Part shown: in pieces, positions 1-64,000 of the stretch
How the letters are laid out: every line of letters begins with the position of its first letter
How positions within the stretch are numbered: position 1 is the stretch's first letter
Translations under genes and position numbers: made by a program
DNA from: Candidatus Saccharimonadales bacterium
GTDB taxonomy: Bacteria; Patescibacteriota; Saccharimonadia; Saccharimonadales; JACDFO01
Direction of reading: 5' to 3'
NCBI GenBank assembly: GCA_038255465.1
Contig: JBBSLJ010000001.1
Location: 54,274 to 118,273 of the forward strand
DNA: 64,000 nucleotides
The notes under the pieces: model-generated
Seen by the model: the letters and a program-made list of their open reading frames with translations, nothing else
Database searches by the model: none
What the model was told of the DNA's origin: nothing

Positions 1-349
1 GCAAATAACTGCAGGAATATTTACGATTATAATTGCATTAACTATTCTCACTGGTAACCGCAATAGAGCGCACAAACTTACGCAAAGATTCAAAAAAAGA
101 CATAAGCAACATAAGAACTAGTTTTGCTTTATTAGCAATGTTTATGTATAGTACCGTTAAAGGTAAGCGGGACATACAAATGCTAGAGTTCATTGTTCTT
201 GGGCAAATTCCAGGAACGTCATTACAAATTACATTTTTGCAGGTTCTACTTGCATCGACATTATTAGTGACCGTGAGTAACCTGCGCGTAGTCACGCAGC
301 GCAAGCATATGCGGCGGTTTGCTCAGGACCTTGTTCGGCGCGTAACGTT

Positions 350-1792
350 TTAATCCTCTTCTGGCATAATACTTTGACCGTATAGCTGTAATTCTTCGAG
401 CAAGTATTGCTGTTCGCTGCTTAGATCAGTTCGATCCCCAAGTTCACTTAGTTTGTCAAAAAACTTGGCAAGCCTACTGGAAGTACCTCCGCCCAGCAAC
501 CGATGTTTTCTGAACGTTTCCCATGCAGCCCGATCTTCGTCATGCATAGTATTTGGAAAATTTCGGGCACGATAGAGCATCAGCAATGCTTGTAAGCGCT
601 GGTCTTTAAACTTTGGATTAAGCGTAGCAAGCTCGTCCGGTTGGGCAGCCCTAACTAAACTCATATTGATTTTATCTTGGCTGCTAAAGAAGTCCTCATA
701 CAGCCGAGCATCTACTTCTAGCTCGTCTTCGAGCAGCCTTGCTTGTTGTTTTTTGTCCATAATTTCAAGGCTTTGGGTTAGCTTTTTGCATAGTGCGGTT
801 TGGATTTTTTGAAGCTTCTTAAAATTTGCCTGGAATACCGCCGGGTCAAGCGCTAATCTTTCCTGGCTCGCACTATCGAGTACGTTTAACTGCGCTACTG
901 CTGGGCAGCGGTTATATTTCAGTGTCTTTACTGGCAACCGCGGACCCGTGTCATCCTTGCGCATACGCCAGGCAGTAACCAGCTCAGCCGGCTCAAGTTC
1001 TAAAAAAGGCGTTGGGTCATAACGTAAGTCAAAAACTAACGCCGAACCTGACTGACGTGGATGCTCGCAGAGGGTTGCAACGACGGTTGTCTTTTCGTAT
1101 TCAGCAGCATATTTGCCTGAGGTATATACAAATGGCTGACCACTCTGAATAAGCTGTTGTATCTTGTTTTTGTCTCTTAGAGCGAGTAAATAATCAAAAA
1201 GCTTAGGTTGCTTTGATTTAATCAGCCGGGCAATGTCGATACATGCCCAAACATCACTGAGCGCATCATGAGCATTTTGATGATCAATATTATTTATAGC
1301 AGCCAGCATTTCAAGACGATTAGTTGGTGCGCCTTTTTTATCTACCGGCCACCGAATACCTGTTGGTCTGAGCGCTCTGGTCATTCTTACTAAGTCCAAT
1401 AAATCCCATCGTGATCGCCCGTCGTTCCATTGCCACTCATAAGCATCGTAGTAATTGCGGTACAGCAAAAAACGCATAAACTCGTCATCGAACCTGACGG
1501 TATTAAAACCTAAAAATATGGTGTCCGGCAGGGCTATCTCGGCAAAAAATAATTTTAAAAATTCAGCTTCTGTTATACCTTCTTGAATGGTTTTCTGCGG
1601 TGTAATGCCAGTAATCAGGATAGCGTCCGGTTCCGGCACGATCTCATCTGTCATTTTAATAAGAACATTGTGTGGTTCACCAATGGGCTGCAAGTTCATA
1701 TCAGTTCGCTGGCCGGCAAACTGCATAATGCGGGCATCACGCGGATTAATACCTGACGTTTCTAAATCATAAAAGTAAAAAGTATTAGCCAT
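350..1792 (-). CDS. sbcB: Exodeoxyribonuclease I (DEDDh 3-prime to 5-prime exonuclease)
   Basis: 480-aa ORF. The N-terminal FYDLETSG motif is the DEDDh Exo I signature, and the length and C-terminal SH3-like/helical region are typical of ExoI. Confidence 0.8.
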   Translation of the reverse strand: MANTFYFYDLETSGINPRDARIMQFAGQRTDMNLQPIGEPHNVLIKMTDEIVPEPDAILITGITPQKTIQEGITEAEFLKLFFAEIALPDTIFLGFNTVRFDDEFMRFLLYRNYYDAYEWQWNDGRSRWDLLDLVRMTRALRPTGIRWPVDKKGAPTNRLEMLAAINNIDHQNAHDALSDVWACIDIARLIKSKQPKLFDYLLALRDKNKIQQLIQSGQPFVYTSGKYAAEYEKTTVVATLCEHPRQSGSALVFDLRYDPTPFLELEPAELVTAWRMRKDDTGPRLPVKTLKYNRCPAVAQLNVLDSASQERLALDPAVFQANFKKLQKIQTALCKKLTQSLEIMDKKQQARLLEDELEVDARLYEDFFSSQDKINMSLVRAAQPDELATLNPKFKDQRLQALLMLYRARNFPNTMHDEDRAAWETFRKHRLLGGGTSSRLAKFFDKLSELGDRTDLSSEQQYLLEELQLYGQSIMPEED

Positions 1793-1817
1793 ATGAACTA
1801 GTCTACCACCACTACAT

Positions 1818-2249
1818 TTATTTCAAACGCTCCCACGGGGCTATGCCGCCTTTTTTAACAGTAAAAAGTGGATGGGGCTGACAGACCGTTTCGGCGAGCC
1901 AGAATTTGTAAGCTTCGGGTGCACGCTGCTGCAACTTAGTCCTTAAATGCTGCCATTCATAGGCCAGCTGCCCATCAGTAATTACTATCTGGCCGCAGCT
2001 TTTCCGCTTTGAAAGCTTGCTTCTGTTAAACGCGTAATGTCTTGTTTCGGCTTCATCACAAATAACATGCAGATATTCGTCTATTGCTAACTCCGTGTCA
2101 GAACATTCTTGAAACCGCAGTAATTGGGGGTGCCGTGTATATCCTTTTGTTTGCCCATCAAGCACCTTTTTTGCGAGCAGACCCTCCCGCCACGCAGCAA
2201 TAAGACCAGCCCGATCAAGATATTTTGGGTGCAACGACCACAGTCTCAA
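1818..2249 (-). CDS. Pyrimidine-dimer DNA glycosylase family protein (T4 endoV/DenV-like)
   Basis: 143-aa ORF. It begins MRLWSLHPKYLD, the conserved N-terminus of the Pyr_excise family. Confidence 0.6.
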   Translation of the reverse strand: MRLWSLHPKYLDRAGLIAAWREGLLAKKVLDGQTKGYTRHPQLLRFQECSDTELAIDEYLHVICDEAETRHYAFNRSKLSKRKSCGQIVITDGQLAYEWQHLRTKLQQRAPEAYKFWLAETVCQPHPLFTVKKGGIAPWERLK

Positions 2250-3527
2250 CTAGTACTCCAAACGGCCAATTTCTGGACTGCCAATTTGGATACGATTACC
2301 TGGTTCAATGTTCTGACGAACTAACCCGTGCATGATTCCCATTTTTTTCATAATGTCGCGCAAGCGCTGCGTACCGTGAAAATTGTCAAAATCTGTTCGT
2401 TTAGCAAATCGCTCGATCTTCTTGCCGGTGACCACATAAACAGTTTCGTTTTTAACAACCTGCCACGCCTCATCATCACTAATTGTTAATACTGGCAGCG
2501 CATCCTCATCCTGCTCGCTGGCAAGTTGCAGCGCCCGTTCGGCTTGAACAATCTTGTGAAGCCTAATGAGAAGCTGCTTTACATTCTGTTTGCTCATTGA
2601 CGATATCGCCACCACTTCGACGTGTTTTGGAACAGCCTTTTTTAACTGCTTTAAAAGGTCTTCAACTATATCCTTATCAAGTCCTTCGATTTTGGTCAGT
2701 GCTACTATCTGAGGTCGCTCAGTCAGATCAATTCTATATGCCTTAAGTTCGTTATAAATAGTCTTGAACGCAGTCGTTAGATCATCAGTATATGCATCAA
2801 TAAGGTGCAGTAGCACGCCAGATCGCTCTACATGCCGCAAAAATTCATCCCCCAGGCCCTTCCCTTGACTAGCACCTTCAATTAAACCGGGAATATCAGC
2901 AATCAGTATGCTGGCGCTGTCACCTAAATCAACCACGCCAAGGTTTGGAGTCAAGGTTGTAAACGGATAGTTGGCGATTTCGGGTTTTGCGTTACTAACG
3001 CTAGCCAGAAAGGTGGATTTACCTGCATTTGGCAGTCCTACAAGACCAACATCGGCTATCATCTTAAGCTCAAATACCAATTCTTTTTCTTCGCCGTCTT
3101 CGCCTTTTTCTGCCACACGAGGCACCTGACGTGTACTTGATGTAAAGTGGGCGTTGCCAAATCCGCCCTTGCCGCCTTTTGCAATTACAACCTTTTGACC
3201 GTCAAAGGTCATATCGACCAACAGATTACCCTCGGGGTCGTTTATAGTCGTACCGACAGGTACTGCAATTATCAGTTCCTGGCCGTTTCTGCCGTGTTTT
3301 CTGCGTTGAGTACCAGGTTGACCAGATGATGCTACCAATAGTTTTTGAAAACGAAAGGCTGCAAGCGTGTTCTGATTTCGGCTGGCCTCTAAAATAATAT
3401 TGCCGCCAGTACCGCCATCACCACCATCAGGCCCGCCTTTGTCTACAAATTTTTCTTGACGAAATGAAACAGCACCGTTGCCGCCGTTACCTGCTTTTAC
3501 TTGTACTACTGCCTTATCTACAAACAT
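2250..3527 (-). CDS. obg: GTPase Obg
   Basis: 425 aa. N-terminal glycine-rich Obg fold (GNGGNGAVSFRQEKF, GGPDGGDGGTGG), a G-domain with GLPNAGKST, and a C-terminal Obg_CT/TGS-like tail. Confidence 0.9.
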   Translation of the reverse strand: MFVDKAVVQVKAGNGGNGAVSFRQEKFVDKGGPDGGDGGTGGNIILEASRNQNTLAAFRFQKLLVASSGQPGTQRRKHGRNGQELIIAVPVGTTINDPEGNLLVDMTFDGQKVVIAKGGKGGFGNAHFTSSTRQVPRVAEKGEDGEEKELVFELKMIADVGLVGLPNAGKSTFLASVSNAKPEIANYPFTTLTPNLGVVDLGDSASILIADIPGLIEGASQGKGLGDEFLRHVERSGVLLHLIDAYTDDLTTAFKTIYNELKAYRIDLTERPQIVALTKIEGLDKDIVEDLLKQLKKAVPKHVEVVAISSMSKQNVKQLLIRLHKIVQAERALQLASEQDEDALPVLTISDDEAWQVVKNETVYVVTGKKIERFAKRTDFDNFHGTQRLRDIMKKMGIMHGLVRQNIEPGNRIQIGSPEIGRLEY

Positions 3528-3608
3528 ATCATTAGTCTACCTAAACCATTACTGATAATAAAACAGGGCTAGTGCAGCCCTGTTTGCTTGGTACTATTCT
3601 AACACTTA

Positions 3609-4676
3609 TTAGTAAATATATCTAAAATTAGCTGCCTGTTCGGCAGTCATTGTCCTGCTACTTACACGACCCCATCCCGATACGTTCATCTCAGATATAT
3701 GCACAGTACCGTCAGCGTCAACAGATTCTACATAGCCCACATGGCCGTAAAAATCACGAGGTGGGGTCCAAATTACTGCACCTGCAGCCGGCGTGGTACC
3801 GGTAGCTAAGCCAGAGCGAGAGCTTAGATTAAGCCAAGTGCTGGCATTCCCCAGATTGCTTGGTACAGGACGACCAATTTGCGCACGTTTAACTGCTACA
3901 TACCAGGTGCAATAGCCGTAGTCATACCCGTTGCTACCATAGATTGGCGCGTAGCCGCCCCAAGCAAAGCCACCTGATCCAGACATCCGGGCAGTTGTGC
4001 GTGTCACAGGCTGGATACCATCTGGAATCATAATTCGTTGGCCTTCAACCAAACCGCTTACCTCGGCATCATTGAACTCAATAATAGCTTGTTTAGCAGC
4101 ATTAAATCGTGTTGCGAGAGCTTCAGGCGTATCGCCGCTCTTAACCGTATAAATTAACCCATTAACGGGCGGAATAACAATCACCTTACCCACGTCAATT
4201 GTTGCACCGGATAAACTATTACTCCAACGCAGACTGTCTGAAGTAACGCCAAATTTTTCTGCAATACTGGCGACTGTATCACCCGACTGTACGGTGTAGT
4301 CCCGAATGTCACGACGTGATTTTGTAGCCGTTGAAACTACCTGAGTCTTTGCAATAATTTTTTCGTCTGCGGGTGAGATACTGAGCTGTGCGTTAACAGA
4401 ATCGGCATTGTTTTTAACTGATACCGCTTCGTCTAAACGTGCCAAATTTGCGACATGGGCCGCAATATCAGCTGATGATAATTCATCAAGTGGGTTTGAA
4501 TTCGATGCATCAGCAGTGCTGGCTAGCGCATTTTGCTTACTGGTCTGTCCTGTTGGTGTGCTGTTTACAATAAAAACAATGACACCTACAAGCAAAGCAA
4601 TGTTTGCTGTGAGTAGGCTGTATCTAATAAACCTCTTTTGAGATTTAGCGATACGACGACGGAAACTCCGTCGCAC
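3609..4676 (-). CDS. Membrane-anchored peptidoglycan hydrolase with LysM repeats and a C-terminal CHAP domain
   Basis: N-terminal TM helix and two LysM-like repeats (YTVQSGDTVASIAEKFGV, YTVKSGDTPEALATRF). The C-terminal CHAP domain has a catalytic Cys (GYCTWYVA) and His (GHVGYV). Confidence 0.75.
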   Translation of the reverse strand: MRRSFRRRIAKSQKRFIRYSLLTANIALLVGVIVFIVNSTPTGQTSKQNALASTADASNSNPLDELSSADIAAHVANLARLDEAVSVKNNADSVNAQLSISPADEKIIAKTQVVSTATKSRRDIRDYTVQSGDTVASIAEKFGVTSDSLRWSNSLSGATIDVGKVIVIPPVNGLIYTVKSGDTPEALATRFNAAKQAIIEFNDAEVSGLVEGQRIMIPDGIQPVTRTTARMSGSGGFAWGGYAPIYGSNGYDYGYCTWYVAVKRAQIGRPVPSNLGNASTWLNLSSRSGLATGTTPAAGAVIWTPPRDFYGHVGYVESVDADGTVHISEMNVSGWGRVSSRTMTAEQAANFRYIY

Positions 4677-4928
4677 GTTTTTTGATTGAGGCGTGAGCCG
4701 TCGGCTCAGTGTTGCTGTTTGTGTACGAATGCTTGCTCCTATTGGCGTCTAAAACGCCAGAAAGTAATCATGGTTCTTAATTGTTAAATTTGGAGGTAAC
4801 GTTGTCAATTCCCGGGTTTAAATGTAAAAAAGCATGATTACGTGGTAACACTTTTGCATACTGCTTAGGTGTTACTGAGAAATTGTAGCAAAAAAGACTT
4901 AAAAAAACAAGTTTTTATATCTCTGGTG

Positions 4929-4960
4929 ACCCCTGTTAAATATTTTCTTCACCCCTGTTA
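4929..4960 (-). promoter_or_regulatory. Two tandem copies of the CCCCTGTTA(A) motif (4929..4940 GACCCCTGTTAA; 4949..4960 TCACCCCTGTTA) in the mltG/LysM-CHAP intergenic region
   Basis: Direct repeats about 20 bp apart, 260-280 bp upstream of the LysM/CHAP hydrolase start on the minus strand. Confidence 0.4.
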
Positions 4961-6037
4961 TCGGCAAAGAATTTTACAGTGTTCGGCAATGTTAGCCTCA
5001 TGTTCCTGAATTGTCCGTGCAAAGAATGATTTTCCTTTGTCCGGGCCTTCGTCATCAGCCACGAAATAGAGGAAGTCAGTTGAGGCAGGATTAGCAACTG
5101 ATTCAAGTGAAGACCGGGAAAAGTTACTAACTGGACCGGGGGGCAACCCGTCATTGCGGTAGGTATTGTATAAGGAATCATATGACAATGCCTGGGTATG
5201 AGATAAGTCATCTAATTCACCTCCAAGAGCGGCACCATAGCTTGCAGTCGCGTCTGATTCCAAACGCTGGCCTTCACGGAGGCGTTTTAAGAATACTTGC
5301 GCAATAGTTGGTTTATCTGCTTCCATTCCGGCCTCTTTTTCAACTATAGAGGCCAGAATAATTCCTTGGTGAACAGTAAGACCCTGGCGGACTATGGCTG
5401 CCCTAAGATCAGGTGTAAGTACTTTTTGGAGTTCGTCAAGCGCCGCCGTAATCAGCTGCTGCGGTTTTGTGTTGGCTGTTTTTTGGAACGATTCAGGGTA
5501 AATATAGCCTTCCAGGCTGGCGTCAGCAGGTTTATCGACCAGTGCCGGATGATCTGCATACAGTTTGGGATCAAGCGCTGCTTCAATTTCCTGCTCATCA
5601 AAACCGTAATTACTGAGTGTCTTTTTGACTTCATCCAAACGGTGGCCCGGAACAATCAGCACTAAGTCTATACTGACTTTACCATTTGTTAAGATAGCGA
5701 CTATTTCTTCTACGCTCTGATTTGAGCTAAGCGGGTAGGTGCCGGCTTGTAACGCCTCGCGGGCATCGTTATTACGTACATACCACTCAAAAGCCCAAGC
5801 CGCTTTGATGAGCTTAGCATCCTCTAAAAGCTTGGCTATTTCTTTGACTGACGCACCCGCGGGAATAGTAATTTGTTGAGTTTGTTGCGTGTTGCTTAGC
5901 GGACGCAAGTTTTGTTCATATGTGCGCCTAATAACAAGCACCGTGCTGACAATCAAAACCAAAACAGTTGCGCCAACTATTAGTAAAATTTTAGGCCAGC
6001 GGCGTTTGTAGCCTTTTCCTTGTGCATAGTTGCTCAA
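4958..6037 (-). CDS. mltG: Endolytic murein transglycosylase MltG (YceG family)
   Basis: 359 aa. N-terminal TM anchor and YceG-like domain, C-terminal catalytic region (YFVADDEGPDKGKSFFARTIQEH). Confidence 0.8.
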   Translation of the reverse strand: MSNYAQGKGYKRRWPKILLIVGATVLVLIVSTVLVIRRTYEQNLRPLSNTQQTQQITIPAGASVKEIAKLLEDAKLIKAAWAFEWYVRNNDAREALQAGTYPLSSNQSVEEIVAILTNGKVSIDLVLIVPGHRLDEVKKTLSNYGFDEQEIEAALDPKLYADHPALVDKPADASLEGYIYPESFQKTANTKPQQLITAALDELQKVLTPDLRAAIVRQGLTVHQGIILASIVEKEAGMEADKPTIAQVFLKRLREGQRLESDATASYGAALGGELDDLSHTQALSYDSLYNTYRNDGLPPGPVSNFSRSSLESVANPASTDFLYFVADDEGPDKGKSFFARTIQEHEANIAEHCKILCR

Positions 6038-6483
6038 TGTCTTGCCTCCATACTATCTATACTAGCAAGATAATCTTCGAGTATATAGACAGCGGCTAAA
6101 GCGTCGATATCCCCCTTGGAGTATTTCTGGCCACGGGCATCGAGCTCGGCCTCCGCCTGCTTTGATGTCAATGCCTCATCCTGCAAAACTACTTTACAAT
6201 CGCTTATTTCTTGCAAATGACTAGCAAACTTACGCACATATGCTGTTTGATCAGTATCATCGCCACTAAGGTTGCGCGGCAAGCCTACTACCGCTATATC
6301 TGCATGCTCCCTAGTAATAAGCAGCTTAATATCAGCCCAAATATTCTCGTTGTGTGGCATAACTTCAAGGGGACGGGCTAACCGGGCGTATTTGTTGGCA
6401 ATAGCCACGCCTATTCGTCGCTCACCTACGTCTAGAGCTATTATATTATCGCTTTTAGTTGTCATCCGTATTGCTCTGTTCAA
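6034..6483 (-). CDS. ruvX: Holliday-junction resolvase-like RuvX/YqgF
   Basis: 149 aa with IIALDVGERRIGVAIAN, the RNase H-like YqgF motif. It overlaps the mltG start by 4 nt. Confidence 0.85.
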   Translation of the reverse strand: MNRAIRMTTKSDNIIALDVGERRIGVAIANKYARLARPLEVMPHNENIWADIKLLITREHADIAVVGLPRNLSGDDTDQTAYVRKFASHLQEISDCKVVLQDEALTSKQAEAELDARGQKYSKGDIDALAAVYILEDYLASIDSMEARH

Positions 6484-8125
6484 AAATTACAGTAATTTTA
6501 GATGTCTTCTTTGGAGTTACCGAAACCCAGAAAGGGCTATAGGTTATTTGGGCGTCTTCAATGCCCGGTCGGGCTTTGATCGCTGTCAGCCCTGGATTTT
6601 TCTTTTTGCCGGCAATCTCTGACTTAATGGCGTTTTCATCAAGTTGCGGTCCGGCTAGTACTTGTGCTCTAATCGTAACAATGGCATCGCCATTTGGCTT
6701 CTTTTCATCCAGCACGACCCTGACCTTGTCGAGGCCATTATCGAGAATAACTTGTTTTGACTTGTCGTATTTACCTTCTACGCTCTTTTCAACTAGCAAT
6801 TTTAGATCTTCTTTTTTGACACCTAGCAGGGTATAGGTGGATACGATGCTGACTGTTACTTTATCGCCCGCCTCGTTCACTTTGGGGGTTGCAGTTATCA
6901 CTGGCTCGCCTTTAGTGGCAAATGTTTCGCGCAGACCAATTGTTCCCTCTGCTTCCATATCTCCCAGCAAACTGTCCCGTGCCGCGTCGCCTCTATCTTG
7001 AATTTTTTGTCGTGCGTCATCAATGTCTTTTTGAGCCACAACTTTAGTGATAACGGTTGTTCCTCCCGCCATAGCACTTCCATCAGCCGACATTGAAGAA
7101 TAACCTGCCACACTATACGAATGGTCACTTCTTGCTGCAAGATTATATTTATCGCCGCCAGCCTGAGCTAGAACCTTCACGGCCGCAGAAGGTTTATCGA
7201 ATTTACAGGCGCTACCAGTAAAGCCGCTTGGATCAACCGTAACACTCTCAGTAGTAATGAATACTAGATTACTAGCCCTTAGTTCTGTCCCGGCCGGCAC
7301 CGTTCTTGATACATCACCGAGCTTATCTGATTGGTTGCAATTATAAATACGAACAGTACCGGTAGCTTTTTCGCCCTTATCGATCTGGCCAGTCGCTGGC
7401 ACTGATTCTGTATCAGTTTTTTTAATTTCTTTTTGAATGCCTGGTACGACTGTGCCTTCTTCATTTACGGTTGCGGCTTTAGGGCTTACCGTTAATTTGA
7501 GCTCACTGTCGATGGTACTCGAGTCTGTTTTAATAACCACGCGAGCTTTTGGCAGGACCTGTGTTGCAACAAACAAGCCCACAATTATAAGAACTAGCGC
7601 CAGCACACCTAAGATTATTTTTAAGCGGAATTTGTCAAAGTTAGGTATTTTGATTTTCTTTTTCTTAGCAGCGCTAGCCGCCACTACACCGGCTCCGGCA
7701 GCAACTTCTGGCTTGTCATCGTTATCAACCTCGATTGGATCATCGTCCGTAAGTTCACCGACGGATTTTGTTGGGTCAACCTCTACATCATCAATTTCAT
7801 CGCCATCCACAGACAAAGTGTCATCCATGATGCTTGGAACGAGTGGAATGGCTGGCTTACTTTGCAATGTCTTGGCTACGTGAACACCTACGGCGCCCGC
7901 AAGCGGCAGTACTCCGACTTCAGACGTAATTAGCACCAAGCTCTTTTTTGCGTCATCGGCTGTGCGCTTTAGAAGCTTCATATTCACAATGCTTTGCAGC
8001 ACACCGGCGCGCTTTGGCAACACCAAGGCTACGATCTTTTTATCAGAGCTTTTGAGCTTGTCGATGATCGCCGTAATCTCATCATCAATATCAACATAAA
8101 TTGTATCTTTGCTTAAGCTTGGCAT
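6455..8125 (-). CDS. Hypothetical bitopic membrane protein (cytoplasmic N-domain, one TM, large extracytoplasmic domain)
   Basis: 556-aa ORF immediately downstream of ftsA. It has one central hydrophobic helix (ILGVLALVLIIVGLFVATQVL) and an acidic linker, with no recognisable catalytic motif. Confidence 0.5.
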   Translation of the reverse strand: MPSLSKDTIYVDIDDEITAIIDKLKSSDKKIVALVLPKRAGVLQSIVNMKLLKRTADDAKKSLVLITSEVGVLPLAGAVGVHVAKTLQSKPAIPLVPSIMDDTLSVDGDEIDDVEVDPTKSVGELTDDDPIEVDNDDKPEVAAGAGVVAASAAKKKKIKIPNFDKFRLKIILGVLALVLIIVGLFVATQVLPKARVVIKTDSSTIDSELKLTVSPKAATVNEEGTVVPGIQKEIKKTDTESVPATGQIDKGEKATGTVRIYNCNQSDKLGDVSRTVPAGTELRASNLVFITTESVTVDPSGFTGSACKFDKPSAAVKVLAQAGGDKYNLAARSDHSYSVAGYSSMSADGSAMAGGTTVITKVVAQKDIDDARQKIQDRGDAARDSLLGDMEAEGTIGLRETFATKGEPVITATPKVNEAGDKVTVSIVSTYTLLGVKKEDLKLLVEKSVEGKYDKSKQVILDNGLDKVRVVLDEKKPNGDAIVTIRAQVLAGPQLDENAIKSEIAGKKKNPGLTAIKARPGIEDAQITYSPFWVSVTPKKTSKITVIFEQSNTDDN

Positions 8126-8126
8126 A

Positions 8127-9419
8127 TTATACCCTTAAAATCCTGTCAATCCGTTCCCTAATCGAATCAGTGGGTCGGTTACTCGCTTGCATAAGCGTAT
8201 CCATTCCGACACGCAACAGACCCATTGCGGTTATGTATGTATGGTCGTTTACTTGGCCTGTTTTGTCAATGATACCAACTACCTGGTCTGGTTCGATGTG
8301 TCTTATTACTGGTCTTCGGGTGAATGGGAGCTTTTTATACCAGTTACCGTTCTCAAGACTATCAACTAGCATAGCAAGCGATGAACCGCCGCCGCAAAGT
8401 AGAACTTGGTGGGGCAGGTGGTCCAGATTATCAAACTCGCCGAGTGCTAAATCGATTCCACTCGTCCAGACATCCAAAGTTTTCTTGAGTGAACCTTCTA
8501 TGATTGCTTGCTTATGGCTGGGAATACGACTGGTACCAATTGCTAATTTGAGGTCTTCTGCTTGAGAAAACTCTATATCCATGGCTCTTTCGATTGAACG
8601 CGTATAGGCGCGACCGCCAATACCGAACATTTTAGTTCCCTGCACACCACCCTCGTTAATAACGGCAATATCGGTGGTACCCCCGCCGACATCCATAAGT
8701 ATGGCACTCATCGTAGCGTTCTCTTGATCACCAATTACCGAACGTGAAACAGCAAAGGGCTCTGCGGCAACAGCCAAAAGATCGAGGTCAAGTTCCTGTG
8801 CCGTTCTCTCTAGGGCGCCGATATGAATTAGCGGAGCAAAGGCCGTATAAAGCTGCACCACCACGTCCTTGCCTTGAAAACCAACAGGATTAGTAACCGT
8901 ATAGCCGTCTATTTCTATACCGACAAGTGCGCTATTAACTAATTTGATTTCAACTTCTTTACCGCCAAGTTCGATTGCCAGCTGCTTTTTTGCTCGCTTT
9001 TCGGCACGTTCTTGAACTAGCGTAATAATCTGTTCAACTTCAGAAATATCAAGTGGTTTGCTCGCGTTCTTTCGGGTACAGCGAACGGTAGTGGTGGTGC
9101 CTTTAACAAGTTCACCGGCGATACCAATCACTACACTACGGACACTAACTCCGGCTTGTTGCTCAGCATCCCTGAGCGCTGTATCACAGTTCTTCACTAC
9201 GGCAGCAATATTTGAAATTGCTCCCGCCTGCATGTCTGATAAGCCCTGATGCGCACGCCCCTGGCCAATAATCTGTAGCTCGTCGCCTTCAACTTGTGCA
9301 ATAAGCGCCTTTACAAACTCGGTACCAATATCCAGGCCAACTAAATACTGACCAGCAGTCTGATTTTTATTTTTGTGCGCTAACGCAGCTTTTTTAAGGT
9401 CTTTGAGGCGATTTAACAT
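8127..9419 (-). CDS. ftsA: Cell-division protein FtsA (actin-like ATPase)
   Basis: 430 aa. GLDIGTEFVKALIA phosphate-1 motif and DVGGGTTDIAVINEGG phosphate-2 motif, and the 1C-like insertion. It aligns by eye with FtsA and not with the shorter PilM. Confidence 0.75.
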   Translation of the reverse strand: MLNRLKDLKKAALAHKNKNQTAGQYLVGLDIGTEFVKALIAQVEGDELQIIGQGRAHQGLSDMQAGAISNIAAVVKNCDTALRDAEQQAGVSVRSVVIGIAGELVKGTTTTVRCTRKNASKPLDISEVEQIITLVQERAEKRAKKQLAIELGGKEVEIKLVNSALVGIEIDGYTVTNPVGFQGKDVVVQLYTAFAPLIHIGALERTAQELDLDLLAVAAEPFAVSRSVIGDQENATMSAILMDVGGGTTDIAVINEGGVQGTKMFGIGGRAYTRSIERAMDIEFSQAEDLKLAIGTSRIPSHKQAIIEGSLKKTLDVWTSGIDLALGEFDNLDHLPHQVLLCGGGSSLAMLVDSLENGNWYKKLPFTRRPVIRHIEPDQVVGIIDKTGQVNDHTYITAMGLLRVGMDTLMQASNRPTDSIRERIDRILRV

Positions 9420-9461
9420 AATCGCTTTTATTGTACCATAAACAGAGGTACATAGGAGATT

Positions 9462-9689
9462 TTAATACTCGCCTGAAACCATAACCCTATCACCGAGCAC
9501 CTCTTCTATGGCCTTGCCGTTAATAAGCTGAACTCCTATATCGCCTACCGCTAAAGGCTCGTAAAGTATCACCTCGTCACGTTGCGCACGTAAATGATTC
9601 TTCAGCGCCTCAATAGCCGATGGAGGCTCCACCACAAGTTGGAATCTTCTTTCGTCACGGCTAAAGATCTCTACGGCTATACGTTCCAC
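9462..9689 (-). CDS. Small hypothetical protein
   Basis: 75-aa ORF between ftsA and alaS on the same strand; no recognisable motif. Confidence 0.3.
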   Translation of the reverse strand: MERIAVEIFSRDERRFQLVVEPPSAIEALKNHLRAQRDEVILYEPLAVGDIGVQLINGKAIEEVLGDRVMVSGEY

Positions 9690-9710
9690 AAAAACCCTCT
9701 AAACCTTAAA

Positions 9711-11594
9711 TTACTGCAAAACTGCTTTGATTCGCCGGATACCGGCTGAACTCGCTTCTTCTTTAACTATTTTAAAACGTTTACTATCTTCAAACAACTG
9801 CAAAGTGTGATCAACGTGCGGGCCGCCACAAATTTCAAAACTGAACGGCTTGTCTGCTCCGTCAGCAATCATTTTATACACCTTAACTGTTTCGCCGTAA
9901 CGATCGCCGAACTGCCCCAGTGCCCCTAGATTACCTGTTGCTTCCTCTGTTGAGTACTCTGCCCATGACACTTTTAAGTCTTGTTCAATTTGCTCGTTTA
10001 CAATGTCTTCAACTCGTTTTATCTGTTCTGGACTTACTTTTTCAGGGTTAGAAAAGTCAAAGCGGAGGCGTTCTTCGGTAATATTAGAACCACGCTGGAT
10101 AACATGATCACCCAGTATTTCGCGTAGCGCCTGATACATTAAATGTGTCGCGGTGTGGTACTTCTTGTGTTGCAGTGTTTGGCCGCCCAGTCCACCTTTA
10201 AAAGTTCCTTTAGTAGCGGTCTGGCTGCGCTGACGCTGGGCCTGCATATTATCATCGAACTCATTACGCCAGTTGGCATTAACATTTATATCGCGTTTAT
10301 AAGCTTCTTCTACGCTTAATTCAGGTGGGAACCCGTACGTATCGTACAGTGTGAATATTTTTGTCCCGTTAAAGCCACCGGCTGCAATTTTTTGAAATTC
10401 ATTGAGACCTTTACGAAGGGTCTGGCGAAAAACTTTTTCTTCCCTTACGAGCACATCTACAACTAACTGGCGCTTTTCTGCTACTTCCGGGAAGTCATTA
10501 TGGTATAGATCAGCAATAACCGGCACAACCTGCTCAAGAAAGTTCTGCTCAATGCCAAGTTCAAACGCATACCGTATAGCGCGCCTTATAAAACGGCGCA
10601 TGACATAGCCCTGCTCCTTGTTGCTTGGCACTACGCCATCGACCGCCAAGAAGGTGGCTGTGCGCAAATGATCAGCAATCACTCTCATGCTTTCATGATG
10701 AGAGTCGTAACTCTTGCCGGACAGTTTTTCTAGTTTATCGATAATCGGCCAGACGACGCTAATTCGGAACATGTCATCACTGTTGATTGCTGCCTGGGCG
10801 ATACGTTCTAATCCACCGCCAAAATCAACGTTCTGCTTGGGCAATTTTTCAAACCCTTTGTCAGTACGCAGGTACTCCATAAAAACTGAATTTCCTATTT
10901 CAATGTAACGGCCGCAGTCACAGTTAGGGTGACAGTGCTTGCCCCACTTTTCATTATGCTGAACATGGTCAAGCAGGTAGAAGACCTCGCTATCAGGACC
11001 ACACGGCTCACCGACTTTCACATTTTTTGGCGCTCCATCACGGCTCCACCAGTTCTTTTCGTCGTAAAAGAAAATGCGACCGTCTTGTTCGCCAACCTTG
11101 TAGCCGTTATCTTCCGACCCTATTTCAACTTGCTTAACTTCAACATCTTTAGCAGCAAAGAGTTTGCTCCAGATCTCGGCACTTTCGGTATCTTTAGGTA
11201 CATTGTATTCGGGGAAACCACTACAGCATGTGATGTAGAGTTTTTGCGGATTAAGCCCAACAATATCAGTTAGAAATTCAAAAAATGCAGGCAACTGTTC
11301 TTTTTTAAAGTAATCACCCAAACTCCAGTTACCGAGCATTTCGAAAAATGTAGTGTGACGGTTGTCGCCAACTTCATCAATATCCTGCGCACGCAAGCAT
11401 GTTTGGCTATTCACAAGGCGAGTACCTTCAGGGTGATCCTCACCTAAAAGGTAAGGAATCAAGGGTTGCATGCCTGAACCTGTAAACAATGTGGAGGGGT
11501 CATTTTGCGGTACTAAAAGCGCCCGCGGTATTGCTTGATGCCCGCGTGACTTAAAGAAGTCTAAATACGCATTTCTGATGTCTTGTGCATTCAT
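9711..11594 (-). CDS. alaS: Alanine--tRNA ligase, short form (catalytic, tRNA-recognition and editing domains; no C-Ala domain)
   Basis: 627 aa. The N-terminus (FTGSGMQP, FFEMLGNWSLGDYFK) is the class II AlaRS core. The C-terminal HxxxH/CGGxHV editing motifs are present (ICGGPHVDHT) but the ORF ends right after them. Confidence 0.85.
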   Translation of the reverse strand: MNAQDIRNAYLDFFKSRGHQAIPRALLVPQNDPSTLFTGSGMQPLIPYLLGEDHPEGTRLVNSQTCLRAQDIDEVGDNRHTTFFEMLGNWSLGDYFKKEQLPAFFEFLTDIVGLNPQKLYITCCSGFPEYNVPKDTESAEIWSKLFAAKDVEVKQVEIGSEDNGYKVGEQDGRIFFYDEKNWWSRDGAPKNVKVGEPCGPDSEVFYLLDHVQHNEKWGKHCHPNCDCGRYIEIGNSVFMEYLRTDKGFEKLPKQNVDFGGGLERIAQAAINSDDMFRISVVWPIIDKLEKLSGKSYDSHHESMRVIADHLRTATFLAVDGVVPSNKEQGYVMRRFIRRAIRYAFELGIEQNFLEQVVPVIADLYHNDFPEVAEKRQLVVDVLVREEKVFRQTLRKGLNEFQKIAAGGFNGTKIFTLYDTYGFPPELSVEEAYKRDINVNANWRNEFDDNMQAQRQRSQTATKGTFKGGLGGQTLQHKKYHTATHLMYQALREILGDHVIQRGSNITEERLRFDFSNPEKVSPEQIKRVEDIVNEQIEQDLKVSWAEYSTEEATGNLGALGQFGDRYGETVKVYKMIADGADKPFSFEICGGPHVDHTLQLFEDSKRFKIVKEEASSAGIRRIKAVLQ

Positions 11595-11635
11595 ATCTGA
11601 TACAGTCTAGCAGATTTTGTGGTTGAATAGATGTA

Positions 11636-12310
11636 GTGAAAAATCTTAGATTTACGCGCTTACTGTTGCAACCCTCGGCCGGTGGTTCATTTGGTATTAT
11701 CATGCTTTCTTTAGCCGTTATGGCCGGGGCTGCGTTATCTTTTGTATCAAATCGAGGGCTTTTCTACGATTATTTGTTTGGCAGCGGTAGCTCTGCTGCT
11801 TTAATTGAGACGTCCCGGTCAAGTATTTCGCTTTTTAGCGAGATGATTTTTGGCAACCCATTACTTAATAAAATCCTTTTCTTTATGTTCTGGATGGTTG
11901 TCGGATTAATCGTTTATCTACTCATTAGCGGCATTGGAGCCGGTGCCGCTGGTGCAGAGCAGGCGCTAAAAGAGTCGGGTTTTATGCATGCAAAAAGGGC
12001 TAAAATCAGCCGCGATCTGATATTCCGAATTATATTGCGATTAATTGCCTTAGGCCTGCTAGTGATATACGGCGTATTGCTAATTAGAATTCTGTTGCCA
12101 TTTGGCATTCTGTCGGCTCGGATCGTGGCTGGTAACCCCGGGCAGGTAAACAGCTGGTACTATGGCGCGCTTGGATTTATTGTCCTTGTCGGAAGTTTTT
12201 ACGTCAGTTTAGTACTGTTGCGCTTTTTGATGCTTAGACCACGAATCTTTGGCGGACAAGAAGATTTGATAGCAGACGAAATAAAGCATAGCGACCACCA
12301 AGTCAGTTAA
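11636..12310 (+). CDS. Hypothetical polytopic membrane protein
   Basis: 224 aa with several hydrophobic helices and no conserved motif recognised. Confidence 0.5.
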   Translation: MKNLRFTRLLLQPSAGGSFGIIMLSLAVMAGAALSFVSNRGLFYDYLFGSGSSAALIETSRSSISLFSEMIFGNPLLNKILFFMFWMVVGLIVYLLISGIGAGAAGAEQALKESGFMHAKRAKISRDLIFRIILRLIALGLLVIYGVLLIRILLPFGILSARIVAGNPGQVNSWYYGALGFIVLVGSFYVSLVLLRFLMLRPRIFGGQEDLIADEIKHSDHQVS

Positions 12311-13347
12311 ACCACGACACCCCCGCCTACTACGCGGCTACCATCATAAAAGACTGCAGATTGGCCGGGAGTAACGGCTCTGATTTCTTCAGCAATGTCT
12401 ACGGTAAGTATCGATTTATTTAATTTTAACGTTGCTTCAACTAACGGCGCCCGATAACGGGTTCGCACCATATAACTTTTGTCCATCTTCGGGGCTTGGT
12501 TAATCCAGTGCAAGCTCGTTAATTTAAGTTGCTTACTCCAGAGCTTTTTGTCATCCAGGTCGGTTGTAACATGCACTTCATTTTTATCCATGTTTTTACC
12601 AATAACATAGTATGGCAGTCCGCCGCCAACACTCAGCCCATGACGCTGCCCGATGGTGTAGAAAATTGCGCCGTCATGCTGCCCTATTTCACGGCCATGC
12701 TGATTAATGATCGATCCAGGTTCGGAAGTAACATATTGTTCTAAAAATTCACGGATACCAACCTTACCGACAAAGCAGATGCCTTGACTGTCCTTTTTTT
12801 CAGCCGTTACAAGACCTAGCTTTTTGGCTAGACTTCGTACTTCTTCTTTGGTTTTGAATACACCTATAGGCATCAAACTTTTTTTAAGCGCCTTTTCTGT
12901 AGCGCGGTACAAAAAATATGATTGATCTTTATCTTGGTTACGCGCTACATGTAGCTCACCGTTTGTAGCCCTAGAGTAGTGGCCGGTGGCTATCAGATCT
13001 GCACCGTCGTCAAGCGCCGTTTCAAGAAAGAGCTTAAACTTCACTTCCTGGTTACACATAATATCCGGGTTTGGTGTCCGCCCTGCTTTGTATTCATCTA
13101 TCATGTAGTCCACAACTTTTTGCAGGTACTGTGCTTGGAAGTCATAAACTTTAAAATCTATACCGAGTTGCACTGCTACGCGCTTGGCATCCTGAAAGTC
13201 ATCTTTCCATGGGCACGGCATCCCCGGCAAATCTTTGGTCCAGTTCTTCATATACACGCCCACAACGTTATAGCCCTGCTGCATTAGCAGGGCAGCGGTC
13301 ACGGAGCTATCAACTCCGCCAGACATTCCGACATATACCGTTTTCAT
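12307..13347 (-). CDS. mnmA: tRNA-specific 2-thiouridylase MnmA
   Basis: 346 aa. N-terminal PP-loop (VGMSGGVDSSV) and MnmA-like catalytic Cys region. Confidence 0.9.
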   Translation of the reverse strand: MKTVYVGMSGGVDSSVTAALLMQQGYNVVGVYMKNWTKDLPGMPCPWKDDFQDAKRVAVQLGIDFKVYDFQAQYLQKVVDYMIDEYKAGRTPNPDIMCNQEVKFKLFLETALDDGADLIATGHYSRATNGELHVARNQDKDQSYFLYRATEKALKKSLMPIGVFKTKEEVRSLAKKLGLVTAEKKDSQGICFVGKVGIREFLEQYVTSEPGSIINQHGREIGQHDGAIFYTIGQRHGLSVGGGLPYYVIGKNMDKNEVHVTTDLDDKKLWSKQLKLTSLHWINQAPKMDKSYMVRTRYRAPLVEATLKLNKSILTVDIAEEIRAVTPGQSAVFYDGSRVVGGGVVV

Positions 13348-13422
13348 AACCCGCCTATTTTAACAGATAAGCTGTTTAAAAAGTTGCTTTAAATACTATT
13401 GATTTTCCTAAATTTAATTAAT

Positions 13423-13449
13423 AAACGCCTGGAGTAACTTCAGGCGTTT
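13423..13449 (-). terminator. Hairpin (9-bp stem AAACGCCTG/CAGGCGTTT) followed by an A/T-rich run on the minus strand
   Basis: Lies about 90 bp downstream of the stop of the PKD-domain gene (minus strand). A second GC hairpin, CGCGGG-ttcat-CCCGCG, sits at about 13475-13490. Confidence 0.5.
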
Positions 13450-13537
13450 ATATCTTTACTCAGGAAGGAGCAGCCGGAGACGCGGGTTCATCCCGCGCCC
13501 CGCGCGATGAGGGAACCTATCTCGGTTCTCTCATTAC

Positions 13538-14458
13538 TTAGAACGGACGTTCGCCCTGTTCGATTTTCCTGCGAAGCATTTTTAATTCGTATTTTCTGCC
13601 GAGCCAAAATGTAGATATAAGCAGTGGGATTGAAATTGCTGCCGGCTGCCATAATATTCTTGTCCGAGTCGTAGTTGTGCCAGCACCCTCTCCACTGCCT
13701 TCACCCCCATTATCCTGGCTAAGAGCACCGTTAGCGATACCTACGAGCTGCAAGAATGCCACCCCGCCGTTTCTATCAGTTGCCTTAATGATAATGTTAT
13801 ACACACCAGGGCTGTCATATTCGTGTTTAATTTCAAAGGTACCAGGAAACGCCTGACTAATAAGGTCTGGTGTTTTACCATCTCCCCAGTCTACGCTTAA
13901 GGCGTATGGACCATCACCGCCCGATATAATAATGGGCCAGGTAAGCGTTTGACCCGGATTGGCTCCACGCTTTGCAAAATTGCTGGTGAGCGAAACGCGC
14001 GAAGTAGTCCCTTGCCTGGTATCGGTATAAACCACCGTAACAATATTTGAATCAGGTCCTGGCTGATCCAGCGAATCAAAAACACGTGCTACGAGTTCGT
14101 TCTGGCCGTTAAAAAGATCTATGATAAGCGAATAGCTACCGTTCTTGCACATAACCGAACCAGCAAATACATTATTTTTAAATAATTTTACCAGCAAGTC
14201 ATTAGGACAAATACCACTTACCGTCACGGGCAGACTATTAAAACCCTGACCGTTTGCCGGGACTGTAATAGTAGCTGGCTGTGTGGGTGGAGGTGAAGAT
14301 AACGTGCCCTGAACCCCGATAGCCCCATCCTGAGGATTTGGTGATTGAGCCGAAATCGGACCAGTAAGCAGTGCCCCTAAAAGCCCGAGACCCATTAGTA
14401 TCCCAACATATCTACGCATAGTTATAGCTAGTGTACGTTTTAAGTCGCTTAAGCTCAA
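13538..14458 (-). CDS. Secreted surface protein with PKD-like domain and C-terminal TM anchor
   Basis: Signal peptide; a PKD-like segment (YALSVDWGDGKTPD...YNIIIKATDRNGG); a C-terminal hydrophobic helix followed by a basic tail. Confidence 0.6.
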   Translation of the reverse strand: MSLSDLKRTLAITMRRYVGILMGLGLLGALLTGPISAQSPNPQDGAIGVQGTLSSPPPTQPATITVPANGQGFNSLPVTVSGICPNDLLVKLFKNNVFAGSVMCKNGSYSLIIDLFNGQNELVARVFDSLDQPGPDSNIVTVVYTDTRQGTTSRVSLTSNFAKRGANPGQTLTWPIIISGGDGPYALSVDWGDGKTPDLISQAFPGTFEIKHEYDSPGVYNIIIKATDRNGGVAFLQLVGIANGALSQDNGGEGSGEGAGTTTTRTRILWQPAAISIPLLISTFWLGRKYELKMLRRKIEQGERPF

Positions 14459-14525
14459 GCGTAAACACTAAAAATAGCCGGCATTAGCTCCGGCTATATT
14501 TAGTTTTAAGTGTTTTTACGGTTAA

Positions 14526-15509
14526 CTATTTCTTCTTGAGGCCGTGTTTTGGCTTGGACAAACCGTAGCGTCTGTAAAGGTAGTAACCGCCAGCTACCAG
14601 TGCTGCAATCAATACCACGATCACGCCAATTGCCCACAAAGGAATATACCAAAAGCTGGTTGAAGCAACAATCAGCTCGCCACTGCCTTGACTGACACCA
14701 AGATTAAGGTTAATGGTGTAGCGACCCAAAAACTTTTGTTTAGGTATGGCGTCTTCAAAGCGACGGGTGCTATCAGGTAAAATGTTAGCACGAGGAGTAA
14801 CATTATTAAATTCATATTCGTGAACGACTTTACCGAACATGTCTTTGACTTGAATTTTTCCGAATGGCTGCAAATGTATATCACCACTATTTTTAATACG
14901 GGTCATGACACTTACGTCACCACCAGTTAAGAAACTTTTAGCCTTACCGTTTTGAGAAGAAGTCAACTCGATCAAATCGAGCCGCTCCGTTAGATTGCCA
15001 GGCACGCGGACAAGTATTATTGTTCCTACGCTTGCAGTAAGACCAACATTGCCGGCACCAGGAGCCGGAGCGGGCACAAAACGAATGGTGCCATAATAAC
15101 CACCGGAATTGGCATTCTCAGGTATTCGGATTGTAACTTGTATTTCTTTTTGTTCGCGAGGGCCAAGTGTCAACTCGGATGGAGTATTTACCAAAGTTTT
15201 AAAACTATTCTTTGGGGCAGGTGTACTATCATCAAGAATCAAACGCGGTTCGCCCGTTTCATTCTCACTACTAACAAAATCGTTTACTACTGGCTGTGCC
15301 ACAACTGTAGCGTCAGTAGGATTCTCTATAGTTATTGGAAACTGTTGGCTACCACCTTTTTCAATTGTAAATTCATTTCTAACAGGCGAAATTCTAAAGC
15401 CATTTCCTCCACCTGTAGTTACTTGCGCTTTACTAATCCCAGTTGCCATTACCACTAACAGCAGTATTACAGCAATCAGGCTACTAGTTCTTTTAAAAAC
15501 CGTCGTCAT
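14526..15509 (-). CDS. Cell-surface protein, DUF916/DUF3324-like architecture (signal peptide, two beta domains, C-terminal TM plus basic tail)
   Basis: 327 aa. Paralogous to the 54540..55523 product (shared ISPxxNxFT ... NPT ... DF..S.N pattern). The C-terminal TM plus KKK tail is as in Gram-positive DUF916 anchors. Confidence 0.5.
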   Translation of the reverse strand: MTTVFKRTSSLIAVILLLVVMATGISKAQVTTGGGNGFRISPVRNEFTIEKGGSQQFPITIENPTDATVVAQPVVNDFVSSENETGEPRLILDDSTPAPKNSFKTLVNTPSELTLGPREQKEIQVTIRIPENANSGGYYGTIRFVPAPAPGAGNVGLTASVGTIILVRVPGNLTERLDLIELTSSQNGKAKSFLTGGDVSVMTRIKNSGDIHLQPFGKIQVKDMFGKVVHEYEFNNVTPRANILPDSTRRFEDAIPKQKFLGRYTINLNLGVSQGSGELIVASTSFWYIPLWAIGVIVVLIAALVAGGYYLYRRYGLSKPKHGLKKK

Positions 15510-15566
15510 TAATAACCCCTTTTTATCATTAGCTTACGTCTTATAGCGCCAATATTACCATAAGGT

Positions 15567-16634
15567 TTAAAAGTTTGCCAAGCAAATAAAGGATATAGTT
15601 GTAGCATATACACCAGGCGGCTGCGCTGCATCTATATTGGCAATATAGCTAATTGTAAATTTTCGGTAGTCATTTGGTCCGGTCGAGCTGGCAACCACAT
15701 CCCCGGGCTGAAATCTATACAGATTGGGATTGTTATAGGCTGCAGTAGGCGTAGCAATGCCTGGGCCGATAGGGTTAGATCCGATTGGTGGCGAACTGTT
15801 AGCGCGTAAATTTATTCCAAACTGACTGACGCCAGTACTGGAAGGCGCCTGCGACGTTAAAGGGCTTATGGTGTTGTTCCCTGAAGTCAGCGTGGTGCCA
15901 CTAATCGAAATACTAAGACCAGAGGCAGCATTTGTAACGGCCATCATTTCTGCTTGCGCAAATTTGGTTTGCGACGTCGAAAATTCACCTAGGTCAATTA
16001 GAAAACTGTTCGCAGTAGAGCAGTCAAATCCCACGATTGTCACACTGGCACAAAATCGTAAAAATGGCGGCACCTCAGCACTAACGTTAAATTGTCTGTT
16101 AATCGACAACGCGATTCCTCCAACCTCTAAAGGAGTGCCTGTAGCGTTATCAGAGCTAAAGGTGCGCAGCCGGATATAGAACGTCCCGACATCACTAGGA
16201 TTGATAATAGTATCGAACTCGTACTCAACATCGGCTGTTGTTATAGGCGCCGGAACGCGTGTCAATATTATATTATTTGCATTGGAGTTTGCATGGATAG
16301 TAAAGCCGGTTTCACCAGTCTGGTTGATCAAGCTCGCTCCACTAGCATCAAAGCCATTTGGAGGCACGCATGCCGATTCGGGAATCGGATTATTGGAGCA
16401 GAATTCAAGCTTAACCGACCCCACAACGTCAGTGAAATTTGTAAATGTAAAGCTAAGGACGTGTGTTGAGGTGGCACCTACGGCACTATCAGACATTTTA
16501 TCGCTACGATTTAATAGTGCTGTGGCAGCAAAAACCCGCGGCACCGATTGAATAATCAGTGCCGCCGTGAAAAGAACTATGAGTAGAACTAGCTTGAGAG
16601 TACGAAAAGTATTTATTTCACTCCTTGTTTGCAT
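15567..16634 (-). CDS. Secreted Thr/Ser/Gly-rich two-domain protein, paralog family member A
   Basis: 355 aa with a signal peptide. Conserved Cys pairs (EFCSNNPIPESAC; FCASVTIVGFDC), a GTFYIR motif, and the C-terminal strand PGVYATTISFICLANF shared with the next two ORFs. Confidence 0.55.
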   Translation of the reverse strand: MQTRSEINTFRTLKLVLLIVLFTAALIIQSVPRVFAATALLNRSDKMSDSAVGATSTHVLSFTFTNFTDVVGSVKLEFCSNNPIPESACVPPNGFDASGASLINQTGETGFTIHANSNANNIILTRVPAPITTADVEYEFDTIINPSDVGTFYIRLRTFSSDNATGTPLEVGGIALSINRQFNVSAEVPPFLRFCASVTIVGFDCSTANSFLIDLGEFSTSQTKFAQAEMMAVTNAASGLSISISGTTLTSGNNTISPLTSQAPSSTGVSQFGINLRANSSPPIGSNPIGPGIATPTAAYNNPNLYRFQPGDVVASSTGPNDYRKFTISYIANIDAAQPPGVYATTISFICLANF

Positions 16635-16652
16635 AGCTCAATCATCTTAACT

Positions 16653-17882
16653 CTAGTAATTACCCGTAGCTATGAAAGTCATAGTTGCTGTGTAAATACC
16701 TGGTTCGGTTGTAGTTGCAATGTTACCAATGAACACTAGGACGCCAGTTGATTGCGCTCCAGGAGCTTTGGTGGCAATGGTGTTACCAAAGGTAGCCGAG
16801 AGGTTATTACCAGCCGTTGTAACATCGAAGGCGAACAAGGCGGCACCTGCACCACCAGGTGTGGCCGTACCGGCACTTTGTGTTGTCGCACTACACGCGC
16901 CATCATTATATGGCGCAGCTGATGTCAGTCCAGTTGCTCCACCACCCGTATCGCGGTAGGTACAGAAACCAAACTCTTCTGTGCCTGATGTACTGCTGTT
17001 TGCAGTAGCGCCCATACCGTTAATGGTAAAGCTGCCTGATGTCAGCGTCGCACCCTTGGCACGAATAGTCACGTTGTTGGAAGCATTAGTTGAAACATTG
17101 TACTTGGCGTTTTTGTCAACGAACGGTCCAGCGTCGCTTAGTACACCATTGGTGTCACCAAGCGCTACGGCCGTACCAGATACCGCGGTACAATCTGCGA
17201 AGTTAGCGGCAGAGGTGTAGACACAGAACGTTAAGCGTTCCTGAACCTTAGACGTCACGGTAATCTGAGAGGCTGTGCTCATAGCAACACCACCAGCGTG
17301 GGCCAATGGCGGCTCTGCACCGGGTGCTGTGGAAGTGTAGCTTAGTGCGCCGGCACTAGTTGTAAAAGTCAGAATACGAGCATAAAATGTCGTGTTTGAG
17401 TTAGTTGGGTTAGTAATACCGTCTGCGGCACCTGCGGCACCAAGATCAAAAGATACAGTTGTGGCTGCGGTCACGTTAGCGGCGGTACGCGTTAGAGTAA
17501 TCTGAGTTGCTGTTGAATCAGCCACGTCAATTATCCAGTCAGCAATACCAGTTTGGTTAGCAATCGCGAGGGTAGCATCATTAGTGTTGAAACCTGTTGG
17601 TACTGTACAAGTATCACCAATGATAGGGCTGTTAGCACAAAAGTCTATAACCAAACCACCGATGTTTCCAGCGCTTGGAACGACAAAACTGGTGTCATAC
17701 GTGACATCTTGACCGGCAGTACTGGCACCTGAGGCCGAACTGCTCATTTTAATTTCGCGGGCCGTGATTAGTCCGTAAGCACCTGCTTTTTGTTGAGCAA
17801 GGATTGGTACCAAGCTCGCTAAGACCAGCACGATAGCACCGGCTAAAGCACTAGGCCGTTTTATTTTTTCTGCAAAAACCAT
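16653..17882 (-). CDS. Secreted Thr/Ser/Gly-rich two-domain protein, paralog family member B
   Basis: 409 aa with a signal peptide. DFCANSPIIGDTC, FCVYTSAANFADC, TTFYARI, and the C-terminal PGIYTATMTFIATGNY. Confidence 0.55.
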   Translation of the reverse strand: MVFAEKIKRPSALAGAIVLVLASLVPILAQQKAGAYGLITAREIKMSSSASGASTAGQDVTYDTSFVVPSAGNIGGLVIDFCANSPIIGDTCTVPTGFNTNDATLAIANQTGIADWIIDVADSTATQITLTRTAANVTAATTVSFDLGAAGAADGITNPTNSNTTFYARILTFTTSAGALSYTSTAPGAEPPLAHAGGVAMSTASQITVTSKVQERLTFCVYTSAANFADCTAVSGTAVALGDTNGVLSDAGPFVDKNAKYNVSTNASNNVTIRAKGATLTSGSFTINGMGATANSSTSGTEEFGFCTYRDTGGGATGLTSAAPYNDGACSATTQSAGTATPGGAGAALFAFDVTTAGNNLSATFGNTIATKAPGAQSTGVLVFIGNIATTTEPGIYTATMTFIATGNY

Positions 17883-17996
17883 TTTAAGATTTCTCCTTTT
17901 ATTGCTTGTTTATTTTTGATAATCCAAGGTAAATTTACCATAACAGGTAAGTACTTGCAATAGCTTTCCTTTTGCAGTTATCCACAATCAATAAAG

Positions 17997-18737
17997 TTAG
18001 TATGTGCCGGTTGCAACCAAGTTATGCCGGAAAACATACTCTCCAGCCAAGGTTGTCTCGCTAATATTAAACAGGTAACTGATAGTATAGACAGTTACAC
18101 TTGAGCTCTTGCTTGAATATGCGATCGTGTCGCCCTTATTATACGTAAAACTATTAGGCGTAAGGTAATTAGCAGCTACTTGGCCGAAAGAAAAGGAGCT
18201 GTCTGGAGACTGAACTGGGTTGGTGCCGACATTAGGTGAGCTGTTATCGACTAAGTTTATACCAAATTGCTCGGTGCCTGGGGTTGAGCTACCCGGGGTT
18301 GTCATCGGATTAATCTGGTCGGTAGCACCGGATGAGTTAGTCGGAGGATCTGACTCCGTTCTTACTACGTAGCCCTCTGCCTGCCAAGCTCTGACGTAAA
18401 ATGTTCCGACCGCAGTTGACGCCGATGTCGTATTCAAATATCCCAGGTCAATATTGTTGGCTGTGACAACGAATTCGATAAATGGTTCGTCTGTGGTATT
18501 AAATCCAGCAAACGCCCTAAAGTTAGCGCTGTCAGTTTGGCCAATCGCTAACTCACCGGCCGTCTGACGTGCCCTAAAGTTAGTACTCTGTGCATCAAGC
18601 TCGCCGCCGGTCCCAAAAATTGTCTGGTCGACCCGATAATTGGTAGATGACGAGGATTGCGCCCAGACTTTTAGTGGCGCTACTACCAGCAGTAAAGTTA
18701 GCATCAATGACGTTCCCGCGTATTTGTATTTCCACAT
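17997..18737 (-). CDS. Secreted Thr/Ser-rich protein, shorter paralog C of the same family
   Basis: 246 aa with a signal peptide. GTFYVRA, EQFGINLVDNSSPNVGTNP (compare SQFGINLRANSSPPIGSNP in paralog A), and the C-terminal AGEYVFRHNLVATGTY. Confidence 0.5.
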   Translation of the reverse strand: MWKYKYAGTSLMLTLLLVVAPLKVWAQSSSSTNYRVDQTIFGTGGELDAQSTNFRARQTAGELAIGQTDSANFRAFAGFNTTDEPFIEFVVTANNIDLGYLNTTSASTAVGTFYVRAWQAEGYVVRTESDPPTNSSGATDQINPMTTPGSSTPGTEQFGINLVDNSSPNVGTNPVQSPDSSFSFGQVAANYLTPNSFTYNKGDTIAYSSKSSSVTVYTISYLFNISETTLAGEYVFRHNLVATGTY

Positions 18738-18833
18738 GATTCCTACTTAGAATACCATAACCGGCATTTGAAGGCTGTTTCTAAATGAATATATATAGTA
18801 TGCTTATGGTTAAAGTGATTAACCAGTGGTGGC

Positions 18834-19805
18834 ATGGAAGAAAATAAAGCAGATAACTCATTAGAAGAGAACTCTCTGGAAAGTCTAGAGGGAAGTTCTG
18901 CTGCGCCTGCTTCTGGTGGCGAAAACAATCAAGCACTAAAAGACCAGAAGAAAAAAAGAAGAGGCGGCGGGCTTCGTGGCCTTGCGGGCAGAGTAAACAT
19001 CTATCTGCTTTTATTTATCCTGATACTGGTCTTGGCTGGATTTGTGGTATTTATCGGCCTGCAACGAAGTAAAAAAGATCTGAGTACGCCGTCGGTTCCG
19101 ACCACACCCCTCACCCAGGAAACGTTAGATCAGCTGAACGGCAGCGATGCTTCTGTAGGTGACCCTAAACAAACATTGTCGGTTGAATCAAACGCAATAT
19201 TCAATGGCGCTGTACTGGTAAAAGGCAGTCTGGATGTAGCCGGATCAATCAAAGTAGGCGGTACGCTAAACTTGCCGGGCATTGCGGTATCTGGCTCAAG
19301 TACATTTGATCAGATAAATGCTAACCAGCTGGCCGTCTCAGGAGATACTGGCGTACAAGGTACACTTAATGTCCAAAAAAATCTGACAGTTGCGGGCTCT
19401 GCCCAATTTGGCGGACCGGTTTCAGTTCCACAGTTAACGGTACGTAACCTGGTGCTTGAGGGCGATCTAGCTATAAGCAGGCACATAGACGGTGGGGGCG
19501 GTACGCCTGGGCTTACAAGTGGTAACGCTCTTGGCGGCGGCGGTACAGCTTCGGTGGGTGGAACGGATACAGCCGGGACGTTAACCGTCAATACCGGCGG
19601 CAGTCCCAGCGCCGGTTGTTTTGCAACTATTAGTTTTGCGCAAAGTTTCAGACAAGTCCCTCATATTGTAATAACACCGGTTGGTTCAGCTGCTGCCGGA
19701 TTGAATTACTACATAACGCGCACTACGTCTAGTTTTCAGGTGTGTACAACCAATCCCGCACCTGCCGGCGCCAACTTCAGCTTCGACTGGGTCGCGATAG
19801 ACTAA
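18834..19805 (+). CDS. Membrane-anchored protein with extracytoplasmic Gly-rich beta-helix-like repeats
   Basis: 323 aa. Acidic N-terminus, a basic patch, one TM helix, then repeats of the form (V/L)xGxLxVxGxxxxxG (VKGSLDVAGSIKVGGTLNLPG...). Confidence 0.5.
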   Translation: MEENKADNSLEENSLESLEGSSAAPASGGENNQALKDQKKKRRGGGLRGLAGRVNIYLLLFILILVLAGFVVFIGLQRSKKDLSTPSVPTTPLTQETLDQLNGSDASVGDPKQTLSVESNAIFNGAVLVKGSLDVAGSIKVGGTLNLPGIAVSGSSTFDQINANQLAVSGDTGVQGTLNVQKNLTVAGSAQFGGPVSVPQLTVRNLVLEGDLAISRHIDGGGGTPGLTSGNALGGGGTASVGGTDTAGTLTVNTGGSPSAGCFATISFAQSFRQVPHIVITPVGSAAAGLNYYITRTTSSFQVCTTNPAPAGANFSFDWVAID

Positions 19806-19806
19806 G

Positions 19807-20553
19807 TTGATGGAAGTTATATTATTTGGTCTGGTGAATTTTTTGGCGGCCGCACTTAGTGGCGCAGCCGGAGGTGGTGGCGGTTTAATTAGTGTTCCCT
19901 TTATGGTCGTACTAGGACTTTCTCCGGCTACAGCAATTGCGACAGCTAAGTTTGGAGGCTTTGGGATTTCAGCGGGCACAAGTGCTCGATTTTTTAAAGA
20001 AAAGATAACCAATAGAAGAACCGTATTATTATTATTATTAATCTTGGGGATATTCGGGGGCCTGAGCGGAAGCATGTTACTTGTCAGGTTCAGCGGCTAC
20101 GAGCAAGAGCTTGAAAAAATTATGGGCTTTATTATTTTGTTTGCGGGCATTCCGCTTTTGTATATCAGAAAAATGGGCATCAAAGCTAGACCCAAACCAT
20201 TGTATATAAAAGTCATCGGATCGGTACTGCTGGCCATAGGAGTGCTACTCCAGGCGGCTTTTGGTGCCGGAATCGGCTCCTTGCAACTGGTGATTCTAAT
20301 GGCTTTCTTTGGAATGACAGCCCTCACTGCAAGCGCAACCAGGCGGGCTATGCAGTTGGTGGTAGCAACCGTTAGTTTAATTGTTTTTATTACTGCCGGA
20401 CTAGTGGATTATAAGTTTGGTTTAATGGGTCTGGTGACATCATTTGTAGGCGGTTTTATTGGTGCGCACATAGCTGTTAAAAAGGGCAACAAATTCATAA
20501 TCAATCTATTTGCAATTACTAGTGCGATACTTGCATTGCAACTCATTTTATAA
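19807..20553 (+). CDS. TSUP-family (TauE/SafE) anion exporter
   Basis: 248 aa and polytopic. Glycine-rich GAAGGGGGLISVPFMV motif, as in TauE/SafE. It contains an in-frame (TTA)5 repeat at 20026..20040. Confidence 0.8.
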   Translation: MMEVILFGLVNFLAAALSGAAGGGGGLISVPFMVVLGLSPATAIATAKFGGFGISAGTSARFFKEKITNRRTVLLLLLILGIFGGLSGSMLLVRFSGYEQELEKIMGFIILFAGIPLLYIRKMGIKARPKPLYIKVIGSVLLAIGVLLQAAFGAGIGSLQLVILMAFFGMTALTASATRRAMQLVVATVSLIVFITAGLVDYKFGLMGLVTSFVGGFIGAHIAVKKGNKFIINLFAITSAILALQLIL

Positions 20554-20555
20554 CT

Positions 20556-20857
20556 TTAAACATCTAGGAAGACTACTACTTCATCAGCCTTAACGTGCAT
20601 TATGCCGCGCTGAATCGGAACCTTCTCTTCTCCTTGGTCGCTCCGTACAATGACCTCACCGGTATTAATGAGCGTCATGAAATTATGGTGCCTAGGCAGG
20701 ATATCGAACGGTCCGGTATCATTAACCGCTGAAATGCTCTGCGCAGCGCCGTCAAAATACACTTTAAATGGGGCATAAACCTTAACGCGCATATTTACGC
20801 CATCGCCGGCCTTGGTAGACTTTTTGTCTGCATCAGTCTTACTGCCTTGATTTGACA

Positions 20858-20858
<1 letters not shown>
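20556..20858 (-). CDS. atpC: F1 ATP synthase epsilon subunit, beta-sandwich domain only
   Basis: 100 aa. It follows the epsilon N-domain pattern (VKVYAPFKVYFDG...GPFDILPRHHNFMTLINTGEVIV) and is the last gene of the atp operon. Confidence 0.65.
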
Positions 20859-23027
<2,169 letters not shown>

Positions 23028-23031
<4 letters not shown>

Positions 23032-24593
23032 TGTTTTGCCTCCGCTGTTTCTTTGGACTCAGCGGTCGAGCTTTCAGTATCAGAACCTTTGTCTGATTTG
23101 TCTTTATGTTTTTCATCTGTTTGTTTGACGTCAGTCGGTTCAGTTGGTGTCTCTGGCTTTGGCGCGCCTTTTAACTCAAGCACGCACTTGGTTTTTAACT
23201 GCTCTCGAACCGCGTCGTATTCTTCGTCTGCCGTAACTTTGACCGCAAAATCTTTGACGTTCAGCTTCATGGAACTGATGTCAAGCTGAGCTCCGTCCTC
23301 AAGGTTAAGCACAATATCAAGCATCAACTGCTGAGACATGAGCGAGAACGTATCGCCTGGGCTTTGCGTAAATAGCTCAAACAAGCGCTTACCGGTTTCA
23401 AGCGCACGTTTAGCTTCTAGTGCAAGTTCTGAACCGAAGTGTGAGAACTCTTCTGCCTGCCGGTAATCTGCCAGCAGTTTAAGCGTTTGGGCCGCTAAAG
23501 ACTTTTGGCGTTTATTATGGCCAACACCACCGGCACGAGTCACCGACAGGCCAATATTAACTGCCGGACGGACACCATTACGAAAGATGGCCATATCCAG
23601 AATCCACTGACCGTCTGTAATAGACATGACGTTTGTTGGCAAATAAGCGGTAATGTCACCGCCCGCGGCATTAATAATTGGTATGCTGGTTAGATGCTTC
23701 TGATTCCGATCAAGCCGGCCGGCTCGCTCAAGCAATGATGAGTGGGCATAGAACATATCACCTGGGTACGAGTCACGACCAGGGCTTATTCCAGACATAA
23801 GAGCTACCTCTCGGTAGGCATGGGCATGGGCGCTCAAATCATCATAAATAATAATCGTATCCTGGTCACATTGCTGCCACAAATACTCTGCCATGGCACA
23901 GCCAATATACGGTGCCAGATAGCTTGTCATTAATGATTCAAACATGGTACTAACAACTACAATTGCTTTTTCAAGGCCACCGTTTTCTTCAAGCCCTGAA
24001 AGTAGCATGTCAACGTCAGTCCGACGTTTTGCAATCAGCACGTAGACCACAATCTGGTCAGTGTTCTTTTGGTTTATAGTCAACTGGGTAGCTAATGTGC
24101 TTTTGCCTGACTTGCTGTCACCAAGTAGCGCCATACGTTGACCGCGCACAATCGGGAAAAGCGCGTCAATGGTGGTTACACCGCTTTCCAGCTGGTCACT
24201 CAAGAGCTTGCGCTCATACAATGGCGGGGCTTGGTTAAATACCGGCCAGACTGAATCTGGCGTAATTGGCCCTTTACCGTCCAGCGGCTCACCCATAATT
24301 GAAATTACGCGTCCAATATAATTCTTGCCTACTTTACAAACAAGCTCCTGGTGCTGAACAACTGCAATCTGGCCTATCTGTAATATGGTGCTTCCAAGAT
24401 GTAATACAACCACATGATTAGGCATTACCTGGCTGACGAAGCCCTTGCTACCATCATCAAACATAATGAGCGCATTGACCGTACACGGTTGAAGCCCGTG
24501 TACCTGCACCAAAAACTTGTCTACGGCAATAACTTCGCCGACTGGCTTGCCGGCTGCAACTAGCCCTAGGAACTGTTTGTTGTCAGAATTCAC
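23028..24593 (-). CDS. atpA: F1 ATP synthase alpha subunit, with a charged C-terminal extension
   Basis: 521 aa. P-loop [11 protein letters not shown], alpha-type fold, and a Lys/Glu-rich tail. Confidence 0.9.
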
Positions 24594-25126
24594 TCGATGT
24601 CCTCTTGCGCAACCACGGGGCTTGGGTTTTTGGCACTGCGGATATTATCAATCAGAATCTGATGCTTGGCTTTGAGCGTAGTACGAAGACTGAAGTCATA
24701 GTATTTGTTTGTGGTACGCATCATAAAACCCGCGCCAATTGTAGGCTGCAAGCCGACCTGCAGCAAAATATGCGGATGAATGTTCTGACGCAAATACTCG
24801 GTCAACTTATGAATAAATGTCGTGCTGGGCTCAGTGCTAAAGCTCATATGAATTTCTGGTGCTTTTTCTAGAACTGCAGTCAGGAACTGAATGAGTGCCT
24901 TGCGCTCATTTTCTGTTAATAAGTTGACACTATTGGCAGTGACGAGCTCATCAATAATACGGGTTGTTTTTGGCAGCTTCAGCGCGGTTCCGGGTTGTCG
25001 AATAGCTGCTTGCTCTAAAAAATCATCAATAGCTGAAACCTCTTTAAGCAAACGGCCCACATCAACTTTGGTCACAATTGATATCGGCAATAAAGGCTGT
25101 TCTGACTTGCCGGCATCATGTTCCAT
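24590..25126 (-). CDS. atpH: ATP synthase delta (OSCP) subunit
   Basis: 178 aa between atpF and atpA; size and position fit, but sequence identity is weak by eye. Confidence 0.55.
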
Positions 25127-25751
25127 CAGTTAAATCCCGGATTATGGCTGCTTTATTAGACTCAAGATTCCCAATAATAAAGCTCAACTGGTCATTCAGG
25201 TCTATTTGGTCACCAATTGCAGCCAACAGGTAATGGTTAACAATCTGCCCGAGATTCTCTTCAAAACGAGCGATAATGAGCGCCTTTTCTTTGTCTACCT
25301 CTGCCTGTAGCTGATCGCCCATAGCCTGCCGTTGTTGTTCGACAGCTTCTTGAGTTTTGGCAATTGCGTCAACGGCAAGTTGTTTTGCATCGCTAATGGA
25401 TTCTTCATACTTAGTAAATGCCTCTTTCAAGCTCAGTGTGATCTCTTGCTTCATGTATTCATTGAGTTCAGACGTGGTAAGCCTAAGATCTTGCTGCAGG
25501 AACATGGCATTATCACCTATAATCTTTTCAAAATGCAGACGACCGCGGTTACGTAGCTCTTCACGGAACTCTTCATTAAACACGTGTTCAACGTCTGCTT
25601 CAGCAGCCGCCACGGCATCACCCATCAAGTCAGGCTTGCCTTTACCGGGGCCATTGACCTTAAAGGCCACCCACACAAATGCAGCGGTACACGCCATGAT
25701 GCTGGCAATTATCAGAATAAGTCCGGTGATTGTCACTGTTTCTGGTCCCAC
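25116..25751 (-). CDS. atpF: ATP synthase Fo b subunit
   Basis: 211 aa with one N-terminal TM helix followed by a long charged coiled-coil. It lies upstream of atpH. Confidence 0.65.
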   Translation of the reverse strand: MGPETVTITGLILIIASIMACTAAFVWVAFKVNGPGKGKPDLMGDAVAAAEADVEHVFNEEFREELRNRGRLHFEKIIGDNAMFLQQDLRLTTSELNEYMKQEITLSLKEAFTKYEESISDAKQLAVDAIAKTQEAVEQQRQAMGDQLQAEVDKEKALIIARFEENLGQIVNHYLLAAIGDQIDLNDQLSFIIGNLESNKAAIIRDLTDGT

Positions 25752-25767
25752 CTATTTAGTTTAAGCA

Positions 25768-26628
25768 TTACAACTTTAGTAGTAAATATACTCCAAAAAG
25801 CCCCAAAATGAAAACTATCAGCCCGAATAAGACCACTTGAAGCATGCCTCTCATGATTGGCTTTTTAGAAAGCGGGTTACGGCCAATAGAAATAATGCCG
25901 CTCTTAACACCGCCATACATCAATGTTCCGGCTACTATGGTGCTAATTACAAATATTGCCAGACCTAAATAAACCCGTGTTGTACTAACTTCTTTGCCGG
26001 CCACAGACTCAGCCAGTTTTTTGATTTGATCAGGCAGACCAGGATCAGGGGGTCCGTAGCTTGGATTACGCGAAACACTTATATCAGCCGACACACGGCC
26101 AATATTTACGCTACGGGATGCACCGGTACTGTCTTTGACTTCGGCCTTGCCGGCCACGTTGTCTTTGCCGTTAAAATCACTTAATGCACGTCCGACGACA
26201 TGTGACTCAGTCCGGCTGGCTCGCATACCAATACCGCTCAGTGATGATATGGCAATATAGTCACCGGCTTTTATCTCTCCTTCCTGGTCACTAACAAGCA
26301 CATCGTACTTGCCGCCTGTAGCAACAAATGCTTTTTGCCCTTCTGCGGACAGTGTTACAGGTGCATCGTTCGCATCTACCACAACACCGTGCATGCTATC
26401 CATTTCTTCATACGATAGTGATACGACCTTGGTGGTATCATCTTTTTTCAATCGCACGATCATGCCGCGTTGCAGTACTTCATCAGCGCCATAGCCCTGC
26501 GTAAATGCCGTTTGGGCACCGAGCGGGCTACCTGAACTCAAGCCAATCAGTAAAAGCAACGCCGACAGCGCCATTAGCCGCGGAAAAGAGAGTAGTTTCT
26601 TGATCTTTGTTTTACTGCTTACGTACAT
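25768..26628 (-). CDS. Hypothetical membrane protein: signal-anchor, extracytoplasmic domain, C-terminal two-helix hairpin resembling an ATP synthase c subunit but without the carboxylate
   Basis: 286 aa. The last ~70 aa (GTLMYGGVKSGIISIGRNPLSKKPIMRGMLQVVLFGLIVFILGLFGVY) aligns by eye with the c-subunit GxGxGxG helix, the R(Q/N)P loop and helix 2, but helix 2 has no Asp/Glu. It occupies the slot where atpE would be. Confidence 0.5.
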   Translation of the reverse strand: MYVSSKTKIKKLLSFPRLMALSALLLLIGLSSGSPLGAQTAFTQGYGADEVLQRGMIVRLKKDDTTKVVSLSYEEMDSMHGVVVDANDAPVTLSAEGQKAFVATGGKYDVLVSDQEGEIKAGDYIAISSLSGIGMRASRTESHVVGRALSDFNGKDNVAGKAEVKDSTGASRSVNIGRVSADISVSRNPSYGPPDPGLPDQIKKLAESVAGKEVSTTRVYLGLAIFVISTIVAGTLMYGGVKSGIISIGRNPLSKKPIMRGMLQVVLFGLIVFILGLFGVYLLLKL

Positions 26629-26669
26629 TTTTGTACCTTCTGGACGTAAGTATAGCGTAAGCAGTACGA

Positions 26670-27803
26670 CTAGACAATCATTTTTGCCAACATATCGACA
26701 GTTGTCGTCACATCCTTTTCGGTCGTTGATCGGCCCATCGTAAACCGCAGTGAACTTTGGGCCTGCTCGTCGCTTAAACCAATTGCTTTTAATACATGTG
26801 ACGGTTCGTCACTACTAGCGCTGCAGGCCGAGCCTGATGCACAAATGATGCCCACTTCATCAAGCTGCATCATCAGCCGCTCATTATCCCATCCCGGAAT
26901 CCTGATATGGATAGTGCCCGGGATGACCTGTCTAGAAGCTGTAGTCAGTTCTGCAACCGGCACATTTTGTCGTAGTTGATCAATAAACAAATTTCGTAAA
27001 CTGCTAAGTCGTTTGCTCTCCTCGTGACGGATGGCTTGAGCTGAGCTCAGCGCTTCGGCAAAGCCGACAATACTGGCTGGGTTCTCGGTACCACTTCGTA
27101 CATTACGCTCTTGCCCACCCCCTAAAATTTGAGGAATGAGGCTTATGCCGGCTTTTACGTATAAAGCGCCCGACTGTTTCGGACCATATAGTTTACCAGC
27201 GTTCAATGTCATCATATCAACCCCCAGTTTATCGGCTAAAAGGTGCAGATAGTTGCCGGCTTGACAGGCATCTGTGTGGAAATAAAGCGGCAACTCATTG
27301 CCCGTTTTTTGACGCTCACGCCTGACTTCTCGTATTAACTTGGAAATTTCAGCCAACGGCTGGATCGTGCCGAGTTCGTTATTGACATACATAACGCTTA
27401 CCAGCACTGTCTGACTATCTAATGATTTCTTAACGGTTTCTACGTCCACTGTACCCGCAGGTAAAGCTGGTAATTCGTGATAATCATAGCGACGGGCGGG
27501 TTCAAGCACAGAATCGTGTTCAATCGAGCCGATGAGAACTCGAGAGTCGGGATAGTTTTGCATAATGCCGTTAATGGCTAGATTATTGGCTTCAGTACCC
27601 CCGGCTGTAAACACAACCTCACCTGGCCGAACGCCAAGAACTTGAGCTGTCGTAACTCGTGCCGCTTCTATATCTTTTTTAACTTCTTTAGCAGCTAAAT
27701 AGCCGGCCGAGGCGTTAAAATATCGGTCCGTTACATATGGCAGCATAGCCGCATATACCTCAGGCGCCAGTGGCGTTGCTGCGGCATGATCAAGATAAAT
27801 CAT
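26670..27803 (-). CDS. Cysteine desulfurase (class V aminotransferase, IscS/NifS-like)
   Basis: 377 aa. N-terminal YLDHAAATP, a PLP-lysine region and a C-terminal active-site Cys loop (ASGSACSASS). Confidence 0.85.
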   Translation of the reverse strand: MIYLDHAAATPLAPEVYAAMLPYVTDRYFNASAGYLAAKEVKKDIEAARVTTAQVLGVRPGEVVFTAGGTEANNLAINGIMQNYPDSRVLIGSIEHDSVLEPARRYDYHELPALPAGTVDVETVKKSLDSQTVLVSVMYVNNELGTIQPLAEISKLIREVRRERQKTGNELPLYFHTDACQAGNYLHLLADKLGVDMMTLNAGKLYGPKQSGALYVKAGISLIPQILGGGQERNVRSGTENPASIVGFAEALSSAQAIRHEESKRLSSLRNLFIDQLRQNVPVAELTTASRQVIPGTIHIRIPGWDNERLMMQLDEVGIICASGSACSASSDEPSHVLKAIGLSDEQAQSSLRFTMGRSTTEKDVTTTVDMLAKMIV

Positions 27804-27806
27804 ATT

Positions 27807-28172
27807 CTACGCGAAAGAATAAAGTTCGGTTTCTACCCGTTGTTGGTACAGCTTAGCGGCTTCGTAGAGTTTCGTGGCTTCTTCCGGCTTTACTGCCTGA
27901 TACTGCCCATCCTGCGCTTTTAAAATACCATTCGGTCGCACGTCATAGCGAGTAGTTCGAATCTGTTGCTGACCGTTTTTATCAGTCCACTCTTCGTGCC
28001 ATACCCAGGTATGCTCATCAAGACAAAAGAATTCCCTATGAACGCCAGACTGGACAGGGCCAAATAGCTGTCCACCAATTTTTGCTTCATGGCGAATCAA
28101 ATTACGATATAAATCTGCACGGCGGTCTTCGTCGCGCTGACTAGTAATATTTTTAAGCAGTTTTTTAAACAT
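27807..28172 (-). CDS. Hypothetical protein
   Basis: 121-aa ORF tightly packed between iscS-like and the next ORF; no motif recognised. Confidence 0.4.
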   Translation of the reverse strand: MFKKLLKNITSQRDEDRRADLYRNLIRHEAKIGGQLFGPVQSGVHREFFCLDEHTWVWHEEWTDKNGQQQIRTTRYDVRPNGILKAQDGQYQAVKPEEATKLYEAAKLYQQRVETELYSFA

Positions 28173-28542
28173 TGCTTAAATACTCCTCTAATAATGGACT
28201 ATTGCCCAGGCCTTGTTGTGCCGCCTCAACCGCTTGGCGCGCCCGATACTCACCTAGATCAGTTATTGTGGCTAGGTTTTCTTTACTCATATGCAGCTGG
28301 CCTGCTGCTGGCTGCAAGTTTGCTGTTACCTGTTCGTCAAACGCCTCAGCAGGGCTGCGCTGGCGATATTGATCCATACTAACAACGTTTGTTGCCGGTG
28401 CGGCCTCAATTGCTACATGCGGACGGATGTTTGCAACGCCATGAGCAATAATAGCCTTTCTGCCTATGGCTAAAACCTCGGGGCTCCCCGGGCGTAAGAA
28501 TTCTATACCAGATGGTGGTGGTGTGTTTTTAGGATGACTCAT
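28165..28542 (-). CDS. Hypothetical protein
   Basis: 125-aa ORF overlapping its neighbours by a few nt (operon-like packing); no motif recognised. Confidence 0.4.
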   Translation of the reverse strand: MSHPKNTPPPSGIEFLRPGSPEVLAIGRKAIIAHGVANIRPHVAIEAAPATNVVSMDQYRQRSPAEAFDEQVTANLQPAAGQLHMSKENLATITDLGEYRARQAVEAAQQGLGNSPLLEEYLSNV

Positions 28543-29309
28543 AGTTTAAATAACCGTTTTGCATTTGCTGTCGTTGCAGCTCCTAGCACTTCAAGGTCTT
28601 CACCTCTCAGTTTACTCAAGAACTCCGCAATGACACGCACATGCTTTGGCTGACAGATTGTACCACGAAAAGGCACAGGGGTCAAGTACGGCGCGTCCGT
28701 TTCTAGTAATAACCTGTCGAGTGGGATTGCTTTAGCAGCCTCTAGCTGAGCACTATTTTTTGTAAACGTCATGATTCCGTTCAGGCCTATATAGAGGCCT
28801 CTTGAGATGCTTTCCTCTACTTCCTTTAAAGTAGCAGTAAAGCTGTGTATAACGCCTGTTAACCCTTGATATTCATCAAAAATAGGCCAGAAGTCATCAA
28901 AAGCATCGCGGACATGAAAAATTAGCGGTAAATTGTGTTCTACGGCAAGATCCAACTGGAACCTTAAGAGTTTTTGTTGATCACTTTTTGACGAGTTTTC
29001 ATAGTAATAATCCAGGCCTGTTTCACCTATTGCTATTACTTTAGGGTTCGAGGCTAAACCGCGAAATTTTTGCAAACTCTCGTGATCATCTACATATATG
29101 CTGCCTTCGTGGGGATGCAAGCCAATACTGGCCCATACATTGTCATGCGATTTGGCATAGGTTACTGCCTCTTGGCTGTCAGGCAATGTACATCCAACAC
29201 AAATAAGTCTGGTTACACCGTCTTGGGTCGCAGCATCTCTAACCTCGTCAGGGTCGAGTGAATAATCGGGAAAGTGGATATGGCAATGCGTGTCTACTAG
29301 TTCTATCAC
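28539..29309 (-). CDS. TatD-family metal-dependent hydrolase (DNase)
   Basis: 256 aa. N-terminal DTHCHIHF and the conserved TatD His/Glu/Asp positions. Confidence 0.85.
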   Translation of the reverse strand: MIELVDTHCHIHFPDYSLDPDEVRDAATQDGVTRLICVGCTLPDSQEAVTYAKSHDNVWASIGLHPHEGSIYVDDHESLQKFRGLASNPKVIAIGETGLDYYYENSSKSDQQKLLRFQLDLAVEHNLPLIFHVRDAFDDFWPIFDEYQGLTGVIHSFTATLKEVEESISRGLYIGLNGIMTFTKNSAQLEAAKAIPLDRLLLETDAPYLTPVPFRGTICQPKHVRVIAEFLSKLRGEDLEVLGAATTANAKRLFKL

Positions 29310-29897
29310 TTAGTTTATTGTAACCTGCTCATACAACCCGTGATCAACAATAAACTGCCCGATTTGCGGACTTACCAGACCATCAATAGGCTGAGCAGTT
29401 CTAAACAGTTCACGAACTGCTGTTGACGACACGTTAACCTCTGCATTTTTGACCTGAAGATGCCTAATTGTTGCGCTCTTCGGAGGCATATGATAACCAG
29501 CACGTGCTACCAGCAACATTCCTAAGGATTTTTTTAACTCCTGACCGCACTCCCATGTATGCATCATTTCATAACTGTCGGCACCGTACACAAACCAAAA
29601 GCGGTTGTCTGGATACGCTTCTTCCAGTGCCCTTACGGTTGTACATGATTTAGTCGGCCTAGGCAATGTAAGCTCAAAATCAGAAACTTTTAGCGTAGGA
29701 AGCCAATATTTTTGTCTGATCAGGTCAAGCATTTCGATTCTGATTTCATCTGATCGCATGCCGGGTTTATCGGTACGTACACCGGATGGCATTAGCCAAA
29801 TTTCGTCAATATCATTTTGCTCAAGGCACGCGTCAATAATTGCCTCGTGTGCAACTGTTGGTGGATCAAACGTTCCTCCAAATATAGCTATTTCCAT
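29310..29897 (-). CDS. nadD: Nicotinate-nucleotide adenylyltransferase
   Basis: 195 aa with GGTFDPPTVAHEAI (the (H/T)xGH motif) and a C-terminal SSTAVR motif. Confidence 0.85.
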   Translation of the reverse strand: MEIAIFGGTFDPPTVAHEAIIDACLEQNDIDEIWLMPSGVRTDKPGMRSDEIRIEMLDLIRQKYWLPTLKVSDFELTLPRPTKSCTTVRALEEAYPDNRFWFVYGADSYEMMHTWECGQELKKSLGMLLVARAGYHMPPKSATIRHLQVKNAEVNVSSTAVRELFRTAQPIDGLVSPQIGQFIVDHGLYEQVTIN

Positions 29898-29911
29898 ATT
29901 TGCTCCAGTTA

Positions 29912-29932
29912 TTAGTGTATTATTGACACTTA
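29912..29932. promoter_or_regulatory. Candidate NrtR operator: 21-bp near-palindrome TTAGTGT-attattg-ACACTtA in the nadD/nadE divergent intergenic region
   Basis: Inverted 7-bp arms with one mismatch. The same TTAGTGT-N7-ACACTAA arrangement recurs at 45749..45769 in another NAD-metabolism promoter. nrtR is encoded directly downstream of nadE. Confidence 0.45.
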
Positions 29933-29995
29933 CTAGTGAGTAGCGTACTATGGTGTTATGTAATTGTCAATTAAACACTAAGTTAAGGAACACAC

Positions 29996-31903
29996 ATGGA
30001 ATTATTCAACCCAGCCGACAGCTATATACGCCTTGCTACTGCCTGCCCTGAGGTATCAGTTGCCGACGTTAAGACGAATATTGTGGCCATTAGTGAGCTC
30101 TATGCCCAGGCCTCACAAGATGGGGCCGCCCTGATTGTCTTTCCTGAATTAAGCATCACTGGTTATTCGCTTGGTGATTTGGTGCAGCAAAATGCTTTGT
30201 TGTTACAAGCCGAAAAGGGCTTAGGCGAGTTAGCCGCTGCCAGCAAAAATTCTGACACTGCGATGGTGGTTGGCCTGCCCCTACGGGTAAGCAATAGTCT
30301 ATACAACTGCGCCGCTGTAATTGCAAAAGGCGAAATTAAAGGAATTGTTCCAAAACAAAATTTGCCGGCAAGCGGTGAATTTTACGAAAAACGTTGGTAT
30401 AAAACCTGGGATCAACCCACCACTACGCTTACTATTGACGGCAAGAATGTACCTTTTGGAAACGACCTTTTGTTTGACGTTGGCGGAGTCAAAACCGGTG
30501 TAGAGGTTTGCGAAGATTTATGGGTACTTAATGCGCCCCATATTGATCAAGTTAATAACGGGGCGCTGGTAATCGCAAACCCTTCCGCCTCACCCGAGTT
30601 GGTTGCCAAGGCCGCTTATCGACGCGACCTTGTCCGTATTGATTCAGCGAAAATGATTGGCGCCTATGTCTATGCAGGGTGCGATTGGACTGAGTCAACA
30701 ACCGATGTTGTTATGAGCGGACATCAGATTATTGCCGCAAGCGGCCGGATTGTGGCCGAGCGTAGACCATTCCAGCCAAATACTCGAGTTATGATGGCCG
30801 ATATCGACATCGACCACTTGCGACACGACCGTTTGCGCGATACCAATTTTGTTAATAAGCTGGGCAGCACCGTTGTTCAGGTTACCGTCGAGCGGCCAGA
30901 GATTGAACCTGCGGCGGATATCAATCCGCACCCATTCCTACCTGGTGGAGAAACGAATGAACAGCACGCTGAACGGCTGCAGTCGATTATTGACATCCAG
31001 GCGCACGGCTTGGCGCGTAGGATTAAACAGAAAGGTTTACGTACGATACATCTAGGGCTTTCAGGAGGACTCGATTCAACCTTGGCGTTTCTAGTTGGAG
31101 TCCGGGCTGCCGAAATTGTTGGCGAGGAGCCCAAAAGTATCCTCAAAACCTATACAATGCCCGGCGAGGCAAGTTCAGACCGTACCCAAACAAATGCCGT
31201 CAAACTGGCTAAGCTCTACGGTATCGATAACGAGGTTGTTCCAATTGGTGAGCTAACCAATAAAATGCTGGAGGCTCTTAGGCACACCGGCGAGCAAGAT
31301 ATAACCTATGAAAACGCCCAGGCCAGGACGCGAACTACATTTTTGTATAACAAAGCCAACCAACTTGGGGGCATAGTACTTGGAACCGGAGACTTAAGCG
31401 AAATTGCGCTTGGCTGGTGCACTTTTAACGCCGATCAATCCAGCCATTATCATGTCAATGCCGGCGTACCAAAAACTCTGGTTCAGCACCTGGTACAGCA
31501 TGTTGCAACGACTACTTTAGATAGCCAGGCAAGGACCGTGCTGCAAGATATACTGGACACACCAGTGTCACCAGAGCTGGTAAGCGAAAAAGACGGACAG
31601 ATTAGTCAAAAAACCGAGGACATAATCGGACCGTATGAGCTGCATGACTTCTTTTTGTATCAGTTGATTCGCTGGGGTGACACGCCGGCTAAAGTCCAAT
31701 GCTTAGCAGAAAAAGCGTTTCAGGACTCATATGAACCTGAAGAAATCAGCAAATGGTTACAGGTCTTTACGACTAGGTTTATATTTAGTCAGTTCAAGCG
31801 CTCAGTGATGCCTGACGGCGTCAAAGTCGGCAGCATTGCTTTAAGCCCGCGCGGCGACTGGCGCATGCCGTCTGATCTATATAACACGGCCGTTTGGCAG
31901 TAG
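29996..31903 (+). CDS. nadE: Glutamine-dependent NAD+ synthetase (N-terminal CN-hydrolase/nitrilase domain plus NadE PP-loop domain)
   Basis: 635 aa. A nitrilase-like N-domain, then the PP-loop GLSGGLDSTLAFLV. Confidence 0.9.
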   Translation: MELFNPADSYIRLATACPEVSVADVKTNIVAISELYAQASQDGAALIVFPELSITGYSLGDLVQQNALLLQAEKGLGELAAASKNSDTAMVVGLPLRVSNSLYNCAAVIAKGEIKGIVPKQNLPASGEFYEKRWYKTWDQPTTTLTIDGKNVPFGNDLLFDVGGVKTGVEVCEDLWVLNAPHIDQVNNGALVIANPSASPELVAKAAYRRDLVRIDSAKMIGAYVYAGCDWTESTTDVVMSGHQIIAASGRIVAERRPFQPNTRVMMADIDIDHLRHDRLRDTNFVNKLGSTVVQVTVERPEIEPAADINPHPFLPGGETNEQHAERLQSIIDIQAHGLARRIKQKGLRTIHLGLSGGLDSTLAFLVGVRAAEIVGEEPKSILKTYTMPGEASSDRTQTNAVKLAKLYGIDNEVVPIGELTNKMLEALRHTGEQDITYENAQARTRTTFLYNKANQLGGIVLGTGDLSEIALGWCTFNADQSSHYHVNAGVPKTLVQHLVQHVATTTLDSQARTVLQDILDTPVSPELVSEKDGQISQKTEDIIGPYELHDFFLYQLIRWGDTPAKVQCLAEKAFQDSYEPEEISKWLQVFTTRFIFSQFKRSVMPDGVKVGSIALSPRGDWRMPSDLYNTAVWQ

Positions 31904-31922
31904 ATAGTGTAAGATAAGGAAT

Positions 31923-32600
31923 ATGTACAAAGGTGAATATAACCCACCGATTCTAACGGTTGACACTGTTATTCTTCAGTTGATTGACAATGAGTTATTT
32001 GTTTTGTTGATACAACGTCAAAATGAGCCGTTTAAGGGCACATGGGCACTACCGGGCGCTTATAATGCTGCAGGTGAAACAACTAAAGGTGCCATGACTA
32101 GGATGCTAAAAGCTAAGGGCGGAGTCGAGATCAATGATCTTCGACTGGTTGAGCAGCTCTATACTTTTGATACGGTGGCTCGTGATCCGCGCGGCCATGC
32201 TGTTTCAGTCACCTATATGGGGCTTGGTAAGGATATTGTACCGAAAGCCAGCAAAACTACGCAGGATCCGCAGTTCTTCCCTGTTAAGATTCTCCCAAAA
32301 TTAGCCTATGATCATAAAGATATCATTGGCTATGCGCATGAGCGACTGCAATCTAAAGTAACATACACTAACGCGGTTTTTGCCTTGCTTGATCCTTTCT
32401 TTACGTTGTCTCAATTGCAAAGCGCATATGAAGCAATTTTATGTAGAGAACTTGATAAAAGAAACTTCCGTAAAAAGTTTTTAAGCCTTGATCTTATACA
32501 TGCCACTAGTGAGATGCAGCGCGAAGGCGCTCATCGTCCGGCGCGTCTTTATACCTTTAATAGTCACGAGCTAGAAAGTTTGTCTAGGAGTTTTGATTAG
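31923..32600 (+). CDS. nrtR: Nudix-related transcriptional regulator NrtR (Nudix-like ADP-ribose sensing domain plus C-terminal winged helix)
   Basis: 225 aa. The N-terminal Nudix fold lacks the full REx2EE box (ligand-binding rather than catalytic). The C-terminus (SQLQSAYEAILCRELDKRNFRKKF...RPARLYTF) matches the NrtR wHTH pattern. The gene follows nadE with a Shine-Dalgarno sequence. Confidence 0.7.
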   Translation: MYKGEYNPPILTVDTVILQLIDNELFVLLIQRQNEPFKGTWALPGAYNAAGETTKGAMTRMLKAKGGVEINDLRLVEQLYTFDTVARDPRGHAVSVTYMGLGKDIVPKASKTTQDPQFFPVKILPKLAYDHKDIIGYAHERLQSKVTYTNAVFALLDPFFTLSQLQSAYEAILCRELDKRNFRKKFLSLDLIHATSEMQREGAHRPARLYTFNSHELESLSRSFD

Positions 32601-33114
32601 CCATCAAGACTGAAAAAGCAGCCAGAACTCCAGTTCTGTATAGCTCTTCAGCTGGTAATCGACCGTCCGTCATAACACCAGAGCAATCACGGTCGATAAC
32701 TGTATGAGTTTTGTAAAGTTCTGCTACCGCATCGCTCATTTCAAGCCCGCTTTGTTCCATAAGAGTTTTCACTTTATCTGGCACAAAATGGGCCGGTGTA
32801 GTGCCGTAGCAATGATTGCCTGTGTCAACATCAATCACACAGACCCAGCCTAAGTTAAACCAGCCTTCGGGCATTACTTTTATGCCACCCTCCATACCAA
32901 CCGCGTATCTGGCAGAAGGCTTGTAACTTATGACATTCCGGGCACGGTTGTGCGCACCCATAATCATTTCTTCATCACTCATGGGTTGATCAGACACAGC
33001 GGATTTGGTGGCGAAGCCCATGATTTTTGTTTGCCCCAAATATAATTCAGGAACAGCAAGCCGCACCGCTTCTAGTTTTGTAGGGTTTTGAGATCCAACA
33101 GCGACTTCAATCAT
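32584..33114 (-). CDS. Non-canonical purine NTP phosphatase (inosine/xanthosine triphosphatase, YjjX/DUF84-like)
   Basis: 176 aa. N-terminal VAVGSQNPTKLEAV, typical of the Maf/Ham1-like YjjX family. Confidence 0.55.
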   Translation of the reverse strand: MIEVAVGSQNPTKLEAVRLAVPELYLGQTKIMGFATKSAVSDQPMSDEEMIMGAHNRARNVISYKPSARYAVGMEGGIKVMPEGWFNLGWVCVIDVDTGNHCYGTTPAHFVPDKVKTLMEQSGLEMSDAVAELYKTHTVIDRDCSGVMTDGRLPAEELYRTGVLAAFSVLMANQNS

Positions 33115-33127
33115 AATCCGACTCCTA

Positions 33128-34054
33128 TCATTTTAACAATGTGTCTATTAATGCCATTCTTATGTACAAACCGTTCTCGGTTTGCCTAAAATAAGCAGCT
33201 CTTGGGTCATGATCCACGTTAGGATGAATCTCGTCAGTTCTAGGTAATGGGTGCATAATAATTGCCTGCTCAGGGATCACCTGTAAAGCAGCTTGATCTA
33301 TAACAAACTGGTCTTCAATATTCGGGTTAATCCCCAAAGCCTCCAATCGTTCCCTCTGAATCCGAGTCCAATACACCACGTCAGCTACATGTATAGCTTC
33401 GAACATATCTTCAGTCACAGTGTACGAAACACCTTTATCCTCTAGAAAGAGTCTGACTTCATCACCTATTTGTAGTTCCGGTACAGATACAAAACTTATG
33501 TGATTATCATCGTAAAGTGCTAGCATCTGGGCAAGCGAACGAGCCGTACGCCCGCCCAATAAATCACCACCAATGACAACATTTAGCCCACTCAGACGTT
33601 CTTTCTCGCGTTTGATAGTATAAAGATCCAACAAAGCCTGTGTAGGGTGTTCGCCGTTGCCATCACCTGCGTTTATGATCGGTACACCGCTAACCGAAGC
33701 GGCGCGATCTGCAGAACCAACTTCTTTGTGTCTAAGCACAACGATATCAGCATAACCGTCCAATACCTGAACCGTGTCTTCGATTGTCTCACCCTTCACG
33801 GCTGATGAGAATTCTCCTGCGTTTTCTGTACTCAAAATACCCAGCCCGAGCCTTTGTGCGGCCGACTCAAAACTCAAGCGCGTTCTGGTTGATGGTTCAT
33901 AAAATAACGTCGCCAGCATTGAACCAACATGGCGTCCAGCTAAGTCTTGTCTTGATTCTCTATCTGATAGCAGCTCGCGCATATCATCAGCTTCTTGGAA
34001 AATTTCCGATAATGACTCAGGCGTAAATTGTTTTGCAGATAAGACATGTCTCAT
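33128..34054 (-). CDS. pyrB: Aspartate carbamoyltransferase catalytic chain
   Basis: 308 aa. STRTR carbamoyl-phosphate motif, HPTQ, and the HPLPR motif that distinguishes ATCase from OTCase. Confidence 0.85.
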   Translation of the reverse strand: MRHVLSAKQFTPESLSEIFQEADDMRELLSDRESRQDLAGRHVGSMLATLFYEPSTRTRLSFESAAQRLGLGILSTENAGEFSSAVKGETIEDTVQVLDGYADIVVLRHKEVGSADRAASVSGVPIINAGDGNGEHPTQALLDLYTIKREKERLSGLNVVIGGDLLGGRTARSLAQMLALYDDNHISFVSVPELQIGDEVRLFLEDKGVSYTVTEDMFEAIHVADVVYWTRIQRERLEALGINPNIEDQFVIDQAALQVIPEQAIIMHPLPRTDEIHPNVDHDPRAAYFRQTENGLYIRMALIDTLLK

Positions 34055-34215
34055 GATGGCCTAATTGTACGCATCTCGGCATGCATAAACAAAAACGGTT
34101 TCACTTTTCGCTCTTTAGAGCTCGCCAGCATGACTGCACATTCATGAAAGTGAACTTGGGAAAGGATAAAAAATCGGAGCTGGAGGCTCAAAAACGATTT
34201 TTTACCCGGCCTGCT

Positions 34216-34239
34216 GGCGGGGACAACATTGTCCCCGCC
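34216..34239 (-). terminator. Perfect 11-bp inverted repeat GGCGGGGACAA-ca-TTGTCCCCGCC
   Basis: Lies about 30 bp downstream of the stop of the small membrane ORF 34270..34569 (minus). The following T-run is interrupted, so its terminator function is uncertain. Confidence 0.35.
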
Positions 34240-34269
34240 ACCCGTGCCGGTCTGTAGATCGTAGACCCG

Positions 34270-34569
34270 CTAGAAACCGATGATGCAGCGAGCTGCGAAG
34301 AAAACGCCGAGGGCGATCAGTATGCAGTTCAAGCTTCGCGCACGGTAACCACTTACAAGATTTATTCCACCCAGCAACACCAGGAACGAAGATGCATGCG
34401 TTGTGAGAATCCTCACCGTAAGGCTGAGATTGCTGTAATCGTACCACCACGTCAGTGGACTCACGATGGTTACGATTACCATCATCATGCTGAAATACAC
34501 GAAGATGACGAAATTCGCCACGGGGGGCAGAGCTGAACTCTCGGTCACTTTTTCAGTGGTTGTGGACAT
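34270..34569 (-). CDS. Small hydrophobic membrane protein (hypothetical)
   Basis: 99 aa with about three hydrophobic segments. The overlapping 34202..34450 ORF on the same strand is a probable shadow. Confidence 0.35.
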   Translation of the reverse strand: MSTTTEKVTESSALPPVANFVIFVYFSMMMVIVTIVSPLTWWYDYSNLSLTVRILTTHASSFLVLLGGINLVSGYRARSLNCILIALGVFFAARCIIGF

Positions 34570-34769
34570 GCCTAAACCATCCTTTCAAGGATGACTACAA
34601 GGTGCTACCTTTGGGCGTCAAAGGCCAACGTCTATTGCTAGATTAAATTACTATAGCATGTATTGTTTTTTTGTAAAGGTTTAACTTCTTACCCACAACG
34701 CAAAATTTAGTATAATATTTATATTACATATTATTGATGTTTGTTCTATAAGATTGTATAATTTGGTTC

Positions 34770-36530
34770 ATGGAACTTCATACATCTGGCACCAATCCTG
34801 AACATTTTAATACCCGGAACGTGTCACGACCGGCAAGCGAATTATTGCTTGATTATGAATTGGCACGTACTGCCTGGCCGTATGAGAGTAGCTCTTACCC
34901 GGAATTTTTAACTCAGATCGACGAGCGATCAATGCAATCTGCTCTGATAAATGATGTTATTAGCCAGATTCCTAGCCCCACAATGGCAGTCGATGAGGCT
35001 GTTGAACAAGGTCACGTATCAGAGATGCAAGCAGGTGATTTGTACGACAACCTAGCAGCTGTTTTGGGGAATGACGATTATATGCGCCTTGCGCTGTACC
35101 TGCCGCTTGAACTCTTGCCAGACAGCGGGTGGGTACCCGAGACCAATGATCTTTCGGATGCTATTAATTGCTTTAAACAAAGCTACATGCGTGCGTGGTA
35201 TAGTCTGCTAACAGTTCAAGATGTACGAGCGAATTTTGTCGACGGTGATGTTTTAGAGCCCGAGCTCAGAACCGGCGATCTGCCGAGAGTAATCAAGGCC
35301 GTTCATCTTATTCCTACGTTAGTTGCACGCGGTTTAATTTCGCTCGACCACATACAAGAATTGTTGAGTACTAGCGATGATCCTCTTTTAAAACAAAACC
35401 TTAAGGACATGTTGGACGTCATTGCTGGCACCGAGCAAACCTCTCAGATTGAGCCCCAGCGCCGGTCAGAGGGTGTGATAACCGAAAGAAGACAGGCTTG
35501 GTTGGATCAAAAAACAATAAACGAGGCTATAGAAACACAGTCCGAGCGTTTAATTAGCGAACTAACCGAGCATCCAGACGCTTACGAATCGCTGTCAGGA
35601 CTTTTAACATCCACTAACATGACGTCAGTACTTGTTGGCATTGAGGCAGTGCGCAAGATTGTATTACAGTCTGAAGATCCTTTAAGCAAATATAAGCTAT
35701 ACGAGCCGTTACTGGTTGGATTATGGCAGGCGCCTGATCAAGACATCAAAGAACGATTAACAAAATCATTCCGACATTTTTTTAGGCAAGGCATTATGGA
35801 CAATGAATCAGTAACCTCGCTGGGGGTACAATTACCCAACCCAGCAGGACTATTATCTGAAAACATGCGGCTGATTCCCACAGAAATCGAACAGCTAAAG
35901 AATGTTGCACACCGAATTGAAGCAGACCCTTGGATTTCGCGGTACGTATACCCTGTGATTGCTTTTGGAGGTTCTAAACTAAAAGGCTACGGCGAGGAAA
36001 GTTCTGATATTGATACTTGTATATTCATACGGCCCAACACGGCCGAAGACACAAAAAAGCAGCTTAGATTACGCTTGAAAGCTATTTTTGAAGCAGAGGG
36101 CCAACTTGAGGAACCTATTGAATTTTGGCTAGAGGAAGCGGGCGAACATTTAAGTGTTCGAAGATCAGAAGAGGGCGATTCACATACGGCTGATGCCTAC
36201 TGGACGCACTTACTGTTTAATGCGGCATGGATTGGTTCGCTTGCAAATACCAACACGTTAAGAGAGACCTTACTAAGCAGCTATTTTTATACTACGGAGG
36301 CTCGTGAATTAGATATGAGCGAACGCAAGTTATATCTCGAGCGAATGGAGCAGGATGCGCTGCAATATCGGTTACTCCACAAAGGATATGCAAAGCATTA
36401 TCCACCACATAGTACTAAAGGATTACCGCAGTCAGCCGCGATTGATAGCCAAAGTGTTTTTTGGGATGCTGGCTACCGCCGCCTAGCAACAAAGTTATTT
36501 TTAGAACGCGTATTCCTGCCTAAATTATAG
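34770..36530 (+). CDS. Large hypothetical protein with a Pol-beta-superfamily nucleotidyltransferase motif
   Basis: 586 aa. The motif IAFGGSKLKGYGEESSDIDTCIF ([G/S]-x10-D-x-D) lies about two-thirds into the protein. It is preceded by an AT-rich promoter region and has no other recognisable domain. Confidence 0.55.
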   Translation: MELHTSGTNPEHFNTRNVSRPASELLLDYELARTAWPYESSSYPEFLTQIDERSMQSALINDVISQIPSPTMAVDEAVEQGHVSEMQAGDLYDNLAAVLGNDDYMRLALYLPLELLPDSGWVPETNDLSDAINCFKQSYMRAWYSLLTVQDVRANFVDGDVLEPELRTGDLPRVIKAVHLIPTLVARGLISLDHIQELLSTSDDPLLKQNLKDMLDVIAGTEQTSQIEPQRRSEGVITERRQAWLDQKTINEAIETQSERLISELTEHPDAYESLSGLLTSTNMTSVLVGIEAVRKIVLQSEDPLSKYKLYEPLLVGLWQAPDQDIKERLTKSFRHFFRQGIMDNESVTSLGVQLPNPAGLLSENMRLIPTEIEQLKNVAHRIEADPWISRYVYPVIAFGGSKLKGYGEESSDIDTCIFIRPNTAEDTKKQLRLRLKAIFEAEGQLEEPIEFWLEEAGEHLSVRRSEEGDSHTADAYWTHLLFNAAWIGSLANTNTLRETLLSSYFYTTEARELDMSERKLYLERMEQDALQYRLLHKGYAKHYPPHSTKGLPQSAAIDSQSVFWDAGYRRLATKLFLERVFLPKL

Positions 36531-36590
36531 GTATAAAAAGAAAAGAGGGCCCTCAAGCAAAAACGTAAAAACGTCATGCGAGGACCCTTA

Positions 36591-36630
36591 GGGGTCCAGG
36601 TGCAGTCACGAATGACTGCCCCTGGACCCC
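36591..36630. terminator. Long hairpin (18-bp stem GGGGTCCAGGTGCAGTCA / TGACTGCCCCTGGACCCC, 1 mismatch, loop cgaa) at the island left border
   Basis: It sits between the convergent 586-aa gene (+) and the 399-aa island gene (-). On the minus strand it is followed by TTTTTacgTTTTT. Adjacent short palindromes are GAGGGCCCTC and GGACCC-tta-GGGGTCC. Confidence 0.5.
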
Positions 36631-36654
36631 GGGTGGGGTTACGACCTCAAGGGC

Positions 36655-37854
36655 CTAGAGGCGGCTGCCTCCAATGCCCGAGATCTTGCGACCCCCTCCG
36701 CTCAGCTGAGCCCAGTCGATCTGAGCACCGAGCATTTGCAGAGCTCCGAAGTACTGGAGCTCTTCGTTGCCGGCAGGCTGGTCGTCTGCCTGCATCAGAC
36801 CGAGGACGTACCTGGTGAGGTTCGTCTCCAGCCGGGGATAGGTGGCGCTGACGTTGGCACCCAACAGCTTGAGCATCTGCTCGCGGTTGGGCGCACCGAC
36901 TAGCGCCGGAAGGCGCGGGTTTTCCAGCGACTTCTTGATCTCGACCGCCTCATAGGCGAGAGCAGCCGCGATCTGAGCACCAGTGCCGGCGAAGATGCGG
37001 TTGACGGCATCGTTCACGGCACTTGCGTGGTCCCGCAGAACACCCGTTTCGGGTGGCTGCATCATGCCCGGAGGCAAGGCCATACCTCCAGCACCACCCG
37101 ACAGCAACGATGCCATGAGCACCGCCGGGTTGGCGACGCCTTGCATCCAAGCCTCCTGCCACGCCTTCAGCTGGTTGCTGAAGTCCTGGATGGCCGGCCA
37201 CAGCAGGTTGTCGATCCGCTTGAGCAGCTCCTTCTTCCGGCCCTCGGTGACGTAGTTTCCCGTCAACCCAGGGATCGCCGAGAAGATGTCGCCGTAGCTA
37301 CGGCGCGTCAGCTGCTCCCGCAACGGGAAGTAGATCGCCGGATCCACCTGCTCTTCGTTGGTGTCGGCGAACTTCTCCATCAGGGCCACCAGCTTGCCCG
37401 GGATTTCGTACAACCCGACCTGGTATGCCAAGGCCGCCCTGATGGCCGAGATGACGGTCGATTGGTCGACCTTCAGCACACCACCGGTTCGCAGAGCCGA
37501 CAGCCACGAGGCATCATCGGGCACCGACGGCAGGATGTCGAAGGCCGCGGCTCCCAGAGCAGCCGTGTCAGGCACGGGTGCCACCGGGGCGAAAGCAGCG
37601 ACCAGCTTGCGGGCCGGAACCACCTTCATGCCGACCTCGAGCAGGTCCTTCTCGGCCAGCGTGGCCAGGTCGTCCACCGTCGTGACGCCCAGCTCGTCCT
37701 TGATCTTGGCGATGATGTCGAGACCGACACCGTGCTCCAAGAGCCTGGCTGTCACCAGGTCAGGTGCTGTGGTCGCCGAAGCGGCCACGACGGGCGGCGG
37801 GTCAGCAGGAGCTGTGGGCTCCGGCGGAGGGGTTGCAGCAGTGTCATCTGCCAT
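36655..37854 (-). CDS. Hypothetical protein with Pro/Ala-rich N-terminus (last gene of the GC-rich cassette)
   Basis: 399 aa. I chose this frame over the overlapping plus-strand shadow ORFs because its composition is ordinary and it is co-directional with the AdSS-like gene. Confidence 0.5.
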   Translation of the reverse strand: MADDTAATPPPEPTAPADPPPVVAASATTAPDLVTARLLEHGVGLDIIAKIKDELGVTTVDDLATLAEKDLLEVGMKVVPARKLVAAFAPVAPVPDTAALGAAAFDILPSVPDDASWLSALRTGGVLKVDQSTVISAIRAALAYQVGLYEIPGKLVALMEKFADTNEEQVDPAIYFPLREQLTRRSYGDIFSAIPGLTGNYVTEGRKKELLKRIDNLLWPAIQDFSNQLKAWQEAWMQGVANPAVLMASLLSGGAGGMALPPGMMQPPETGVLRDHASAVNDAVNRIFAGTGAQIAAALAYEAVEIKKSLENPRLPALVGAPNREQMLKLLGANVSATYPRLETNLTRYVLGLMQADDQPAGNEELQYFGALQMLGAQIDWAQLSGGGRKISGIGGSRL

Positions 37855-37892
37855 GTTTGTTTCTCAACTTTCTCTCATGTTGGGTGGGATTT

Positions 37893-39275
37893 TCACTTGC
37901 AGAGCTTGTCAAGCTCGGTTGCCCCGAACGAAACCATCCTGGTTGGCACTCCGACCAATTCATCGACTACTCCCGCACAAACGCCGAATAGGCCGTCTTT
38001 GCTTGCGGTAGTAGCGATTGGGATGGATGTGATTTCGGGCTGACAGTCTAGCAGCCTTCGGCCAAGAGCCGTTTGATGCTCAAGGCTTGGGCGCTCATTC
38101 ACCAGGATTTCTCCTGAGGACGAAAAGAATGCGGAGTCATCCGTACCTTCGTACCTGTTGCAGAATTTCCAGATCTCGTTAATTTGGATCTGGTCAAACC
38201 ACGTGATGGCTAAGCCGTCGAACGCACTCGGTCCGCCACATGCCTCAAGAGCATATCGCAGCAGTACGAGGTCAAGCGGACCGACACGAACTTTGCCTTG
38301 GTAACGGTTTTCGTCTTTGTTACTGCCAGGCAGCAGACGTTCCGCTACTCTCGGGTCGGCGGTTGGCATTGGGCCAGCGCCATGCCTGACAGCGTAGGCG
38401 CGGGTTACCCCAATGTTCACTACCTGATCTGCAAAACCGGCGTCCTCGAGCATGCTATGCGTGAAGCGTGGCAGTGTCCGAATAGCGCTGGTATGCGGAT
38501 GAAACCCTATCAAGCGATCCGTGAGCACACCGTGCGACGTTTCCACGACTGCCGCGCCTTCTCTGGAAAGTATTTCATCTCCAAAAAATTCGTGGCCGAC
38601 GATCCTCGCCAGACTGCCCGCTTCATAAAACCGCATGACGACGTAGTCCAAAAACGCGTCGTTGTACAGAAGCTCTATCTCCTCCATAGCCGAATCTTGA
38701 TCGCCGGCAAGAAACTCACCGTCGACTATCGGCTGGAGGTCAGCCCGAATGCGATCACGAACAGTTGCCATCAGCTCTCGCAGATCAGGACGTTTCAAGT
38801 CCTTCGCCTTGATAGCTAACTCCGGCACTCGTCCGTAATCCCGATAGGCCTCACCGACGCCGGTGCCTATCGTCCCTCGCGGATTGTCACCCCTCGCCAT
38901 TTCTTTTAGGCGGGAAGCGATGCCGTGGAAGGGCGTGGCACACAATGCTTCTTCGTCCACCGTCAGTAGACTAAAAACATCATGGATACCATGATGGTAT
39001 CTCAGCGCGTCGGCTTCATTGAGTAATCCCTCCGGAGAGACAATCATCTGCTCCGAAAGGTGCGTTGGTATGCCTTCGAAAGTTCCGCACCCCCATTGGC
39101 TAAAAGCGAACTTCTCGCCTCTGGAAGTATGGACGCCGTGGCTTCCCTGGGCTCCACCTCGTTTGATGACGGTGTGGGCACGCATCATCGTTGCGATTTT
39201 GTGCACCACACCGCCTTTGCCACCGTCACCTGGCCCTAGATCGGTGACAACGTAAACCTTGCTGGTCATCGTCAT
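37893..39275 (-). CDS. Adenylosuccinate synthetase family protein, highly divergent (PurA/PurZ-like)
   Basis: 460 aa. VYVVTDLGPGDGGKGG matches the PurA P-loop GDEGKGK, RGGAQGSHG matches GGHNAGHT, TGVGEAYRDY matches RGIGPAYEDK, and AYAVRHGAGPMPT matches AYSTRVGAGPFPT. Several canonical catalytic residues appear substituted. Confidence 0.75.
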   Translation of the reverse strand: MTMTSKVYVVTDLGPGDGGKGGVVHKIATMMRAHTVIKRGGAQGSHGVHTSRGEKFAFSQWGCGTFEGIPTHLSEQMIVSPEGLLNEADALRYHHGIHDVFSLLTVDEEALCATPFHGIASRLKEMARGDNPRGTIGTGVGEAYRDYGRVPELAIKAKDLKRPDLRELMATVRDRIRADLQPIVDGEFLAGDQDSAMEEIELLYNDAFLDYVVMRFYEAGSLARIVGHEFFGDEILSREGAAVVETSHGVLTDRLIGFHPHTSAIRTLPRFTHSMLEDAGFADQVVNIGVTRAYAVRHGAGPMPTADPRVAERLLPGSNKDENRYQGKVRVGPLDLVLLRYALEACGGPSAFDGLAITWFDQIQINEIWKFCNRYEGTDDSAFFSSSGEILVNERPSLEHQTALGRRLLDCQPEITSIPIATTASKDGLFGVCAGVVDELVGVPTRMVSFGATELDKLCK

Positions 39276-39296
39276 CCCCTCTCTTGGGATAGATGC

Positions 39297-40415
39297 TTAG
39301 AGCCAGGTTGGCCCTTCGCTCGTGTCGAGAACTGGGTCGGTCTCCGCCTGCGCGACCTCGTCCTGGCTGATGGGCCAGAGATCGGTCTTGCTACGGAAGA
39401 GGTCGCCCTTCTGCGGCACGCGGATGTCCTTGCGGAGTGCCGCTTGCGCGCCGATGGGGATGTTGGCCACCGAACGAGCGATGCGCTGGGCATCGGAGGC
39501 ACTGACGTTGTTGGTCGTCAGGAAGTCGATCACCTGGTCCAGGCTGAGCGTGCCCTCGGTGAGGCCGATGATGGTGGCCTGCACCTGCGGCAGCAGCCTG
39601 GTGTCCGGCAACACGATGACGCGGTCACCACCGAACACGTTGGTCCAGAATCTGGACGTTGACGAACTGCTCCCGACTTGCAGGAAGAAGGCATGCGCCC
39701 GCTTCAGCAGGTCAGCAACGACCTCCTTGGTCGTTGGCAAATCGTTGGCGTCGATTTGGAAGCCGTTGGCAGCAACCTTCTCGAACACCTCATTGCCGAA
39801 GACCCGCTTGAGCTGCTTCTCGCTCAACTGATCCCGTGCCGGAGCGTCAGAAATGGTGAAGTCGAAGCCCTTGAGACCAATGCGGTTGATGTACGCATTG
39901 ACGAGGTAGGCGCCGCCGAAGAGTCCGTAGTGCGGATCCTCCTCTACGTCGGCTCCTGCCCGCTCCGGCACCATCAGCGTCAGTTGCTCGACGATCTTCT
40001 CGGCGAGCATCTCGAATTGCGGCCGACAGAGCACGAAGCGGTCTCGGACGTCACCGAATATGCCGGTGGCCATGTGCAGGTCGTAGCCCGGAAGCACGCC
40101 GCTGCAGAGGTCGTAGGCATCCGGCAAAACACCGATTGCCACATCGACGTTGCCTCCCATGCTGCCGGTGGTGTCCAAACGCGTCTCAACCGGCATGGAA
40201 GTGCCGATTGTCAGCTCGTACAGCCCGTTCGGGAGCTGCTCAAAGCGCAGACGCGACGGACGGACAACGCCGTACTCCGCCGGGTCAACCAGCGGGTTCA
40301 GCTTGCCCGTATCGCGAGCCTTCTGCTCGGCTGCCCGGGTCGCAGGACCGCTAGGCGGTACGTACGCTCTAGATGCCGAGGCATAGGACGCCCTTGTAAA
40401 AGTATCTCTTCCCAT
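39297..40415 (-). CDS. Hypothetical protein with a possible vWA/MIDAS-like DxTGSM motif
   Basis: 372 aa. RLDTTGSMGG resembles the vWA MIDAS DxSGSM motif. The rest is unrecognised, so the assignment is tentative. Confidence 0.45.
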   Translation of the reverse strand: MGRDTFTRASYASASRAYVPPSGPATRAAEQKARDTGKLNPLVDPAEYGVVRPSRLRFEQLPNGLYELTIGTSMPVETRLDTTGSMGGNVDVAIGVLPDAYDLCSGVLPGYDLHMATGIFGDVRDRFVLCRPQFEMLAEKIVEQLTLMVPERAGADVEEDPHYGLFGGAYLVNAYINRIGLKGFDFTISDAPARDQLSEKQLKRVFGNEVFEKVAANGFQIDANDLPTTKEVVADLLKRAHAFFLQVGSSSSTSRFWTNVFGGDRVIVLPDTRLLPQVQATIIGLTEGTLSLDQVIDFLTTNNVSASDAQRIARSVANIPIGAQAALRKDIRVPQKGDLFRSKTDLWPISQDEVAQAETDPVLDTSEGPTWL

Positions 40416-40441
40416 TGTCTGCTGTCCTTTGTTCGGGCCGC

Positions 40442-41254
40442 TTACAGCGGCAGGGTGGTGAATTCAACAAACGTACGCCCCCAGAGCTCTTCGACCAGTT
40501 CATAGAACTGCGCGTGAGCTCTATCAGCCTTGTGTTCACGACGACTTGCCAGGCGCCAAAGGCACTCGACATATCGACCGAACTCCTCACTGTCGTATGG
40601 ATAATTGCCAGTGATAGGATCTCCACCAATGGCAGCAAACACTGCTTTTGCAGCGCCTGCGATATCATCCTTGCGAATTTCCACCGGTATCCCCGTCTGG
40701 TGCATCTGTGCAGACGACCAGTCAAAGACAACGGCGAAATGCTGTTGCGGTTCAAGCAGGATGTTGGCCGCCGTGAGCGAACCAACAGCGATGCCGTCAC
40801 CGTGAGCGAGACCTAGCAGCTTAAGAAGCCTGCCCATAATCCAGGCGCTAGACCTGAGATCAACACGCAGATGGTCTTTGGCCACTAGGTTACTGAGCGG
40901 CACCATCTGCTTTACATCGTCCACTTCCGTGAAAGCCAGGATGTTAACCCGACGGCCACCTTGGTCTTCAGCGATGAAGCCGTCTACCATGAGGGGAAAC
41001 AAACGATCATAGCTAAGCAACCTACCCGAACCGGTCTTAGCGTATTCCGCTTCGAACAGATCGGCTGTTTGCTTCAGTTCCTTCAGGACATACGTAGCCC
41101 TTTCGAGACTGCCGTTGTGTGCTACGCCTGACACGATCTGCAACAGATACGGCTTGTCGTTGTCCACCTCTTGACAGAGATAAACCCGATACAAGTCTGT
41201 TTCTGCGACTTTCGCGCCAACACGATATTTGCACGTACCACTCTCGACGATCAC
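40442..41254 (-). CDS. Small-molecule kinase-like protein (APH / fructosamine-kinase-like phosphotransferase fold); first gene of the cassette
   Basis: 270 aa. HGDGIAVGSLTAANILLEP is a Brenner-type HGDxxxxN catalytic loop, and FAVVFDWSSA is a D(F/W)x metal-binding motif. Confidence 0.6.
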   Translation of the reverse strand: MIVESGTCKYRVGAKVAETDLYRVYLCQEVDNDKPYLLQIVSGVAHNGSLERATYVLKELKQTADLFEAEYAKTGSGRLLSYDRLFPLMVDGFIAEDQGGRRVNILAFTEVDDVKQMVPLSNLVAKDHLRVDLRSSAWIMGRLLKLLGLAHGDGIAVGSLTAANILLEPQQHFAVVFDWSSAQMHQTGIPVEIRKDDIAGAAKAVFAAIGGDPITGNYPYDSEEFGRYVECLWRLASRREHKADRAHAQFYELVEELWGRTFVEFTTLPL

Positions 41255-41443
41255 CGGTGCATCACCTCCCTTGTCAGGTACAGTTGAAACTACGGATATT
41301 TATATACATGCGTGATGTATGTGCGTGTATTTGAACCTAATTGTTAAAGAGCTGGTATAACGACCCTTTAGTTAGTGTAGCATGTACACAAACATTCGTC
41401 ACGTACTTTATTATTACATTTACACTTGTTTAAGTCAATCATT

Positions 41444-41456
41444 TCACCCCTGTTAA
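41444..41456 (-). promoter_or_regulatory. Copy of the recurrent motif TCACCCCTGTTAA (minus-strand reading TTAACAGGGGTGA) about 190 bp upstream of the cassette kinase gene
   Basis: It has the same sequence and orientation relative to the downstream minus-strand gene as the copies at 4929..4960 and 57488..57500. Confidence 0.4.
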
Positions 41457-41559
41457 GCACGAGCATTTATCACTATCATTTCATTGCGTAATCGCATTCG
41501 GTTAAAATTGCGATCACCCAATCTTATGACCACATTGATATTTAATCTGCCCACTATGT

Positions 41560-43809
41560 ATGGTCTCATTTGCTTTAAAATCAAATTTTAATTACCATAA
41601 GCGGATGGATACTAGTGAGCTCTTAGGAGCCGCAGCGTTGGCTGAGCCGGCACAAAAAAAACATGAATTTGAAGAAATCACAGAGTCCCAGCCTGCTTCT
41701 ACTATTGACCGATTGCAACAATTAGAAGTATTAAAAGAAGTTGCAGATGTTATGCGAGAAGATCCTGCTGTTTCTTCTATGTTTGATGTTGTACGTCAAA
41801 CTCCTGATATTTTTACTGAAATCCAACCCGTTTTATCTCGTGATAAAGAATTTGACTCGGCAGCCTTACCTGGCGAGCTACACCGTACTTTTACTCCCTT
41901 ATTTGCCGGGATTAGCATGTCGCGTCGCGGAAGCACCCTACTTGAGCTTGCCATCGACAGACACACCGACTGTGAGGCTGAGCAGCTTTGGGGTTTAATT
42001 ATCAAAGGAGAGGCGTACACTTCCGAGCTTGTTGTTGGATCGGGAGTTCATGCAGCTATTTATAATTCAGAGCGCATGACGGCTGATCCAAAAGTGCCGG
42101 CACTTACAATTGACGGTGGTGCCAGCGCGGGCGGACAATTTGCGGGTCCAGAGGGACCAGTCTGGTTTTTGAACACACGTACCAGGCCTGAGGATCCCGA
42201 CGCACCTAATGTCCCGGGGGGCAAGGGCAGCTTGAATACACTAGAGCGTGGCGTTCTTCAACAGTCTGATATCAGCGGATCATCATATGCCTCTCAAGAT
42301 ACATTAGCCCTACCAACGCAAGTCAATCATCTTTTATATAGTAAAGTGCTCAATAGAACGGAAGTTGTTCGTGTTGAGGAAAACAATAGCGATGAAAGCG
42401 GCCGACCAGGATTATACAAAGTGACCTTGAGGTGCGGAGAGCTAGAAGAAGCAACAGTTACTACTGACAGACTAGTTTTTGCGAGTGGTCTTGGTGACCC
42501 AGTTACTGGTTTTGAAAACAGTGACCAAGATACGCAGGATATTATTGAGGAAGAAAAAGCAAAATTTAAACGCGGCGAAGATGCCCAGATCATGACATTC
42601 GAACAATTTGCCGAACGTGTCGGTGACGAAAGCGACCCATTCCCGCTAAGACCCTTTGGGTGGGTGGCAGTAATCGGCCCGGGCGACGGCGGAGCTGTTG
42701 CCGCCGAATACCTATTGGGTAGTGGGCCATCGACACGCATGTCTTCTACCCAGCTTGATCAGGTTCAAGAAGTATTTTGGATCGGCCAAAAAGCCGAAAC
42801 TCGCGAAGAATATATGCAATCAAGCCGGCAGCGTTATCGTAATCTCGGCCTTGAATTCCCAGTTGATACCAAAAGCGGCTATGCTCACCGGCTCACACCT
42901 ATACCAACTCGAGCCTATAAAATTGAGCGAACCGAAGATGGCCGCATCAAGATACTCCATGGGAGGCGTGAAACTGACGGGACTATTACCCACGTTGATG
43001 ATGTCGTGGTTGATCATGTAGTTCTTGCAACTGGTTTCAAAAAAAAGACAGAGAAAATTTGCAGTTCTGTTCTTAAGCCCGACCATGAGGGCAAGGTTGA
43101 CGAATTTGTAACGGTAGATGACGGCTGGGCAATTGCTAGAAGATATTCAGGAACTCAAATATACATTGTTGGGCCGGCAGCCGAATTACCTGTTAGCCGC
43201 CAAGATAGAGATACTTCTCCAGCCATGAAAAGGGGGAAGGTCATATCGAAAACGGTGGCCGTATGGGCTAGCGCAGAGGAAACGGCAGCGGCAGCTAGAT
43301 TGCTTAGCTCACAGAAGCCAGACGGAGAGCGCCCGGCTAGTCTAACTACTAAGCAAACTGCTAAGGTTGAGCCCGTTGAACTCCCGCCAATAGACCTATC
43401 GAATAATCAACAAGGGTCACAAATGGTGGCTGAGGTTGCAAAAGAAAAAATTCATAGTCTTTTGCCACACGATGCCAATTCAGAAGACATTACCCGATTA
43501 GCAGTTGGAACTGCATTACATAGGTACGTTTTCCCTGAGTCATTAGATAGTATACGTTTAACTATCCAAAGGATAAGCGAATCTGAAAACGGCTGGCGTT
43601 TTGATGTTAAGACAAATGTCGGCTTTCCGCAGTCTCCAGAATATATACGCCTTATGGACGACCTTATAGGCGAGCCTCTGTTGCAATCCGTTCTAGTAAG
43701 GCTAACTGAGCGGTCCGTCCACTCTTCTCAGACCGCAGTTTTAGACATCCCCTTATCCATGAGAAAAGTCTCTATAGGTGAAGTTGAGATTCGCGTCAAA
43801 CGCCGCTAG
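41560..43809 (+). CDS. Flavin-dependent (class B, N-hydroxylating/FMO-like) monooxygenase-like protein with N- and C-terminal extensions
   Basis: 749 aa. Two dinucleotide-binding motifs (LVVGSGVHAAIYN; VAVIGPGDGGAVAAEYLL) and a late VLATGF (ATG motif). About 130 aa at the N-terminus and about 190 aa at the C-terminus are unassigned. Confidence 0.55.
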   Translation: MVSFALKSNFNYHKRMDTSELLGAAALAEPAQKKHEFEEITESQPASTIDRLQQLEVLKEVADVMREDPAVSSMFDVVRQTPDIFTEIQPVLSRDKEFDSAALPGELHRTFTPLFAGISMSRRGSTLLELAIDRHTDCEAEQLWGLIIKGEAYTSELVVGSGVHAAIYNSERMTADPKVPALTIDGGASAGGQFAGPEGPVWFLNTRTRPEDPDAPNVPGGKGSLNTLERGVLQQSDISGSSYASQDTLALPTQVNHLLYSKVLNRTEVVRVEENNSDESGRPGLYKVTLRCGELEEATVTTDRLVFASGLGDPVTGFENSDQDTQDIIEEEKAKFKRGEDAQIMTFEQFAERVGDESDPFPLRPFGWVAVIGPGDGGAVAAEYLLGSGPSTRMSSTQLDQVQEVFWIGQKAETREEYMQSSRQRYRNLGLEFPVDTKSGYAHRLTPIPTRAYKIERTEDGRIKILHGRRETDGTITHVDDVVVDHVVLATGFKKKTEKICSSVLKPDHEGKVDEFVTVDDGWAIARRYSGTQIYIVGPAAELPVSRQDRDTSPAMKRGKVISKTVAVWASAEETAAAARLLSSQKPDGERPASLTTKQTAKVEPVELPPIDLSNNQQGSQMVAEVAKEKIHSLLPHDANSEDITRLAVGTALHRYVFPESLDSIRLTIQRISESENGWRFDVKTNVGFPQSPEYIRLMDDLIGEPLLQSVLVRLTERSVHSSQTAVLDIPLSMRKVSIGEVEIRVKRR

Positions 43810-44864
43810 GCGGTCGGTTTTAGTAGAGAAAACTGGCGGGAGATGTTACGCAAATCGTTTATGTCTCGCAGTTGCTCAATATCGCTCGGTTCTTTAAGGT
43901 CAGTAAGTGGGTATAGGGCATTCATGCCCGCAACGATTGACGCGATACTGTCCGTGTCACCGCCAAGCTCTACGGCTTGCCAAACGTTTTCCGGGAAACT
44001 GGCTTTCAGTACAAAAGCGCCGTAGGCCCGTCCGAGTGTACCGATTGAATCAAACCCGCCCTTCGGATTATGTCGAATCACCTCCCGAGCATCAAGTACG
44101 CCGAAATTAGACTTGAGTGCCATCCTGCCAAGACGCCTGCTGAGTATTGGTTCTTTCAGGGTTTGATCCATGCCGACATAGGCGTATTCAGCCATTTTGG
44201 CTATCTCAACCGCAGCATCAAGTAGCATTTGCCTAGAGTTAGCATCACCCTCGAGTAACCACCCTAGTACATCGTGGTGTACTCGGGCTGTCATGGCAGA
44301 AAAAGCATTGTCATGTGTCATACGAGCAAACTGCTCAACTACTTTGTCGCTCTCTGCAGAAGGCAAATTGCTAACTGCATGAAAGTACGCCAGTGGTGCT
44401 AGTTTCATAAGAACACCATTACCTAAACCGCCTTCTTCCCCGGACTCGCTCCAATGCCTGCCGCTAGCCAACCGCTCCATACTGCGAATTGTGCTGCGGC
44501 CAAAGCCAAATTTCTGTGGACCAAACGCCTCTGCATACCGTCCATAGGCAGTAATATGTTCGACAGCGACCGCATCCAATACATCCCCGCCATGTTTTTG
44601 GGTTTGAATAATTGCTTTGGTAACTGCCAGTGACAAAATCGTGTCATCGCTCCATCCACCCGTAGGTTGCCTGTCTATATATGGGTTCTTGGTAGTTGGT
44701 TGCAGGCTGTGAGGATCTTCGCCATTCGCGACCCGTTCACGCATGTGCTCAGCAATTGCCCCGGCTTTCATTGTTTCATATGGCAACCCAGCACTATCGC
44801 CGTAAGCTATCCACGGCAACAACCGCTCACCACATTCTTGTAGTGCGGCTTCCTCTTTGATCAT
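43806..44864 (-). CDS. ADP-ribosylglycohydrolase family protein
   Basis: 352 aa. The N-terminal YGDSAGLPYE matches the ARH/DraG GDALGxPxE motif. Confidence 0.8.
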   Translation of the reverse strand: MIKEEAALQECGERLLPWIAYGDSAGLPYETMKAGAIAEHMRERVANGEDPHSLQPTTKNPYIDRQPTGGWSDDTILSLAVTKAIIQTQKHGGDVLDAVAVEHITAYGRYAEAFGPQKFGFGRSTIRSMERLASGRHWSESGEEGGLGNGVLMKLAPLAYFHAVSNLPSAESDKVVEQFARMTHDNAFSAMTARVHHDVLGWLLEGDANSRQMLLDAAVEIAKMAEYAYVGMDQTLKEPILSRRLGRMALKSNFGVLDAREVIRHNPKGGFDSIGTLGRAYGAFVLKASFPENVWQAVELGGDTDSIASIVAGMNALYPLTDLKEPSDIEQLRDINDLRNISRQFSLLKPTA

Positions 44865-45679
44865 AATTGTCTCTCTTGTTCCAATAGTGGCGGAATACTA
44901 TCCGCAAAAGTCAGCAACGCTTCGTCGCTGTAGCGCTTACGTTCAATATGCACCCATTCTCCATTATTCCAGGATTTTGTTTCATCCCACGGGCTGATTG
45001 ATCGTCGCCATTCAATTCTAGGCCCCATTTTTCCTGTCTCCGGATTGACACGTGAATAATGCATGATCTGGCAGTTCCATATTTTATAATCATCGTCATT
45101 TTCCTGAGCCAGCCATTCGAATGTATCAAGACCCTCAAGCACGTACTTGGCCGCATTTATAAAGTCACCGTGGGTAACTGCAATAACGCTTTGGCCATCG
45201 CATTCACGGTGCAAGGTATTTTGAATACGCTCATAACGTAACCGCACGCCGCTAGCCAGTGACTCGCCGCCTGGCGGACACCAGTACCAGTAATTTTGAC
45301 CCTTGAGTTTATGGCTATGTTTAAATTGCTGCAAGCGTTCTTCATCGTTCAAAAGCCCGTACTCACCCCAGTCACGCTCACGCCACAAATCCTCTTTTTT
45401 CCAGCGACCTCCAAGCCCGAGTAAACCTGCAGTCTTTATGGTGCGGATTAAAGGAGATGTAAAATAGTGGTCAAAGCCTTCGGGAAACTCCCGTCGCAAC
45501 CATTCACCAGCCGACTGGGCCTGCTCTACTCCCTGTGGTGCTAACACCATTTCGCTGTCGTGACGATCGTGGAAACCATCCGGAATTTCAAAACCAGGCG
45601 CCTTTTTTACGCGCGCTTGAATCTCATTTGCTTCAGACCGACCATGGCGCACCATCACTAGATCTCTTGGCATCCCCAT
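44861..45679 (-). CDS. Histidine phosphatase superfamily protein (phosphoglycerate-mutase-like)
   Basis: LVMVRHGRSEAN is the RHG catalytic motif. I propose the start at the ATG at 45679, preceded by AAGGAG at the right spacing. The ORF track extends to a TTG at 45742, which I consider less likely. Confidence 0.7.
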   Translation of the reverse strand: MGMPRDLVMVRHGRSEANEIQARVKKAPGFEIPDGFHDRHDSEMVLAPQGVEQAQSAGEWLRREFPEGFDHYFTSPLIRTIKTAGLLGLGGRWKKEDLWRERDWGEYGLLNDEERLQQFKHSHKLKGQNYWYWCPPGGESLASGVRLRYERIQNTLHRECDGQSVIAVTHGDFINAAKYVLEGLDTFEWLAQENDDDYKIWNCQIMHYSRVNPETGKMGPRIEWRRSISPWDETKSWNNGEWVHIERKRYSDEALLTFADSIPPLLEQERQL

Positions 45680-45748
45680 ATATATCTCCTTTGTATATAT
45701 TGAAACATTTACTGCTAATAAAACCATGTGCAGTATTAGCAAGCTATA

Positions 45749-45769
45749 TTAGTGTTGACAATACACTAA
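45749..45769. promoter_or_regulatory. Candidate NrtR operator: perfect 21-bp palindrome TTAGTGT-tgacaat-ACACTAA
   Basis: It lies in the divergent region between the histidine phosphatase (-) and pncA (+), about 67 bp upstream of pncA. The arms match the nadD/nadE site at 29912..29932. Confidence 0.5.
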
Positions 45770-45835
45770 GTATCATCTACTATCCATTATACACAGTAAG
45801 TGTGTATACAACAATAAGTAGTAGAGGAGTAGATT

Positions 45836-46555
45836 ATGAAAAACGTAGAGACATTCGACGAAGTCATAGCAATTAACGTAGATGTACAGAACGACTTTTG
45901 TCCTGGCGGTGCTCTGGCGGTGGCAGAAGGCGATATGGTAGTAGAACCATTAAACAAGGTTAATGACTGGGTACGTGACCAGGACGGTAAAGTCATCTTC
46001 ACGGGCGACTGGCACCCGCGTGAAACTGCCCACTTTGCAAACAATGGCGGCCCCTGGCCTGCCCATTGTGTCCGTTATACGGCTGGCGCAGCTTTTCACG
46101 ACGACTTAAAAGTAACTGACAACGACACCGTGGCGCTAAAAGGCACTGGTACTAAAGACGATGGTTATTCTGGCTGGTTTGCCGCCTTTGGCGCTGAAAG
46201 TCCTATATATCGGACATATACCGAGAAGGATGACGGCGTTAGCAGTGTCCAGGCCGCAATATTAGAAGCCGTCTGGTTGTATAAAGAAAATCAAAGGAAA
46301 GTTGCAGTTGTAATAGGCGGCTTAGCCACCGATTATTGCGTTAAAGCCACCGTGCTAGACGCCCTAAAAGGTGCCAAGAGTGCAGAGCGCTATGCCGCAA
46401 AAATCGGTATTTTTGTCCTTGAGGACGCTATCCGTGCAGTTGATGTAAATCCTGGAGACGGCGACCGTGCAGTCGATGAAATGAAAGCCGCCGGAGCAGT
46501 CTTTACCACAGCCGAAGAGTTATTAAGCGGCAAATTATTTGAAGTTACGGCGTAA
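45836..46555 (+). CDS. pncA: Nicotinamidase (isochorismatase family)
   Basis: 239 aa. Starts with VDVQNDFCPGGALAV (Asp-Lys-Cys triad family) and has a Shine-Dalgarno sequence upstream. Confidence 0.8.
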   Translation: MKNVETFDEVIAINVDVQNDFCPGGALAVAEGDMVVEPLNKVNDWVRDQDGKVIFTGDWHPRETAHFANNGGPWPAHCVRYTAGAAFHDDLKVTDNDTVALKGTGTKDDGYSGWFAAFGAESPIYRTYTEKDDGVSSVQAAILEAVWLYKENQRKVAVVIGGLATDYCVKATVLDALKGAKSAERYAAKIGIFVLEDAIRAVDVNPGDGDRAVDEMKAAGAVFTTAEELLSGKLFEVTA

Positions 46556-47831
46556 GGATCAAACCATGGAACAATCACCACTTCCCTACGGCCCCGAGCT
46601 AGAAAGAACATACATTACCGCCGGACTCGACTACTACAAGCCGACCATGAGCCAGCTTGCGTACGAGAATGAACCAAATGCCGAAGTAACATTCACCTTC
46701 AAAAATCGCGGCGATCAACGGCTGGCCGATTACATTGATCCGATAGCTTTGCAAGAGCGTTTTGACAGCATTCGCGAACAAGGCTTTAATGCCGAAGAAC
46801 TGGATTACTTAGCTGGCATCCTAAACAGTCGGGGCGATCGTACATTTAGCGACGAATATCTTGAACACTTGCGCAGCGGCCAGTTACCGGCTGTTGACGT
46901 TACCCTGGGTAACGACGATATCGCTATTGAAACAACTGGTGGCTGGAGCCTGGTTAGCTTTTGGGAAACAGTCATAATGAGCGAAGTAAACGAGGCGTAC
47001 TTTGAAGGCTACGTACGAGCGCAAGGGCTCGACATCTTTGAAGTTTACAATGAGGGTGACCGCCGGCTTAGCGAAAAAATCAAAACACTAAAAGCCAATC
47101 CAGACATTAAAATCGTGGACTTTGGTACTAGGCGGCATTTTAGCCAACGCTGGCAGAGTCATGTTGTGAATCGCTTGCTAGCTGAATGCCCAGATAATGT
47201 AATCGGCACAAGCAATGTTGCCTTGGCACAGGCAAACAATATCAAACCGGTTGGCACATTTGCCCATGAAATGCCCATGACGTATGCAGGTCTTGCCGAT
47301 GCACGAGGCCAAGATATAAAAGAATCACACAACCGCTTTATTGGTGACTGGTTTGCGCGCTACGGCGACGACCTGTCTACGGCGCTAACCGACACCTTTG
47401 GTAGTGATTTCTTCTTTAGCGATTTTACGCTTGAGCAGGCCACAAAATGGCGTGCTCTGCGTCATGATTCAGGTGATCCGGTTGAATTCGGCGAAAAAGC
47501 TTTGGCTTTTTATGAAGCCAACGGAATTGATCCAAAAACAAAAACCATCGTTTTTAGTGACGGCTTGGATATTAATGAAATCGTAAGACTGCATGACAAA
47601 TTTAGCGATCGAATCAATGTTACGTTTGGCTGGGGCACTACGCTTACAAACGATCTTGGGCCTAAATCCCTTAATATAGTCATGAAAGCCACTCACGTTG
47701 AGGATACGACTACTGGCCAGGAAGCAGATGAAGTAAAATTAAGCGACAACGCCGGCAAACACACTGGTCCAGAAATCAAAGTAAACGAATACGAATTAAT
47801 CTTTGGTGCAAAGGATTTGGCAGTTTGCTAA
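46539..47831 (+). CDS. pncB: Nicotinate phosphoribosyltransferase
   Basis: 430 aa. N-terminal TAGLDYYKPTMSQLAY and NAPRTase-family length. It overlaps the pncA stop. Confidence 0.85.
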   Translation: MKLRRKDQTMEQSPLPYGPELERTYITAGLDYYKPTMSQLAYENEPNAEVTFTFKNRGDQRLADYIDPIALQERFDSIREQGFNAEELDYLAGILNSRGDRTFSDEYLEHLRSGQLPAVDVTLGNDDIAIETTGGWSLVSFWETVIMSEVNEAYFEGYVRAQGLDIFEVYNEGDRRLSEKIKTLKANPDIKIVDFGTRRHFSQRWQSHVVNRLLAECPDNVIGTSNVALAQANNIKPVGTFAHEMPMTYAGLADARGQDIKESHNRFIGDWFARYGDDLSTALTDTFGSDFFFSDFTLEQATKWRALRHDSGDPVEFGEKALAFYEANGIDPKTKTIVFSDGLDINEIVRLHDKFSDRINVTFGWGTTLTNDLGPKSLNIVMKATHVEDTTTGQEADEVKLSDNAGKHTGPEIKVNEYELIFGAKDLAVC

Positions 47832-47873
47832 TCTTAGCAGTAAAGTCAGAAGATATTATGGAGATTACGCAAG

Positions 47874-48617
47874 ATGGGAACTAGTCAAACCGAGCTGTTC
47901 AAACAGGATGCGCTACAGTGCATGCGCGGTTCATTAGCGCAACAAAACTACCCCGGCTATCCCAACCAATCAGAAAGACTACATGGTGATGTCACAAATC
48001 TTGATATTCCAGATCAGTGGCCATTGCACCCATGGATTACTGATATGCTCGATGACCCTGAGATCGGTGCTGTAACTGGCCGGCGATTTTATAGGAATTT
48101 CGGAGCAAATTATACTGCCGATCCAATTATAGTCCGCCGTGATATGAGCAAACCGCATGTGCTGCTTATTGAGCGCGGTGACACAGGTTGTCTGGCACTG
48201 CCGGGTGGGTTTATCGAGCCGGATGAAGATCCCGCCACGGCCGCCAGACGTGAAGCCAAAGAAGAGACTGGTATTGATTTGCTACGGCTCATACATACGA
48301 TCAAGCCCGTATATAGCGGTCCAGTTGCTGATATTAGACTAACAGCCAACGCCTGGCCCGAAACATTTGCGTTCTGCTTTGAACTACAACTTGACACAAA
48401 TGAAGAGCAAAAAACACTAACAGAAATGATGTCGCGAAACCGTTTTGACAAAGTCATCAGGTCAGCGGGCCGTGCTGCCTCTATTAATTATTTGCAGAAC
48501 AGAGGATGGCAAGGCACTGACGACGCCAAAACGGCTGGATGGTTTCCAGCCGATAAAGTTAACAATAGGCTGTTCGGTTCCCATAAAGCCCTGGTTGAAC
48601 TGGCTATGAAAGGCTAG
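47874..48617 (+). CDS. NUDIX hydrolase (probable ADP-ribose/NAD-related pyrophosphatase) with an N-terminal extra domain
   Basis: 247 aa. Complete Nudix box LPGGFIEPDEDPATAARREAKEETGI. Confidence 0.8.
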   Translation: MGTSQTELFKQDALQCMRGSLAQQNYPGYPNQSERLHGDVTNLDIPDQWPLHPWITDMLDDPEIGAVTGRRFYRNFGANYTADPIIVRRDMSKPHVLLIERGDTGCLALPGGFIEPDEDPATAARREAKEETGIDLLRLIHTIKPVYSGPVADIRLTANAWPETFAFCFELQLDTNEEQKTLTEMMSRNRFDKVIRSAGRAASINYLQNRGWQGTDDAKTAGWFPADKVNNRLFGSHKALVELAMKG

Positions 48618-48622
48618 CCGGA

Positions 48623-50077
48623 TTACTTCTCTGTAGTTGGAGTGGTTTCCCTGCGTGGGAATAATGTGCCTTCAATCGGGCGCACAATTCCCTCGTCAAA
48701 TACCTTTCGAATTTTTTCAGATGTATCCGGGATAAACGGCTTCAGCAGCTCAGCAATTTCTAGCAATGAACTTACCTGATTAGCCAGGACTTCGCGCAGA
48801 TGCTCTGTATCGTCCTTCTTTTTGAGTTCCCATGGTTTCTCAACCTCTATGTACTGGTTAAGCCCGCGAACTTGCTCCCAAACTTCTTCAAGGGCACGAT
48901 CGAACCGGCACGCTTCAAGCGCCGCAACGTACTGGCCAGTATCGTGGCTAGACGGAGGGATAATGCCAATCAAGCCGTTTTGATATTGCGAAATCATAGC
49001 GGCTGTACGCTGTACGGCGTTGCCAAGTTCATTGGCCAGTTCACTGTTATATACTGCCTGCAATCGTTCCCAGCTAAACTCACCATCTTCATAAGACGGA
49101 ACATGACGCAGCAGGTAATATCGGAACACGTCTGTTCCGTATTCTTTAATGATTTCTTGCGGGTCAATAACGTTTCCGAGAGACTTGCTCATTTTGGTGC
49201 CGCCTTCGGCGTTAATAAAGCCGTGTACATACAGGGTTTTAGGCAACGGCAGGCCAAGACCAAGTAAAATACCCGGCCAGATTGCGGCGTGAAACCGCAA
49301 AATATCTTTGCCAACGACCTGCACATTGGCCGGCCAGAACTTCTTAAAATCATCGTGTTCCGGATAGCCCAGCACCGTAATATAGTTCATCAGCGCCTCA
49401 AACCAAACGTACATTACTTGAGTTTTATCACCAGGCACTGGGACGCCCCACGATATTTTGTCTATCGGCCTTGAGATGCTGATGTCCTCCAGGCCTTCCT
49501 TAATCACGTGCATGATCTCATGCTTTCTGGTAGCCGGGATAATCGTAAAACTACCGTCTGTGATGGCCTTCTCAATAACGGATGCATACTTTGAAAGTTT
49601 GAAAAAGTAGTTTTCTTCTTCGATTTTTTCATACGTTTTATTATGATGCGGGCAAATGTTGTTATTTGCTTTAGCGGCCGCCTCTGTTACGTATTCTTCG
49701 CAACCCGTGCAGTACAAACCGGTATATTTTGACTTATAAATATCCTTTTCAAGCGCCTTCCAAATCAATTGCGCTCGCTGCTCGTGACCGGCATCGGTTG
49801 TGCGGATAAAGCGGTCATTGCTGATATCAAGGTCTTTTAGAAGCTTACGGAAATTATCGCTCATTTTATCAACAAGCACTTTTGGGGTAACGTTTAGTTC
49901 GGCTGCTTTTTCGGCAATCTTGCCTCCGTGTTCATCGGTGCCTGTACAAAAAATAACTGGTTTGCCTTGCTGGCGAGCGTAGCGCGCAATGACATCTGCC
50001 AGCACAAATTCAAAGGCATGGCCAATATGCGGCTCGCCGTTTACGTACGGAATAGAAGTTGTAATAAAGTAATTCAC
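48623..50077 (-). CDS. metG: Methionine--tRNA ligase, short form
   Basis: 484 aa. HIGH motif (PHIGHAFE) and KMSKS (GTKMSKSLGN). No C-terminal tRNA-binding appendix. Confidence 0.9.
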   Translation of the reverse strand: MNYFITTSIPYVNGEPHIGHAFEFVLADVIARYARQQGKPVIFCTGTDEHGGKIAEKAAELNVTPKVLVDKMSDNFRKLLKDLDISNDRFIRTTDAGHEQRAQLIWKALEKDIYKSKYTGLYCTGCEEYVTEAAAKANNNICPHHNKTYEKIEEENYFFKLSKYASVIEKAITDGSFTIIPATRKHEIMHVIKEGLEDISISRPIDKISWGVPVPGDKTQVMYVWFEALMNYITVLGYPEHDDFKKFWPANVQVVGKDILRFHAAIWPGILLGLGLPLPKTLYVHGFINAEGGTKMSKSLGNVIDPQEIIKEYGTDVFRYYLLRHVPSYEDGEFSWERLQAVYNSELANELGNAVQRTAAMISQYQNGLIGIIPPSSHDTGQYVAALEACRFDRALEEVWEQVRGLNQYIEVEKPWELKKKDDTEHLREVLANQVSSLLEIAELLKPFIPDTSEKIRKVFDEGIVRPIEGTLFPRRETTPTTEK

Positions 50078-50201
50078 TGTTTTAGTCTACCTTGTTTAAG
50101 ATTATATGAAAGAAATTTGAAGAGTAAGAAAAGCAAGCCCTAGCGGGGCATCGTGTTGGTTGCGTAATTGCTTTTCTGGAACATAAACATATATTAACAG
50201 A

Positions 50202-50549
50202 TTAAGACCATTCACGCGACTGGTTTTTCTTTTCTTTCATTTCAAAAGCTTTTGCGAGGTCAATATTTAGGTGATTACACAGGTCGAGCAAGTACCAAAA
50301 CACGTCCGCTGCCTCTTCTTCTAAATCATGCACACGTGAGTTTTTATCCGTTTTTATGCCGCTCGCTTTTCTGGTGGCCTTCGCAAACTCACCGACTTCT
50401 TCTAGAAACAACATAAAAATTTCAGACACGGATTCGTCAGCAAAACCCCGCTCTGTCACCATTTTTTCCACGTATTTCTGATATTCGGATACTGTCATAG
50501 TTCTATTGTAACAACTTAAGATGCTTAAGGTTTCATTCCCTAAGTTCAT
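50202..50549 (-). CDS. MazG-like nucleotide pyrophosphohydrolase domain protein
   Basis: Contains EEVGEFAKA ... EEAADVFWYLLDLCNHLNIDL, the all-alpha NTP-PPase EExxE/EExxD signature. The true start is probably an internal Met (MTVSEYQ). Confidence 0.6.
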   Translation of the reverse strand: MNLGNETLSILSCYNRTMTVSEYQKYVEKMVTERGFADESVSEIFMLFLEEVGEFAKATRKASGIKTDKNSRVHDLEEEAADVFWYLLDLCNHLNIDLAKAFEMKEKKNQSREWS

Positions 50550-50624
50550 AGCCTACAATTTCAGTTGGACCAGAGAGTTCAAGCTGCACCTTTACAACCA
50601 TCGACCACATGAGGAGCGAGTAGC

Positions 50625-51365
50625 ATGCAACTGACGGAAGAAGCAGTAGCCAACGCCATTATCTGGAGCGCCGACGTCGATACCACCGAAACCTTGCTGG
50701 CTCAGGTAGAGAAGATGCCTAGGCTTTCGATCGTCAAAATCGACCGCCTGTTCGTGGCAAAGAACGGCTACGACATCTTCGACGCCCTTCGTGAGCGAGA
50801 CAAGCACGTCTTCTACGACGCCAAGATCGTCGAAATCCCAAGCAAAAGCGAGGCGCTGGCCATAGCCGAGTGCCGGCATCAGCCCTGGATGCTCAACTGC
50901 ATGGCCGGAATTGTGTCTGGTGGTGATTTTAGCCACGACGACCCCGATAAAATCGAAGCGCTGATGCGTTTTGCTGATGCCTGCCTCAGCGCAGACGTCC
51001 GTCCCTGTGCCGTGACGGTACTCACAAGCAAAAAGCCAGAGCTGGTCACCGAGGAATTCGGCCGCAGTGCCATCGATCAGGTGCTGTACTACGTCGAGCT
51101 CCTGGTGACTGCCGGTTTCACAGATGTCGTCTGCTCGCCAGCAGAGATCGAAGCCATCCGCTCGCGGTTCGAAGTCGACCTCGACATCAACACGCCCGGC
51201 TTGCGCCGCAATTCATCTGACACCGGCGACCAAGCCCGCGTCGCTACGCTTGGCTCGGCTCTTCGTTCTGGTGCCACTCGTGGCGTCATTGGTCGTGACC
51301 TGACCAAAGGCAACCCCGCTCAGAACTTTGACGACATCGTCGCCGAAGCCGTCGCCGAAGTCTGA
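50625..51365 (+). CDS. pyrF: Orotidine 5-prime-phosphate decarboxylase
   Basis: 246 aa. VKIDRLFVAKNG, VFYDAKIVEIPSK (matching the DxKxxDIP motif) and the C-terminal GRDLTKGNP. Confidence 0.7.
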   Translation: MQLTEEAVANAIIWSADVDTTETLLAQVEKMPRLSIVKIDRLFVAKNGYDIFDALRERDKHVFYDAKIVEIPSKSEALAIAECRHQPWMLNCMAGIVSGGDFSHDDPDKIEALMRFADACLSADVRPCAVTVLTSKKPELVTEEFGRSAIDQVLYYVELLVTAGFTDVVCSPAEIEAIRSRFEVDLDINTPGLRRNSSDTGDQARVATLGSALRSGATRGVIGRDLTKGNPAQNFDDIVAEAVAEV

Positions 51366-51394
51366 TCCCCAGACCGACAATCCGAAAGGACGTT

Positions 51395-52063
51395 ATGACA
51401 ACGCTCGAAGGAAAGAAGGAGTTGGTTGCCGATTTGCTTTATGCGCTCGGCGCCATCCAGATCGACACTGAAGTCGGATTCCGGCTCAAGTTGCACGAAA
51501 GGCTGCCCAGCGCACCGCTTTCGCCGATCTATCTGAACCTGAGGACACCGGATCATTCTAAGAACCCGGGACCTCTGACGCCAGAGATCATGCAACTCAT
51601 CGCAGAGTTGATGGATGAGATGTCGCTCGGTCTGGGCAAAGAGTGCTTTACCGGCATCCCGGAAGCTGGCGAGCCTTTTGCGGACTATTTCGAGAAGATC
51701 GTCGGCGCAAGCCGCCTCCGCCTGCAGAAGGTAGAAAAAAACGGCAAGCGCTGGATCGACGATCATTTCACAGGCGATTTCGAGCCGGGCGACCGCTGCA
51801 TCATCATCGACGACCTCATCACGCAGGCCGATAGCAAGCTGGAGGCCATCCGTGCTTTGACACACTCGACGCTCCAAATATCCGGAGTGCTAGTCGTTGT
51901 CGACCGTATGCAGGGAGGTCGTCAGCAGCTTATGGCAGCGGGTCACCGGCTATTCGCCATTTTCACGCTGCACGAACTGCTCAGCCATTACGCCCGGAAG
52001 GGCTACATCGATCAGTCGCAGGCCGAGACAGTGCTGAAGTACATCGCGGTCAACCAGGCCTGA
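51395..52063 (+). CDS. Orotate phosphoribosyltransferase-like protein with a non-canonical PRPP loop
   Basis: 222 aa. The OPRT-like N-terminus (LGAIQID...GFRLKLH...SPIYLNLR) is present. The PRPP motif reads CIIIDDLITQADS where VEDVITTGGS is expected. The C-terminal VVVDRMQGG is present. Confidence 0.6.
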   Translation: MTTLEGKKELVADLLYALGAIQIDTEVGFRLKLHERLPSAPLSPIYLNLRTPDHSKNPGPLTPEIMQLIAELMDEMSLGLGKECFTGIPEAGEPFADYFEKIVGASRLRLQKVEKNGKRWIDDHFTGDFEPGDRCIIIDDLITQADSKLEAIRALTHSTLQISGVLVVVDRMQGGRQQLMAAGHRLFAIFTLHELLSHYARKGYIDQSQAETVLKYIAVNQA

Positions 52064-52135
52064 ACTCTCACCCCAGGGCCGCCGGTCCCTAGCGTCACGC
52101 ATCCAGCGTGAATCTAAAACCGGCACCTACCAAGT

Positions 52136-52264
52136 TTATTCATTATGTTTAGTGGCTAAATGCCACAACTGGCAGTGCCGACACTTATAAGCTCTTAATT
52201 TGGCACCATGCTGCCAGTCAGCAACCACGCCAGCAGCTGTCGCTTGGGTCTTTGTATCGAAAAC
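52136..52264 (-). CDS. Possible very small Cys/His-containing protein (hypothetical)
   Basis: Only the C-terminal part of ORF 52136..52387 is plausible (MVFDTKTQ...YKCRHCQLWHLATKHNE). The ORF-track 5-prime extension runs through a terminator hairpin and a 34-bp palindrome. Confidence 0.2.
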   Translation of the reverse strand, partial: VFDTKTQATAAGVVADWQHGAKLRAYKCRHCQLWHLATKHNE

Positions 52265-52350
52265 CATTTTCTCTGAACACGGTAAGGCAGGCTCTTCATC
52301 CTCTTTAAACATTCCATAAATTATACACGCCCAAAACCCAATGATACGTG

Positions 52351-52384
52351 TTATATATTTCACGCTATAGCGTGAAATATATAA
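52351..52384. repeat. Perfect 34-bp palindrome TTATATATTTCACGCTATAGCGTGAAATATATAA
   Basis: The reverse complement is identical to the sequence. It is immediately distal to the trehalase terminator hairpin and could be a second hairpin or a dimeric regulator site. Confidence 0.6.
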
Positions 52385-52387
52385 CAA

Positions 52388-52412
52388 CCGACTTGGGTGG
52401 TCTGCAAGTCGG
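52388..52412 (-). terminator. Rho-independent terminator-like hairpin CCGACTTG-(9 nt)-CAAGTCGG followed by a T/A-rich run on the minus strand
   Basis: It is 17 bp downstream of the trehalase stop (52429), and the minus strand continues GGTTGTTATATATTT. Confidence 0.55.
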
Positions 52413-52428
52413 GGTTTAACAGATAAGC

Positions 52429-53691
52429 TTAATCAACAAATTCTTTGCAGAGGTATTCAAATACTGCGTTAGTCCAGCCAAAGCCGGTTTGAGATGGGTA
52501 GACTCCCTTGGCGGGCGGCTTACCCGGACTAACGACATTATATTTTTCAAGGAATAGACCGTGTTCGCTGAACCAGTTCAGGTTATTGCGTAGCCACTTC
52601 ATAGCAATACGCTTTGCATCTTCATGGTAGCCGTATTTTAGAAGACCTTTAATGATCAAGAAGTGCAGCGGCGCCCAGCCATTTGGATACGCCCACTGAG
52701 CTGGCATTGTTCCTGGCACAACCGAGCCAGGAATGACCTGTTGCACCATTTGGCCGTCAGTAGTTGCAAGTCCGCCTCGTTGCTCAAAACGCCTAATTGA
52801 CTTGACCATTTGAGCAGCCTGCTTTTGATCGACCATGCCTGCCCACAGTGGATAGTAACCAGCAAGCGAGCTAACTGTTCCACGCCGCTCTTTGGCAAAG
52901 TTATAATCAAAATAATAACCGCGCAAATTGCTCCACATAAGATTGCGCATGGTCTCTGCACGATGACGAGCAGCCGTCTCCCATTCGCCCGCTTTTCGGA
53001 TATCTTGTATATGACGGTAGTACCGCGCAAAGTCCATTTCGTATTTATACAAAAGGGCGTTTAAATCTGCCGGCAAAAAATTAAGCGCCTTACGGCCAAA
53101 GCGGGTTGTCATGTCCCAGCCGCTTTCGGCTTCAGCAAGGTCGTGCAGATAGTTTGTATCGTAATACCGGCTCAGCCCCTGATAAACTAGGCGGGCATTC
53201 GGCTTGCTTTCACCCATCCATACCGTTTTATATTCTTGCTCTGCGGTTGCAATTGCTTGTTTAAGCCATTTTTCCGGCATATGGTAGGTATCAAAAATGT
53301 CCCAAATAAAACTAGTTAGAAATGGCGGCTGACTGCGGCCCATAAGATACATGCGCGAGGCGTTCGGAATGACCTTGTAGCGCCTAAACATATGCATAAG
53401 GTTTTCGACCATGCCGACCACCAAATCTTTATGCTCCTCATCAAGCATGCCTTGGATCATGAAATAACTGTCCCAGTAATACATTTCGTTAAAATCAAAT
53501 TCATGGCCTTTTTCATAGGCCGGGACCAGGTATTTATTTGGCAGTCCGAGCAAGCTTTCATCGTCTTTGGGGTGGTAGCGCTCAAGATTATGCCAGTATG
53601 CCTCGATATAGGCTCTAGCGGCAGCTACATCCTCGGGCTTTAAGTCACTCCCTTTTTTAAAAGGGTTCAGGTTTTTGGCTTTACTAAGCAT
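52429..53691 (-). CDS. Alpha,alpha-trehalase (GH37)
   Basis: 420 aa with both GH37 signatures: EMYYWDSYFMIQGM and QWAYPNGWAP. Confidence 0.8.
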   Translation of the reverse strand: MLSKAKNLNPFKKGSDLKPEDVAAARAYIEAYWHNLERYHPKDDESLLGLPNKYLVPAYEKGHEFDFNEMYYWDSYFMIQGMLDEEHKDLVVGMVENLMHMFRRYKVIPNASRMYLMGRSQPPFLTSFIWDIFDTYHMPEKWLKQAIATAEQEYKTVWMGESKPNARLVYQGLSRYYDTNYLHDLAEAESGWDMTTRFGRKALNFLPADLNALLYKYEMDFARYYRHIQDIRKAGEWETAARHRAETMRNLMWSNLRGYYFDYNFAKERRGTVSSLAGYYPLWAGMVDQKQAAQMVKSIRRFEQRGGLATTDGQMVQQVIPGSVVPGTMPAQWAYPNGWAPLHFLIIKGLLKYGYHEDAKRIAMKWLRNNLNWFSEHGLFLEKYNVVSPGKPPAKGVYPSQTGFGWTNAVFEYLCKEFVD

Positions 53692-53808
53692 GCTCCTAGA
53701 CTAGGGGATTAAGCGGTTTCCCGTCAATGACTTAATGGCTAGTTATGGCAATCCGGCCAACTTTGGCACGTAAAACGTTTATTTTTCATAGTGTAGAATA
53801 AAGGCAAT

Positions 53809-54543
53809 ATGATTTGTACGGCTGATGACGTGAATAAGCTAGGTACTATTCTTGGAGTCTGGGCACATCCAGACGACGAAAGCTGGTGCATGGGCGGTCT
53901 TATGGCTAGCGCCGCATCCTCCGGCCAACGAGTTGTCTGCGTAACCGCAACTTGCGGAGACGCTGGCAGAACCGCCGACGAAAAAAAATGGCCGCAAAAT
54001 TGTTTGGGTGAAATACGTAGGGCTGAGCTTGAGAAATCCATGAAGATACTTGGCGTTACAGAACATATATGGCTGGATTATCAAGACGGCGAGCTCTCAA
54101 GTGTTGAAGATAAAGAGGCGGCCAATGAAATCGCAGCGATTATAAAGCGGATACACCCCGATACGATCATAAGCTTTGGGCCGGATGGCATAACCGGTCA
54201 TGACGATCATCGAACTGTGTATGCCTGGACACTGGCTGCTATTAAACAGGCAAACTCAAGTGCTGTCTTTTACCGGGCGGTTGAATCGACAGAAAAATAC
54301 GAAACAGTTGGCAGAAAGTGTGATGAGCGTTTTAATATTTACTTTAATATTGACGAGCCAGAGACAGTTCCGAAAGCAGAGATGGATTTATTATTTGAAT
54401 TACCCGACCAGGTATTGCAACAAAAGGTCGAGTCACTGCGGGTTCAAGAGTGCCAAACCGCTGGCATGTTTGCTGATCCAATAGGCTATCAATATATTTT
54501 AAAGTGCATTGAGCACGAGGGTTTTATGAAAGTAGTAGCATGA
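53809..54543 (+). CDS. PIG-L/LmbE-family N-acetylglucosaminyl deacetylase
   Basis: 244 aa. AHPDDESWCMGG is the zinc-binding HPDDE motif. Confidence 0.8.
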   Translation: MICTADDVNKLGTILGVWAHPDDESWCMGGLMASAASSGQRVVCVTATCGDAGRTADEKKWPQNCLGEIRRAELEKSMKILGVTEHIWLDYQDGELSSVEDKEAANEIAAIIKRIHPDTIISFGPDGITGHDDHRTVYAWTLAAIKQANSSAVFYRAVESTEKYETVGRKCDERFNIYFNIDEPETVPKAEMDLLFELPDQVLQQKVESLRVQECQTAGMFADPIGYQYILKCIEHEGFMKVVA

Positions 54544-55523
54544 AAAAATTATTTACACTGGTTTTCTTATTAGCGGTACTGTTTCCATACGCATCGGCAG
54601 GCGCAGACACCAGTCTTCAGATATCGCCGGCAAAAAACAGCTTTACCGCCCAGCCAGGCTCAACAGTTAGAGCAACTATCTCACTTAAGAACCCGACTAA
54701 CACGCTGACGACTGTTACTGTCGTGCCGCGTGATTTTGATGCCAGTCCTAACCTTGACGGTCAACCGAAAGTTATCGAAAATGGCAGCTCGCCCTACGGC
54801 ATTTCAAATTGGCTGACTGACGCTAATCTCGATAAAAAACTAACTGTGCCCGCCAATCAGGTAATCGAATATGAAGCTGTGTTCAGAGTGCCGAACACTG
54901 CCAGCGAAAAGACCTATTTTGGTTTAGTGACATTCGAGGTTGAAGACCATGAAGATGCCGCAGAAGCGCTTGGTAGCATTGTTTTTATTACGGTAGGCAA
55001 CCCGAAGACCAGCCTGGGCATTAATAAGCTTGAATTTGGAGAATCAGACGACGCAAGCAAACGCCACGGTGTATTTACTGCCTTTGTTGATAATACGTCT
55101 GATGCGCTGTCGACTCCCAGGCTAAAACTTAAGATAAGTGACAATGAAGGCAATATCGTCGTTGAACTGGATCAGGATAGTGAAGGATCGGTGCTACCTA
55201 AATCGACTCGTAAATTTACGTTTACTCCCTCTTCGGAGTTGCCAAACAAACAGCTCACAGCCACGCTGACAGCTGTTGACCAGAACGGCACGACAGCAGA
55301 CAAAAGCATACAGCTGGACCGCGAACCCGATAGCGCCGTTACTTCTGGTGACGGTACTGCAAAAGCGGACACAAATCTGCTCGTTCCAATATTGTTAGCC
55401 CTTGCGGTCATAGCGGCCGCAATAACCGCCGGAGCAATCAAACTATACAAACAAAGAAAACTAAAATCACCCATGACGCCTAGCGCACAAGAAGACATCG
55501 ACCCGCAGAACGACAAAAAATAA
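54540..55523 (+). CDS. Cell-surface protein, DUF916/DUF3324-like; paralog of 14526..15509
   Basis: 327 aa, the same length as the 14526..15509 product. Signal peptide, the shared ISPAKNSFT...NPTNT...DFDASPN pattern, and a C-terminal TM plus basic/acidic tail. Confidence 0.5.
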   Translation: MKKLFTLVFLLAVLFPYASAGADTSLQISPAKNSFTAQPGSTVRATISLKNPTNTLTTVTVVPRDFDASPNLDGQPKVIENGSSPYGISNWLTDANLDKKLTVPANQVIEYEAVFRVPNTASEKTYFGLVTFEVEDHEDAAEALGSIVFITVGNPKTSLGINKLEFGESDDASKRHGVFTAFVDNTSDALSTPRLKLKISDNEGNIVVELDQDSEGSVLPKSTRKFTFTPSSELPNKQLTATLTAVDQNGTTADKSIQLDREPDSAVTSGDGTAKADTNLLVPILLALAVIAAAITAGAIKLYKQRKLKSPMTPSAQEDIDPQNDKK

Positions 55524-55546
55524 ACAAGTAGCTTACGTTAGTGATA

Positions 55547-56299
55547 CTAACTATTGGTTTGAAGGGCAAAAATTATACTGTCCGGATTTACTTCAACGTA
55601 CTTATCCGTATCAAGCGAATATTGCAACGCAGTTATCTGGTCTTTTACTTCAAATACTCGCGGCCAACCAAACTCCTTACCGTAATTTGTTAGTGTAGCA
55701 GTAGGATTGAACATTATCGGCAGTGTTGCGTACTCAAGCATGGGGATGTCACTTACCGTGTCGCCCATGGCCACGCTACCCGGAAGGATTACAGTGCCCG
55801 CGTTTACAAGCCGCTTCAGAATGACAGCTTTATCACCCACCGAAGAAGCAACGCCAGTAAATCGTCCATCTTCATGTTCAAAAATACTGCCATACGCCTT
55901 GTCGGTGTTAAGGTCTGCAAGAAAAGGTTCTACCAAAATATCAGGTGAACCGGAAATTGCGATAATGTGATGGCTTGTCCTCAGGCTCTGTATCAATCTA
56001 CGCGGAAATGCAAATTTTCGAACTTGATGCTCTGCAATCATATCGTCTGTAACTTTCTTAAACCGCTCTACTTCTACGCCGGCAATCTGCCCCACAAAAG
56101 TTCCCACTAAACGATGCAAGAACGCTTGATAAACACCTTCATTATTATTAACTTGCCAGCGCCGCCTGTTTGCATATACCTCATTAAAGGGCTCAGCCGG
56201 AAATAGACCATCACTAATACACCTATCTACAACCTTTTCTGCCAGGCTTGATTTAAAGATAGTCCCGTCAACATCAAATGCAGCAAATGGTCGTGCCAT
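55547..56299 (-). CDS. HAD-superfamily hydrolase, subfamily IB (phosphoserine-phosphatase-like)
   Basis: 250 aa. Motif I FDVDGTI and motif IV GDTVSD. Confidence 0.7.
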   Translation of the reverse strand: MARPFAAFDVDGTIFKSSLAEKVVDRCISDGLFPAEPFNEVYANRRRWQVNNNEGVYQAFLHRLVGTFVGQIAGVEVERFKKVTDDMIAEHQVRKFAFPRRLIQSLRTSHHIIAISGSPDILVEPFLADLNTDKAYGSIFEHEDGRFTGVASSVGDKAVILKRLVNAGTVILPGSVAMGDTVSDIPMLEYATLPIMFNPTATLTNYGKEFGWPRVFEVKDQITALQYSLDTDKYVEVNPDSIIFALQTNS

Positions 56300-56318
56300 G
56301 CCATATAGTTTGCATTAG

Positions 56319-56513
56319 CCGCCAAGCCCATGCAAGCATAAGCAAAACAAAAAAGCACTATCGAAAGTCGATAATGCCCATTTGGTGGAGCACCTTGAAA
56401 AAAGTTCACCCCTCATTGTCGAGGAAGTGCATCGCTGGCGCGATTTACTCTGGGACGACTATTTAGATTATCAGCACCACAAGAAATACTCATTAGAGAT
56501 ACATAACCCCTGA
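56319..56513 (+). pseudogene. Start-less 64-codon remnant homologous to the 3-prime end of the serine recombinase gene
   Basis: An in-frame stop lies immediately upstream and there is no Met. It encodes ...NKKALSKVDNAHLVE..., against NKKALSGMDNAHLVE at the recombinase C-terminus. The underlying DNA is about 50 nt of near-identity. Confidence 0.5.
56343..56393 (+). repeat. Left copy of the imperfect direct repeat
   Basis: Matches 61743..61793 at 16+8+13 identical positions, with a 7-nt divergent block and one transition. Confidence 0.7.
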
Positions 56514-56634
56514 GGGTATACCCCTCTATATAGGAACAGGTGGGGCAGGTAGAATTTAGTAAGAGCTCGATGATGAGTATTAACTGCATCAAGTATCTAT
56601 CTTAATTATAACATTTAGGGCTTTGGGGCTTGCT

Positions 56635-57360
56635 CTACTGCTTAGTAAGCTGAAAAACTAAGTTATCACATTCAAGCTGGGCTGTTCCAATAGCGGCGAC
56701 CATTACATCTGGCTCTATAGTATGAAGACCTGGCTTCTCCCAAGGATCAGCGACCAAGAAATTACCCTTTTCGTCATTCCCGTAGATGACAACACTATGA
56801 TTCCATGCTTTACCGTTAACATCATCTGGCTTTGTCTCATTCTCGCCGACATTACTTGTCCTGCCCTTACCGTACAAAGTATCAAACGATAGACATGGTA
56901 ATACGGGTCCATTCATTAGTAATCCATAAAGTAGACTGCTCTTAATAGCATTCACAATGTGCAAATCACCGCCAGATTGAATAAATTCTATGTATGCCTG
57001 ACAATATGCGTCGTTCCATAATTCGCCAAGACTAGGCACTTTTAACCCAGACTTCCTTGCTTCTAGTCGCTCAATAATCTCTGCTGGAGAGAGCTTAGAC
57101 CAAGACTGGTCAATAACTTGAACATCTGCCGTGTAAAGCACGACATCAAAGCCAAGCGTCTTACACCAAGTTGCCATTTGTTGATTGATAGTGCCGAAGT
57201 TCTCACCTTTTTCATTTTTTACTTGAGGTACTTTGGAGGAAACATCATCAACGCTAATCTCGTTACCATAGTATTCAAGCAACATACTCAGAGCAGTAGG
57301 GCTACAAGTTGTGTTGGTCGGTTGATATTGGTGCTTGATTTCATATTCTGTCTTATTCAT
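56635..57360 (-). CDS. Papain-like cysteine peptidase, C39-like/BtrH_N-like domain
   Basis: 241 aa. Catalytic Cys within TCSPTALSMLLEYYG, and the downstream His in NHSVVIYG. Confidence 0.55.
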   Translation of the reverse strand: MNKTEYEIKHQYQPTNTTCSPTALSMLLEYYGNEISVDDVSSKVPQVKNEKGENFGTINQQMATWCKTLGFDVVLYTADVQVIDQSWSKLSPAEIIERLEARKSGLKVPSLGELWNDAYCQAYIEFIQSGGDLHIVNAIKSSLLYGLLMNGPVLPCLSFDTLYGKGRTSNVGENETKPDDVNGKAWNHSVVIYGNDEKGNFLVADPWEKPGLHTIEPDVMVAAIGTAQLECDNLVFQLTKQ

Positions 57361-57487
57361 ACACCAATAATAACAGAATTTAGGTCGCCAGAGCGTCGCA
57401 CAATAAAGATTGTGAGACCTACCTCAACAGGGGTAGGGGTTTAATTTTAGCGACATATGAGCTTGTCAAGTGCTTGTTATTTTCCGC

Positions 57488-57500
57488 TCACCCCTGTTAA
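57488..57500 (-). promoter_or_regulatory. Motif TCACCCCTGTTAA about 130 bp upstream of the C39-like gene, with an inverted partial copy AACAGGGGTA at 57427..57436
   Basis: The two half-copies form an inverted pair about 50 bp apart. They flank a TTGACA ... TAAAAT element on the minus strand, whose spacer of only about 14 nt is suboptimal. Confidence 0.4.
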
Positions 57501-57525
57501 AAAACCTATTATACAATAATGACTT

Positions 57526-58641
57526 TTACAGTCCGAAATGGTCTAGGGATTGAGCTAAATGCACTTTACCAACCTCAATTTTCTCACGCACCTCATCAGT
57601 CGGCGACCATGTATATCGTCGTATTCGTAAAGTCATCTTAGACAAAACATATCTTAAACGCATCAGCTCGAATCTCTCATCAAAGTCGGCTGGCTTTTCG
57701 GCTACCTGCCAATAACCATCAAGGAAGTCTTTCATTCGTGAGGGATCAAAAAATGTACTCCAACAAGCAATATCGCTAGTCGGGTCACCGCCAACACACT
57801 CGTCCCAGTCCAAAATACCAGTAACGTCCTTACCGTCAGTTAGTAAGTTCCAATCGGCGAAGTCGTTATGAACTAATACAGCTTGTGGTACGTCTAGCAA
57901 AGGATTGCCTTCATTAAATAGTGTACTTACGGCTTGTGATTGTTCTCCGGTCAAAATGCTTTCTTTAGTCAGCACATCAAGATTAAATGGTAATCCCGCT
58001 CGAACGGCCTCACCAAACGTATCGTGAAGTCCAATCAGTTCGCCTGACTTAGCTTTTTCATTATCAAATGCACCAAAACCGTTAACTTGTATCTGATGTA
58101 GTCGTGCCATCATCCTGCCTATCTGTGGCAATAGCTTGGCTTCATCATCAGGATGTTGTTCCAACCATTTCTTAATTGCTGTACCTGACAACTTTTCTAT
58201 GACTTGAAAGGCGAAGTCATCACCATTTTCATAGTCATGGACAGCTAACGTGTCATAGCTAGGTAAGTCGGACTCTTTTGCTCTTTTTGCAGCTTCCGCC
58301 TCCGCATGAAAGTAACCATTCTTAATACCTTTAGGGTGGCAACGGATAATAACTTCTTTGCCAGATGCAAGCACACCAGACCTAACAGAATTCACGTTAC
58401 CAAGATTAGTCTGTGCCTCTAAATCCAGCGGCTCAATAGCAGCCAGCTTATTTTCACCGAGCACATTGTTAACAGCTCCAACGAGCTCATTATCAGTAAA
58501 ATAACGGTGTCGGTCAGCCCATATATGCCCTGCTTGCTCTGGATCAACGGCACGGTCAGTCTGCCAGTAAAAGACATCTTGCCTGTCGGCTATACCAGCG
58601 TTGATTTTTTCCATATCAAGATTTGTCATTTGTTCAATCAC
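57526..58641 (-). CDS. Aminoglycoside/sugar phosphotransferase (APH) family kinase
   Basis: 371 aa. VLVHNDFADWNLL is the catalytic loop HxDxxxxN, and ILDWDE is the metal-binding motif. Confidence 0.7.
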   Translation of the reverse strand: MIEQMTNLDMEKINAGIADRQDVFYWQTDRAVDPEQAGHIWADRHRYFTDNELVGAVNNVLGENKLAAIEPLDLEAQTNLGNVNSVRSGVLASGKEVIIRCHPKGIKNGYFHAEAEAAKRAKESDLPSYDTLAVHDYENGDDFAFQVIEKLSGTAIKKWLEQHPDDEAKLLPQIGRMMARLHQIQVNGFGAFDNEKAKSGELIGLHDTFGEAVRAGLPFNLDVLTKESILTGEQSQAVSTLFNEGNPLLDVPQAVLVHNDFADWNLLTDGKDVTGILDWDECVGGDPTSDIACWSTFFDPSRMKDFLDGYWQVAEKPADFDERFELMRLRYVLSKMTLRIRRYTWSPTDEVREKIEVGKVHLAQSLDHFGL

Positions 58642-58650
58642 TTTATTACC

Positions 58651-59187
58651 CTAGGTATTTTCCACGATATATTTTGCAGCATCAAGTAGCGTAGGTGCAG
58701 TATATATTGCTTCTGGTGACACCACTTTCTCTCCTGTAGCCGTCTCTACAAGTATTCCACCTTTGCAGCCAGCATTTATGGCAGCTTTTATGTCGGTCTG
58801 TGCGTCGCCAACCATATAAACCTGGGATAGGTCTAAGTCAAAATCCTCTGCCGCTTGTAGCAACATTTTTGGTCCAGGCTTACGCCAATCAGTATTGTCG
58901 GGTCGTTTCATTTCGCCGTTCATATATGTCTTAAGGAACCTTACTCTACTTGGCTCTAGCTGACGTAAGACCTGGTTGTGTATTTGCCAGAACTCTTCTT
59001 CGGTTAATCGTCCTTCTTCAATTCCAGCCTGATTTGTGATTAGAATAACTGCAAAATCATTGTCTGCCAAATACTTTAATCCCTCGATACTGTCGGGGAA
59101 TAATTCTATCTTCTCAACTTTATCGACACGCAAATCTGGTGGATCAACAATAATGGTGCCATCTCGGTCTAGTAGTGCAACTTTCAT
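58651..59187 (-). CDS. HAD-IIIA phosphatase, D,D-heptose-1,7-bisphosphate phosphatase (GmhB)-like
   Basis: With the start at the internal Met (MKVALLDRDGTI) the DxDGT motif is N-terminal, as expected. Also present are RKPGPKML and the GDAQTD motif. The ORF track extends to 59277. Confidence 0.65.
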   Translation of the reverse strand: MKVALLDRDGTIIVDPPDLRVDKVEKIELFPDSIEGLKYLADNDFAVILITNQAGIEEGRLTEEEFWQIHNQVLRQLEPSRVRFLKTYMNGEMKRPDNTDWRKPGPKMLLQAAEDFDLDLSQVYMVGDAQTDIKAAINAGCKGGILVETATGEKVVSPEAIYTAPTLLDAAKYIVENT

Positions 59188-59439
59188 AACTAAATGATAA
59201 CAGGGATAAACAGTATTAGCCACAAAATACCTCAACATAAACCCTAAAGCTTGTCCAAAGCCCTGAAAATGCGTCATAGGGGGCGTTTTAATTGGGGTTT
59301 CTTGTTCACCTAATGCACTTTAATATCACAGTCCATCTGCTTCTGAGATTTTTTTCCATAATTTTGACCCTCAACGCCATTTATTCGTTATTTACTGAAC
59401 ACCAAATCTCGTAAAAACATAGCGAAAGCAACTGAAATT

Positions 59440-59673
59440 TTAGAAATATGTACTGAAACTAAATACTACTTTATTTCGATTTTCTTTAGCTGCCTTAATC
59501 TTCTCATTAAACACTTCACTATTCCTCATGTAATAAAAGAAAGTAGTGGTACTAATCCCACTCCAACGGCACGCTTCAGTGATTGAACTGTTATGTTGCA
59601 AAGCATCCATGAGACTTAGCATCGTTTTATATGTAACTTTTGGTGGTCTTCCTGTAGCTTTTTTAATTTCCAT
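59440..59673 (-). CDS. Small helix-turn-helix protein (possible excisionase/RDF or regulator)
   Basis: 77 aa with GRPPK...ITEACRWSGISTTTFFYY, an HTH-like segment. It is divergent from the recombinase gene. Confidence 0.45.
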   Translation of the reverse strand: MEIKKATGRPPKVTYKTMLSLMDALQHNSSITEACRWSGISTTTFFYYMRNSEVFNEKIKAAKENRNKVVFSFSTYF

Positions 59674-60249
59674 TAAACTCCTTTGTTTTCGGCATTATCT
59701 CTCTTCTCATTATCTCAAATACACAATTTTCGACTTGACAATGCTTATGGTAAAGAGTATAATTATAAGTACGATAGTGAGAGCCTTAGTGTCATTGAAC
59801 AAATAGACACTATGCAGGAATCTCCCCATTAGTTTTTCGATACTTTCTAGTATTGACTGACAAATGGATGATCCATCGAAAGTTCAATCAGAATCAAAAA
59901 CAGCAAGCCCACGCCAAGAAATGGTGGGTGGTTTTGTTGCACCAACAAAAAGGACAGAAGAGTCCTCATTTTTAAGCGTACCTGGTGGATCAAACTATTC
60001 ATCTGAGACTCATCCGCAAACCCATAAACAAATATGTAGTTACGATAAAGCTGACCTGGACGAATATTGCTTATGGTTGTATGGCATTTATGAGGAATCA
60101 ATTATAAACTCAAGTCAACGCACTTAGCGGAAATAGGGGGAGCTCGGCATGTTACTTTTTATCAATCTTCAAAAATACAAATGGCAGTCAAAACACGACT
60201 TTGCCGAGCCGTTCCCTTTGGCTGCCGTTCGTGCATTTGAGGTAGTCTT

Positions 60250-61833
60250 GTGATGGATGAAGCCATTGCTTTATGCCGTGTATCTAGCAAAGAGCAGCTA
60301 GATAGCAACAGCCTTAATCTCCAAGGCGAGAGCGTAGATGCAATGGCCGATGAACTTAAAGTAAAAATTGTCAAGAAGTGGGCGATACAACAGAGTAGCA
60401 AAAAGGGTCAGAATATTAAGCGTAAAGACTTGCAAGAAGCACTGGTACTTTGTCGTAAGAATAAGAAAATAAAGTATTTTTTGGTTGATAAAGTCCACCG
60501 TTACATGCGTGAAATGGAGATGATATTTTACTTTAAGGTACTCTTCAGAGAGCAAGGTGTTAAACTCATCTTCTGTGACCCGGGCCAAAGAGACCTCAAC
60601 GAAGATACGCCAGAAGCAAGTCTCAAACTAGCACAAAAAGCATATGATGCAGAAATAGCCAATGTCGAAAGAAGAGATACTGCACTCAGTCGTATGTCTG
60701 CAAGAGTTGCAGCGGGCTACTATCCCTTTAATACGCATGCGGGCTACAAAAAGACGGAAGCAGAAGATGGCCTACATATACCTGATGAACCAAGATTTGG
60801 TCTACTTCAAGAGGGGTGTCGCTTAATTATCTACAAACAACACACTGTCTCACAGGCTGTTAAATGGATGAATGAAAATGGTTACCTAACAAAAGGCGGC
60901 AAGAAGTTAGATATTAACCACTTTGAGGAGTTCATTGTGGACGAATACTATTGTGGCTTCGTAAAAATTGACGGACCAGACTGGCCAGATAAAGTTCCCG
61001 GCCTACATGTGCCTCTGCTCTCCAAGAGAGAACATGCTCTACTAATCGCCATAATCAAAAAGCGTAACCCTAGAATGAGAAGCATACATAACCCAGAATT
61101 TCCGATGGCTAATATCATACGACATCAAGAATGCGAAGGACTTGGAGGCTATGAGAAATTTGCTGGACATAATCACAACCCTGGTAAAACACGAAAAGGT
61201 ACCCAGAAAGCTCTCAAGCCCGTATACGATTGCAGAGATTGCAGAAAACGTATAGGCAGAGATATGACTCATGAAAACTTCTCAGACTACCTTGAGAGCC
61301 TAGTCTTCATACCAGACGATAAGAGCTTTAAGCATGCCCTGCTGAAAGTCTGGAAGAATCAGCGAGGCTCAAACGCTCAGAGATTACTTGTTTTAAACGC
61401 CAACAAAGATGTAATTGATAAGAAAATCAGGGACACAACCGTAACATATGCCACTGAGAGTGATGAAATCGTAAAGAGCTCACTACGTAAGCTACTGGGC
61501 GAATACAACGACGAGCTACAACAAGCCGAAACCGACATACACGAAGCAAGTAACATAGACTTAGAATCAGATGACTTTGTTAAGTTTGCTTTCCAGCAAG
61601 TAGATACCATGCGAGACAAATGGTGGAAATTGAACTGGAATGATAAAGCGAGGGGTGAACAAATTCTGTTTAATGGCAAAATTTATGTAGATAATGCTGC
61701 AAAAGTTCACACCCCAAATTTGAGTAACATTTACACCTTAGGGACAAACAAAAAAGCACTATCCGGAATGGATAATGCTCATTTGGTGGAGCTGGTGGGT
61801 ACCGCCCCCACGTCCGTCAGTTTAACTGGTTAG
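60250..61833 (+). CDS. Large serine recombinase (resolvase catalytic domain plus recombinase domain plus zinc ribbon)
   Basis: 527 aa. ALCRVSSKEQ carries the catalytic Ser motif. It has a long C-terminal region with a Cys cluster (CRDCRKR). The probable ATG is at 60253. Confidence 0.85.
   Translation: MMDEAIALCRVSSKEQLDSNSLNLQGESVDAMADELKVKIVKKWAIQQSSKKGQNIKRKDLQEALVLCRKNKKIKYFLVDKVHRYMREMEMIFYFKVLFREQGVKLIFCDPGQRDLNEDTPEASLKLAQKAYDAEIANVERRDTALSRMSARVAAGYYPFNTHAGYKKTEAEDGLHIPDEPRFGLLQEGCRLIIYKQHTVSQAVKWMNENGYLTKGGKKLDINHFEEFIVDEYYCGFVKIDGPDWPDKVPGLHVPLLSKREHALLIAIIKKRNPRMRSIHNPEFPMANIIRHQECEGLGGYEKFAGHNHNPGKTRKGTQKALKPVYDCRDCRKRIGRDMTHENFSDYLESLVFIPDDKSFKHALLKVWKNQRGSNAQRLLVLNANKDVIDKKIRDTTVTYATESDEIVKSSLRKLLGEYNDELQQAETDIHEASNIDLESDDFVKFAFQQVDTMRDKWWKLNWNDKARGEQILFNGKIYVDNAAKVHTPNLSNIYTLGTNKKALSGMDNAHLVELVGTAPTSVSLTG
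61743..61793 (+). repeat. Right copy of the imperfect direct repeat (inside the recombinase 3-prime end)
   Basis: See 56343..56393. Confidence 0.7.
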
Positions 61834-62332
61834 TCTGTCCTACAGGCATAGGCTGTTCGAATTACGTTTCACTGCATAAGAACAGTCAAGAAGCAGTGAG
61901 CCGTTTAATCCTAATCTTAGACTGACTACGGATCACTTGTCAGTAGCATCCAGAAAATATGGCGTGATTATGTACTATCTGGCGTCGTATATATCACGGC
62001 TGTCAAAATTAATTAAGCAGCGTACGCTACAGGTGCGAATTGGAAATTACCAAAACGTGCAAGTAGCTGATCTTTAAGATTTGCATCTAAAAAGGTTTTG
62101 CCTATAACGCTGGCAAGCGGCCTGCTGATCTAACCGTTAAAGTCCAACGTCGAGCATAAATTTCAGCCCCTCGTTTGTAGTCACATATTAATACGTGACA
62201 TCCTTATATTATACCACTTATGTCAATAGGAGTACAATGGTCTGCCGAAGAGCAAAGTAATATTATTTAATATATTGCGTTATGTATATAATTGTGCTAT
62301 AATACCGTACATAACATAATAACAGGTTAAGG

Positions 62333-63346
62333 GTGGGCGAACCACGGTTATATCTCGCCCCAGGGAGTCAATATACAATGAGCCTCACACAGCTACAAGC
62401 CTATTACCAGCCTTGGTTAAAAAAGCAGTCTCTTAAGCGTGATCTTAAGAAAATGCTGATTACTGCCGAGAAACAGCTCAAAGCCAAAACTCGCCGCGCT
62501 AAGAGCAAGACGATAGCTGCCATCAACAGACAATATTACATCTCTACTGCTTATGCCGACGCCCGAGTAGCCGCCAGACATAACGAAGATATCGCAATTA
62601 CTATGTTGATTTTGGCCTTTGTAATTGGCTACAGCGCTGCTGCTATGATTTTGGAGTTGTTGATTATTGCTTTCGGCACCGCATTTGTACTTGCTGATAT
62701 CACAAAAATTGATCCTGGTGTATTTATGCTTGTTGCTGGCATGACACTTGGCATTGTCTGCAGTTGGTTGACGTCTTTGCTGCTCAATATGCAGTCCTTG
62801 GCACTTATGGACGGCGCACTAAGAAAGACCAAACGCTCTGTTCGTTCCACTATCCGCAAAAGTCTTCGCTATACTACTCGCGTTACCGAAGCGTGGGTGT
62901 TATTCCTGGGGATTCTTGTTGGTATACCGCTACTTGCCGTTTGGTCTGCATTCTCTATTATAAGTCTTACTGAAATCTCAATGAATCAGCTATTTAGCTA
63001 TGCACCATTCGGTATAACAGCACTGATAGCCTGGGTAGTAATAATGCTTATGGAATATAGTCTGGTACCTTATGTTGCCCTTTTTGAGCCAACCGTACCC
63101 TTGCGACATTTATTGACCCGCAGTTCTCAGCTCGTTAACCGCCGAGGCCGAATATTTATCCTGCTATCCAGCATCCTGTTTGGGGCCTCATTATTTGGCG
63201 CCTATAAACTGGCAGTTTATTCCGAATCAGTACTTGGTGTACATCGCGGCCTGCAATTCTTTAGCTATAGTTTGATAATCGCGCTGCTGGCCAATGCGAT
63301 TATGGTTATGCTGTACCGCAAGCGCAAACTGGCACGCGTCAACTAA
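62333..63346 (+). CDS. Hypothetical polytopic membrane protein
   Basis: 337 aa with a basic N-terminal region and at least six hydrophobic helices; no conserved motif recognised. It is preceded by about 500 bp of AT-rich non-coding DNA. Confidence 0.5.
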   Translation: MGEPRLYLAPGSQYTMSLTQLQAYYQPWLKKQSLKRDLKKMLITAEKQLKAKTRRAKSKTIAAINRQYYISTAYADARVAARHNEDIAITMLILAFVIGYSAAAMILELLIIAFGTAFVLADITKIDPGVFMLVAGMTLGIVCSWLTSLLLNMQSLALMDGALRKTKRSVRSTIRKSLRYTTRVTEAWVLFLGILVGIPLLAVWSAFSIISLTEISMNQLFSYAPFGITALIAWVVIMLMEYSLVPYVALFEPTVPLRHLLTRSSQLVNRRGRIFILLSSILFGASLFGAYKLAVYSESVLGVHRGLQFFSYSLIIALLANAIMVMLYRKRKLARVN

Positions 63347-63388
63347 TCTAGGCTAGCCTCAGTAACTGACCACTACCTTCGTGTGACG

Positions 63389-63853
63389 CTATGCGTTAAA
63401 TGGTCGGTCGCACGCCCCTGTTTTACCGGCGCTGCAGGCACAAGCGTGCATGTTTTGCAGCGCTTCTGTCAGTACATTTTGTTGCTCGGTTGTAAGCCGC
63501 TCAAACATGGGAGCGTGATAACTATTCAGTATTCTGATGGCTTCATCAATAGCCCGCTCTCCTTTAGCTGTAAGCGTAGTCAGATGCTCACGTCGGTTCT
63601 CGCTACTACGGTTACTTTGCAAGAGGCCTGAACTGACCATCAATTTAATCTGGCGGCTAATACTCGCTTCAGTCTGGCCAAGCATTTCGGCAATCTGACG
63701 CTGTTTAATATGAGGCGATTTAGTTAGTACCATTAAAATCTTAAACTGGGAATAACCAATACCGATTTTTTGCTGCAGAATCTGATCATTCTGGCGAGAC
63801 ATCGTATACGCAATGTGCTGGAACAAATATCCTAAGTTACCGTTTGGATGCAT
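63389..63853 (-). CDS. MarR-family transcriptional regulator
   Basis: 154 aa. Winged-helix segment LTKSPHIKQRQIAEMLGQTEASISRQIKLM. Confidence 0.8.
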   Translation of the reverse strand: MHPNGNLGYLFQHIAYTMSRQNDQILQQKIGIGYSQFKILMVLTKSPHIKQRQIAEMLGQTEASISRQIKLMVSSGLLQSNRSSENRREHLTTLTAKGERAIDEAIRILNSYHAPMFERLTTEQQNVLTEALQNMHACACSAGKTGACDRPFNA

Positions 63854-63872
63854 AGTAAAATACTATCATAAA

Positions 63873-63892
63873 ACACTTAACAAGTTAAGTGT
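63873..63892. promoter_or_regulatory. 20-bp palindrome ACACTTAAC-aa-GTTAAGTGT just upstream of the MarR start
   Basis: Perfect 9-bp inverted arms. MarR regulators typically bind such sites in their own promoter. It overlaps the stop of the upstream gene. Confidence 0.35.
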
Positions 63893-64000
63893 TGATTTGA
63901 AGATACAGCTTATGCCAATCATCAAGTGACAGAGCCTGGGCGCGTAGTCCTGGATCAACTTCAGCCAGTTCTAGTTTTTGACGGGCCTCTTCTTTGCTAA
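63886..64000 (-). CDS. Partial CDS (3-prime end only; the gene continues beyond the window), hypothetical
   Basis: Minus-strand frame open from the window edge to the TAA at 63886..63888, encoding ...SKEEARQKLELAEVDPGLRAQALSLDDWHKLYLQINT. It is absent from the ORF track because it is truncated. Confidence 0.3.

Follow-up and report, generated by a model that had tools for sequence, protein, structure and literature searches.

A flavin-monooxygenase-like protein of a Saccharimonadales bacterium belongs to a large unnamed family with shorter forms in uncultured phages

In the 64,000-nt stretch of Saccharimonadales DNA analysed here (the window), an ORF coding for a 749-aa protein with flavin-monooxygenase-like motifs lies beside a group of genes that includes an AdSS-like ligase. 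The locus raises the question of whether the protein is a real flavoenzyme, to which class it belongs, and whether it works together with these neighbours, as the sequence-only reading had proposed when it compared the arrangement to a small-molecule biosynthetic pairing.

The ORF and the neighbouring cassette

The ORF and its three motifs were found at the positions given by that reading, and an identical gene model is present in a public assembly. The gene is indeed read divergently from a 270-aa ORF (40442..41254), with a common spacer between the two:

41255..41559, no strand: spacer of 305 bp, shared by the divergent 270-aa and 749-aa ORFs
41560..43809, plus strand: whole ORF, 749 aa, ATG start, GC 0.471 and GC3 0.389, backbone-like

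Promoter-like sites occur in the spacer at consensus level only, and no obvious Shine-Dalgarno sequence was found before the ATG at 41560. Another in-frame ATG (Met15) is located at 41602, and it is uncertain whether the true start codon is the ATG at 41560 or a different one.

The cassette comprises the 270-aa, 372-aa, AdSS-like and 399-aa genes. These are GC-rich, with GC3 values of 0.57-0.80 vs. 0.39 for the 749-aa gene and 0.38-0.49 for the backbone, which argues for a later arrival of the cassette beside a resident gene. The AdSS-like protein truly belongs to Adenylsucc_synt, as a divergent member (E-value of 9.3e-32), and no match to the 372-aa protein was found among GenBank phages. Concerning the conservation of the neighbourhood, 70 loci (822 kb) with relatives of the 749-aa protein were analysed: none of them holds a homologue of any of the five upstream genes, i.e. 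the four cassette genes and a 586-aa ORF at 34770-36530. Close homologues of the 749-aa protein (38-60% identity) are found in unrelated contexts.

The divergent adjacency of the two units and the genuine Adenylsucc_synt membership of the ligase speak for a tailoring oxygenase of a small-molecule pathway encoded with the cassette, but the absence of the cassette from all 70 loci, the unrelated contexts of the homologues and the difference in GC3 largely refute this explanation, which has become highly improbable. The role of cassette tailoring enzyme was thus rejected for lack of co-occurrence and because the composition of the cassette is foreign. The AdSS-like cassette is horizontally acquired and does not include the 749-aa gene, which is native to a Saccharimonadales-like (Patescibacteria) genome and is an accessory gene of sporadic distribution.

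Cofactor-binding core

The central part of the protein contains the following features:

42016..42117, plus strand: FAD-type beta-alpha-beta unit, residues 153-186, with GSGVHA at 160-165 (nt 42037-42054)
42481..42495, plus strand: first ATG-like crossover ASGLG, residues 308-312, from the FAD domain to the NAD(P)H domain
42661..42789, plus strand: NAD(P)H-type beta-alpha-beta unit, residues 368-410, with GPGDGG at 373-378 (nt 42676-42693)
42826..42837, plus strand: RQRY, residues 423-426 (R423 in 150/158, R425 in 144/158 and Y426 in 155/158 family sequences)
43012..43038, plus strand: ATG motif DHVVLATGF, residues 485-493, returning to the FAD domain (D485 in 144/158, G492 in 151/158)
43159..43314, plus strand: core end, residues 534-585, with the last FAD-domain strand IYIVGP and the C-terminal helix of the core

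By themselves, two GxGxx[GA] matches prove little, since shuffled versions of the protein contain 0.58 such matches on average (Poisson chance of at least two of about 0.11). The glycine motifs were accepted as real because of their conservation in 158 family sequences (the close homologues together with the 150 best representatives), in which G160, G162 and G373 are kept in 151, 152 and 154 cases, respectively; taken together, the motif residues are kept in 144 to 157 of these sequences. The FAD fingerprint includes GSGVHA, the acidic residue D186 closing beta2 (E or D in all 12 homologues) and the GG motif G191-G192, with 151-152 of the 158 sequences retaining it, and all three elements align with canonical FAD binders. 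The ASGLG crossover (G310 in 157/158, G312 in 145/158) is aligned to VVLATGL of MbtG. In the NAD(P)H unit, D376 is kept in 148/158 sequences, a conserved insert (G387, S395, L399, D400) separates the helix from beta2, and the latter terminates in W407-x-G409-Q410; further on, the RQRY residues are candidate contacts for the NADPH phosphate. VLATGF, which had been read as an ATG motif, is part of a D485-x3-LATGF segment aligned to the ATGY motifs of MbtG, SMFMO and PvdA. As for the core end, G538 is kept in 152/158 sequences in the IYIVGP strand and A579 in 132/158 in the helix.

The AF2 model, built on an alignment of only 12 sequences (pLDDT 74.7, pTM 0.75), displays a classic two-dinucleotide-binding topology, with both glycine motifs at beta1-alphaA turns (E153-159/H163-175/E182-184 and E368-372/H375-386/E404-408). 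The motifs are thus placed in Rossmann folds, and the nearest solved relatives are class B monooxygenases, not unrelated structural or surface proteins. Both checks leave the sequence-only reading standing; topology and conservation agree with its assignment of GSGVHA to FAD and GPGDGG to NAD(P)H binding in a two-Rossmann flavoprotein. As predicted by the model and the conserved motifs, the domain layout is that of FAD- and NAD(P)H-binding Rossmann domains linked by two ATG-type crossovers.

A family-specific loop

One further stretch of the core follows the FAD unit:

42130..42288, plus strand: GG motif (GGQFA) and family-specific loop, residues 191-243

In the alignment, this Asn/Arg-rich loop is the defining mark of the family, with the signature GGxFA…LN(S/T)R(N/T)RP…PG…LN…D…Y. 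Residues N205, R207, R209, P219, G220, N226, D237 and Y243 are each kept in 137-154 of the 158 sequences. Although no other stretch is more conserved, its AF2 pLDDT is below 50 at residues 192-233 and 238-246, and no PDB sequence match passes approximately the N of the LNSR motif (LNSRNRP). The poor modelling of residues 192-246, which bears on the active-site geometry, was counted against the monooxygenase reading.

Terminal regions

The core is flanked by three segments:

41560..41694, plus strand: residues 1-45, unconserved, pLDDT below 50
41695..42009, plus strand: helical N-terminal region, residues 46-150
43408..43806, plus strand: C-terminal alpha+beta domain, residues 617-749, pLDDT 84.8 in a separate domain model

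Large flanking regions had been described correctly, although their sizes were revised: about 150 aa, not 130, precede the first Rossmann strand, and the core ends near residue 585, followed by a linker and the domain at about 617-749. According to the model, residues 1-45 are probably disordered. In the helical region, R79, R94 and R109 are invariant among close homologues and R66 and R123 nearly so, and the segment from about residue 100-140 onward (in profile coordinates) is also matched in many phage-type relatives. The C-terminal domain was found in 88 of the 157 top family representatives and is missing in the phage-type short forms. A Foldseek search of this domain against the PDB gave no match at E≤1e-3, the best one being the AsfvPrimPol N-domain (E-value of 8e-3, TM-score of 0.39); other weak structural matches were origin-binding domains of parvovirus NS1/Rep. 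A profile search of a 5.8-billion-protein set with the domain returned one fragment only.

Family distribution and gene context

By sequence comparison, the 749-aa protein is a member of a large, uncurated and unnamed family (942 cluster representatives at E≤1e-3, 480 at E≤1e-30), a shorter form of which is also present in uncultured phages. The core-only forms, about 380-560 aa long, typically come from contigs of uncultured phages, with a portal gene within a few kb in two cases, whereas three-part forms such as the 749-aa protein occur in bacteria, Patescibacteria among them. The phage forms have no C-terminal domain, retain only part of the N-terminal helices, and are found amid DNA-metabolism or early genes (SNF2, PDDEXK, AAA_25, helicase). 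A tblastn search with a phage-type member against 50,697 GenBank phage records gave no match, and no real relative was found among the BFVD viral structures.

Neighbouring ORFs were clustered for 19 and then for 37 loci of phage or metagenome origin. Copies of one phage aside, the most widespread neighbour families reach five loci each; examples are an AAA ATPase, whose five loci lie on four distinct contigs, and a Ro60-like protein, which comes from two distinct phages. No conserved neighbour was found in the cellular or phage loci examined, and the 749-aa protein is consequently read as stand-alone. These contexts gave no clue to the substrate and contained no siderophore or NRPS genes. Literature searches turned up nothing relevant on flavin monooxygenases encoded by phages, anti-defence monooxygenases, FMOs of Patescibacteria, or Saccharibacteria with adenylosuccinate synthetase.

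Relation to known flavoenzymes

Searches of the 749-aa protein against Pfam, NCBIfam, PADLOC and PHROGs returned nothing beyond a sub-threshold Pyr_redox_2 match (17.3 bits vs. a cutoff of 26.1), the sole one in Pfam; no PADLOC or PHROG model, covering anti-phage defence and curated phage families, respectively, was matched. Of the Pfam families put forward by the sequence-only reading, neither PF13434 (Lys_Orn_oxgnase; no match at E≤0.1, the gathering threshold not being reached) nor an FMO-like family was recovered, although relatives weakly match Lys_Orn_oxgnase (13/30) and Pyr_redox_3 (3/30), in addition to Pyr_redox_2 (23/30).

N-hydroxylating monooxygenases (NMOs) provide the best matches both by fold and by profile. 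In the Foldseek search against the PDB, the first four matches were PvdA (3s61, 4.6e-11), KtzI (4tlx, 5.4e-11), putrescine N-hydroxylase (7us3, 6.9e-11) and DfoA (5o8p, 2.8e-10), with target TM-scores of 0.52-0.57. AIF, dihydrolipoyl dehydrogenase and thioredoxin reductase came next, within about one order of magnitude in E-value, so that the fold alone cannot tell a monooxygenase from an electron-transfer oxidoreductase. At the sequence level, the 749-aa protein and its 12-member profile gave nothing significant in the PDB. A profile made from 30 distant, core-only relatives matched MbtG (4.9e-10), SMFMO (4a9w, 3.5e-8), PvdA (8.2e-6), KtzI (6.7e-5), NbtG (8.5e-5) and PAMO (3.2e-4), the ATG and NAD(P)H motifs being matched residue for residue in these alignments.

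Several class B hallmarks are present, namely a single polypeptide with separate FAD and NAD(P)H Rossmann domains (AF2, Foldseek), the second GxGxx[GA] motif GPGDGG, ASGLG, and LATGF at 489-493. The earlier assignment to class B monooxygenases holds in that these, NMOs foremost, are the nearest enzymes by fold and profile, but not as strict FMO, BVMO or NMO membership. The fingerprint FxGxxxHxxx(Y/F) or FxGxxxHxxxW(P/D) between the Rossmann motifs is missing in all 158 members and, with no FMO-like Pfam match, strict FMO or BVMO membership was rejected; NMOs are not known to carry this fingerprint either. Concerning the NMO motif D-x3-(L/F)-ATGY-x4-(H/P), the 749-aa protein departs from it with DHVVLATGFKKKTE; the full motif occurs in 3/158 sequences and the relaxed core D-x3-[LFC]-[ACST]-TG-[YF] in 33/158. 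A disulfide reductase was also rejected, on the grounds that a redox-active cysteine pair is lacking: CxxC was found in 0/158 and CxxxxC in 3/158 sequences, and the three cysteines of the 749-aa protein (C138, C292, C501) are scattered.

NMOs (PvdA, KtzI, MbtG, NbtG, DfoA, putrescine N-hydroxylase; PF13434) share the two-Rossmann FAD/NADPH layout and both ATG crossovers. The present family differs by its conserved loop of about 50 residues, by the additional terminal domains, by the lack of siderophore or NRPS context, and by an NAD(P)H motif of the form GxGDSG instead of the GxGxS/QxA of NMOs. SMFMO (4a9w/4c5o; Pyr_redox_3), the second-best profile match, aligns over the ATG region, GxG[ND]SG and the second ATG motif, but is a 357-aa protein with neither extra domains nor the family loop. 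As for BVMOs and FMOs (PAMO, CHMO, mFMO), the FAD unit and GG motif of PAMO align with the family, whereas no sequence match runs through the loop; we take the GGxWxWNRYPG…D…Y and terminal GPxxP of BVMOs to resemble GGxFA…LNSRNRP…D…Y and VGPxAxLP of the family. Disulfide oxidoreductases and AIF/NDH-2-type reductases have the same overall fold and account for the weak Pyr_redox_2 matches, but fall behind NMOs by about six orders of magnitude in the profile matches.

Proposed activity and alternatives

It is very probable that the 749-aa protein is a genuine FAD/NAD(P)H enzyme resembling flavin monooxygenases in type. Its best explanation, to which we give a somewhat better than even chance, is a native, stand-alone, single-polypeptide class B monooxygenase-type flavoenzyme, functioning apart from the cassette. 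NAD(P)H would reduce the bound FAD, the reduced flavin would react with O2 to form a C4a-(hydro)peroxyflavin, and one oxygen atom would be transferred to a nucleophilic heteroatom of the substrate, most likely an amine nitrogen. Two near-invariant arginines of the loop suggest that the substrate may carry an anionic group (phosphate or carboxylate). Two add-ons of the cellular forms, namely the helical N-terminal region and the C-terminal domain, presumably choose the substrate or a partner.

Rather unlikely, though deserving consideration, is an FAD-dependent NAD(P)H:acceptor oxidoreductase (AIF, NDH-2 or FSP1-like) or an NAD(P)H oxidase, passing electrons to quinone, O2 or another acceptor with no oxygen insertion. 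The near equality of the reductases with NMOs in Foldseek, the prevalence of Pyr_redox_2 among the weak Pfam matches, the presence of FSP1/AIFM2 and NADH oxidase among the weak profile matches and the missing monooxygenase subclass fingerprints would fit such an enzyme. It is disfavoured by the best profile matches in the PDB, all of them class B monooxygenases (the profile reaches only about 1e-3 with glutathione reductase, thioredoxin reductase or AhpF, and FSP1 stays at about 2e-2), and by the four NMOs heading the Foldseek matches. The last FAD-domain strand also ends in GP, and not in the GD motif found in reductase families.

A flavoenzyme acting on a macromolecule (nucleic acid or protein), with the Arg-rich N-terminal helices and the C-terminal domain as binding modules, appears improbable. 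The conserved arginines, the phage copies amid DNA-metabolism genes and the nucleic acid-handling proteins heading the weak matches of the C-terminal domain point in this direction, but none of those fold matches reaches E≤1e-3, the phage forms dispense with that domain and with part of the helices, and class B flavoenzymes are not known to act on nucleic acids. Highly improbable is a catalytically dead scaffold having retained only the fold: the lack of an above-threshold family match and the poorly modelled presumed active-site loop could be cited for it, but the cofactor motifs and about 30 other positions are kept in at least 80%, mostly at least 90%, of 158 divergent sequences, a conservation not expected in a pseudoenzyme.

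Significance

Within the window, a resident gene could be told apart from an acquired cassette, which removes the 'biosynthetic cluster' reading. Much is known about class B flavin monooxygenases as siderophore, xenobiotic and Baeyer-Villiger enzymes. The family described here points to a sizeable sister group of these enzymes, for which Pfam, NCBIfam, PHROGs and PADLOC, the four curated libraries that were searched, contain no covering model. The group has its own near-invariant Asn/Arg loop, and its members come partly from uncultured phages and partly from cellular genomes, those of the ultra-small Patescibacteria included.

As a speculation that we hold to be unlikely, although worth stating, the family could represent a previously unrecognised clade of class-B-like flavoenzymes, carried as a lone core-only gene by soil phages and fitted with targeting domains in episymbiotic Patescibacteria, both using oxygenation to inactivate or convert an anionic small molecule of the host, for example a polyamine or a nucleotide signal (immune or derived from NAD). 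If true, it would be a host-takeover or counter-defence enzyme and not a biosynthetic one. A lone single-component oxygenase that recurs in many phages unrelated to one another makes a good candidate for an activity that is auxiliary or manipulates the host.

Target gene and cofactor-binding motifs

The target is a two-Rossmann FAD/NAD(P)H flavoprotein, closest to the class B monooxygenases. Its gene occupies 41560..43809 on the + strand, starts with ATG and codes for 749 aa; coordinates, length and three motifs are exactly as the sequence-only reading had them, and a public assembly of the same contig holds an identical gene model.

Motifs of the target protein
Residues 160-165, GSGVHA
Residues 373-378, GPGDGG
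Residues 485-493, DHVVLATGF

Shuffled versions of the target gave a mean of 0.58 GxGxx[GA] matches, with P(≥2) of about 0.11, and two such matches alone are not significant. The family set of 158 sequences combines the 150 best representatives with close homologues; G160, G162, G373, D376, D485 and G492 are each conserved in 144-154 of the 158. In the AlphaFold2 model (pLDDT 74.7, pTM 0.75), each of the two glycine motifs occupies the turn from beta1 to alphaA in a beta-alpha-beta unit, so the objection foreseen by the sequence-only reading, that they might fall outside Rossmann folds, does not hold. Being both conserved and structurally placed, the glycine motifs are real. As for the start codon, no obvious Shine-Dalgarno precedes the annotated ATG at 41560 (41530-41610 inspected), Met15 is an in-frame ATG at 41602, and residues 1-45 are unconserved and disordered; the true start is therefore uncertain, which has no effect on the conclusions.

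Fold, sequence relatives and subclass

The order of secondary structures in the model follows the pattern of flavoproteins with two dinucleotide-binding units: FAD beta-alpha-beta, beta-meander, ASGLG crossover, NAD(P)H beta-alpha-beta, second beta-meander, LATGF crossover, and last FAD-domain strand (IYIVGP) with the closing helix. The top four Foldseek matches in the PDB are all N-hydroxylating monooxygenases (NMOs), i.e. PvdA (4.6e-11), KtzI (5.4e-11), the putrescine N-hydroxylase 7us3 (6.9e-11) and DfoA (2.8e-10). In profile alignments, the ATG-like, GxGDSG and ATG motifs of the family align onto the corresponding monooxygenase motifs, while its FAD beta-alpha-beta unit, with the terminal acidic residue, and its GG doublet align with canonical FAD binders.

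The preferred reading, held somewhat more readily than doubted, is that of an FAD monooxygenase. FAD would be reduced by NAD(P)H and react with O2 to form a C4a-hydroperoxyflavin, which would pass oxygen to a nucleophilic heteroatom of an anionic substrate, an amine being the likeliest acceptor. The chief competitor of this reading, in which the protein is an AIF/NDH-2-like electron-transfer oxidoreductase or an NAD(P)H oxidase, is rather unlikely. It has on its side the Foldseek ranking, in which AIF, dihydrolipoyl dehydrogenase and thioredoxin reductase come close behind the NMOs. A profile built from 30 distant relatives, all of the short, core-only form, matched MbtG (4.9e-10), SMFMO 4a9w (3.5e-8), PvdA (8.2e-6), KtzI (6.7e-5), NbtG (8.5e-5) and PAMO (3.2e-4) in the PDB, with glutathione reductase, thioredoxin reductase and AhpF at only ~1e-3; sequence tells the monooxygenase and reductase groups apart better than fold.

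Against Pfam, the target matched only Pyr_redox_2 (E 0.0034; 17.3 bits, below the 26.1 cutoff), with no match to PF13434. No match to the target was found in NCBIfam, PADLOC, PHROGs or PDB sequences. In the 30 relatives, Pyr_redox_2 was found in 23, PF13434 weakly in 13 and Pyr_redox_3 in three. The FMO/BVMO fingerprint FxGxxxHxxx[YFW] occurs in 0/158 family members, ruling out a strict FMO or BVMO identity; a disulfide reductase is likewise ruled out by the scarcity of cysteine pairs (CxxC in 0/158, CxxxxC in 3/158). The full NMO motif, D-x3-(L/F)ATGY-x4-(H/P), is present in 3/158. Together, these outcomes point to a class B flavoenzyme-like protein, not assignable to NMO, FMO, BVMO or disulfide reductase.

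Signature loop and flanking domains

A word-indexed search gave only 12 close full-length relatives (33-60% identity), on Patescibacteria-type contigs; an exhaustive profile search raised this to 942 cluster representatives at E≤1e-3, of which 480 reached E≤1e-30. Among the 157 best-scoring sequences, the C-terminal domain is present in 88 and both flanks in 82, and about 50 are core-only, mostly 380-560 aa. N-terminal extensions reach ~790 aa, and those that were scanned have no match in Pfam.

Conservation across the family concerns the cofactor motifs, the post-GG stretch, GGxFA…(F/W)xLN(S/T)R(N/T)RP…PG…G.LN…Q.xD…Y, and R423-x-R425-Y426 after the second Rossmann unit. Conservation within the protein is highest in the signature loop (N205, R207, R209, P219, G220, N226, D237, Y243), even though its pLDDT is below 50 in the AlphaFold2 model, and no solved structure matches its sequence beyond the LN of LNSRNRP. 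The loop is probably part of the active site, and its two arginines suggest an anionic group on the substrate.

Residues 46-150 of the target are helical with conserved arginines, and the segment from residue ~100-140 onward is matched in many phage forms too. Residues 617-749, modelled separately, form a confident alpha+beta domain (pLDDT 84.8) with no structural match at E≤1e-3: the best was the AsfvPrimPol N-terminal domain (E 8e-3, TM 0.39), followed by MHC-platform and Rep/NS1 origin-binding folds. No occurrence of this domain was detected outside the family; it may serve in substrate or partner recognition.

Phage and cellular carriers

The core-only forms examined are in phage genomes. 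Three Logan contigs carry them among long runs of small co-directional ORFs, with phage zinc-binding domain, phage lysozyme, SNF2, PDDEXK and AAA_25 genes. Further core-only loci are on 19 IMG/VR viral contigs (5-135 kb), and 36 further loci come from soil or rhizosphere metagenomes; the GC content of these contigs is 59-72% in most and 45-54% in a minority. In loci L014 and L025, portal protein genes lie 0.3-5 kb from the flavoenzyme gene. The family was not found in PHROGs, 50,697 GenBank phage records or BFVD, so uncultured phages are the sole known source of its phage members. Three-part forms (N-flank, core and C-domain) are cellular, near ribosomal-protein, tRNA-synthetase, ParAB and ECF-sigma genes, in a Saccharimonadales MAG, other Patescibacteria MAGs, Patescibacteria-type metagenome contigs and at least one other bacterium. 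No conserved neighbour was found in cellular or phage loci.

Genes near the short flavoenzyme on viral or phage-like contigs
L014 3349-5118, Ro60/TROVE-like
L022 18790-20472, Ro60/TROVE-like
L013 7351-8772, AAA ATPase
L021 11273-12874, AAA ATPase
L022 5265-6818, AAA ATPase
L023 13416-14870, AAA ATPase
L064 11416-12870, AAA ATPase
L013 1-5535, 2223-aa and 1396-aa ORFs

The Ro60/TROVE-like RNA-binding proteins (phrog_850, E 4e-89 and 2e-73) are encoded ~5-8 kb from the flavoenzyme on two unrelated phage contigs. The PF00004-type AAA ATPase (~470-530 aa), at 0.1-4 kb in five phage loci on four distinct contigs (L023 and L064 being one 45,381-bp contig), is one of a few neighbours whose recurrence is not due to copies of one phage; the L013 copy belongs to phrog_10440, of unknown function. 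On the 126-kb contig of L013, the two large ORFs lie a few kb away, the 1396-aa one with a NUDIX domain.

Genomic context of the target

Features of the window around the target
29996-32600 and 43806-48617, NAD-related genes
34770-36530 (+), 586-aa protein
36655-41254 (-), GC-rich cassette: 399-aa, AdSS-like 460-aa, 372-aa and 270-aa proteins
50625-52063 (+), 246-aa and 222-aa ORFs

The sequence-only reading had paired the target with the AdSS-like ligase of the adjacent cassette. This pairing fails in both co-occurrence and composition: homologues of the 270-aa, 372-aa, AdSS-like, 399-aa and 586-aa upstream genes were found in 0/70 related loci (822 kb), leaving no conserved neighbourhood with the cassette, and the four co-directional cassette genes (GC 0.53-0.65) have foreign GC3 values of 0.80, 0.58, 0.79 and 0.57, whereas the target stands at 0.39 and the backbone at 0.38-0.49. 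The cassette-tailoring role is essentially refuted. Within the cassette, what can be recognised is limited to the AdSS-like gene (Adenylsucc_synt, 9.3e-32) and a SAM-like motif of the 399-aa protein; the cassette genes have no PADLOC match, and the 372-aa protein has none in GenBank phages. The cassette looks like a horizontally acquired island, inserted later beside the resident target gene.

The 586-aa gene, between the OTCase gene and the cassette, has native composition (GC3 0.42) and a weak NTP_transf_2 match near its C-terminus (E 3.6e-4). The 246-aa and 222-aa ORFs are a second foreign-composition pair (GC 0.57-0.58, GC3 0.69-0.72). A His_Phos_1 gene lies downstream of the flavoenzyme in both the window and the related locus L009, and an OTCase gene, found 7.5 kb from the target in the window, adjoins the homologue in locus L002; both probably reflect plain synteny between related Saccharimonadales-type genomes.

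The NAD-salvage/ADP-ribose genes on both sides of the target code for NadE (NAD synthase), an NrtR-like Nudix (regulator type), an ADP-ribosylglycohydrolase, a PncA-like isochorismatase-family protein, NAPRTase (PncB) and a second Nudix, besides the His_Phos_1 phosphatase. The ADP-ribosylglycohydrolase gene is convergent with the target, their ends overlapping by 4 nt, and the 823-aa homologue P0010 adjoins a CTP_transf_like (NMNAT-type) gene (L033 2860-4023). The neighbourhood could point to a function or be fortuitous, and is a lead only, because other homologues have no such neighbours.

The target gene stands alone, is native to its genome and belongs to a large uncurated family that also has phage members. 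The class B enzyme type is familiar; the clade is large and unnamed, and its size, its signature loop and its phage/Patescibacteria distribution are unexpected and experimentally tractable.

Follow-up and report, generated by a model that had tools for sequence, protein, structure and literature searches.

A GC-rich pyrF-pyrE operon of a Candidatus Saccharimonadales bacterium: predicted UMP-synthesis genes of Patescibacteria type, probably replaced in place by xenologous copies

The 64,000-nucleotide stretch of DNA analysed here (the window) comes from a Candidatus Saccharimonadales bacterium and contains a short GC-rich islet with two genes, pyrF and pyrE. With a probability of about 0.75, this operon consists of UMP-synthesis genes of Patescibacteria type that were exchanged in place by recombination for xenologous copies. 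At a locus linked to metG, pyrF and pyrE alleles, and even enzyme types, would have given way to copies that originate from other Patescibacteria, probably ones with a higher GC content. These copies are likely to have entered by recombination through the conserved flanks, and the GC-rich composition of the ~1.5-kb segment would be a sign of its separate history. The composition of these genes also follows a trend that extends throughout the phylum, and both proteins belong to families that fall below the curated annotation thresholds.

The pyrF-pyrE unit and its composition

The unit is formed by two co-directional open reading frames, each preceded by a Shine-Dalgarno-like purine run (Table 1). 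Windowed GC amounts to 0.53-0.61 across positions 50550-52199 and to 0.40-0.50 in the flanks. The GC3 values of pyrF (0.692) and pyrE (0.717) compare with a median of 0.439 over the 55 ORFs of the window, and the native genes all lie at 0.35-0.50. The claim of an earlier note, made from the sequence alone, that the islet is GC-richer than its surroundings, at third codon positions as well, is thus borne out (0.69 and 0.72 versus 0.44). The spacers inside the islet are likewise GC-rich; the remaining intergenic DNA of the window has a mean GC of 0.40 +/- 0.06.

Table 1. Features of the islet and of the genes around it (positions in the window).
Feature	Position	Strand	Description
pyrB	33128..34054	-	Aspartate carbamoyltransferase; TIGR00670 310.3 bits vs 236.95; GC3 0.382
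metG	48623..50077	-	Pfam tRNA-synt_1g 4e-105; native GC; synteny anchor
MazG-like gene	50202..50549	-	NTP pyrophosphohydrolase; Pfam MazG 1.9e-07; GC3 0.448; divergent neighbour, 5' edge of islet
MazG-like gene/pyrF divergent intergenic region	50550..50624	.	75 nt; GC 0.49; GAGGAG 9-14 nt 5' of pyrF ATG
Antisense ORF	50592..50936	-	114 aa; shadow of pyrF
pyrF	50625..51365	+	246 aa; putative OMP decarboxylase, 'E-type' subfamily (DAKIVEIPSK = DxKxxE[IV]PxK)
Antisense ORF	51320..51877	-	185 aa; shadow of pyrE, no gene
pyrF-pyrE spacer	51366..51394	+	29 nt, non-coding; GC 0.55; AAAGGA precedes pyrE ATG
pyrE	51395..52063	+	222 aa; putative orotate phosphoribosyltransferase, Patescibacteria/Chloroflexota type
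Tail 3' of pyrE stop	52064..52113	+	Non-coding; GC 0.66; 3' edge of islet
Trehalase gene	52429..53691	-	Pfam Trehalase 8e-86; native GC; synteny anchor on the other side

A simple scan found no sigma-70-like promoter at the unit, and its two terminator-like matches both lie within pyrF and do not exceed the number in shuffled sequences. The sole Rfam match in the window is the tmRNA. A cis-regulatory RNA at pyrF-pyrE was rejected on these grounds.

Besides pyrF-pyrE, pyrB is the only gene of pyrimidine de novo synthesis in the window. As had been proposed, the pyrB gene near 33 kb encodes a true aspartate carbamoyltransferase and has native GC, and the window has no pyrC, pyrD or carAB: none was detected by Pfam in ORFs of at least 150 aa (51 of the 55 ORFs scanned), and tblastn of the whole window with PyrC and PyrD of Chloroflexota also found no pyrC or pyrD. 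The window contains a second GC-rich island, a PurA-like four-gene operon at 36655-41254.

Probable replacement at a conserved metG-linked locus

The metG-linked pyr locus is conserved in five Saccharibacteria-like genomes. Relative to the window, metG identity is 87% in L005, the sister genome, 71% in L086, 66% in L008 and 65% in L002, with pyr genes close by in each. L002, L005 and L086 have a pyrF-pyrE pair at this same site beside metG, and in L008 pyrE is found ~1.4 kb from metG. The trehalase gene is syntenic in L002, L005 and L086, and the MazG-like neighbour is present in L005 and L086.

Within this conserved setting, the pair has a history of its own. Proteins encoded in the flanks are highly similar between the window and L005 (MetG 86.7%, MazG 86.7%, C-terminus of the trehalase 95%), in contrast to PyrF (48.6%) and PyrE (63.5%). 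At the DNA level, identity to L005 falls from 77-80% to 55-65% over approximately 50604-52065, which coincides with the islet. The PyrF of the window is 67.5% identical to the PyrF of L086, a genome more distant than L005, and the nearest relatives of the L005 PyrF are proteins other than the PyrF of the window. Even the type of enzyme changes within the same syntenic slot, which is occupied by a type-2 pyrF in L002 and by a Thermus-type (pyrE_Therm-like) PRTase with the loop NDRISQGGTT in L086. Between genomes that span a background GC3 of 0.22-0.58, fused pyrFE genes retain 68-84% identity.

The proposal that the pair was horizontally acquired therefore holds in one part and fails in another. 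A history unlike that of the flanks is supported by the identities to L005 (49% and 64% for the pair, 87-95% for the flanks), by the proximity of PyrF to L086 and by the deviating composition of the genes and internal spacers. An added island is not, because the syntenic site of L002, L005 and L086 also carries pyrF-pyrE and because the islet borders contain no mobility genes, integrase, tRNA or tmRNA target, or bracketing direct repeats; the tmRNA and a recombinase, at a distance of 8-10 kb, have no relation to the islet. An integrative element was rejected given these borders without repeats, tRNA or integrase, and phage carriage of pyrF-pyrE was rejected because no member of the PyrE family occurs on IMG/VR viral contigs.

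The pattern resembles xenologous in-situ displacement via conserved flanks, in which the same locus likewise carries foreign alleles or types with deviating composition and without integrase or att sites. The metG-linked locus would accordingly exemplify the repeated exchange in place of alleles, and even of enzyme types that are not orthologous. Simple displacement does not, however, predict that the GC excess of the pair is directional and phylum-wide.

A GC excess across the phylum

The GC3 of pyrE is higher than the local background in 54 of 62 species-level loci (p = 1.7e-9). The z score is above 2 in 40% of the loci, compared with 4.9% of 699 control genes, and never below -2. Regression of pyrE GC3 on the background yields 0.84 x background + 0.19, a line that does not intersect the identity line at any point, and the excess of approximately +0.09 to +0.115 is alike in low-, mid- and high-GC genomes. 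The same GC3 excess is seen in pyrF of all four kinds, and pyrE reaches a GC3 of 0.63-0.79 in all five metG-linked relatives, with backgrounds of 0.37-0.70. It extends into non-coding DNA, as the GC of the 3' tail of pyrE is 0.091 higher than that of the 3' tails of other genes (49 loci, 42 of them positive; p = 8e-8). In the PurA-like operon, the gene-by-gene ranking of GC3 is the same in three genomes. Random transfer is insufficient to explain an excess that is present in every syntenic relative and in most loci without a single strongly negative one, and the data point to an additional directional force on pyrE GC3. Regression to the mean under random horizontal transfer was rejected, since the fitted line stays clear of the identity line.

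Most of these regularities, namely the frequency of the excess relative to the control genes, its independence of the GC class of the genome, its presence in all four kinds of pyrF and in the five metG-linked relatives, and the constant ranking within the PurA-like operon, are also compatible with a cassette that has been vertically inherited. Its high GC would then be maintained by a gene-specific force, either GC-biased gene conversion where the locus is prone to recombination, or selection acting on how nucleotide-supply operons are composed as mRNA or DNA. Rapid divergence, or divergence driven by recombination, would account for the low identity to L005. This explanation is unlikely, because the presence of different enzyme types in one syntenic slot (type-2 and E-type pyrF; Thermus-type and CPR-type pyrE) is impossible by vertical descent, and because the PyrF of the window resembles the PyrF of a more distant genome more than that of its sister.

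As to the force itself, expression-linked codon bias was rejected as the sole cause. The ribosomal L11 and L1 genes of L004 have a GC3 of 0.67-0.73, compared with 0.82-0.83 in the pair, and the ATP synthase genes of the window (0.47-0.49) are not elevated either. The GC richness of the non-coding DNA argues against pure codon selection as well, but leaves biased gene conversion untouched. Pyrimidine-sparing transcripts were also rejected; the strongest riser in pyrF is C3 (0.48 versus 0.225), and for this reason the total pyrimidine content is not reduced.

pyrF-pyrE may belong to a class of nucleotide-supply operons, with the PurA-like operon as another member, that are held GC-richer than the genome throughout Patescibacteria, although we consider this somewhat unlikely. 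In such a class, the excess would be independent of genome GC and of the enzyme type in the slot, and could be caused by strong GC-biased gene conversion at allele-exchanging loci or by selection for A+U-poor DNA or mRNA. A general GC excess would be relevant to the way in which reduced genomes acquire their composition, and if the class were real, such islets would point to a layer of genome organisation in ultra-small symbionts that has gone unrecognised, rather than to one-off transfers.

PyrE, a predicted orotate phosphoribosyltransferase with an unusual PRPP loop

The second gene had been described as OPRT-like with a C-terminal DR..GG motif, which agrees with its alignment to the human and Leishmania UMP synthases (UMPS) and with its profile and fold matches. 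When the profile of the PyrE family was compared with the PDB, the best 17 matches were all OPRTs (1.5e-35 to 9e-6), led by the OPRT domain of human UMPS (2wns, 1.5e-35) and including Leishmania UMPS (3.4e-30); XPRT followed at 9e-5. The AF2 model of PyrE has a pLDDT of 95.8, and Foldseek ranks 1-47 are all OPRTs. OPRT structures thus match better than those of other PRTases, in line with a type I PRTase fold. Curated models recognise the protein poorly: it scores below the NCBIfam cut-offs (NF010382 72.4 versus 208; TIGR00336 43.7 versus 106.8) and has no Pfam match at all, including PF00156 at E <= 0.01.

The nearest known counterpart of the PyrE family is the OPRT domain of eukaryotic UMP synthase (human 2WNS; Leishmania donovani 3QW4), which is the best match by sequence, profile and fold and takes Foldseek ranks 1-3. 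Common to both are the core of type I PRTases, an acidic pair ahead of the loop, the DR(E/M)QGG motif and a C-terminal helical extension. In the Leishmania enzyme, the OMP decarboxylase (OMPDC) precedes the OPRT, which corresponds to the order in the operon of the window and in fused Patescibacteria proteins. PyrE differs in its low identity of ~24-25%, in being a separate polypeptide in the window, in having Ala instead of Gly in the loop (T-x-A-[DE]-[ST]-K) and in an insertion of 6-8 residues in the hood (LKLHE..P.AP). The PyrE proteins of E. coli and Salmonella (1ORO, 1LH0, 1OPR), which probably share reaction and fold with PyrE of the window (Foldseek E ~1e-10, TM 0.69-0.71), are only 17-18% identical to it, and PyrE remains far under the pyrE equivalog cut-offs.

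PyrE contains the hood LKLHE..P.APLSPIYLNLRT, the PRPP loop IIIDDLITQADSK and the segment VVVDRMQGG, which HMMER aligns with LLDREQGG of the human protein; the Arg of the DR(x)(Q/E)GG motif contacts orotate in solved OPRTs. The PRPP motif reads CIIIDDLIT, followed by the loop TQADS, with Ala for Gly and Asp as the fourth loop residue, where the type I PRTase motif has Thr/Ser-x-Gly-x-Ser/Thr. The loop of E. coli OPRT is DDVITAGTA, and PyrE lacks the Gly that is seen in every solved OPRT of the alignments. The earlier note had called the loop (IIIDDLITQADS) non-canonical while allowing that its register might be wrong; the HMMER alignment to OPRT structures, in which IIIDDLITQADSKLEAI of PyrE is placed opposite LIIEDVVTSGSSVLETV of the human and VIIDDLVSTGETKVEAI of the Leishmania enzyme, agrees with that register. 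The Leishmania UMPS loop, STGETK, agrees with ADSK of PyrE in the positions of an acidic residue and of a Lys.

Across 84 loci, the consensus of the OPRT family in Patescibacteria and Chloroflexota is DD[LV][IV]TxA[DE][ST]K, with few members containing Gly, and D139-D140, T143, D170, R171, Q173, G174 and G175 are invariant. Judged by this conservation, the odd loop T-Q-A-D-S-K appears to be simply the normal loop of an OPRT lineage common to both groups. The 5-phosphate would be expected to be held by backbone amides together with Thr and Ser.

PyrF, a predicted OMP decarboxylase with a modified motif

The first gene had been recognised as an OMP decarboxylase, in agreement with its score of 59.6 bits for Pfam PF00215 (OMPdecase; cut-off 27). 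Its NCBIfam matches are to pyrF models only, although below the equivalog cut-offs (NF001273 109.5 versus 193; TIGR01740 77.2 versus 92.3). With the profile of the E-type subfamily, all 50 of 50 PDB matches are OMPDCs (best 7e-30), and among OMPDC, KGPDC and HPS, PyrF is nearest to OMPDC, which places it in the OMPdecase TIM-barrel family.

PyrF retains D17, K38, D65, K67, S135, Q203 and R224, and G223 is also conserved; the Asp of the first strand, the Lys of the second strand, the Ser of the TS motif and the Gln and Arg of the phosphate-binding loops are therefore all present. The best matches are type-1 bacterial OMPDCs (E. coli PyrF 1EIX; Coxiella 3TR2; 3TFX), with which PyrF shares, in addition to the residues of strands 1 and 2, the D-x-K motif, the TS(K) serine and the GDQxR and IGR phosphate-binding motifs. 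In contrast to the DxKxxD-I-P-N-T of type-1 enzymes, PyrF has DxKxxE-I-P-S-K and thus no D-x-K-x-x-D signature: in its sequence YDAKIVEIPSK, E70 takes the place of the third motif Asp and K74 that of Thr. Glu and Lys occupy positions 70 and 74 in 121 of 124 relatives, which indicates that PyrF is a member of a coherent OMPDC subfamily in which DxKxxE[IV]PxK replaces DxKxxD. The partners of E-type OMPDCs include two different OPRT types.

Genomic context and predicted function

The genomic context of the PyrE family links it to pyrimidine synthesis. An ORF of 150 aa or more terminates immediately 5' of the PRTase gene in 61 of 84 loci, and wherever a motif is recognisable it is that of a type-1, type-2 or E-type OMPDC. 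This upstream pyrF exceeds the TIGR01740 cut-off in L014, L019, L020 and L065 (117-146 versus 92.3) and the TIGR02127 cut-off in L002 (199) and L084 (273; cut-off 110.6). The gene order is pyrF-PRTase-pyrD in L084 (Ktedonobacterales) and in L065, pyrF-PRTase-pyrC-pyrB in L079 (Chloroflexia) and PRTase-pyrC in L041. The PRTase copies in these operons have the loops DDLVTHADSK or DDLVSQADSK, which match the family consensus. True fusions of a type-1 pyrF with a PyrE-type PRTase are found in L055 and L058 of Patescibacteria (NCBIfam-confirmed), comparable to the bifunctional PyrF-PyrE (NF004034 / PRK05500), and further fusions are indicated by length and motif in L046, L047, L062, L068 and L070. 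The window pair has the same gene order as NF004034, but consists of two separate genes, and its match covers only the C-terminal part of this model (42 bits versus a cut-off of 656).

Based on family, residues, linkage and fusion, pyrF-pyrE would encode the two final steps of UMP synthesis, an ordinary pathway, in a form specific to the Patescibacteria lineage. PyrE would convert orotate and PRPP to OMP, and PyrF would decarboxylate OMP to UMP. The pair would most plausibly act on host-derived or environmental orotate, because de novo nucleotide synthesis is reported to be incomplete in these organisms (PMC7786006, PMC9530719, PMC11659515). Among the papers searched, none joins Patescibacteria, Saccharibacteria or CPR with orotate, orotidine or OPRT.

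The earlier suggestion of a neofunctionalised pair, in which the altered loop and decarboxylase motif would change the substrate, for instance to a different base or to a ribosyl donor without phosphate, and UMP would not be the product, is highly improbable. It draws on the loss of Gly and gain of Asp in the PRPP loop, the changes from DxKxxD to DxKxxE and from Thr to Lys in PyrF, the scores of both proteins below curated family cut-offs, and the family-specific hood insertion beside the base-binding region. Yet an entire OPRT family has this loop as its consensus; loop and hood are the same in the copies encoded in the pyrF-pyrE-pyrD and pyrF-pyrE-pyrC-pyrB operons and in the fusions to bona fide pyrF, and the acidic residue and the Lys also occur in the loop of Leishmania UMPS, which is a functional enzyme of known structure. 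Moreover, the orotate-associated DRxQGG motif and the phosphate-gripper residues of OMPDC are kept, and the structure matches are to OPRT and OMPDC only.

The assignment of pyrF-pyrE to the last two steps of UMP synthesis has consequences for annotation, as the OPRT lineage of Patescibacteria and Chloroflexota and the OMPDC subfamily with the Glu motif fall under curated thresholds and are often left 'hypothetical'. Pathway reconstructions of Patescibacteria symbionts would consequently under-call these two steps. The catalytic proficiency of OMPDC is a textbook example, and a conserved natural variant with Asp-to-Glu and Thr-to-Lys changes in its motif, together with an OPRT loop devoid of Gly, offers cheap and informative targets for enzymology.

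Antisense ORFs and integrity of the assembly

Antisense shadow ORFs had been thought to be confined to the islet, which is incorrect: in the GC-rich island at 36655-41254 they are longer, with a maximum of 338 aa, and one of 155 aa overlies the native metG. The 185-aa ORF is in exact codon register with pyrE, whose codons include no TTA, two CTA and no TCA. The shadow ORFs over pyrF-pyrE are not longer than in synonymous-codon shuffles (p = 0.40 and 0.25), and an overlapping antisense gene was rejected because of this shadow frame and of lengths equalled by the shuffles.

The sharp shift of composition at the gene borders could also be produced by a chimeric contig or a binning error that put GC-rich foreign DNA into a low-GC genome, or, given the long antisense ORFs, by a real antisense gene driving GC3, but the probability of either is negligible, since the antisense ORFs behave as mere shadows, L002, L005 and L086, which stem from other samples, show the same arrangement and GC contrast, and the independent assembly Logan SRR19962009 contains the same junctions from a metG fragment through MazG and pyrF to pyrE with 100% identity.

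The pyrF–pyrE islet

The islet between the metG/MazG side and the trehalase gene holds a lineage-typical pyrF–pyrE operon whose motif variants are conserved, with two genes in the same direction and only 29 nt apart. Its GC richness relative to the flanks, noticed in the earlier note, is borne out: windowed GC reaches 0.53–0.61 over about 50550–52200 versus 0.40–0.50 on either side, and GC3 is 0.692 for pyrF and 0.717 for pyrE, against a median of 0.439 for the 55 ORFs of the window and values within 0.35–0.50 for all its native genes. Non-coding DNA is affected as well, with a GC content of 0.55 in the pyrF–pyrE spacer and 0.66 in the 50 nt past the pyrE stop, compared with 0.40 ± 0.06 in other intergenic DNA. 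A chimeric contig was ruled out because an independent Logan assembly reproduces exactly the junctions of a metG fragment, MazG, pyrF and pyrE.

Antisense ORFs over the pair represent a shadow frame, with 0 TTA, 2 CTA and 0 TCA codons in pyrE, and their lengths do not exceed those obtained from synonymous-codon shuffles. They were thought to occur only here, which is wrong, since they are also found in the second GC-rich island and in metG.

Features of the window and of related loci (L-handles, relatives in Patescibacteria/Chloroflexota)
Feature	Position	Strand	Description
pyrF	50625–51365	+	246-aa ORF; Shine-Dalgarno-like purine run ahead of start
pyrE	51395–52063	+	222-aa ORF; Shine-Dalgarno-like purine run ahead of start
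Second GC-rich island	36655–41254	-	Conserved four-gene operon, GC3 0.57–0.80, larger than the pyr islet
pyrB	33128–34054		310 bits (cut-off 237)
NAD salvage/regulation set	29310–32600, 43806–47831		NadD-like, glutamine-dependent NadE, NrtR-like NUDIX regulator, ADP-ribosylglycohydrolase, PncA-like isochorismatase, PncB (NAPRTase)
NUDIX gene	47874–48617	+	Beside metG
Palindrome	52349–52386		Perfect, 38 bp, 19-nt arms, spacer 0 (TGTTATATATTTCACGCTA/TAGCGTGAAATATATAACA)
83-aa ORF	52136–52387
tmRNA gene; serine recombinase	61784–62170; 60250–61833	-; +	Rfam, 60.9 bits; 527 aa
PRTase in L086	8746–9420		Very divergent, Thermus-type pyrE-like; 45 bits on TIGR01367
GC3 outlier in L087	14749–15387		212-aa protein without Pfam match; GC3 0.86 (about 0.48 around it)
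GC3 outlier in L002	11170–11463		RRM_1 RNA-binding protein; GC3 0.67 (about 0.50 around it)

PyrF and PyrE belong to conserved families

The window PyrF belongs to a coherent OMP decarboxylase (OMPDC) subfamily. Its Pfam OMPdecase score is 59.6 bits, all 50 of 50 PDB matches of its profile are OMPDCs, and it retains D17, K38, D65, K67, S135, Q203 and R224, while the subfamily scores below the pyrF equivalog cut-offs. Compared with DLKFHDIPNT of Escherichia coli, its motif DAKIVEIPSK carries Glu as the third acidic residue and Lys instead of Thr; neither change varies among 25 homologues, and the two occur together in 121 of 124. This E-type pyrF is paired with the CPR-type phosphoribosyltransferase (PRTase) in the window itself and in L003, L005, L006 and L009. 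In the syntenic relative L086 its partner is a Thermus-type pyrE-like protein with a canonical NDRISQGGTT loop, a pairing that agrees with an OMPDC role. The gene for this partner is GC3-rich (0.66 versus 0.34–0.39 in its flanks).

The second gene product has no Pfam match and scores below every NCBIfam pyrE cut-off. Its family profile nevertheless retrieves OPRTs as its 17 best PDB matches, with E-values of 1.5e-35 for the human UMPS OPRT domain and 3.4e-30 for Leishmania UMPS, versus just 9e-5 for XPRT, and the 47 best Foldseek matches of its AlphaFold model (pLDDT 95.8) are likewise all OPRTs. HMMER aligns IIIDDLITQADSKLEAI of the window with human LIIEDVVTSGSSVLETV and Leishmania VIIDDLVSTGETKVEAI, and VVVDRMQGG with LLDREQGG, so that the register proposed for the unusual PRPP loop was correct. 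Among 25 homologues, D139, L141, T143 and K148 never vary and A145 hardly does, and the loop consensus across 84 loci from species-representative genomes is DD[LV][IV]-T-x-A-[DE]-[ST]-K, with Gly in a few members. Judged by these alignments, the odd loop is not a private lesion of the window PRTase, and in Leishmania OPRT the corresponding positions likewise hold an acidic residue and a Lys.

The family comprises 145 species-representative loci in Patescibacteria and Chloroflexota. In 61 of 84 loci, the PRTase directly follows the end of an ORF of 150 aa or more. Wherever this ORF has a recognisable motif, it encodes one of three sorts of OMP decarboxylase: canonical type 1 (DxKxxDIPNT), long type 2 (DxKRGDIGxT) or the type found in the window (DAKI[IV]E[IV]PSK), and several such proteins score above curated pyrF cut-offs. 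Ktedonobacterales have the arrangement pyrF-PRTase-pyrD (quinone DHODH, 459 bits) and Chloroflexia pyrF-PRTase-pyrC-pyrB; L065 has pyrF-PRTase-pyrD and L041 PRTase-pyrC. In Patescibacteria, fused proteins of 450–470 aa consist of a type-1 OMPDC followed by the PRTase; the pyrF half exceeds the TIGR01740 cut-off in both cases tested (L055 and L058), and five further loci (L046, L047, L062, L068 and L070) show the same fusion, judged by length and motif. At the two loci examined, L055 and L058, no shared flanking genes were found. Operon membership and fusion to pyrF are strong evidence that the PRTase family is PyrE, and the window protein would make OMP from orotate and PRPP. The suggestion of a neofunctionalised pair is not supported, since copies in pyr operons carry the same kind of loop (DDLVTHADSK or DDLVSQADSK) and the family is fused to pyrF.

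The scan of the window confirms that pyrB near 33 kb is genuine and native in composition, and found no pyrC, pyrD or carAB in these 64 kb. An NTPase_I-T (DUF84) gene adjoins pyrB. According to published reconstructions, de novo nucleotide synthesis is incomplete in Saccharibacteria and other Patescibacteria (PMC7786006, PMC9530719, PMC11659515). Some relatives have pyrD or pyrC next to the pair, and orotate salvage by the pair is plausible in the window genome.

Exchange of alleles in place

Ranked by MetG and MazG, the closest genome is L005 (87%), followed by L086 (71%) and L002 (65%). The pair does not follow this ranking: PyrF is 48.6% identical to that of L005 and 67.5% to that of L086, which has another PRTase type, while PyrE is 63.5% identical to that of L005 and 54.6% to that of L002, which has a bona fide type-2 pyrF. 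At the DNA level, identity with L005 is 77–80% across metG and MazG, drops to 55–65% at about 50604–52065 and then rises again, and the closest relatives of the L005 PyrF are proteins other than the window's. This mismatch between pair and flanks, together with different enzyme types at the same site, indicates that alleles, and even enzyme types, were swapped in place by foreign copies, which fits recombination through conserved flanks. In L008, a GC-rich Saccharibacterium, metG is again a neighbour of pyrE, whose GC3 is native-like. The earlier note was right in its observation and partly in its interpretation: of the proposed horizontal acquisition the separate history stands. No integrase, tRNA or bracketing repeats were found at the islet, and no family copy in viral contigs, in keeping with such recombination through the flanks.

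Another gene of this neighbourhood that diverges fast or has been exchanged is the NUDIX gene beside metG, with 61% protein identity to its L005 counterpart (87% for the adjacent metG), a DNA identity of 0.59–0.67 and no GC anomaly.

GC excess across loci

The GC excess of the islet is part of a phylum-wide pattern. pyrE GC3 lies above the local background in 54 of 62 independent loci (p = 1.7e-9), with z > 2 in 40% of them versus 4.9% of 699 control genes, z below -2 in none, and an excess above 0.2 in 18% versus 0.7% of controls. The excess amounts to about +0.09 to +0.115 whether the genomes are low-, mid- or high-GC, and the fit (pyrE GC3 = 0.84 × background + 0.19) nowhere crosses the identity line. 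The pyrF upstream is raised in the same way, whichever of the four kinds it is. Ribosomal L11 and L1 beside the pair in L004 and the window ATP synthase are not raised. Fused pyrFE is 68–84% identical across genomes with a background GC3 of 0.22–0.58; in L055 its GC3 is 0.48 versus 0.18–0.29 in all 17 neighbours.

The excess may stem from source-sink flow out of GC-richer lineages, or from GC-biased gene conversion at a locus that recombines often. Codon selection is ruled out as the sole cause because non-coding DNA is raised too: the pyrE 3' tail exceeds the 3' tails of other genes by +0.091 GC, positive in 42 of 49 loci (p = 8e-8). Random transfer leaves the direction of the excess unexplained.

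Genomes related to the window may generally contain GC-rich islets; isolated GC3 outliers occur in L087 and L002. The second island of the window encodes a divergent PurA-like protein of 460 aa (110 bits on Pfam, far below purA cut-offs; 62–81% identical across Patescibacteria), a 399-aa protein with a SAM/HhH-like domain, a 270-aa protein without Pfam match (PDB matches weak and non-significant: kinase StkP, E 0.4) and a 372-aa vWA-fold protein with a MIDAS-like DTTGSMGG motif. The AF2 model of the latter (pLDDT 95.2) best matches integrin beta-I and pilus-adhesin vWA domains, and its family has just 180 representatives among 1.84 billion. L087 and L088 carry this operon with the gene-by-gene GC3 ranking unchanged.

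Neighbourhood

Among the products of the flanking genes are MetRS, a MazG-like pyrophosphohydrolase, trehalase, NUDIX and PIG-L proteins, F-type ATPase, AlaRS, Obg, FtsA and the NAD salvage set. All proteins searched have their closest relatives in Saccharimonadia and other Patescibacteria, from whose names the taxon was deduced. The palindrome, which may serve as operator, terminator or recombination site, spans the 5' end of the 83-aa ORF, immediately downstream of the trehalase gene. Alongside the lowest GC of the window (0.37 at 59–60 kb), the tmRNA gene abuts the serine recombinase, and the two may mark a mobile element integrated at ssrA.

Follow-up and report, generated by a model that had tools for sequence, protein, structure and literature searches.

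We predict, with a probability of roughly 0.85, that this Saccharibacteria (CPR) genome carries a 5.4-kb integrative island at the extreme 3' end of its single tmRNA gene, ssrA, and that the island's own large serine integrase inserted it there (positions 56388..61788 of the window, the whole 64,000-nucleotide stretch of DNA analyzed here). Since the integrase gene spans the attachment site, insertion would swap the last ~40 residues of the enzyme and provide the tmRNA gene with a new terminator. The anatomy of the island, the family-wide pattern, the uninterrupted gene forms, the short core, the empty sites in related genomes, and the coding-type constraint on the displaced tail were all computed here. 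The original prediction had proposed an integrative element that lies between two repeat copies and carries a large serine recombinase at one of its ends, and our analysis supports it. The lower GC content reported for the segment was also reproduced: the island has 41.2% GC compared to 46.7% in the window and 47.7% in the left 10 kb, and windowed GC is lowest (0.35-0.37) at 59-60 kb. The features discussed below are the following.

56345..56382, minus strand: the host's original ssrA terminator (hairpin 56353..56379 plus U-run; terminator scan, 12 pairs)
56383..56391, no strand: attL core TGGTGGAGC, a displaced copy of the tmRNA 3' terminus (pattern search, comparison of 14 islands, dyad symmetry)
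56391..56513, plus strand: displaced recombinase 3' end of 40 codons, tail HLEKSSPLIVEEVHRWRDLLWDDYLDYQHHKKYSLEIHNP plus stop (translation; in frame with the left repeat)
56635..57360, minus strand: C39-like papain-fold peptidase, cargo (Pfam Peptidase_C39_2, E 7.6e-13; Peptidase_C39, E 6.5e-06)
57526..58641, minus strand: APH-family (aminoglycoside/fructosamine-kinase-like) phosphotransferase, cargo (Pfam APH, E 9.3e-21)
58651..59277, minus strand: HAD-IIIA phosphatase with a histidinol-phosphatase-type domain, cargo (TIGR01662, 84.2 bits, cut-off 44.6; TIGR01656, 96.4 bits, cut-off 84.15)
59440..59673, minus strand: HTH-like protein of 77 aa, oriented divergently to the recombinase (weak match to an Sf6_terminase-like HTH, E 0.009)
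59735..59763, plus strand: sigma-70-type promoter-like site, TTGACA-17-TATAAT (12/12 consensus match)
59864..60127, plus strand: 87-aa small ORF directly upstream of the recombinase (C-terminal motif DLDEYCLWLYGIYEE, kept upstream of the recombinase at nearly all related loci)
60250..61833, plus strand: large serine recombinase (integrase), integrated form, 527 aa (Pfam Resolvase PF00239, E 6.6e-13, residues 5-144)
61746..61783, minus strand: island-borne replacement ssrA terminator (hairpin 61754..61780 plus U-run; terminator scan, 11 pairs)
61784..61792, no strand: attR core TGGTGGAGC, antisense of the tmRNA 3' terminus (sole block common to attL, attR, and attP across 14 islands)
61784..62170, minus strand: ssrA (tmRNA), the integration target (Rfam RF00023 full length, 60.9 bits, E 2.4e-21)

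The imperfect direct repeat of ~50 bp reported earlier is real. On formal alignment, the best ungapped block pairs 56345..56391 with 61746..61792 (41/47 identical, offset 5401), so the positions given for it, 56343..56393 and 61743..61793, were right to within ~4-5 nt. The 22-nt right half occurs exactly twice in the window (56370..56391 and 61771..61792) and had 0 matches in 100 shuffles with up to 3 mismatches allowed. The right copy had been described as the end of the recombinase ORF; it does lie within the 3' part of that ORF, but the ORF extends 41 nt beyond it. At both ends, a repeat copy is made up of the final 9 nt of the tmRNA (GCUCCACCA, ending in CCA) followed by a hairpin and U-run terminator. 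Similarity between the copies ends at 56345, to the left of which lie unrelated intergenic DNA and the start of a HAD gene. Their right-hand neighbors differ, with the left copy leading into the tail and the right copy into the tmRNA, and thus no recombinase-specific sequence has been duplicated. The repeat had been attributed to duplication of a recombinase 3' end; instead, it consists of the last 9 nt of ssrA and two separate terminators, and the sequence that adjoins the left copy is the C-terminal coding segment displaced from the recombinase gene itself, not a second copy of it.

A serine integrase is expected to have a short recombination core. Because attL and attR in most related islands have only ~9-11 bp in common, mostly TGG(T/A)GGAGC alone, sequence comparison suggests that the real core is ~9 bp; in the window this sequence is identical at both island ends. 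The 47-bp repeat seen here probably reflects host and island terminators of the same hairpin type. The earlier remark that serine recombinases do not normally generate long repeats therefore holds for the core, which is short in related islands, while the length of this repeat is due to two like terminators. The most likely crossover dinucleotide is the second GG of TGGTGGAGC, at 61788..61789 in attR and 56387..56388 in attL. The dyad-symmetry peaks of the reconstructed attP and attB both fall on this dinucleotide, with a modest score of 8.4/20 against a background of ~4.5, and att polymorphisms, few in number, also point to it. The predicted attP junction joins ...CATTTGGTGGAGC to ACCTTGAAAAAAGTTCACC, and the predicted attB junction joins ...GCCCATTTGGTGGAGC to TGGTGGGTACCGCC.

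The 3' end of ssrA, GCUCCACCA, lies at 61784..61792, and nhmmer with a profile of Saccharibacteria tmRNAs confirmed by Rfam recovered the gene with E 4.8e-84. ARAGORN missed the tmRNA gene in the window and found no tRNA-like gene in the island. This gene, at 61784..62170 on the minus strand, had been overlooked in the original prediction. The island terminator that now follows it is encoded antisense inside the recombinase codons ...TNKKALSGMDNAH and folds at -18.3 kcal/mol (z -4.3). The host terminator, now split from ssrA by the island, folds at -19.1 kcal/mol (z -3.5), and both are intact. All 19 related attR flanks fold as a hairpin plus U-run, and for 16 of them the tmRNA-sense strand gives the more stable fold (p = 5e-4). 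Downstream of ssrA, three of the four empty sites (L010, L011, L015) have a hairpin of the host terminator's type with a GAAnnTC loop, and in the fourth, L005, the loop is AAACCTT.

The recombinase ORF runs antisense into ssrA and takes its final 13 residues (LVGTAPTSVSLTG) from antisense tmRNA. Among 32-45 homologs, R10 and S12 are nearly invariant and R58, D60, D80, R84, and R87 are invariant; the protein has a resolvase-type N-terminal catalytic domain with a serine nucleophile. The Pfam Recombinase model (PF07508) scored 20.8 bits, slightly below its 21.1-bit cut-off. In the AlphaFold2 (AF2) model (pLDDT 88), a helix at residues 121-154 is followed by a helical domain at 182-270, suggesting a Recombinase domain after the alpha-E helix. 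A zinc-ribbon domain with an inserted coiled-coil is likewise predicted by the model, in which residues 290-336 are beta-rich and two long helices span 357-402 and 406-437; C295, C328, and C331 are invariant and H292 is conserved among homologs. All of these domains (catalytic, recombinase, and zinc-ribbon/coiled-coil) are located upstream of the core in the model. The top Foldseek matches were full-length large serine recombinases (LSRs; E 1.7e-15), with 517-532 columns aligned to 9dxd, 9dxf, 9dxh, 9y66, and 9iu2; 4kis matched the C-terminal domains, and the catalytic domains of Sin and gamma-delta had TM scores of 0.7-0.8. A phmmer search of the integrase against PDB gave no match, nor was a match found among viral contigs, and all named relatives are Saccharibacteria or Patescibacteria.

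Homologous tails directly follow the recombinase gene in two metagenome contigs (L001, L002), where integrase, core, and tail are uninterrupted; these contigs are short and could represent tandem-island junctions rather than free circles. The first ~25-30 nt of the tail form the conserved P' arm of attP. The tail also shows conservation at the protein level among elements whose integrases are just 47-74% identical: diversity by codon position is 0.34/0.16/0.46, with third positions varying most, residues P7, E12, and W21 are invariant, and the stop is kept near codon 40-46. AF2 predicts the tail as a confident 33-residue helix (520-552). Proximal tails are open while several distal tails contain stops and distal scar tails decay; the window's tail is intact, with its stop at the conserved position. 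This conservation suggests a functional role for the tail.

The same arrangement was found at 13 further loci from Saccharibacteria MAGs and metagenome contigs (L003, L012, L017-L026, L028), in which the integrase abuts ssrA and an orphan tail lies 3-10 kb upstream of the recombinase. Most of the 14 occupied loci retain an intact integrase gene, the exceptions being L028 (frameshift) and L012 (N-terminal truncation), and the gene spans the att core in every family locus examined. Of 120 homolog C-termini, 58 are clear antisense-tmRNA peptides, 15 are tmRNA-like, and 32 are antisense-tRNA-like. The antisense-encoded extensions comprise 10-51 aa after ..VE, and the residue pairs A/A, V/T, P/G, R/R, E/S, and Q/W in these peptides mirror T-stem base pairing, indicating that RNA covariation, not protein function, shapes them. 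According to ARAGORN, distant homologs read into tRNA-Lys and tRNA-Arg genes; in this tRNA-targeting set, the repeat in L039 is 16 bp long and lies 5.4 kb away. Decay is common among relatives (L006, L007, L028, L012, L032-L036), and in L003 and L036 an older recombinase gene remnant precedes the left site. The empty-site comparison proposed originally was successful in four related genomes of other species (L005, L010, L011, L015), which have ssrA and a hairpin terminator without an integrase, but a search for an empty site in the same species found none. A MarR gene is located near ssrA in empty sites L005, L010, and L015 and also in the window. The sole further copy located (L040) is from the same strain, integrated and 100% identical, and sequence searches for an excised form or circular junction of the window's island found none. 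Left-flank synteny is not kept among the nearest relatives, and adjacency of the left-flank HAD gene and ssrA is therefore not demonstrable.

The ORFs of the island encode the C39 peptidase, APH kinase, HAD phosphatase, 77-aa HTH protein, 87-aa protein, and integrase. Cargo is not shared between islands, and the integrase alone is common to all 14. Pfam bears out the original assignments of a papain-like (C39-like) peptidase and an APH-family kinase; the APH protein scored ~20-25 bits against NCBIfam resistance APH models, far under their cut-offs. The phosphatase had been called GmhB-like, and it is of the HAD-IIIA/histidinol-phosphatase type (TIGR01662, TIGR01656) but falls below the cut-offs of every GmhB model (PRK08942 GmhB, 107.8 bits vs 178). 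The small protein described as HTH is indeed divergent from the recombinase, with a weak HTH match, and 3 of the 13 other islands encode homologs that are placed and oriented alike (L023, 44%; L025, 51%; L026, 67%); it is a candidate regulator or recombination directionality factor (RDF). In L001-L003, L013, and L017-L028, tblastn matches to the 87-aa ORF lie ~130-200 nt ahead of the recombinase start; Pfam and NCBIfam searches with this ORF gave no match. It is a candidate accessory factor or regulatory region, and also a candidate RDF. The promoter-like site lies upstream of this ORF and the recombinase, within the AT-rich divergent intergenic region, and the total of such sites is not above shuffle expectation.

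One alternative accepts serine-integrase insertion at ssrA and holds that the swap of C-termini is functionless, with attP merely overlapping the gene end and both C-termini working equally. McMurdie et al. called such an overlap the 'trivial explanation' for DsiB (PMC3146451). The variable, RNA-shaped antisense extensions and the position of all recognized domains upstream of the core are consistent with this reading, as are the intact integrated genes at most of the 14 loci, which suggest that the short form is functional. It is harder to reconcile with the protein-level conservation of the tail among diverged integrases, its predicted helix, and the decay of distal scar tails while proximal tails stay open, and we consider it possible at somewhat worse than even odds. 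The island could also be a fixed remnant, inserted by the same mechanism but no longer able to move, with the repeat and tail as fossils. A C/T mismatch beside the core (56378 vs 61779), the frequency of decayed relatives, and the searches that found neither an excised form nor a same-species empty site fit such a remnant. However, the 527-aa ORF is unbroken and keeps its catalytic residues, the tail with its stop and both terminators are also intact, and the core is the same at both ends, making a remnant unlikely; the window's copy may be mobile at present.

Duplication of the recombinase 3' end, for example as part of a second, degraded recombinase gene rather than an att site, would account for a left copy that is in frame and followed by recombinase-family coding sequence, and the left sites of L003 and L036 do follow older recombinase remnants. 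This candidate is contradicted by the unrelated DNA left of 56345, where the window has no ...IYTLGT coding sequence, and by the presence of the tmRNA terminus and terminator at recombinase-free empty sites; it is highly improbable. We give almost no weight to a tyrosine-integrase tDNA island in which the serine recombinase is an unrelated passenger (resolvase/invertase). Such islands are classically recognized by an intact tDNA accompanied by a displaced 3' fragment (PMC4383910), but no island ORF has a tyrosine-recombinase (Phage_integrase) domain, the core appears to be only ~9 bp, and the att core lies within the serine recombinase gene in every family locus examined. Insertion by the island's own serine integrase remains our preferred reading.

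Large serine integrases of phages are phage-borne and target protein-coding or intergenic sites, and to our knowledge their genes do not span attP. The Saccharibacteria integrase resembles those of Bxb1, phiC31, and A118 (LI integrase) in predicted domain architecture and fold and in an apparently short attP/attB common core, but its sequence is very divergent and its island has no phage genes. In mycobacteriophage integration-dependent immunity, Broussard et al. reportedly found in 2013 that attP lies in the repressor gene and integration alters the C-terminus of the protein; the integrase there is said to be a tyrosine recombinase, and the removed part of the repressor a degradation tag. Here, too, integration would alter the C-terminus of an element-encoded regulatory protein, but the affected gene is the integrase rather than a repressor.

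By its described layout, the closest precedent appears to be the Dehalococcoides ssrA islands, in which the ~540-aa DsiB is encoded beside ssrA in tandem arrays with remnants and variable cargo (McMurdie et al. 2011, PMC3146451). The 3' end of dsiB overlaps the att site, with the stop codon outside the island in ssrA or a neighboring island, and McMurdie et al. speculated that dsiB is perhaps complete solely on the circular form (PMC3146451). Both systems target the 3' end of a single-copy tmRNA gene and have a large serine recombinase gene crossing the att site; the ~540-aa size of the recombinase, tandem arrays with remnants, and varying cargo are also common to the two. The Dehalococcoides module has six conserved genes, including the small serine recombinase DsiA and genes of RecF-, ParB-, and Mom-like type, along with a tRNA-like locus embedded in it (PMC3146451). 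In contrast, the islands described here occur in Saccharibacteria/CPR rather than Chloroflexota and are much smaller (3-10 kb), with an apparent core of ~9 bp compared to a 20-bp repeat in Dehalococcoides; the window's island lacks a DsiA-like small serine recombinase, a RecF/ParB/Mom-like module, and a tRNA-like gene. Further differences from the DsiB case are that the displaced tail shows conservation at the coding level and was found attached to the integrase gene in two contigs, that a replacement ssrA terminator is located within the integrase ORF, and that this protein family includes enzymes directed at tRNA genes as well.

Islander-type tRNA/tmRNA islands (Williams lab) have the integrase gene beside the tDNA and restore the function of the target gene (PMC4383910). 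The island shares with them an intact tmRNA gene at one boundary, a directly oriented, displaced 3' fragment at the opposite boundary, an integrase inside, and unoccupied targets in related genomes of other species; it differs in its serine rather than tyrosine integrase and in that the duplication covers just 9 nt of the RNA gene, with mainly the terminator restored. The 'suicidal' tyrosine integrases of archaeal SSV-type elements, which a review describes as exclusively archaeal, target tDNA, and their gene is partitioned on integration and restored on excision (PMC8371274). The island has in common with SSV-type elements a tDNA target and an attP placed within the integrase gene, which is thus divided on integration and would be restored on excision. 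The archaeal tyrosine integrase is inactivated by division into two large parts, whereas the Saccharibacteria enzyme, which has a serine fold and a bacterial host, would lose ~40 of ~554 codons and retain all known catalytic and DNA-binding domains.

In the model we propose, the 3' end of the integrase gene contains attP, and recombination takes place within the ~9-bp core. Integration would leave the mature tmRNA unchanged and move its native terminator 5.4 kb away; the island hairpin and U-run, antisense within integrase codons (...LGTNKK plus the hairpin), would replace it. The same event would cut off the last 40 codons of the integrase, the conserved helical tail, leaving them at the far end of the island, and the integrated ORF would read through antisense tmRNA up to a chance stop codon. 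Excision would rejoin the tail and rebuild the full-length integrase gene. The altered C-terminus, together with convergent transcription of ssrA, may change the activity or direction of the integrase.

The island is a serine-integrase island inserted at the 3' terminus of ssrA, the tmRNA gene. The direct repeat of about 50 bp that the original prediction placed at its ends is real: the 64-kb window has exactly two occurrences of the motif, and 100 dinucleotide-preserving shuffles had none at up to 3 mismatches. A formal ungapped comparison gave 41 identities over 47 positions between 56345..56391 and 61746..61792 (offset 5401), with similarity ending abruptly on both sides. The interval between the copies also has the low GC content reported for it (41.2%, compared to 46.7% in the window and 47.7% in the 10 kb leftward), with a windowed trough of 35-37% at 59-60 kb. 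Rfam identified a full-length ssrA gene at 61784..62170 on the minus strand (60.9 bits, E 2.4e-21), so that the right repeat consists of the final 9 nt of ssrA and the sequence downstream of it. The minus-strand sequence of the repeat is GCTCCACCA-AATGR-GCATTATC-N7-GATAGTGC-TTTTTTGT. An integrative element with a serine recombinase at one end is thus present as predicted, but the repeat, previously ascribed to duplication of a recombinase 3' end, is composed of the ssrA terminus and terminators.

In the tmRNA sense, both repeat copies form a hairpin followed by a U-run (-19.1 and -18.3 kcal/mol, z -3.5 and -4.3 for the two copies), and a terminator scan scored both as intrinsic terminators. 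Their N7 differences are compensatory, the stem being lengthened by CGA/UCG in the left copy and by C/G in the right. All 19 recombinase-side flanks examined carry a hairpin and UUUUUUGUUUGU directly after ...CCA, and these hairpins use at least 5 unrelated stem sequences. The fold is stabler in the tmRNA sense than in the recombinase sense in 16 of the 19 (mean -13.0 vs -10.3 kcal/mol, Wilcoxon p = 5e-4), because G·U pairs become C·A mismatches in the opposite sense. The island donates a replacement ssrA terminator from inside the recombinase coding sequence.

The tmRNA itself is unusual. In the window and in the related loci L003-L031, it has a non-canonical 7-nt T-loop, GGCRGUA, rather than the usual UUCRANY type; these tmRNAs are not called by ARAGORN and have modest Rfam scores (48-83 bits). 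ARAGORN called no tRNA and no tmRNA in the window. Some of the related tmRNAs (L006, L012, L015, L016) end in ...GCUCCUCCA, with a U rather than an A discriminator.

The recombinase ORF (60250..61833, plus strand) converges on ssrA, crosses the right terminator antisense and stops 50 nt within the tmRNA gene, so that antisense tmRNA encodes its 13 C-terminal residues (LVGTAPTSVSLTG). In the recombinase frame, the left repeat copy reads ...NKKALSKVDNAHLVE followed by 40 further open codons, HLEKSSPLIVEEVHRWRDLLWDDYLDYQHHKKYSLEIHNP*. The site attP lies inside the integrase gene; upon integration, the integrase ORF is separated from its last 40 codons and becomes fused to antisense tmRNA. A protein-database query with the reconstructed excised-form recombinase returned 131 relatives, the few named ones being from Saccharimonadales or Patescibacteria, and C-termini were classified in the 120 listed proteins among them. 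The antisense-tmRNA ending ...(M/L)VEL-x-G-x-x-P-x-S... occurs in 58 of the 120 and a variant of it in 15, while 32 have antisense-tRNA-like C-termini (for example, GGPGGTRTHDTLLKRQVL and EGPVGLEPTTPCLKGRCSNQLSYGP). Two of the 120, P0003 and P0020, encoded on 2.3-2.4-kb contigs, continue instead with HLEKSTPLIFEEIRRWRYLLWDDYIEY... and HIEKSSPLIVEEIARWRDLLWEDYFDY..., which are homologous to the window tail. The residue pairs flanking the T-loop (A/A, V/T, P/G, R/R, E/S and Q/W) correspond to codon pairs generated by Watson-Crick covariation of the T-stem, and the T-stems are perfectly complementary at the DNA level in every case seen. This pattern indicates that it is the RNA gene, rather than protein function, that shapes these C-terminal extensions.

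The displaced tail looks like a genuine, conserved, translated protein segment. In a comparison of 22 tails, the pairwise differences were 0.34, 0.16 and 0.46 for the first, second and third codon positions (codons 11-33), the stop falls at about codon 40-46, and P7, E12 and W21 are invariant except for nonsense codons in decayed scar tails. Tails near an intact recombinase are open, and several distal scar tails have in-frame stops. An AlphaFold model of the reconstructed long form (mean pLDDT 88) predicts the following architecture:

Recombinase long form: predicted resolvase domain
Residues 121-154: alpha-E helix
After the alpha-E helix: predicted helical recombinase domain
Residues 290-336: predicted beta-rich zinc-ribbon region, with C295, C328 and C331 invariant
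Residues 357-437: coiled coil
Residues 520-552: tail helix of 33 residues (pLDDT about 80-85)

The top Foldseek matches of this model are full-length large serine integrases (9dxd, 9y66, Bxb1 9iu2 and the LI integrase 4kis), with E values down to 1.7e-15 over about 520-530 columns; a PDB sequence search with the recombinase detected nothing. Two loci, L001 and L002, contain an uninterrupted recombinase, hairpin, core and tail at the DNA level. These could be junctions of tandem islands instead of free elements. The conserved C-terminal helix appears to be joined to the recombinase only in the excised element or in a tandem array.

Comparison of attL, attR and the two uninterrupted sites defined the recombination core. 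In most loci, both ends share only TGG(T/A)GGAGC and one or two further bases, which places the core at about 9 bp. Serine integrases are expected to have a short common core, and the paradox raised in the original prediction, a long repeat beside a serine recombinase, disappears. To the left of the core, attL has the host-specific terminator and attR has a different hairpin that is part of the recombinase gene, with its U-run supplied by the recombinase codons ...LGTNKK. To the right, attR continues into the tmRNA T-arm, and attL and attP continue into ACCTCGAAAAAAGTTCACCCCTCAT, nearly invariant DNA encoding tail codons 1-10. The repeat in the window extends to 47 bp because the native host terminator and the island terminator share a hairpin family (GCACTATC-N7-GATAATGC). 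This family is native at three of four empty sites, with GAAnnTC loops as in the window attL.

Several positions for the crossover were considered. A crossover in the U-run or hairpin was rejected, as most loci have unrelated attL and attR hairpins and no common A-run, and the hairpin loop was rejected as a dyad centre, the two window loops sharing no dinucleotide in register. Polymorphisms between attL and attR, T/A at -6 (L017), C/G at -2 (L021 and L003) and A/T at -10 (L019), exclude those positions as well. The dyad-symmetry peak in reconstructed attP and attB falls on the second GG of TGGTGGAGC (8.4 and 6.1 matches out of 20, compared to about 4.5 elsewhere). We infer that the crossover occurs at this second GG, at window positions 56387-8 and 61788-9. 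In large serine recombinases, motifs are expected to be shifted outward by 3-5 bp in the P' arm of attP relative to the B' arm of attB; here, the comparison of the two arms gave only a weak maximum at +3 (0.38 vs about 0.25). The predicted attP junction would join ...GGATAATGCTCATTTGGTGGAGC to ACCTTGAAAAAAGTTCACCCCTCATTG, and the predicted attB junction would join ...AAGTCGATAATGCCCATTTGGTGGAGC to TGGTGGGTACCGCCCCCACG.

Related loci were collected by a metagenome scan with the repeat pattern (13 contigs) and a scan of species-representative genomes with a 15-member recombinase alignment (20 loci, the named ones all from Saccharibacteria or Saccharimonadales MAGs). tmRNA was mapped by Rfam and an nhmmer profile, and recombinases and tails by tblastn. 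Occupied sites comprise the window and 13 other loci (L003, L012, L017-L026 and L028). In each of them, the 3' ends of the recombinase gene and ssrA abut or overlap, and one or more same-strand orphan tails are found 3.1-9.7 kb upstream. Four empty sites (L005, L010, L011 and L015) have ssrA and a hairpin of the same type followed by unrelated DNA, without the recombinase. In three of these (L005, L010 and L015) ssrA has a MarR gene nearby, a feature shared with the window; in L010 this gene is on the downstream side. The empty ssrA sites are in other species; for the window element, neither junction reads nor a circular form nor a same-species empty site was found. The 99%-identical integrase match in L040 is from the same strain, 100% identical to the window, and is therefore not an independent observation. 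One of the source runs, SRR19962009, contains the identical island. In the same-flank empty-site search, homologs of the left-flank HAD protein had identities of no more than 70%, with no ssrA near them in L041-L043; this synteny comparison failed because gene order is not kept at 65-70% identity.

Decay is also evident in the family. Remnants are found in L006, L007 and L032-L036, including a recombinase remnant fused directly to a tail in L036, and the recombinase of L028 is frameshifted. Repeated use of the ssrA site leaves scars. In L018 (3038..4940), four tandem units of hairpin, TGGTGGAGC and tail precede the resident island at intervals of 500-800 bp, and in the two most distal of them a stop replaces a conserved Trp at tail codon 16. 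The array looks like the trace of four or more past insertions with subsequent internal deletions. A different layout is seen in L009 (1384..1590), where an insert of ~180 bp with its own terminator separates the true ssrA 3' end from the recombinase-side copy. An 18-nt direct repeat (AACCCGCCAGCTCCACCA) flanks this insert and extends further into ssrA than the 9-bp core does. In L014, recombinase, hairpin and TGGTGGAGCTGGCGGG are followed by unrelated DNA. Together, these two layouts suggest a second element class that crosses over further inside the T-arm and competes for ssrA.

Cargo is essentially unshared, the recombinase alone being common to all 14 islands; small ORFs beside it (families 1, 2 and 6) recur in two or three. 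In the window, the previously described ORFs are present, and the C39-like peptidase, APH-family kinase and 527-aa resolvase-domain protein are upheld. The phosphatase is a HAD-IIIA protein; it is similar to GmhB, although its scores did not reach the GmhB cut-offs. Specific GmhB and aminoglycoside-resistance labels were rejected, every score being under the curated cut-off. No phage or structural genes were seen in the islands, and a viral-contig scan found no relative, which leaves a phage origin unsupported. ADP-ribosylglycohydrolase and DUF6508 genes recur in the tmRNA-targeting L003 (6977..8290) and the tRNA-Lys-targeting L038 (8279..9481), and L003 and L039 have in common pairs of HTH_3 and Peptidase_M78 (ImmA/IrrE-like) genes. 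Both sets may represent recurring cargo with a defence or regulatory role.

Two small proteins are candidate regulators or RDFs. One is the 77-aa HTH protein, with homologs at the same position in L023, L025 and L026. The second candidate is the product of an unannotated 87-aa ORF (59864..60127, plus strand) downstream of a promoter-like site. This site, a 12/12 match to the sigma-70 consensus TTGACA-17-TATAAT at 59735..59763 (plus strand), separates the HTH gene from the 87-aa ORF and recombinase, in a divergent region rich in AT (35-37% GC). Nearly all related loci conserve the last ~25 residues of the ORF (DKADLDEYCLWLYGIYEESI), at 130-200 nt ahead of the recombinase start; the N-terminal part and ORF length vary. 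The region could encode a small accessory protein or be a conserved regulatory DNA or RNA element.

Two features lie outside the island. A multi-pass membrane protein of 337 aa without a Pfam family is encoded between ssrA and MarR (62333..63346, plus strand), and a 35% identical homolog in L003 (2212..3174) is on the opposite side of ssrA, past the island. MarR adjoins ssrA in L003, L005, L006, L009 and L015, suggesting that the 337-aa gene may have moved or be old island material. A GC-rich stretch at 50500..52250 (52-59%, compared to 40-48% around it) overlaps the ORF at 51395..52063 and had no Rfam match at the gathering threshold.

The target range extends beyond tmRNA. With tRNAs called by ARAGORN, the genes of distant homologs (about 30% identity) extend in antisense into a tRNA gene: tRNA-Lys(UUU) in L037 and L038, tRNA-Arg(GCG) in L039. 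In L039, a 16-bp repeat of the tRNA 3' end lies 5.4 kb upstream; no distal repeat of at least 9 nt was found within 10 kb in L037 or L038. Genes for primase-like (Zn_ribbon_DnaG) and AAA_25 helicase-like proteins lie just upstream of the L037 recombinase (5753..9929), so some family members may be larger, replication-competent elements.

tRNA and tmRNA genes are treated in textbooks and databases as targets of tyrosine integrases only. To our knowledge, the DsiB islands of Dehalococcoides have so far been an isolated exception. These ssrA islands are the closest precedent for the elements described here, and their authors wondered whether the integrase gene is complete only on the circle (PMC3146451). 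The paper describing Islander states that tDNAs are not a known target of serine integrases (PMC4383910), and a review describes self-gene-splitting integrases as exclusive to archaea (PMC8371274). We found no literature on such elements in Saccharibacteria. The window family differs from the Dehalococcoides islands in host phylum, in its shorter core, in the evidence for a conserved, translated tail and in reaching tRNA genes; the window island lacks the DsiA/RecF/ParB/Mom module and has its terminator embedded in the integrase ORF.

Excision would rebuild the long integrase form, which may differ from the short form in activity or direction. Convergent ssrA transcription may also damp integrase expression during the integrated state. 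We speculate, with a probability of roughly one in three, that this is a CPR-wide clade of integrases targeting tmRNA and tRNA 3' ends that uses its own C-terminus as an integration-state sensor. The free element would encode the long form with its conserved helix of ~40 residues, insertion would swap the helix for a meaningless antisense-tDNA peptide, and the highly expressed ssrA would transcribe into the 3' end of the integrase gene. Directionality or stability would then depend on the form; the long form might, for example, integrate and the short form be excision-competent or silenced. If so, directionality control would be built into the att site, and these enzymes would be a bacterial serine-family counterpart of the archaeal 'suicidal' integrases, with an antisense terminator drawn from coding sequence in addition. 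A C-terminus swap as a directionality switch is directly testable.

With about 130 homologs, the recombinase of the window represents a serine-integrase family of Saccharibacteria/Patescibacteria whose targets are the terminal nucleotides of tmRNA, tRNA-Lys and tRNA-Arg genes. The family-wide picture of this variant of the DsiB-type ssrA island is unusually clear. Island finders that need a tyrosine integrase or an ARAGORN tmRNA call will miss such islands, and the annotated C-termini of these integrases are antisense-tDNA artefacts. Given its defined and universally conserved target (...GCUCCACCA), such a compact serine integrase could be useful as a genome-engineering reagent. In the ultra-small CPR genomes, for which there are few genetic tools, these islands appear to be the main type of small mobile element.
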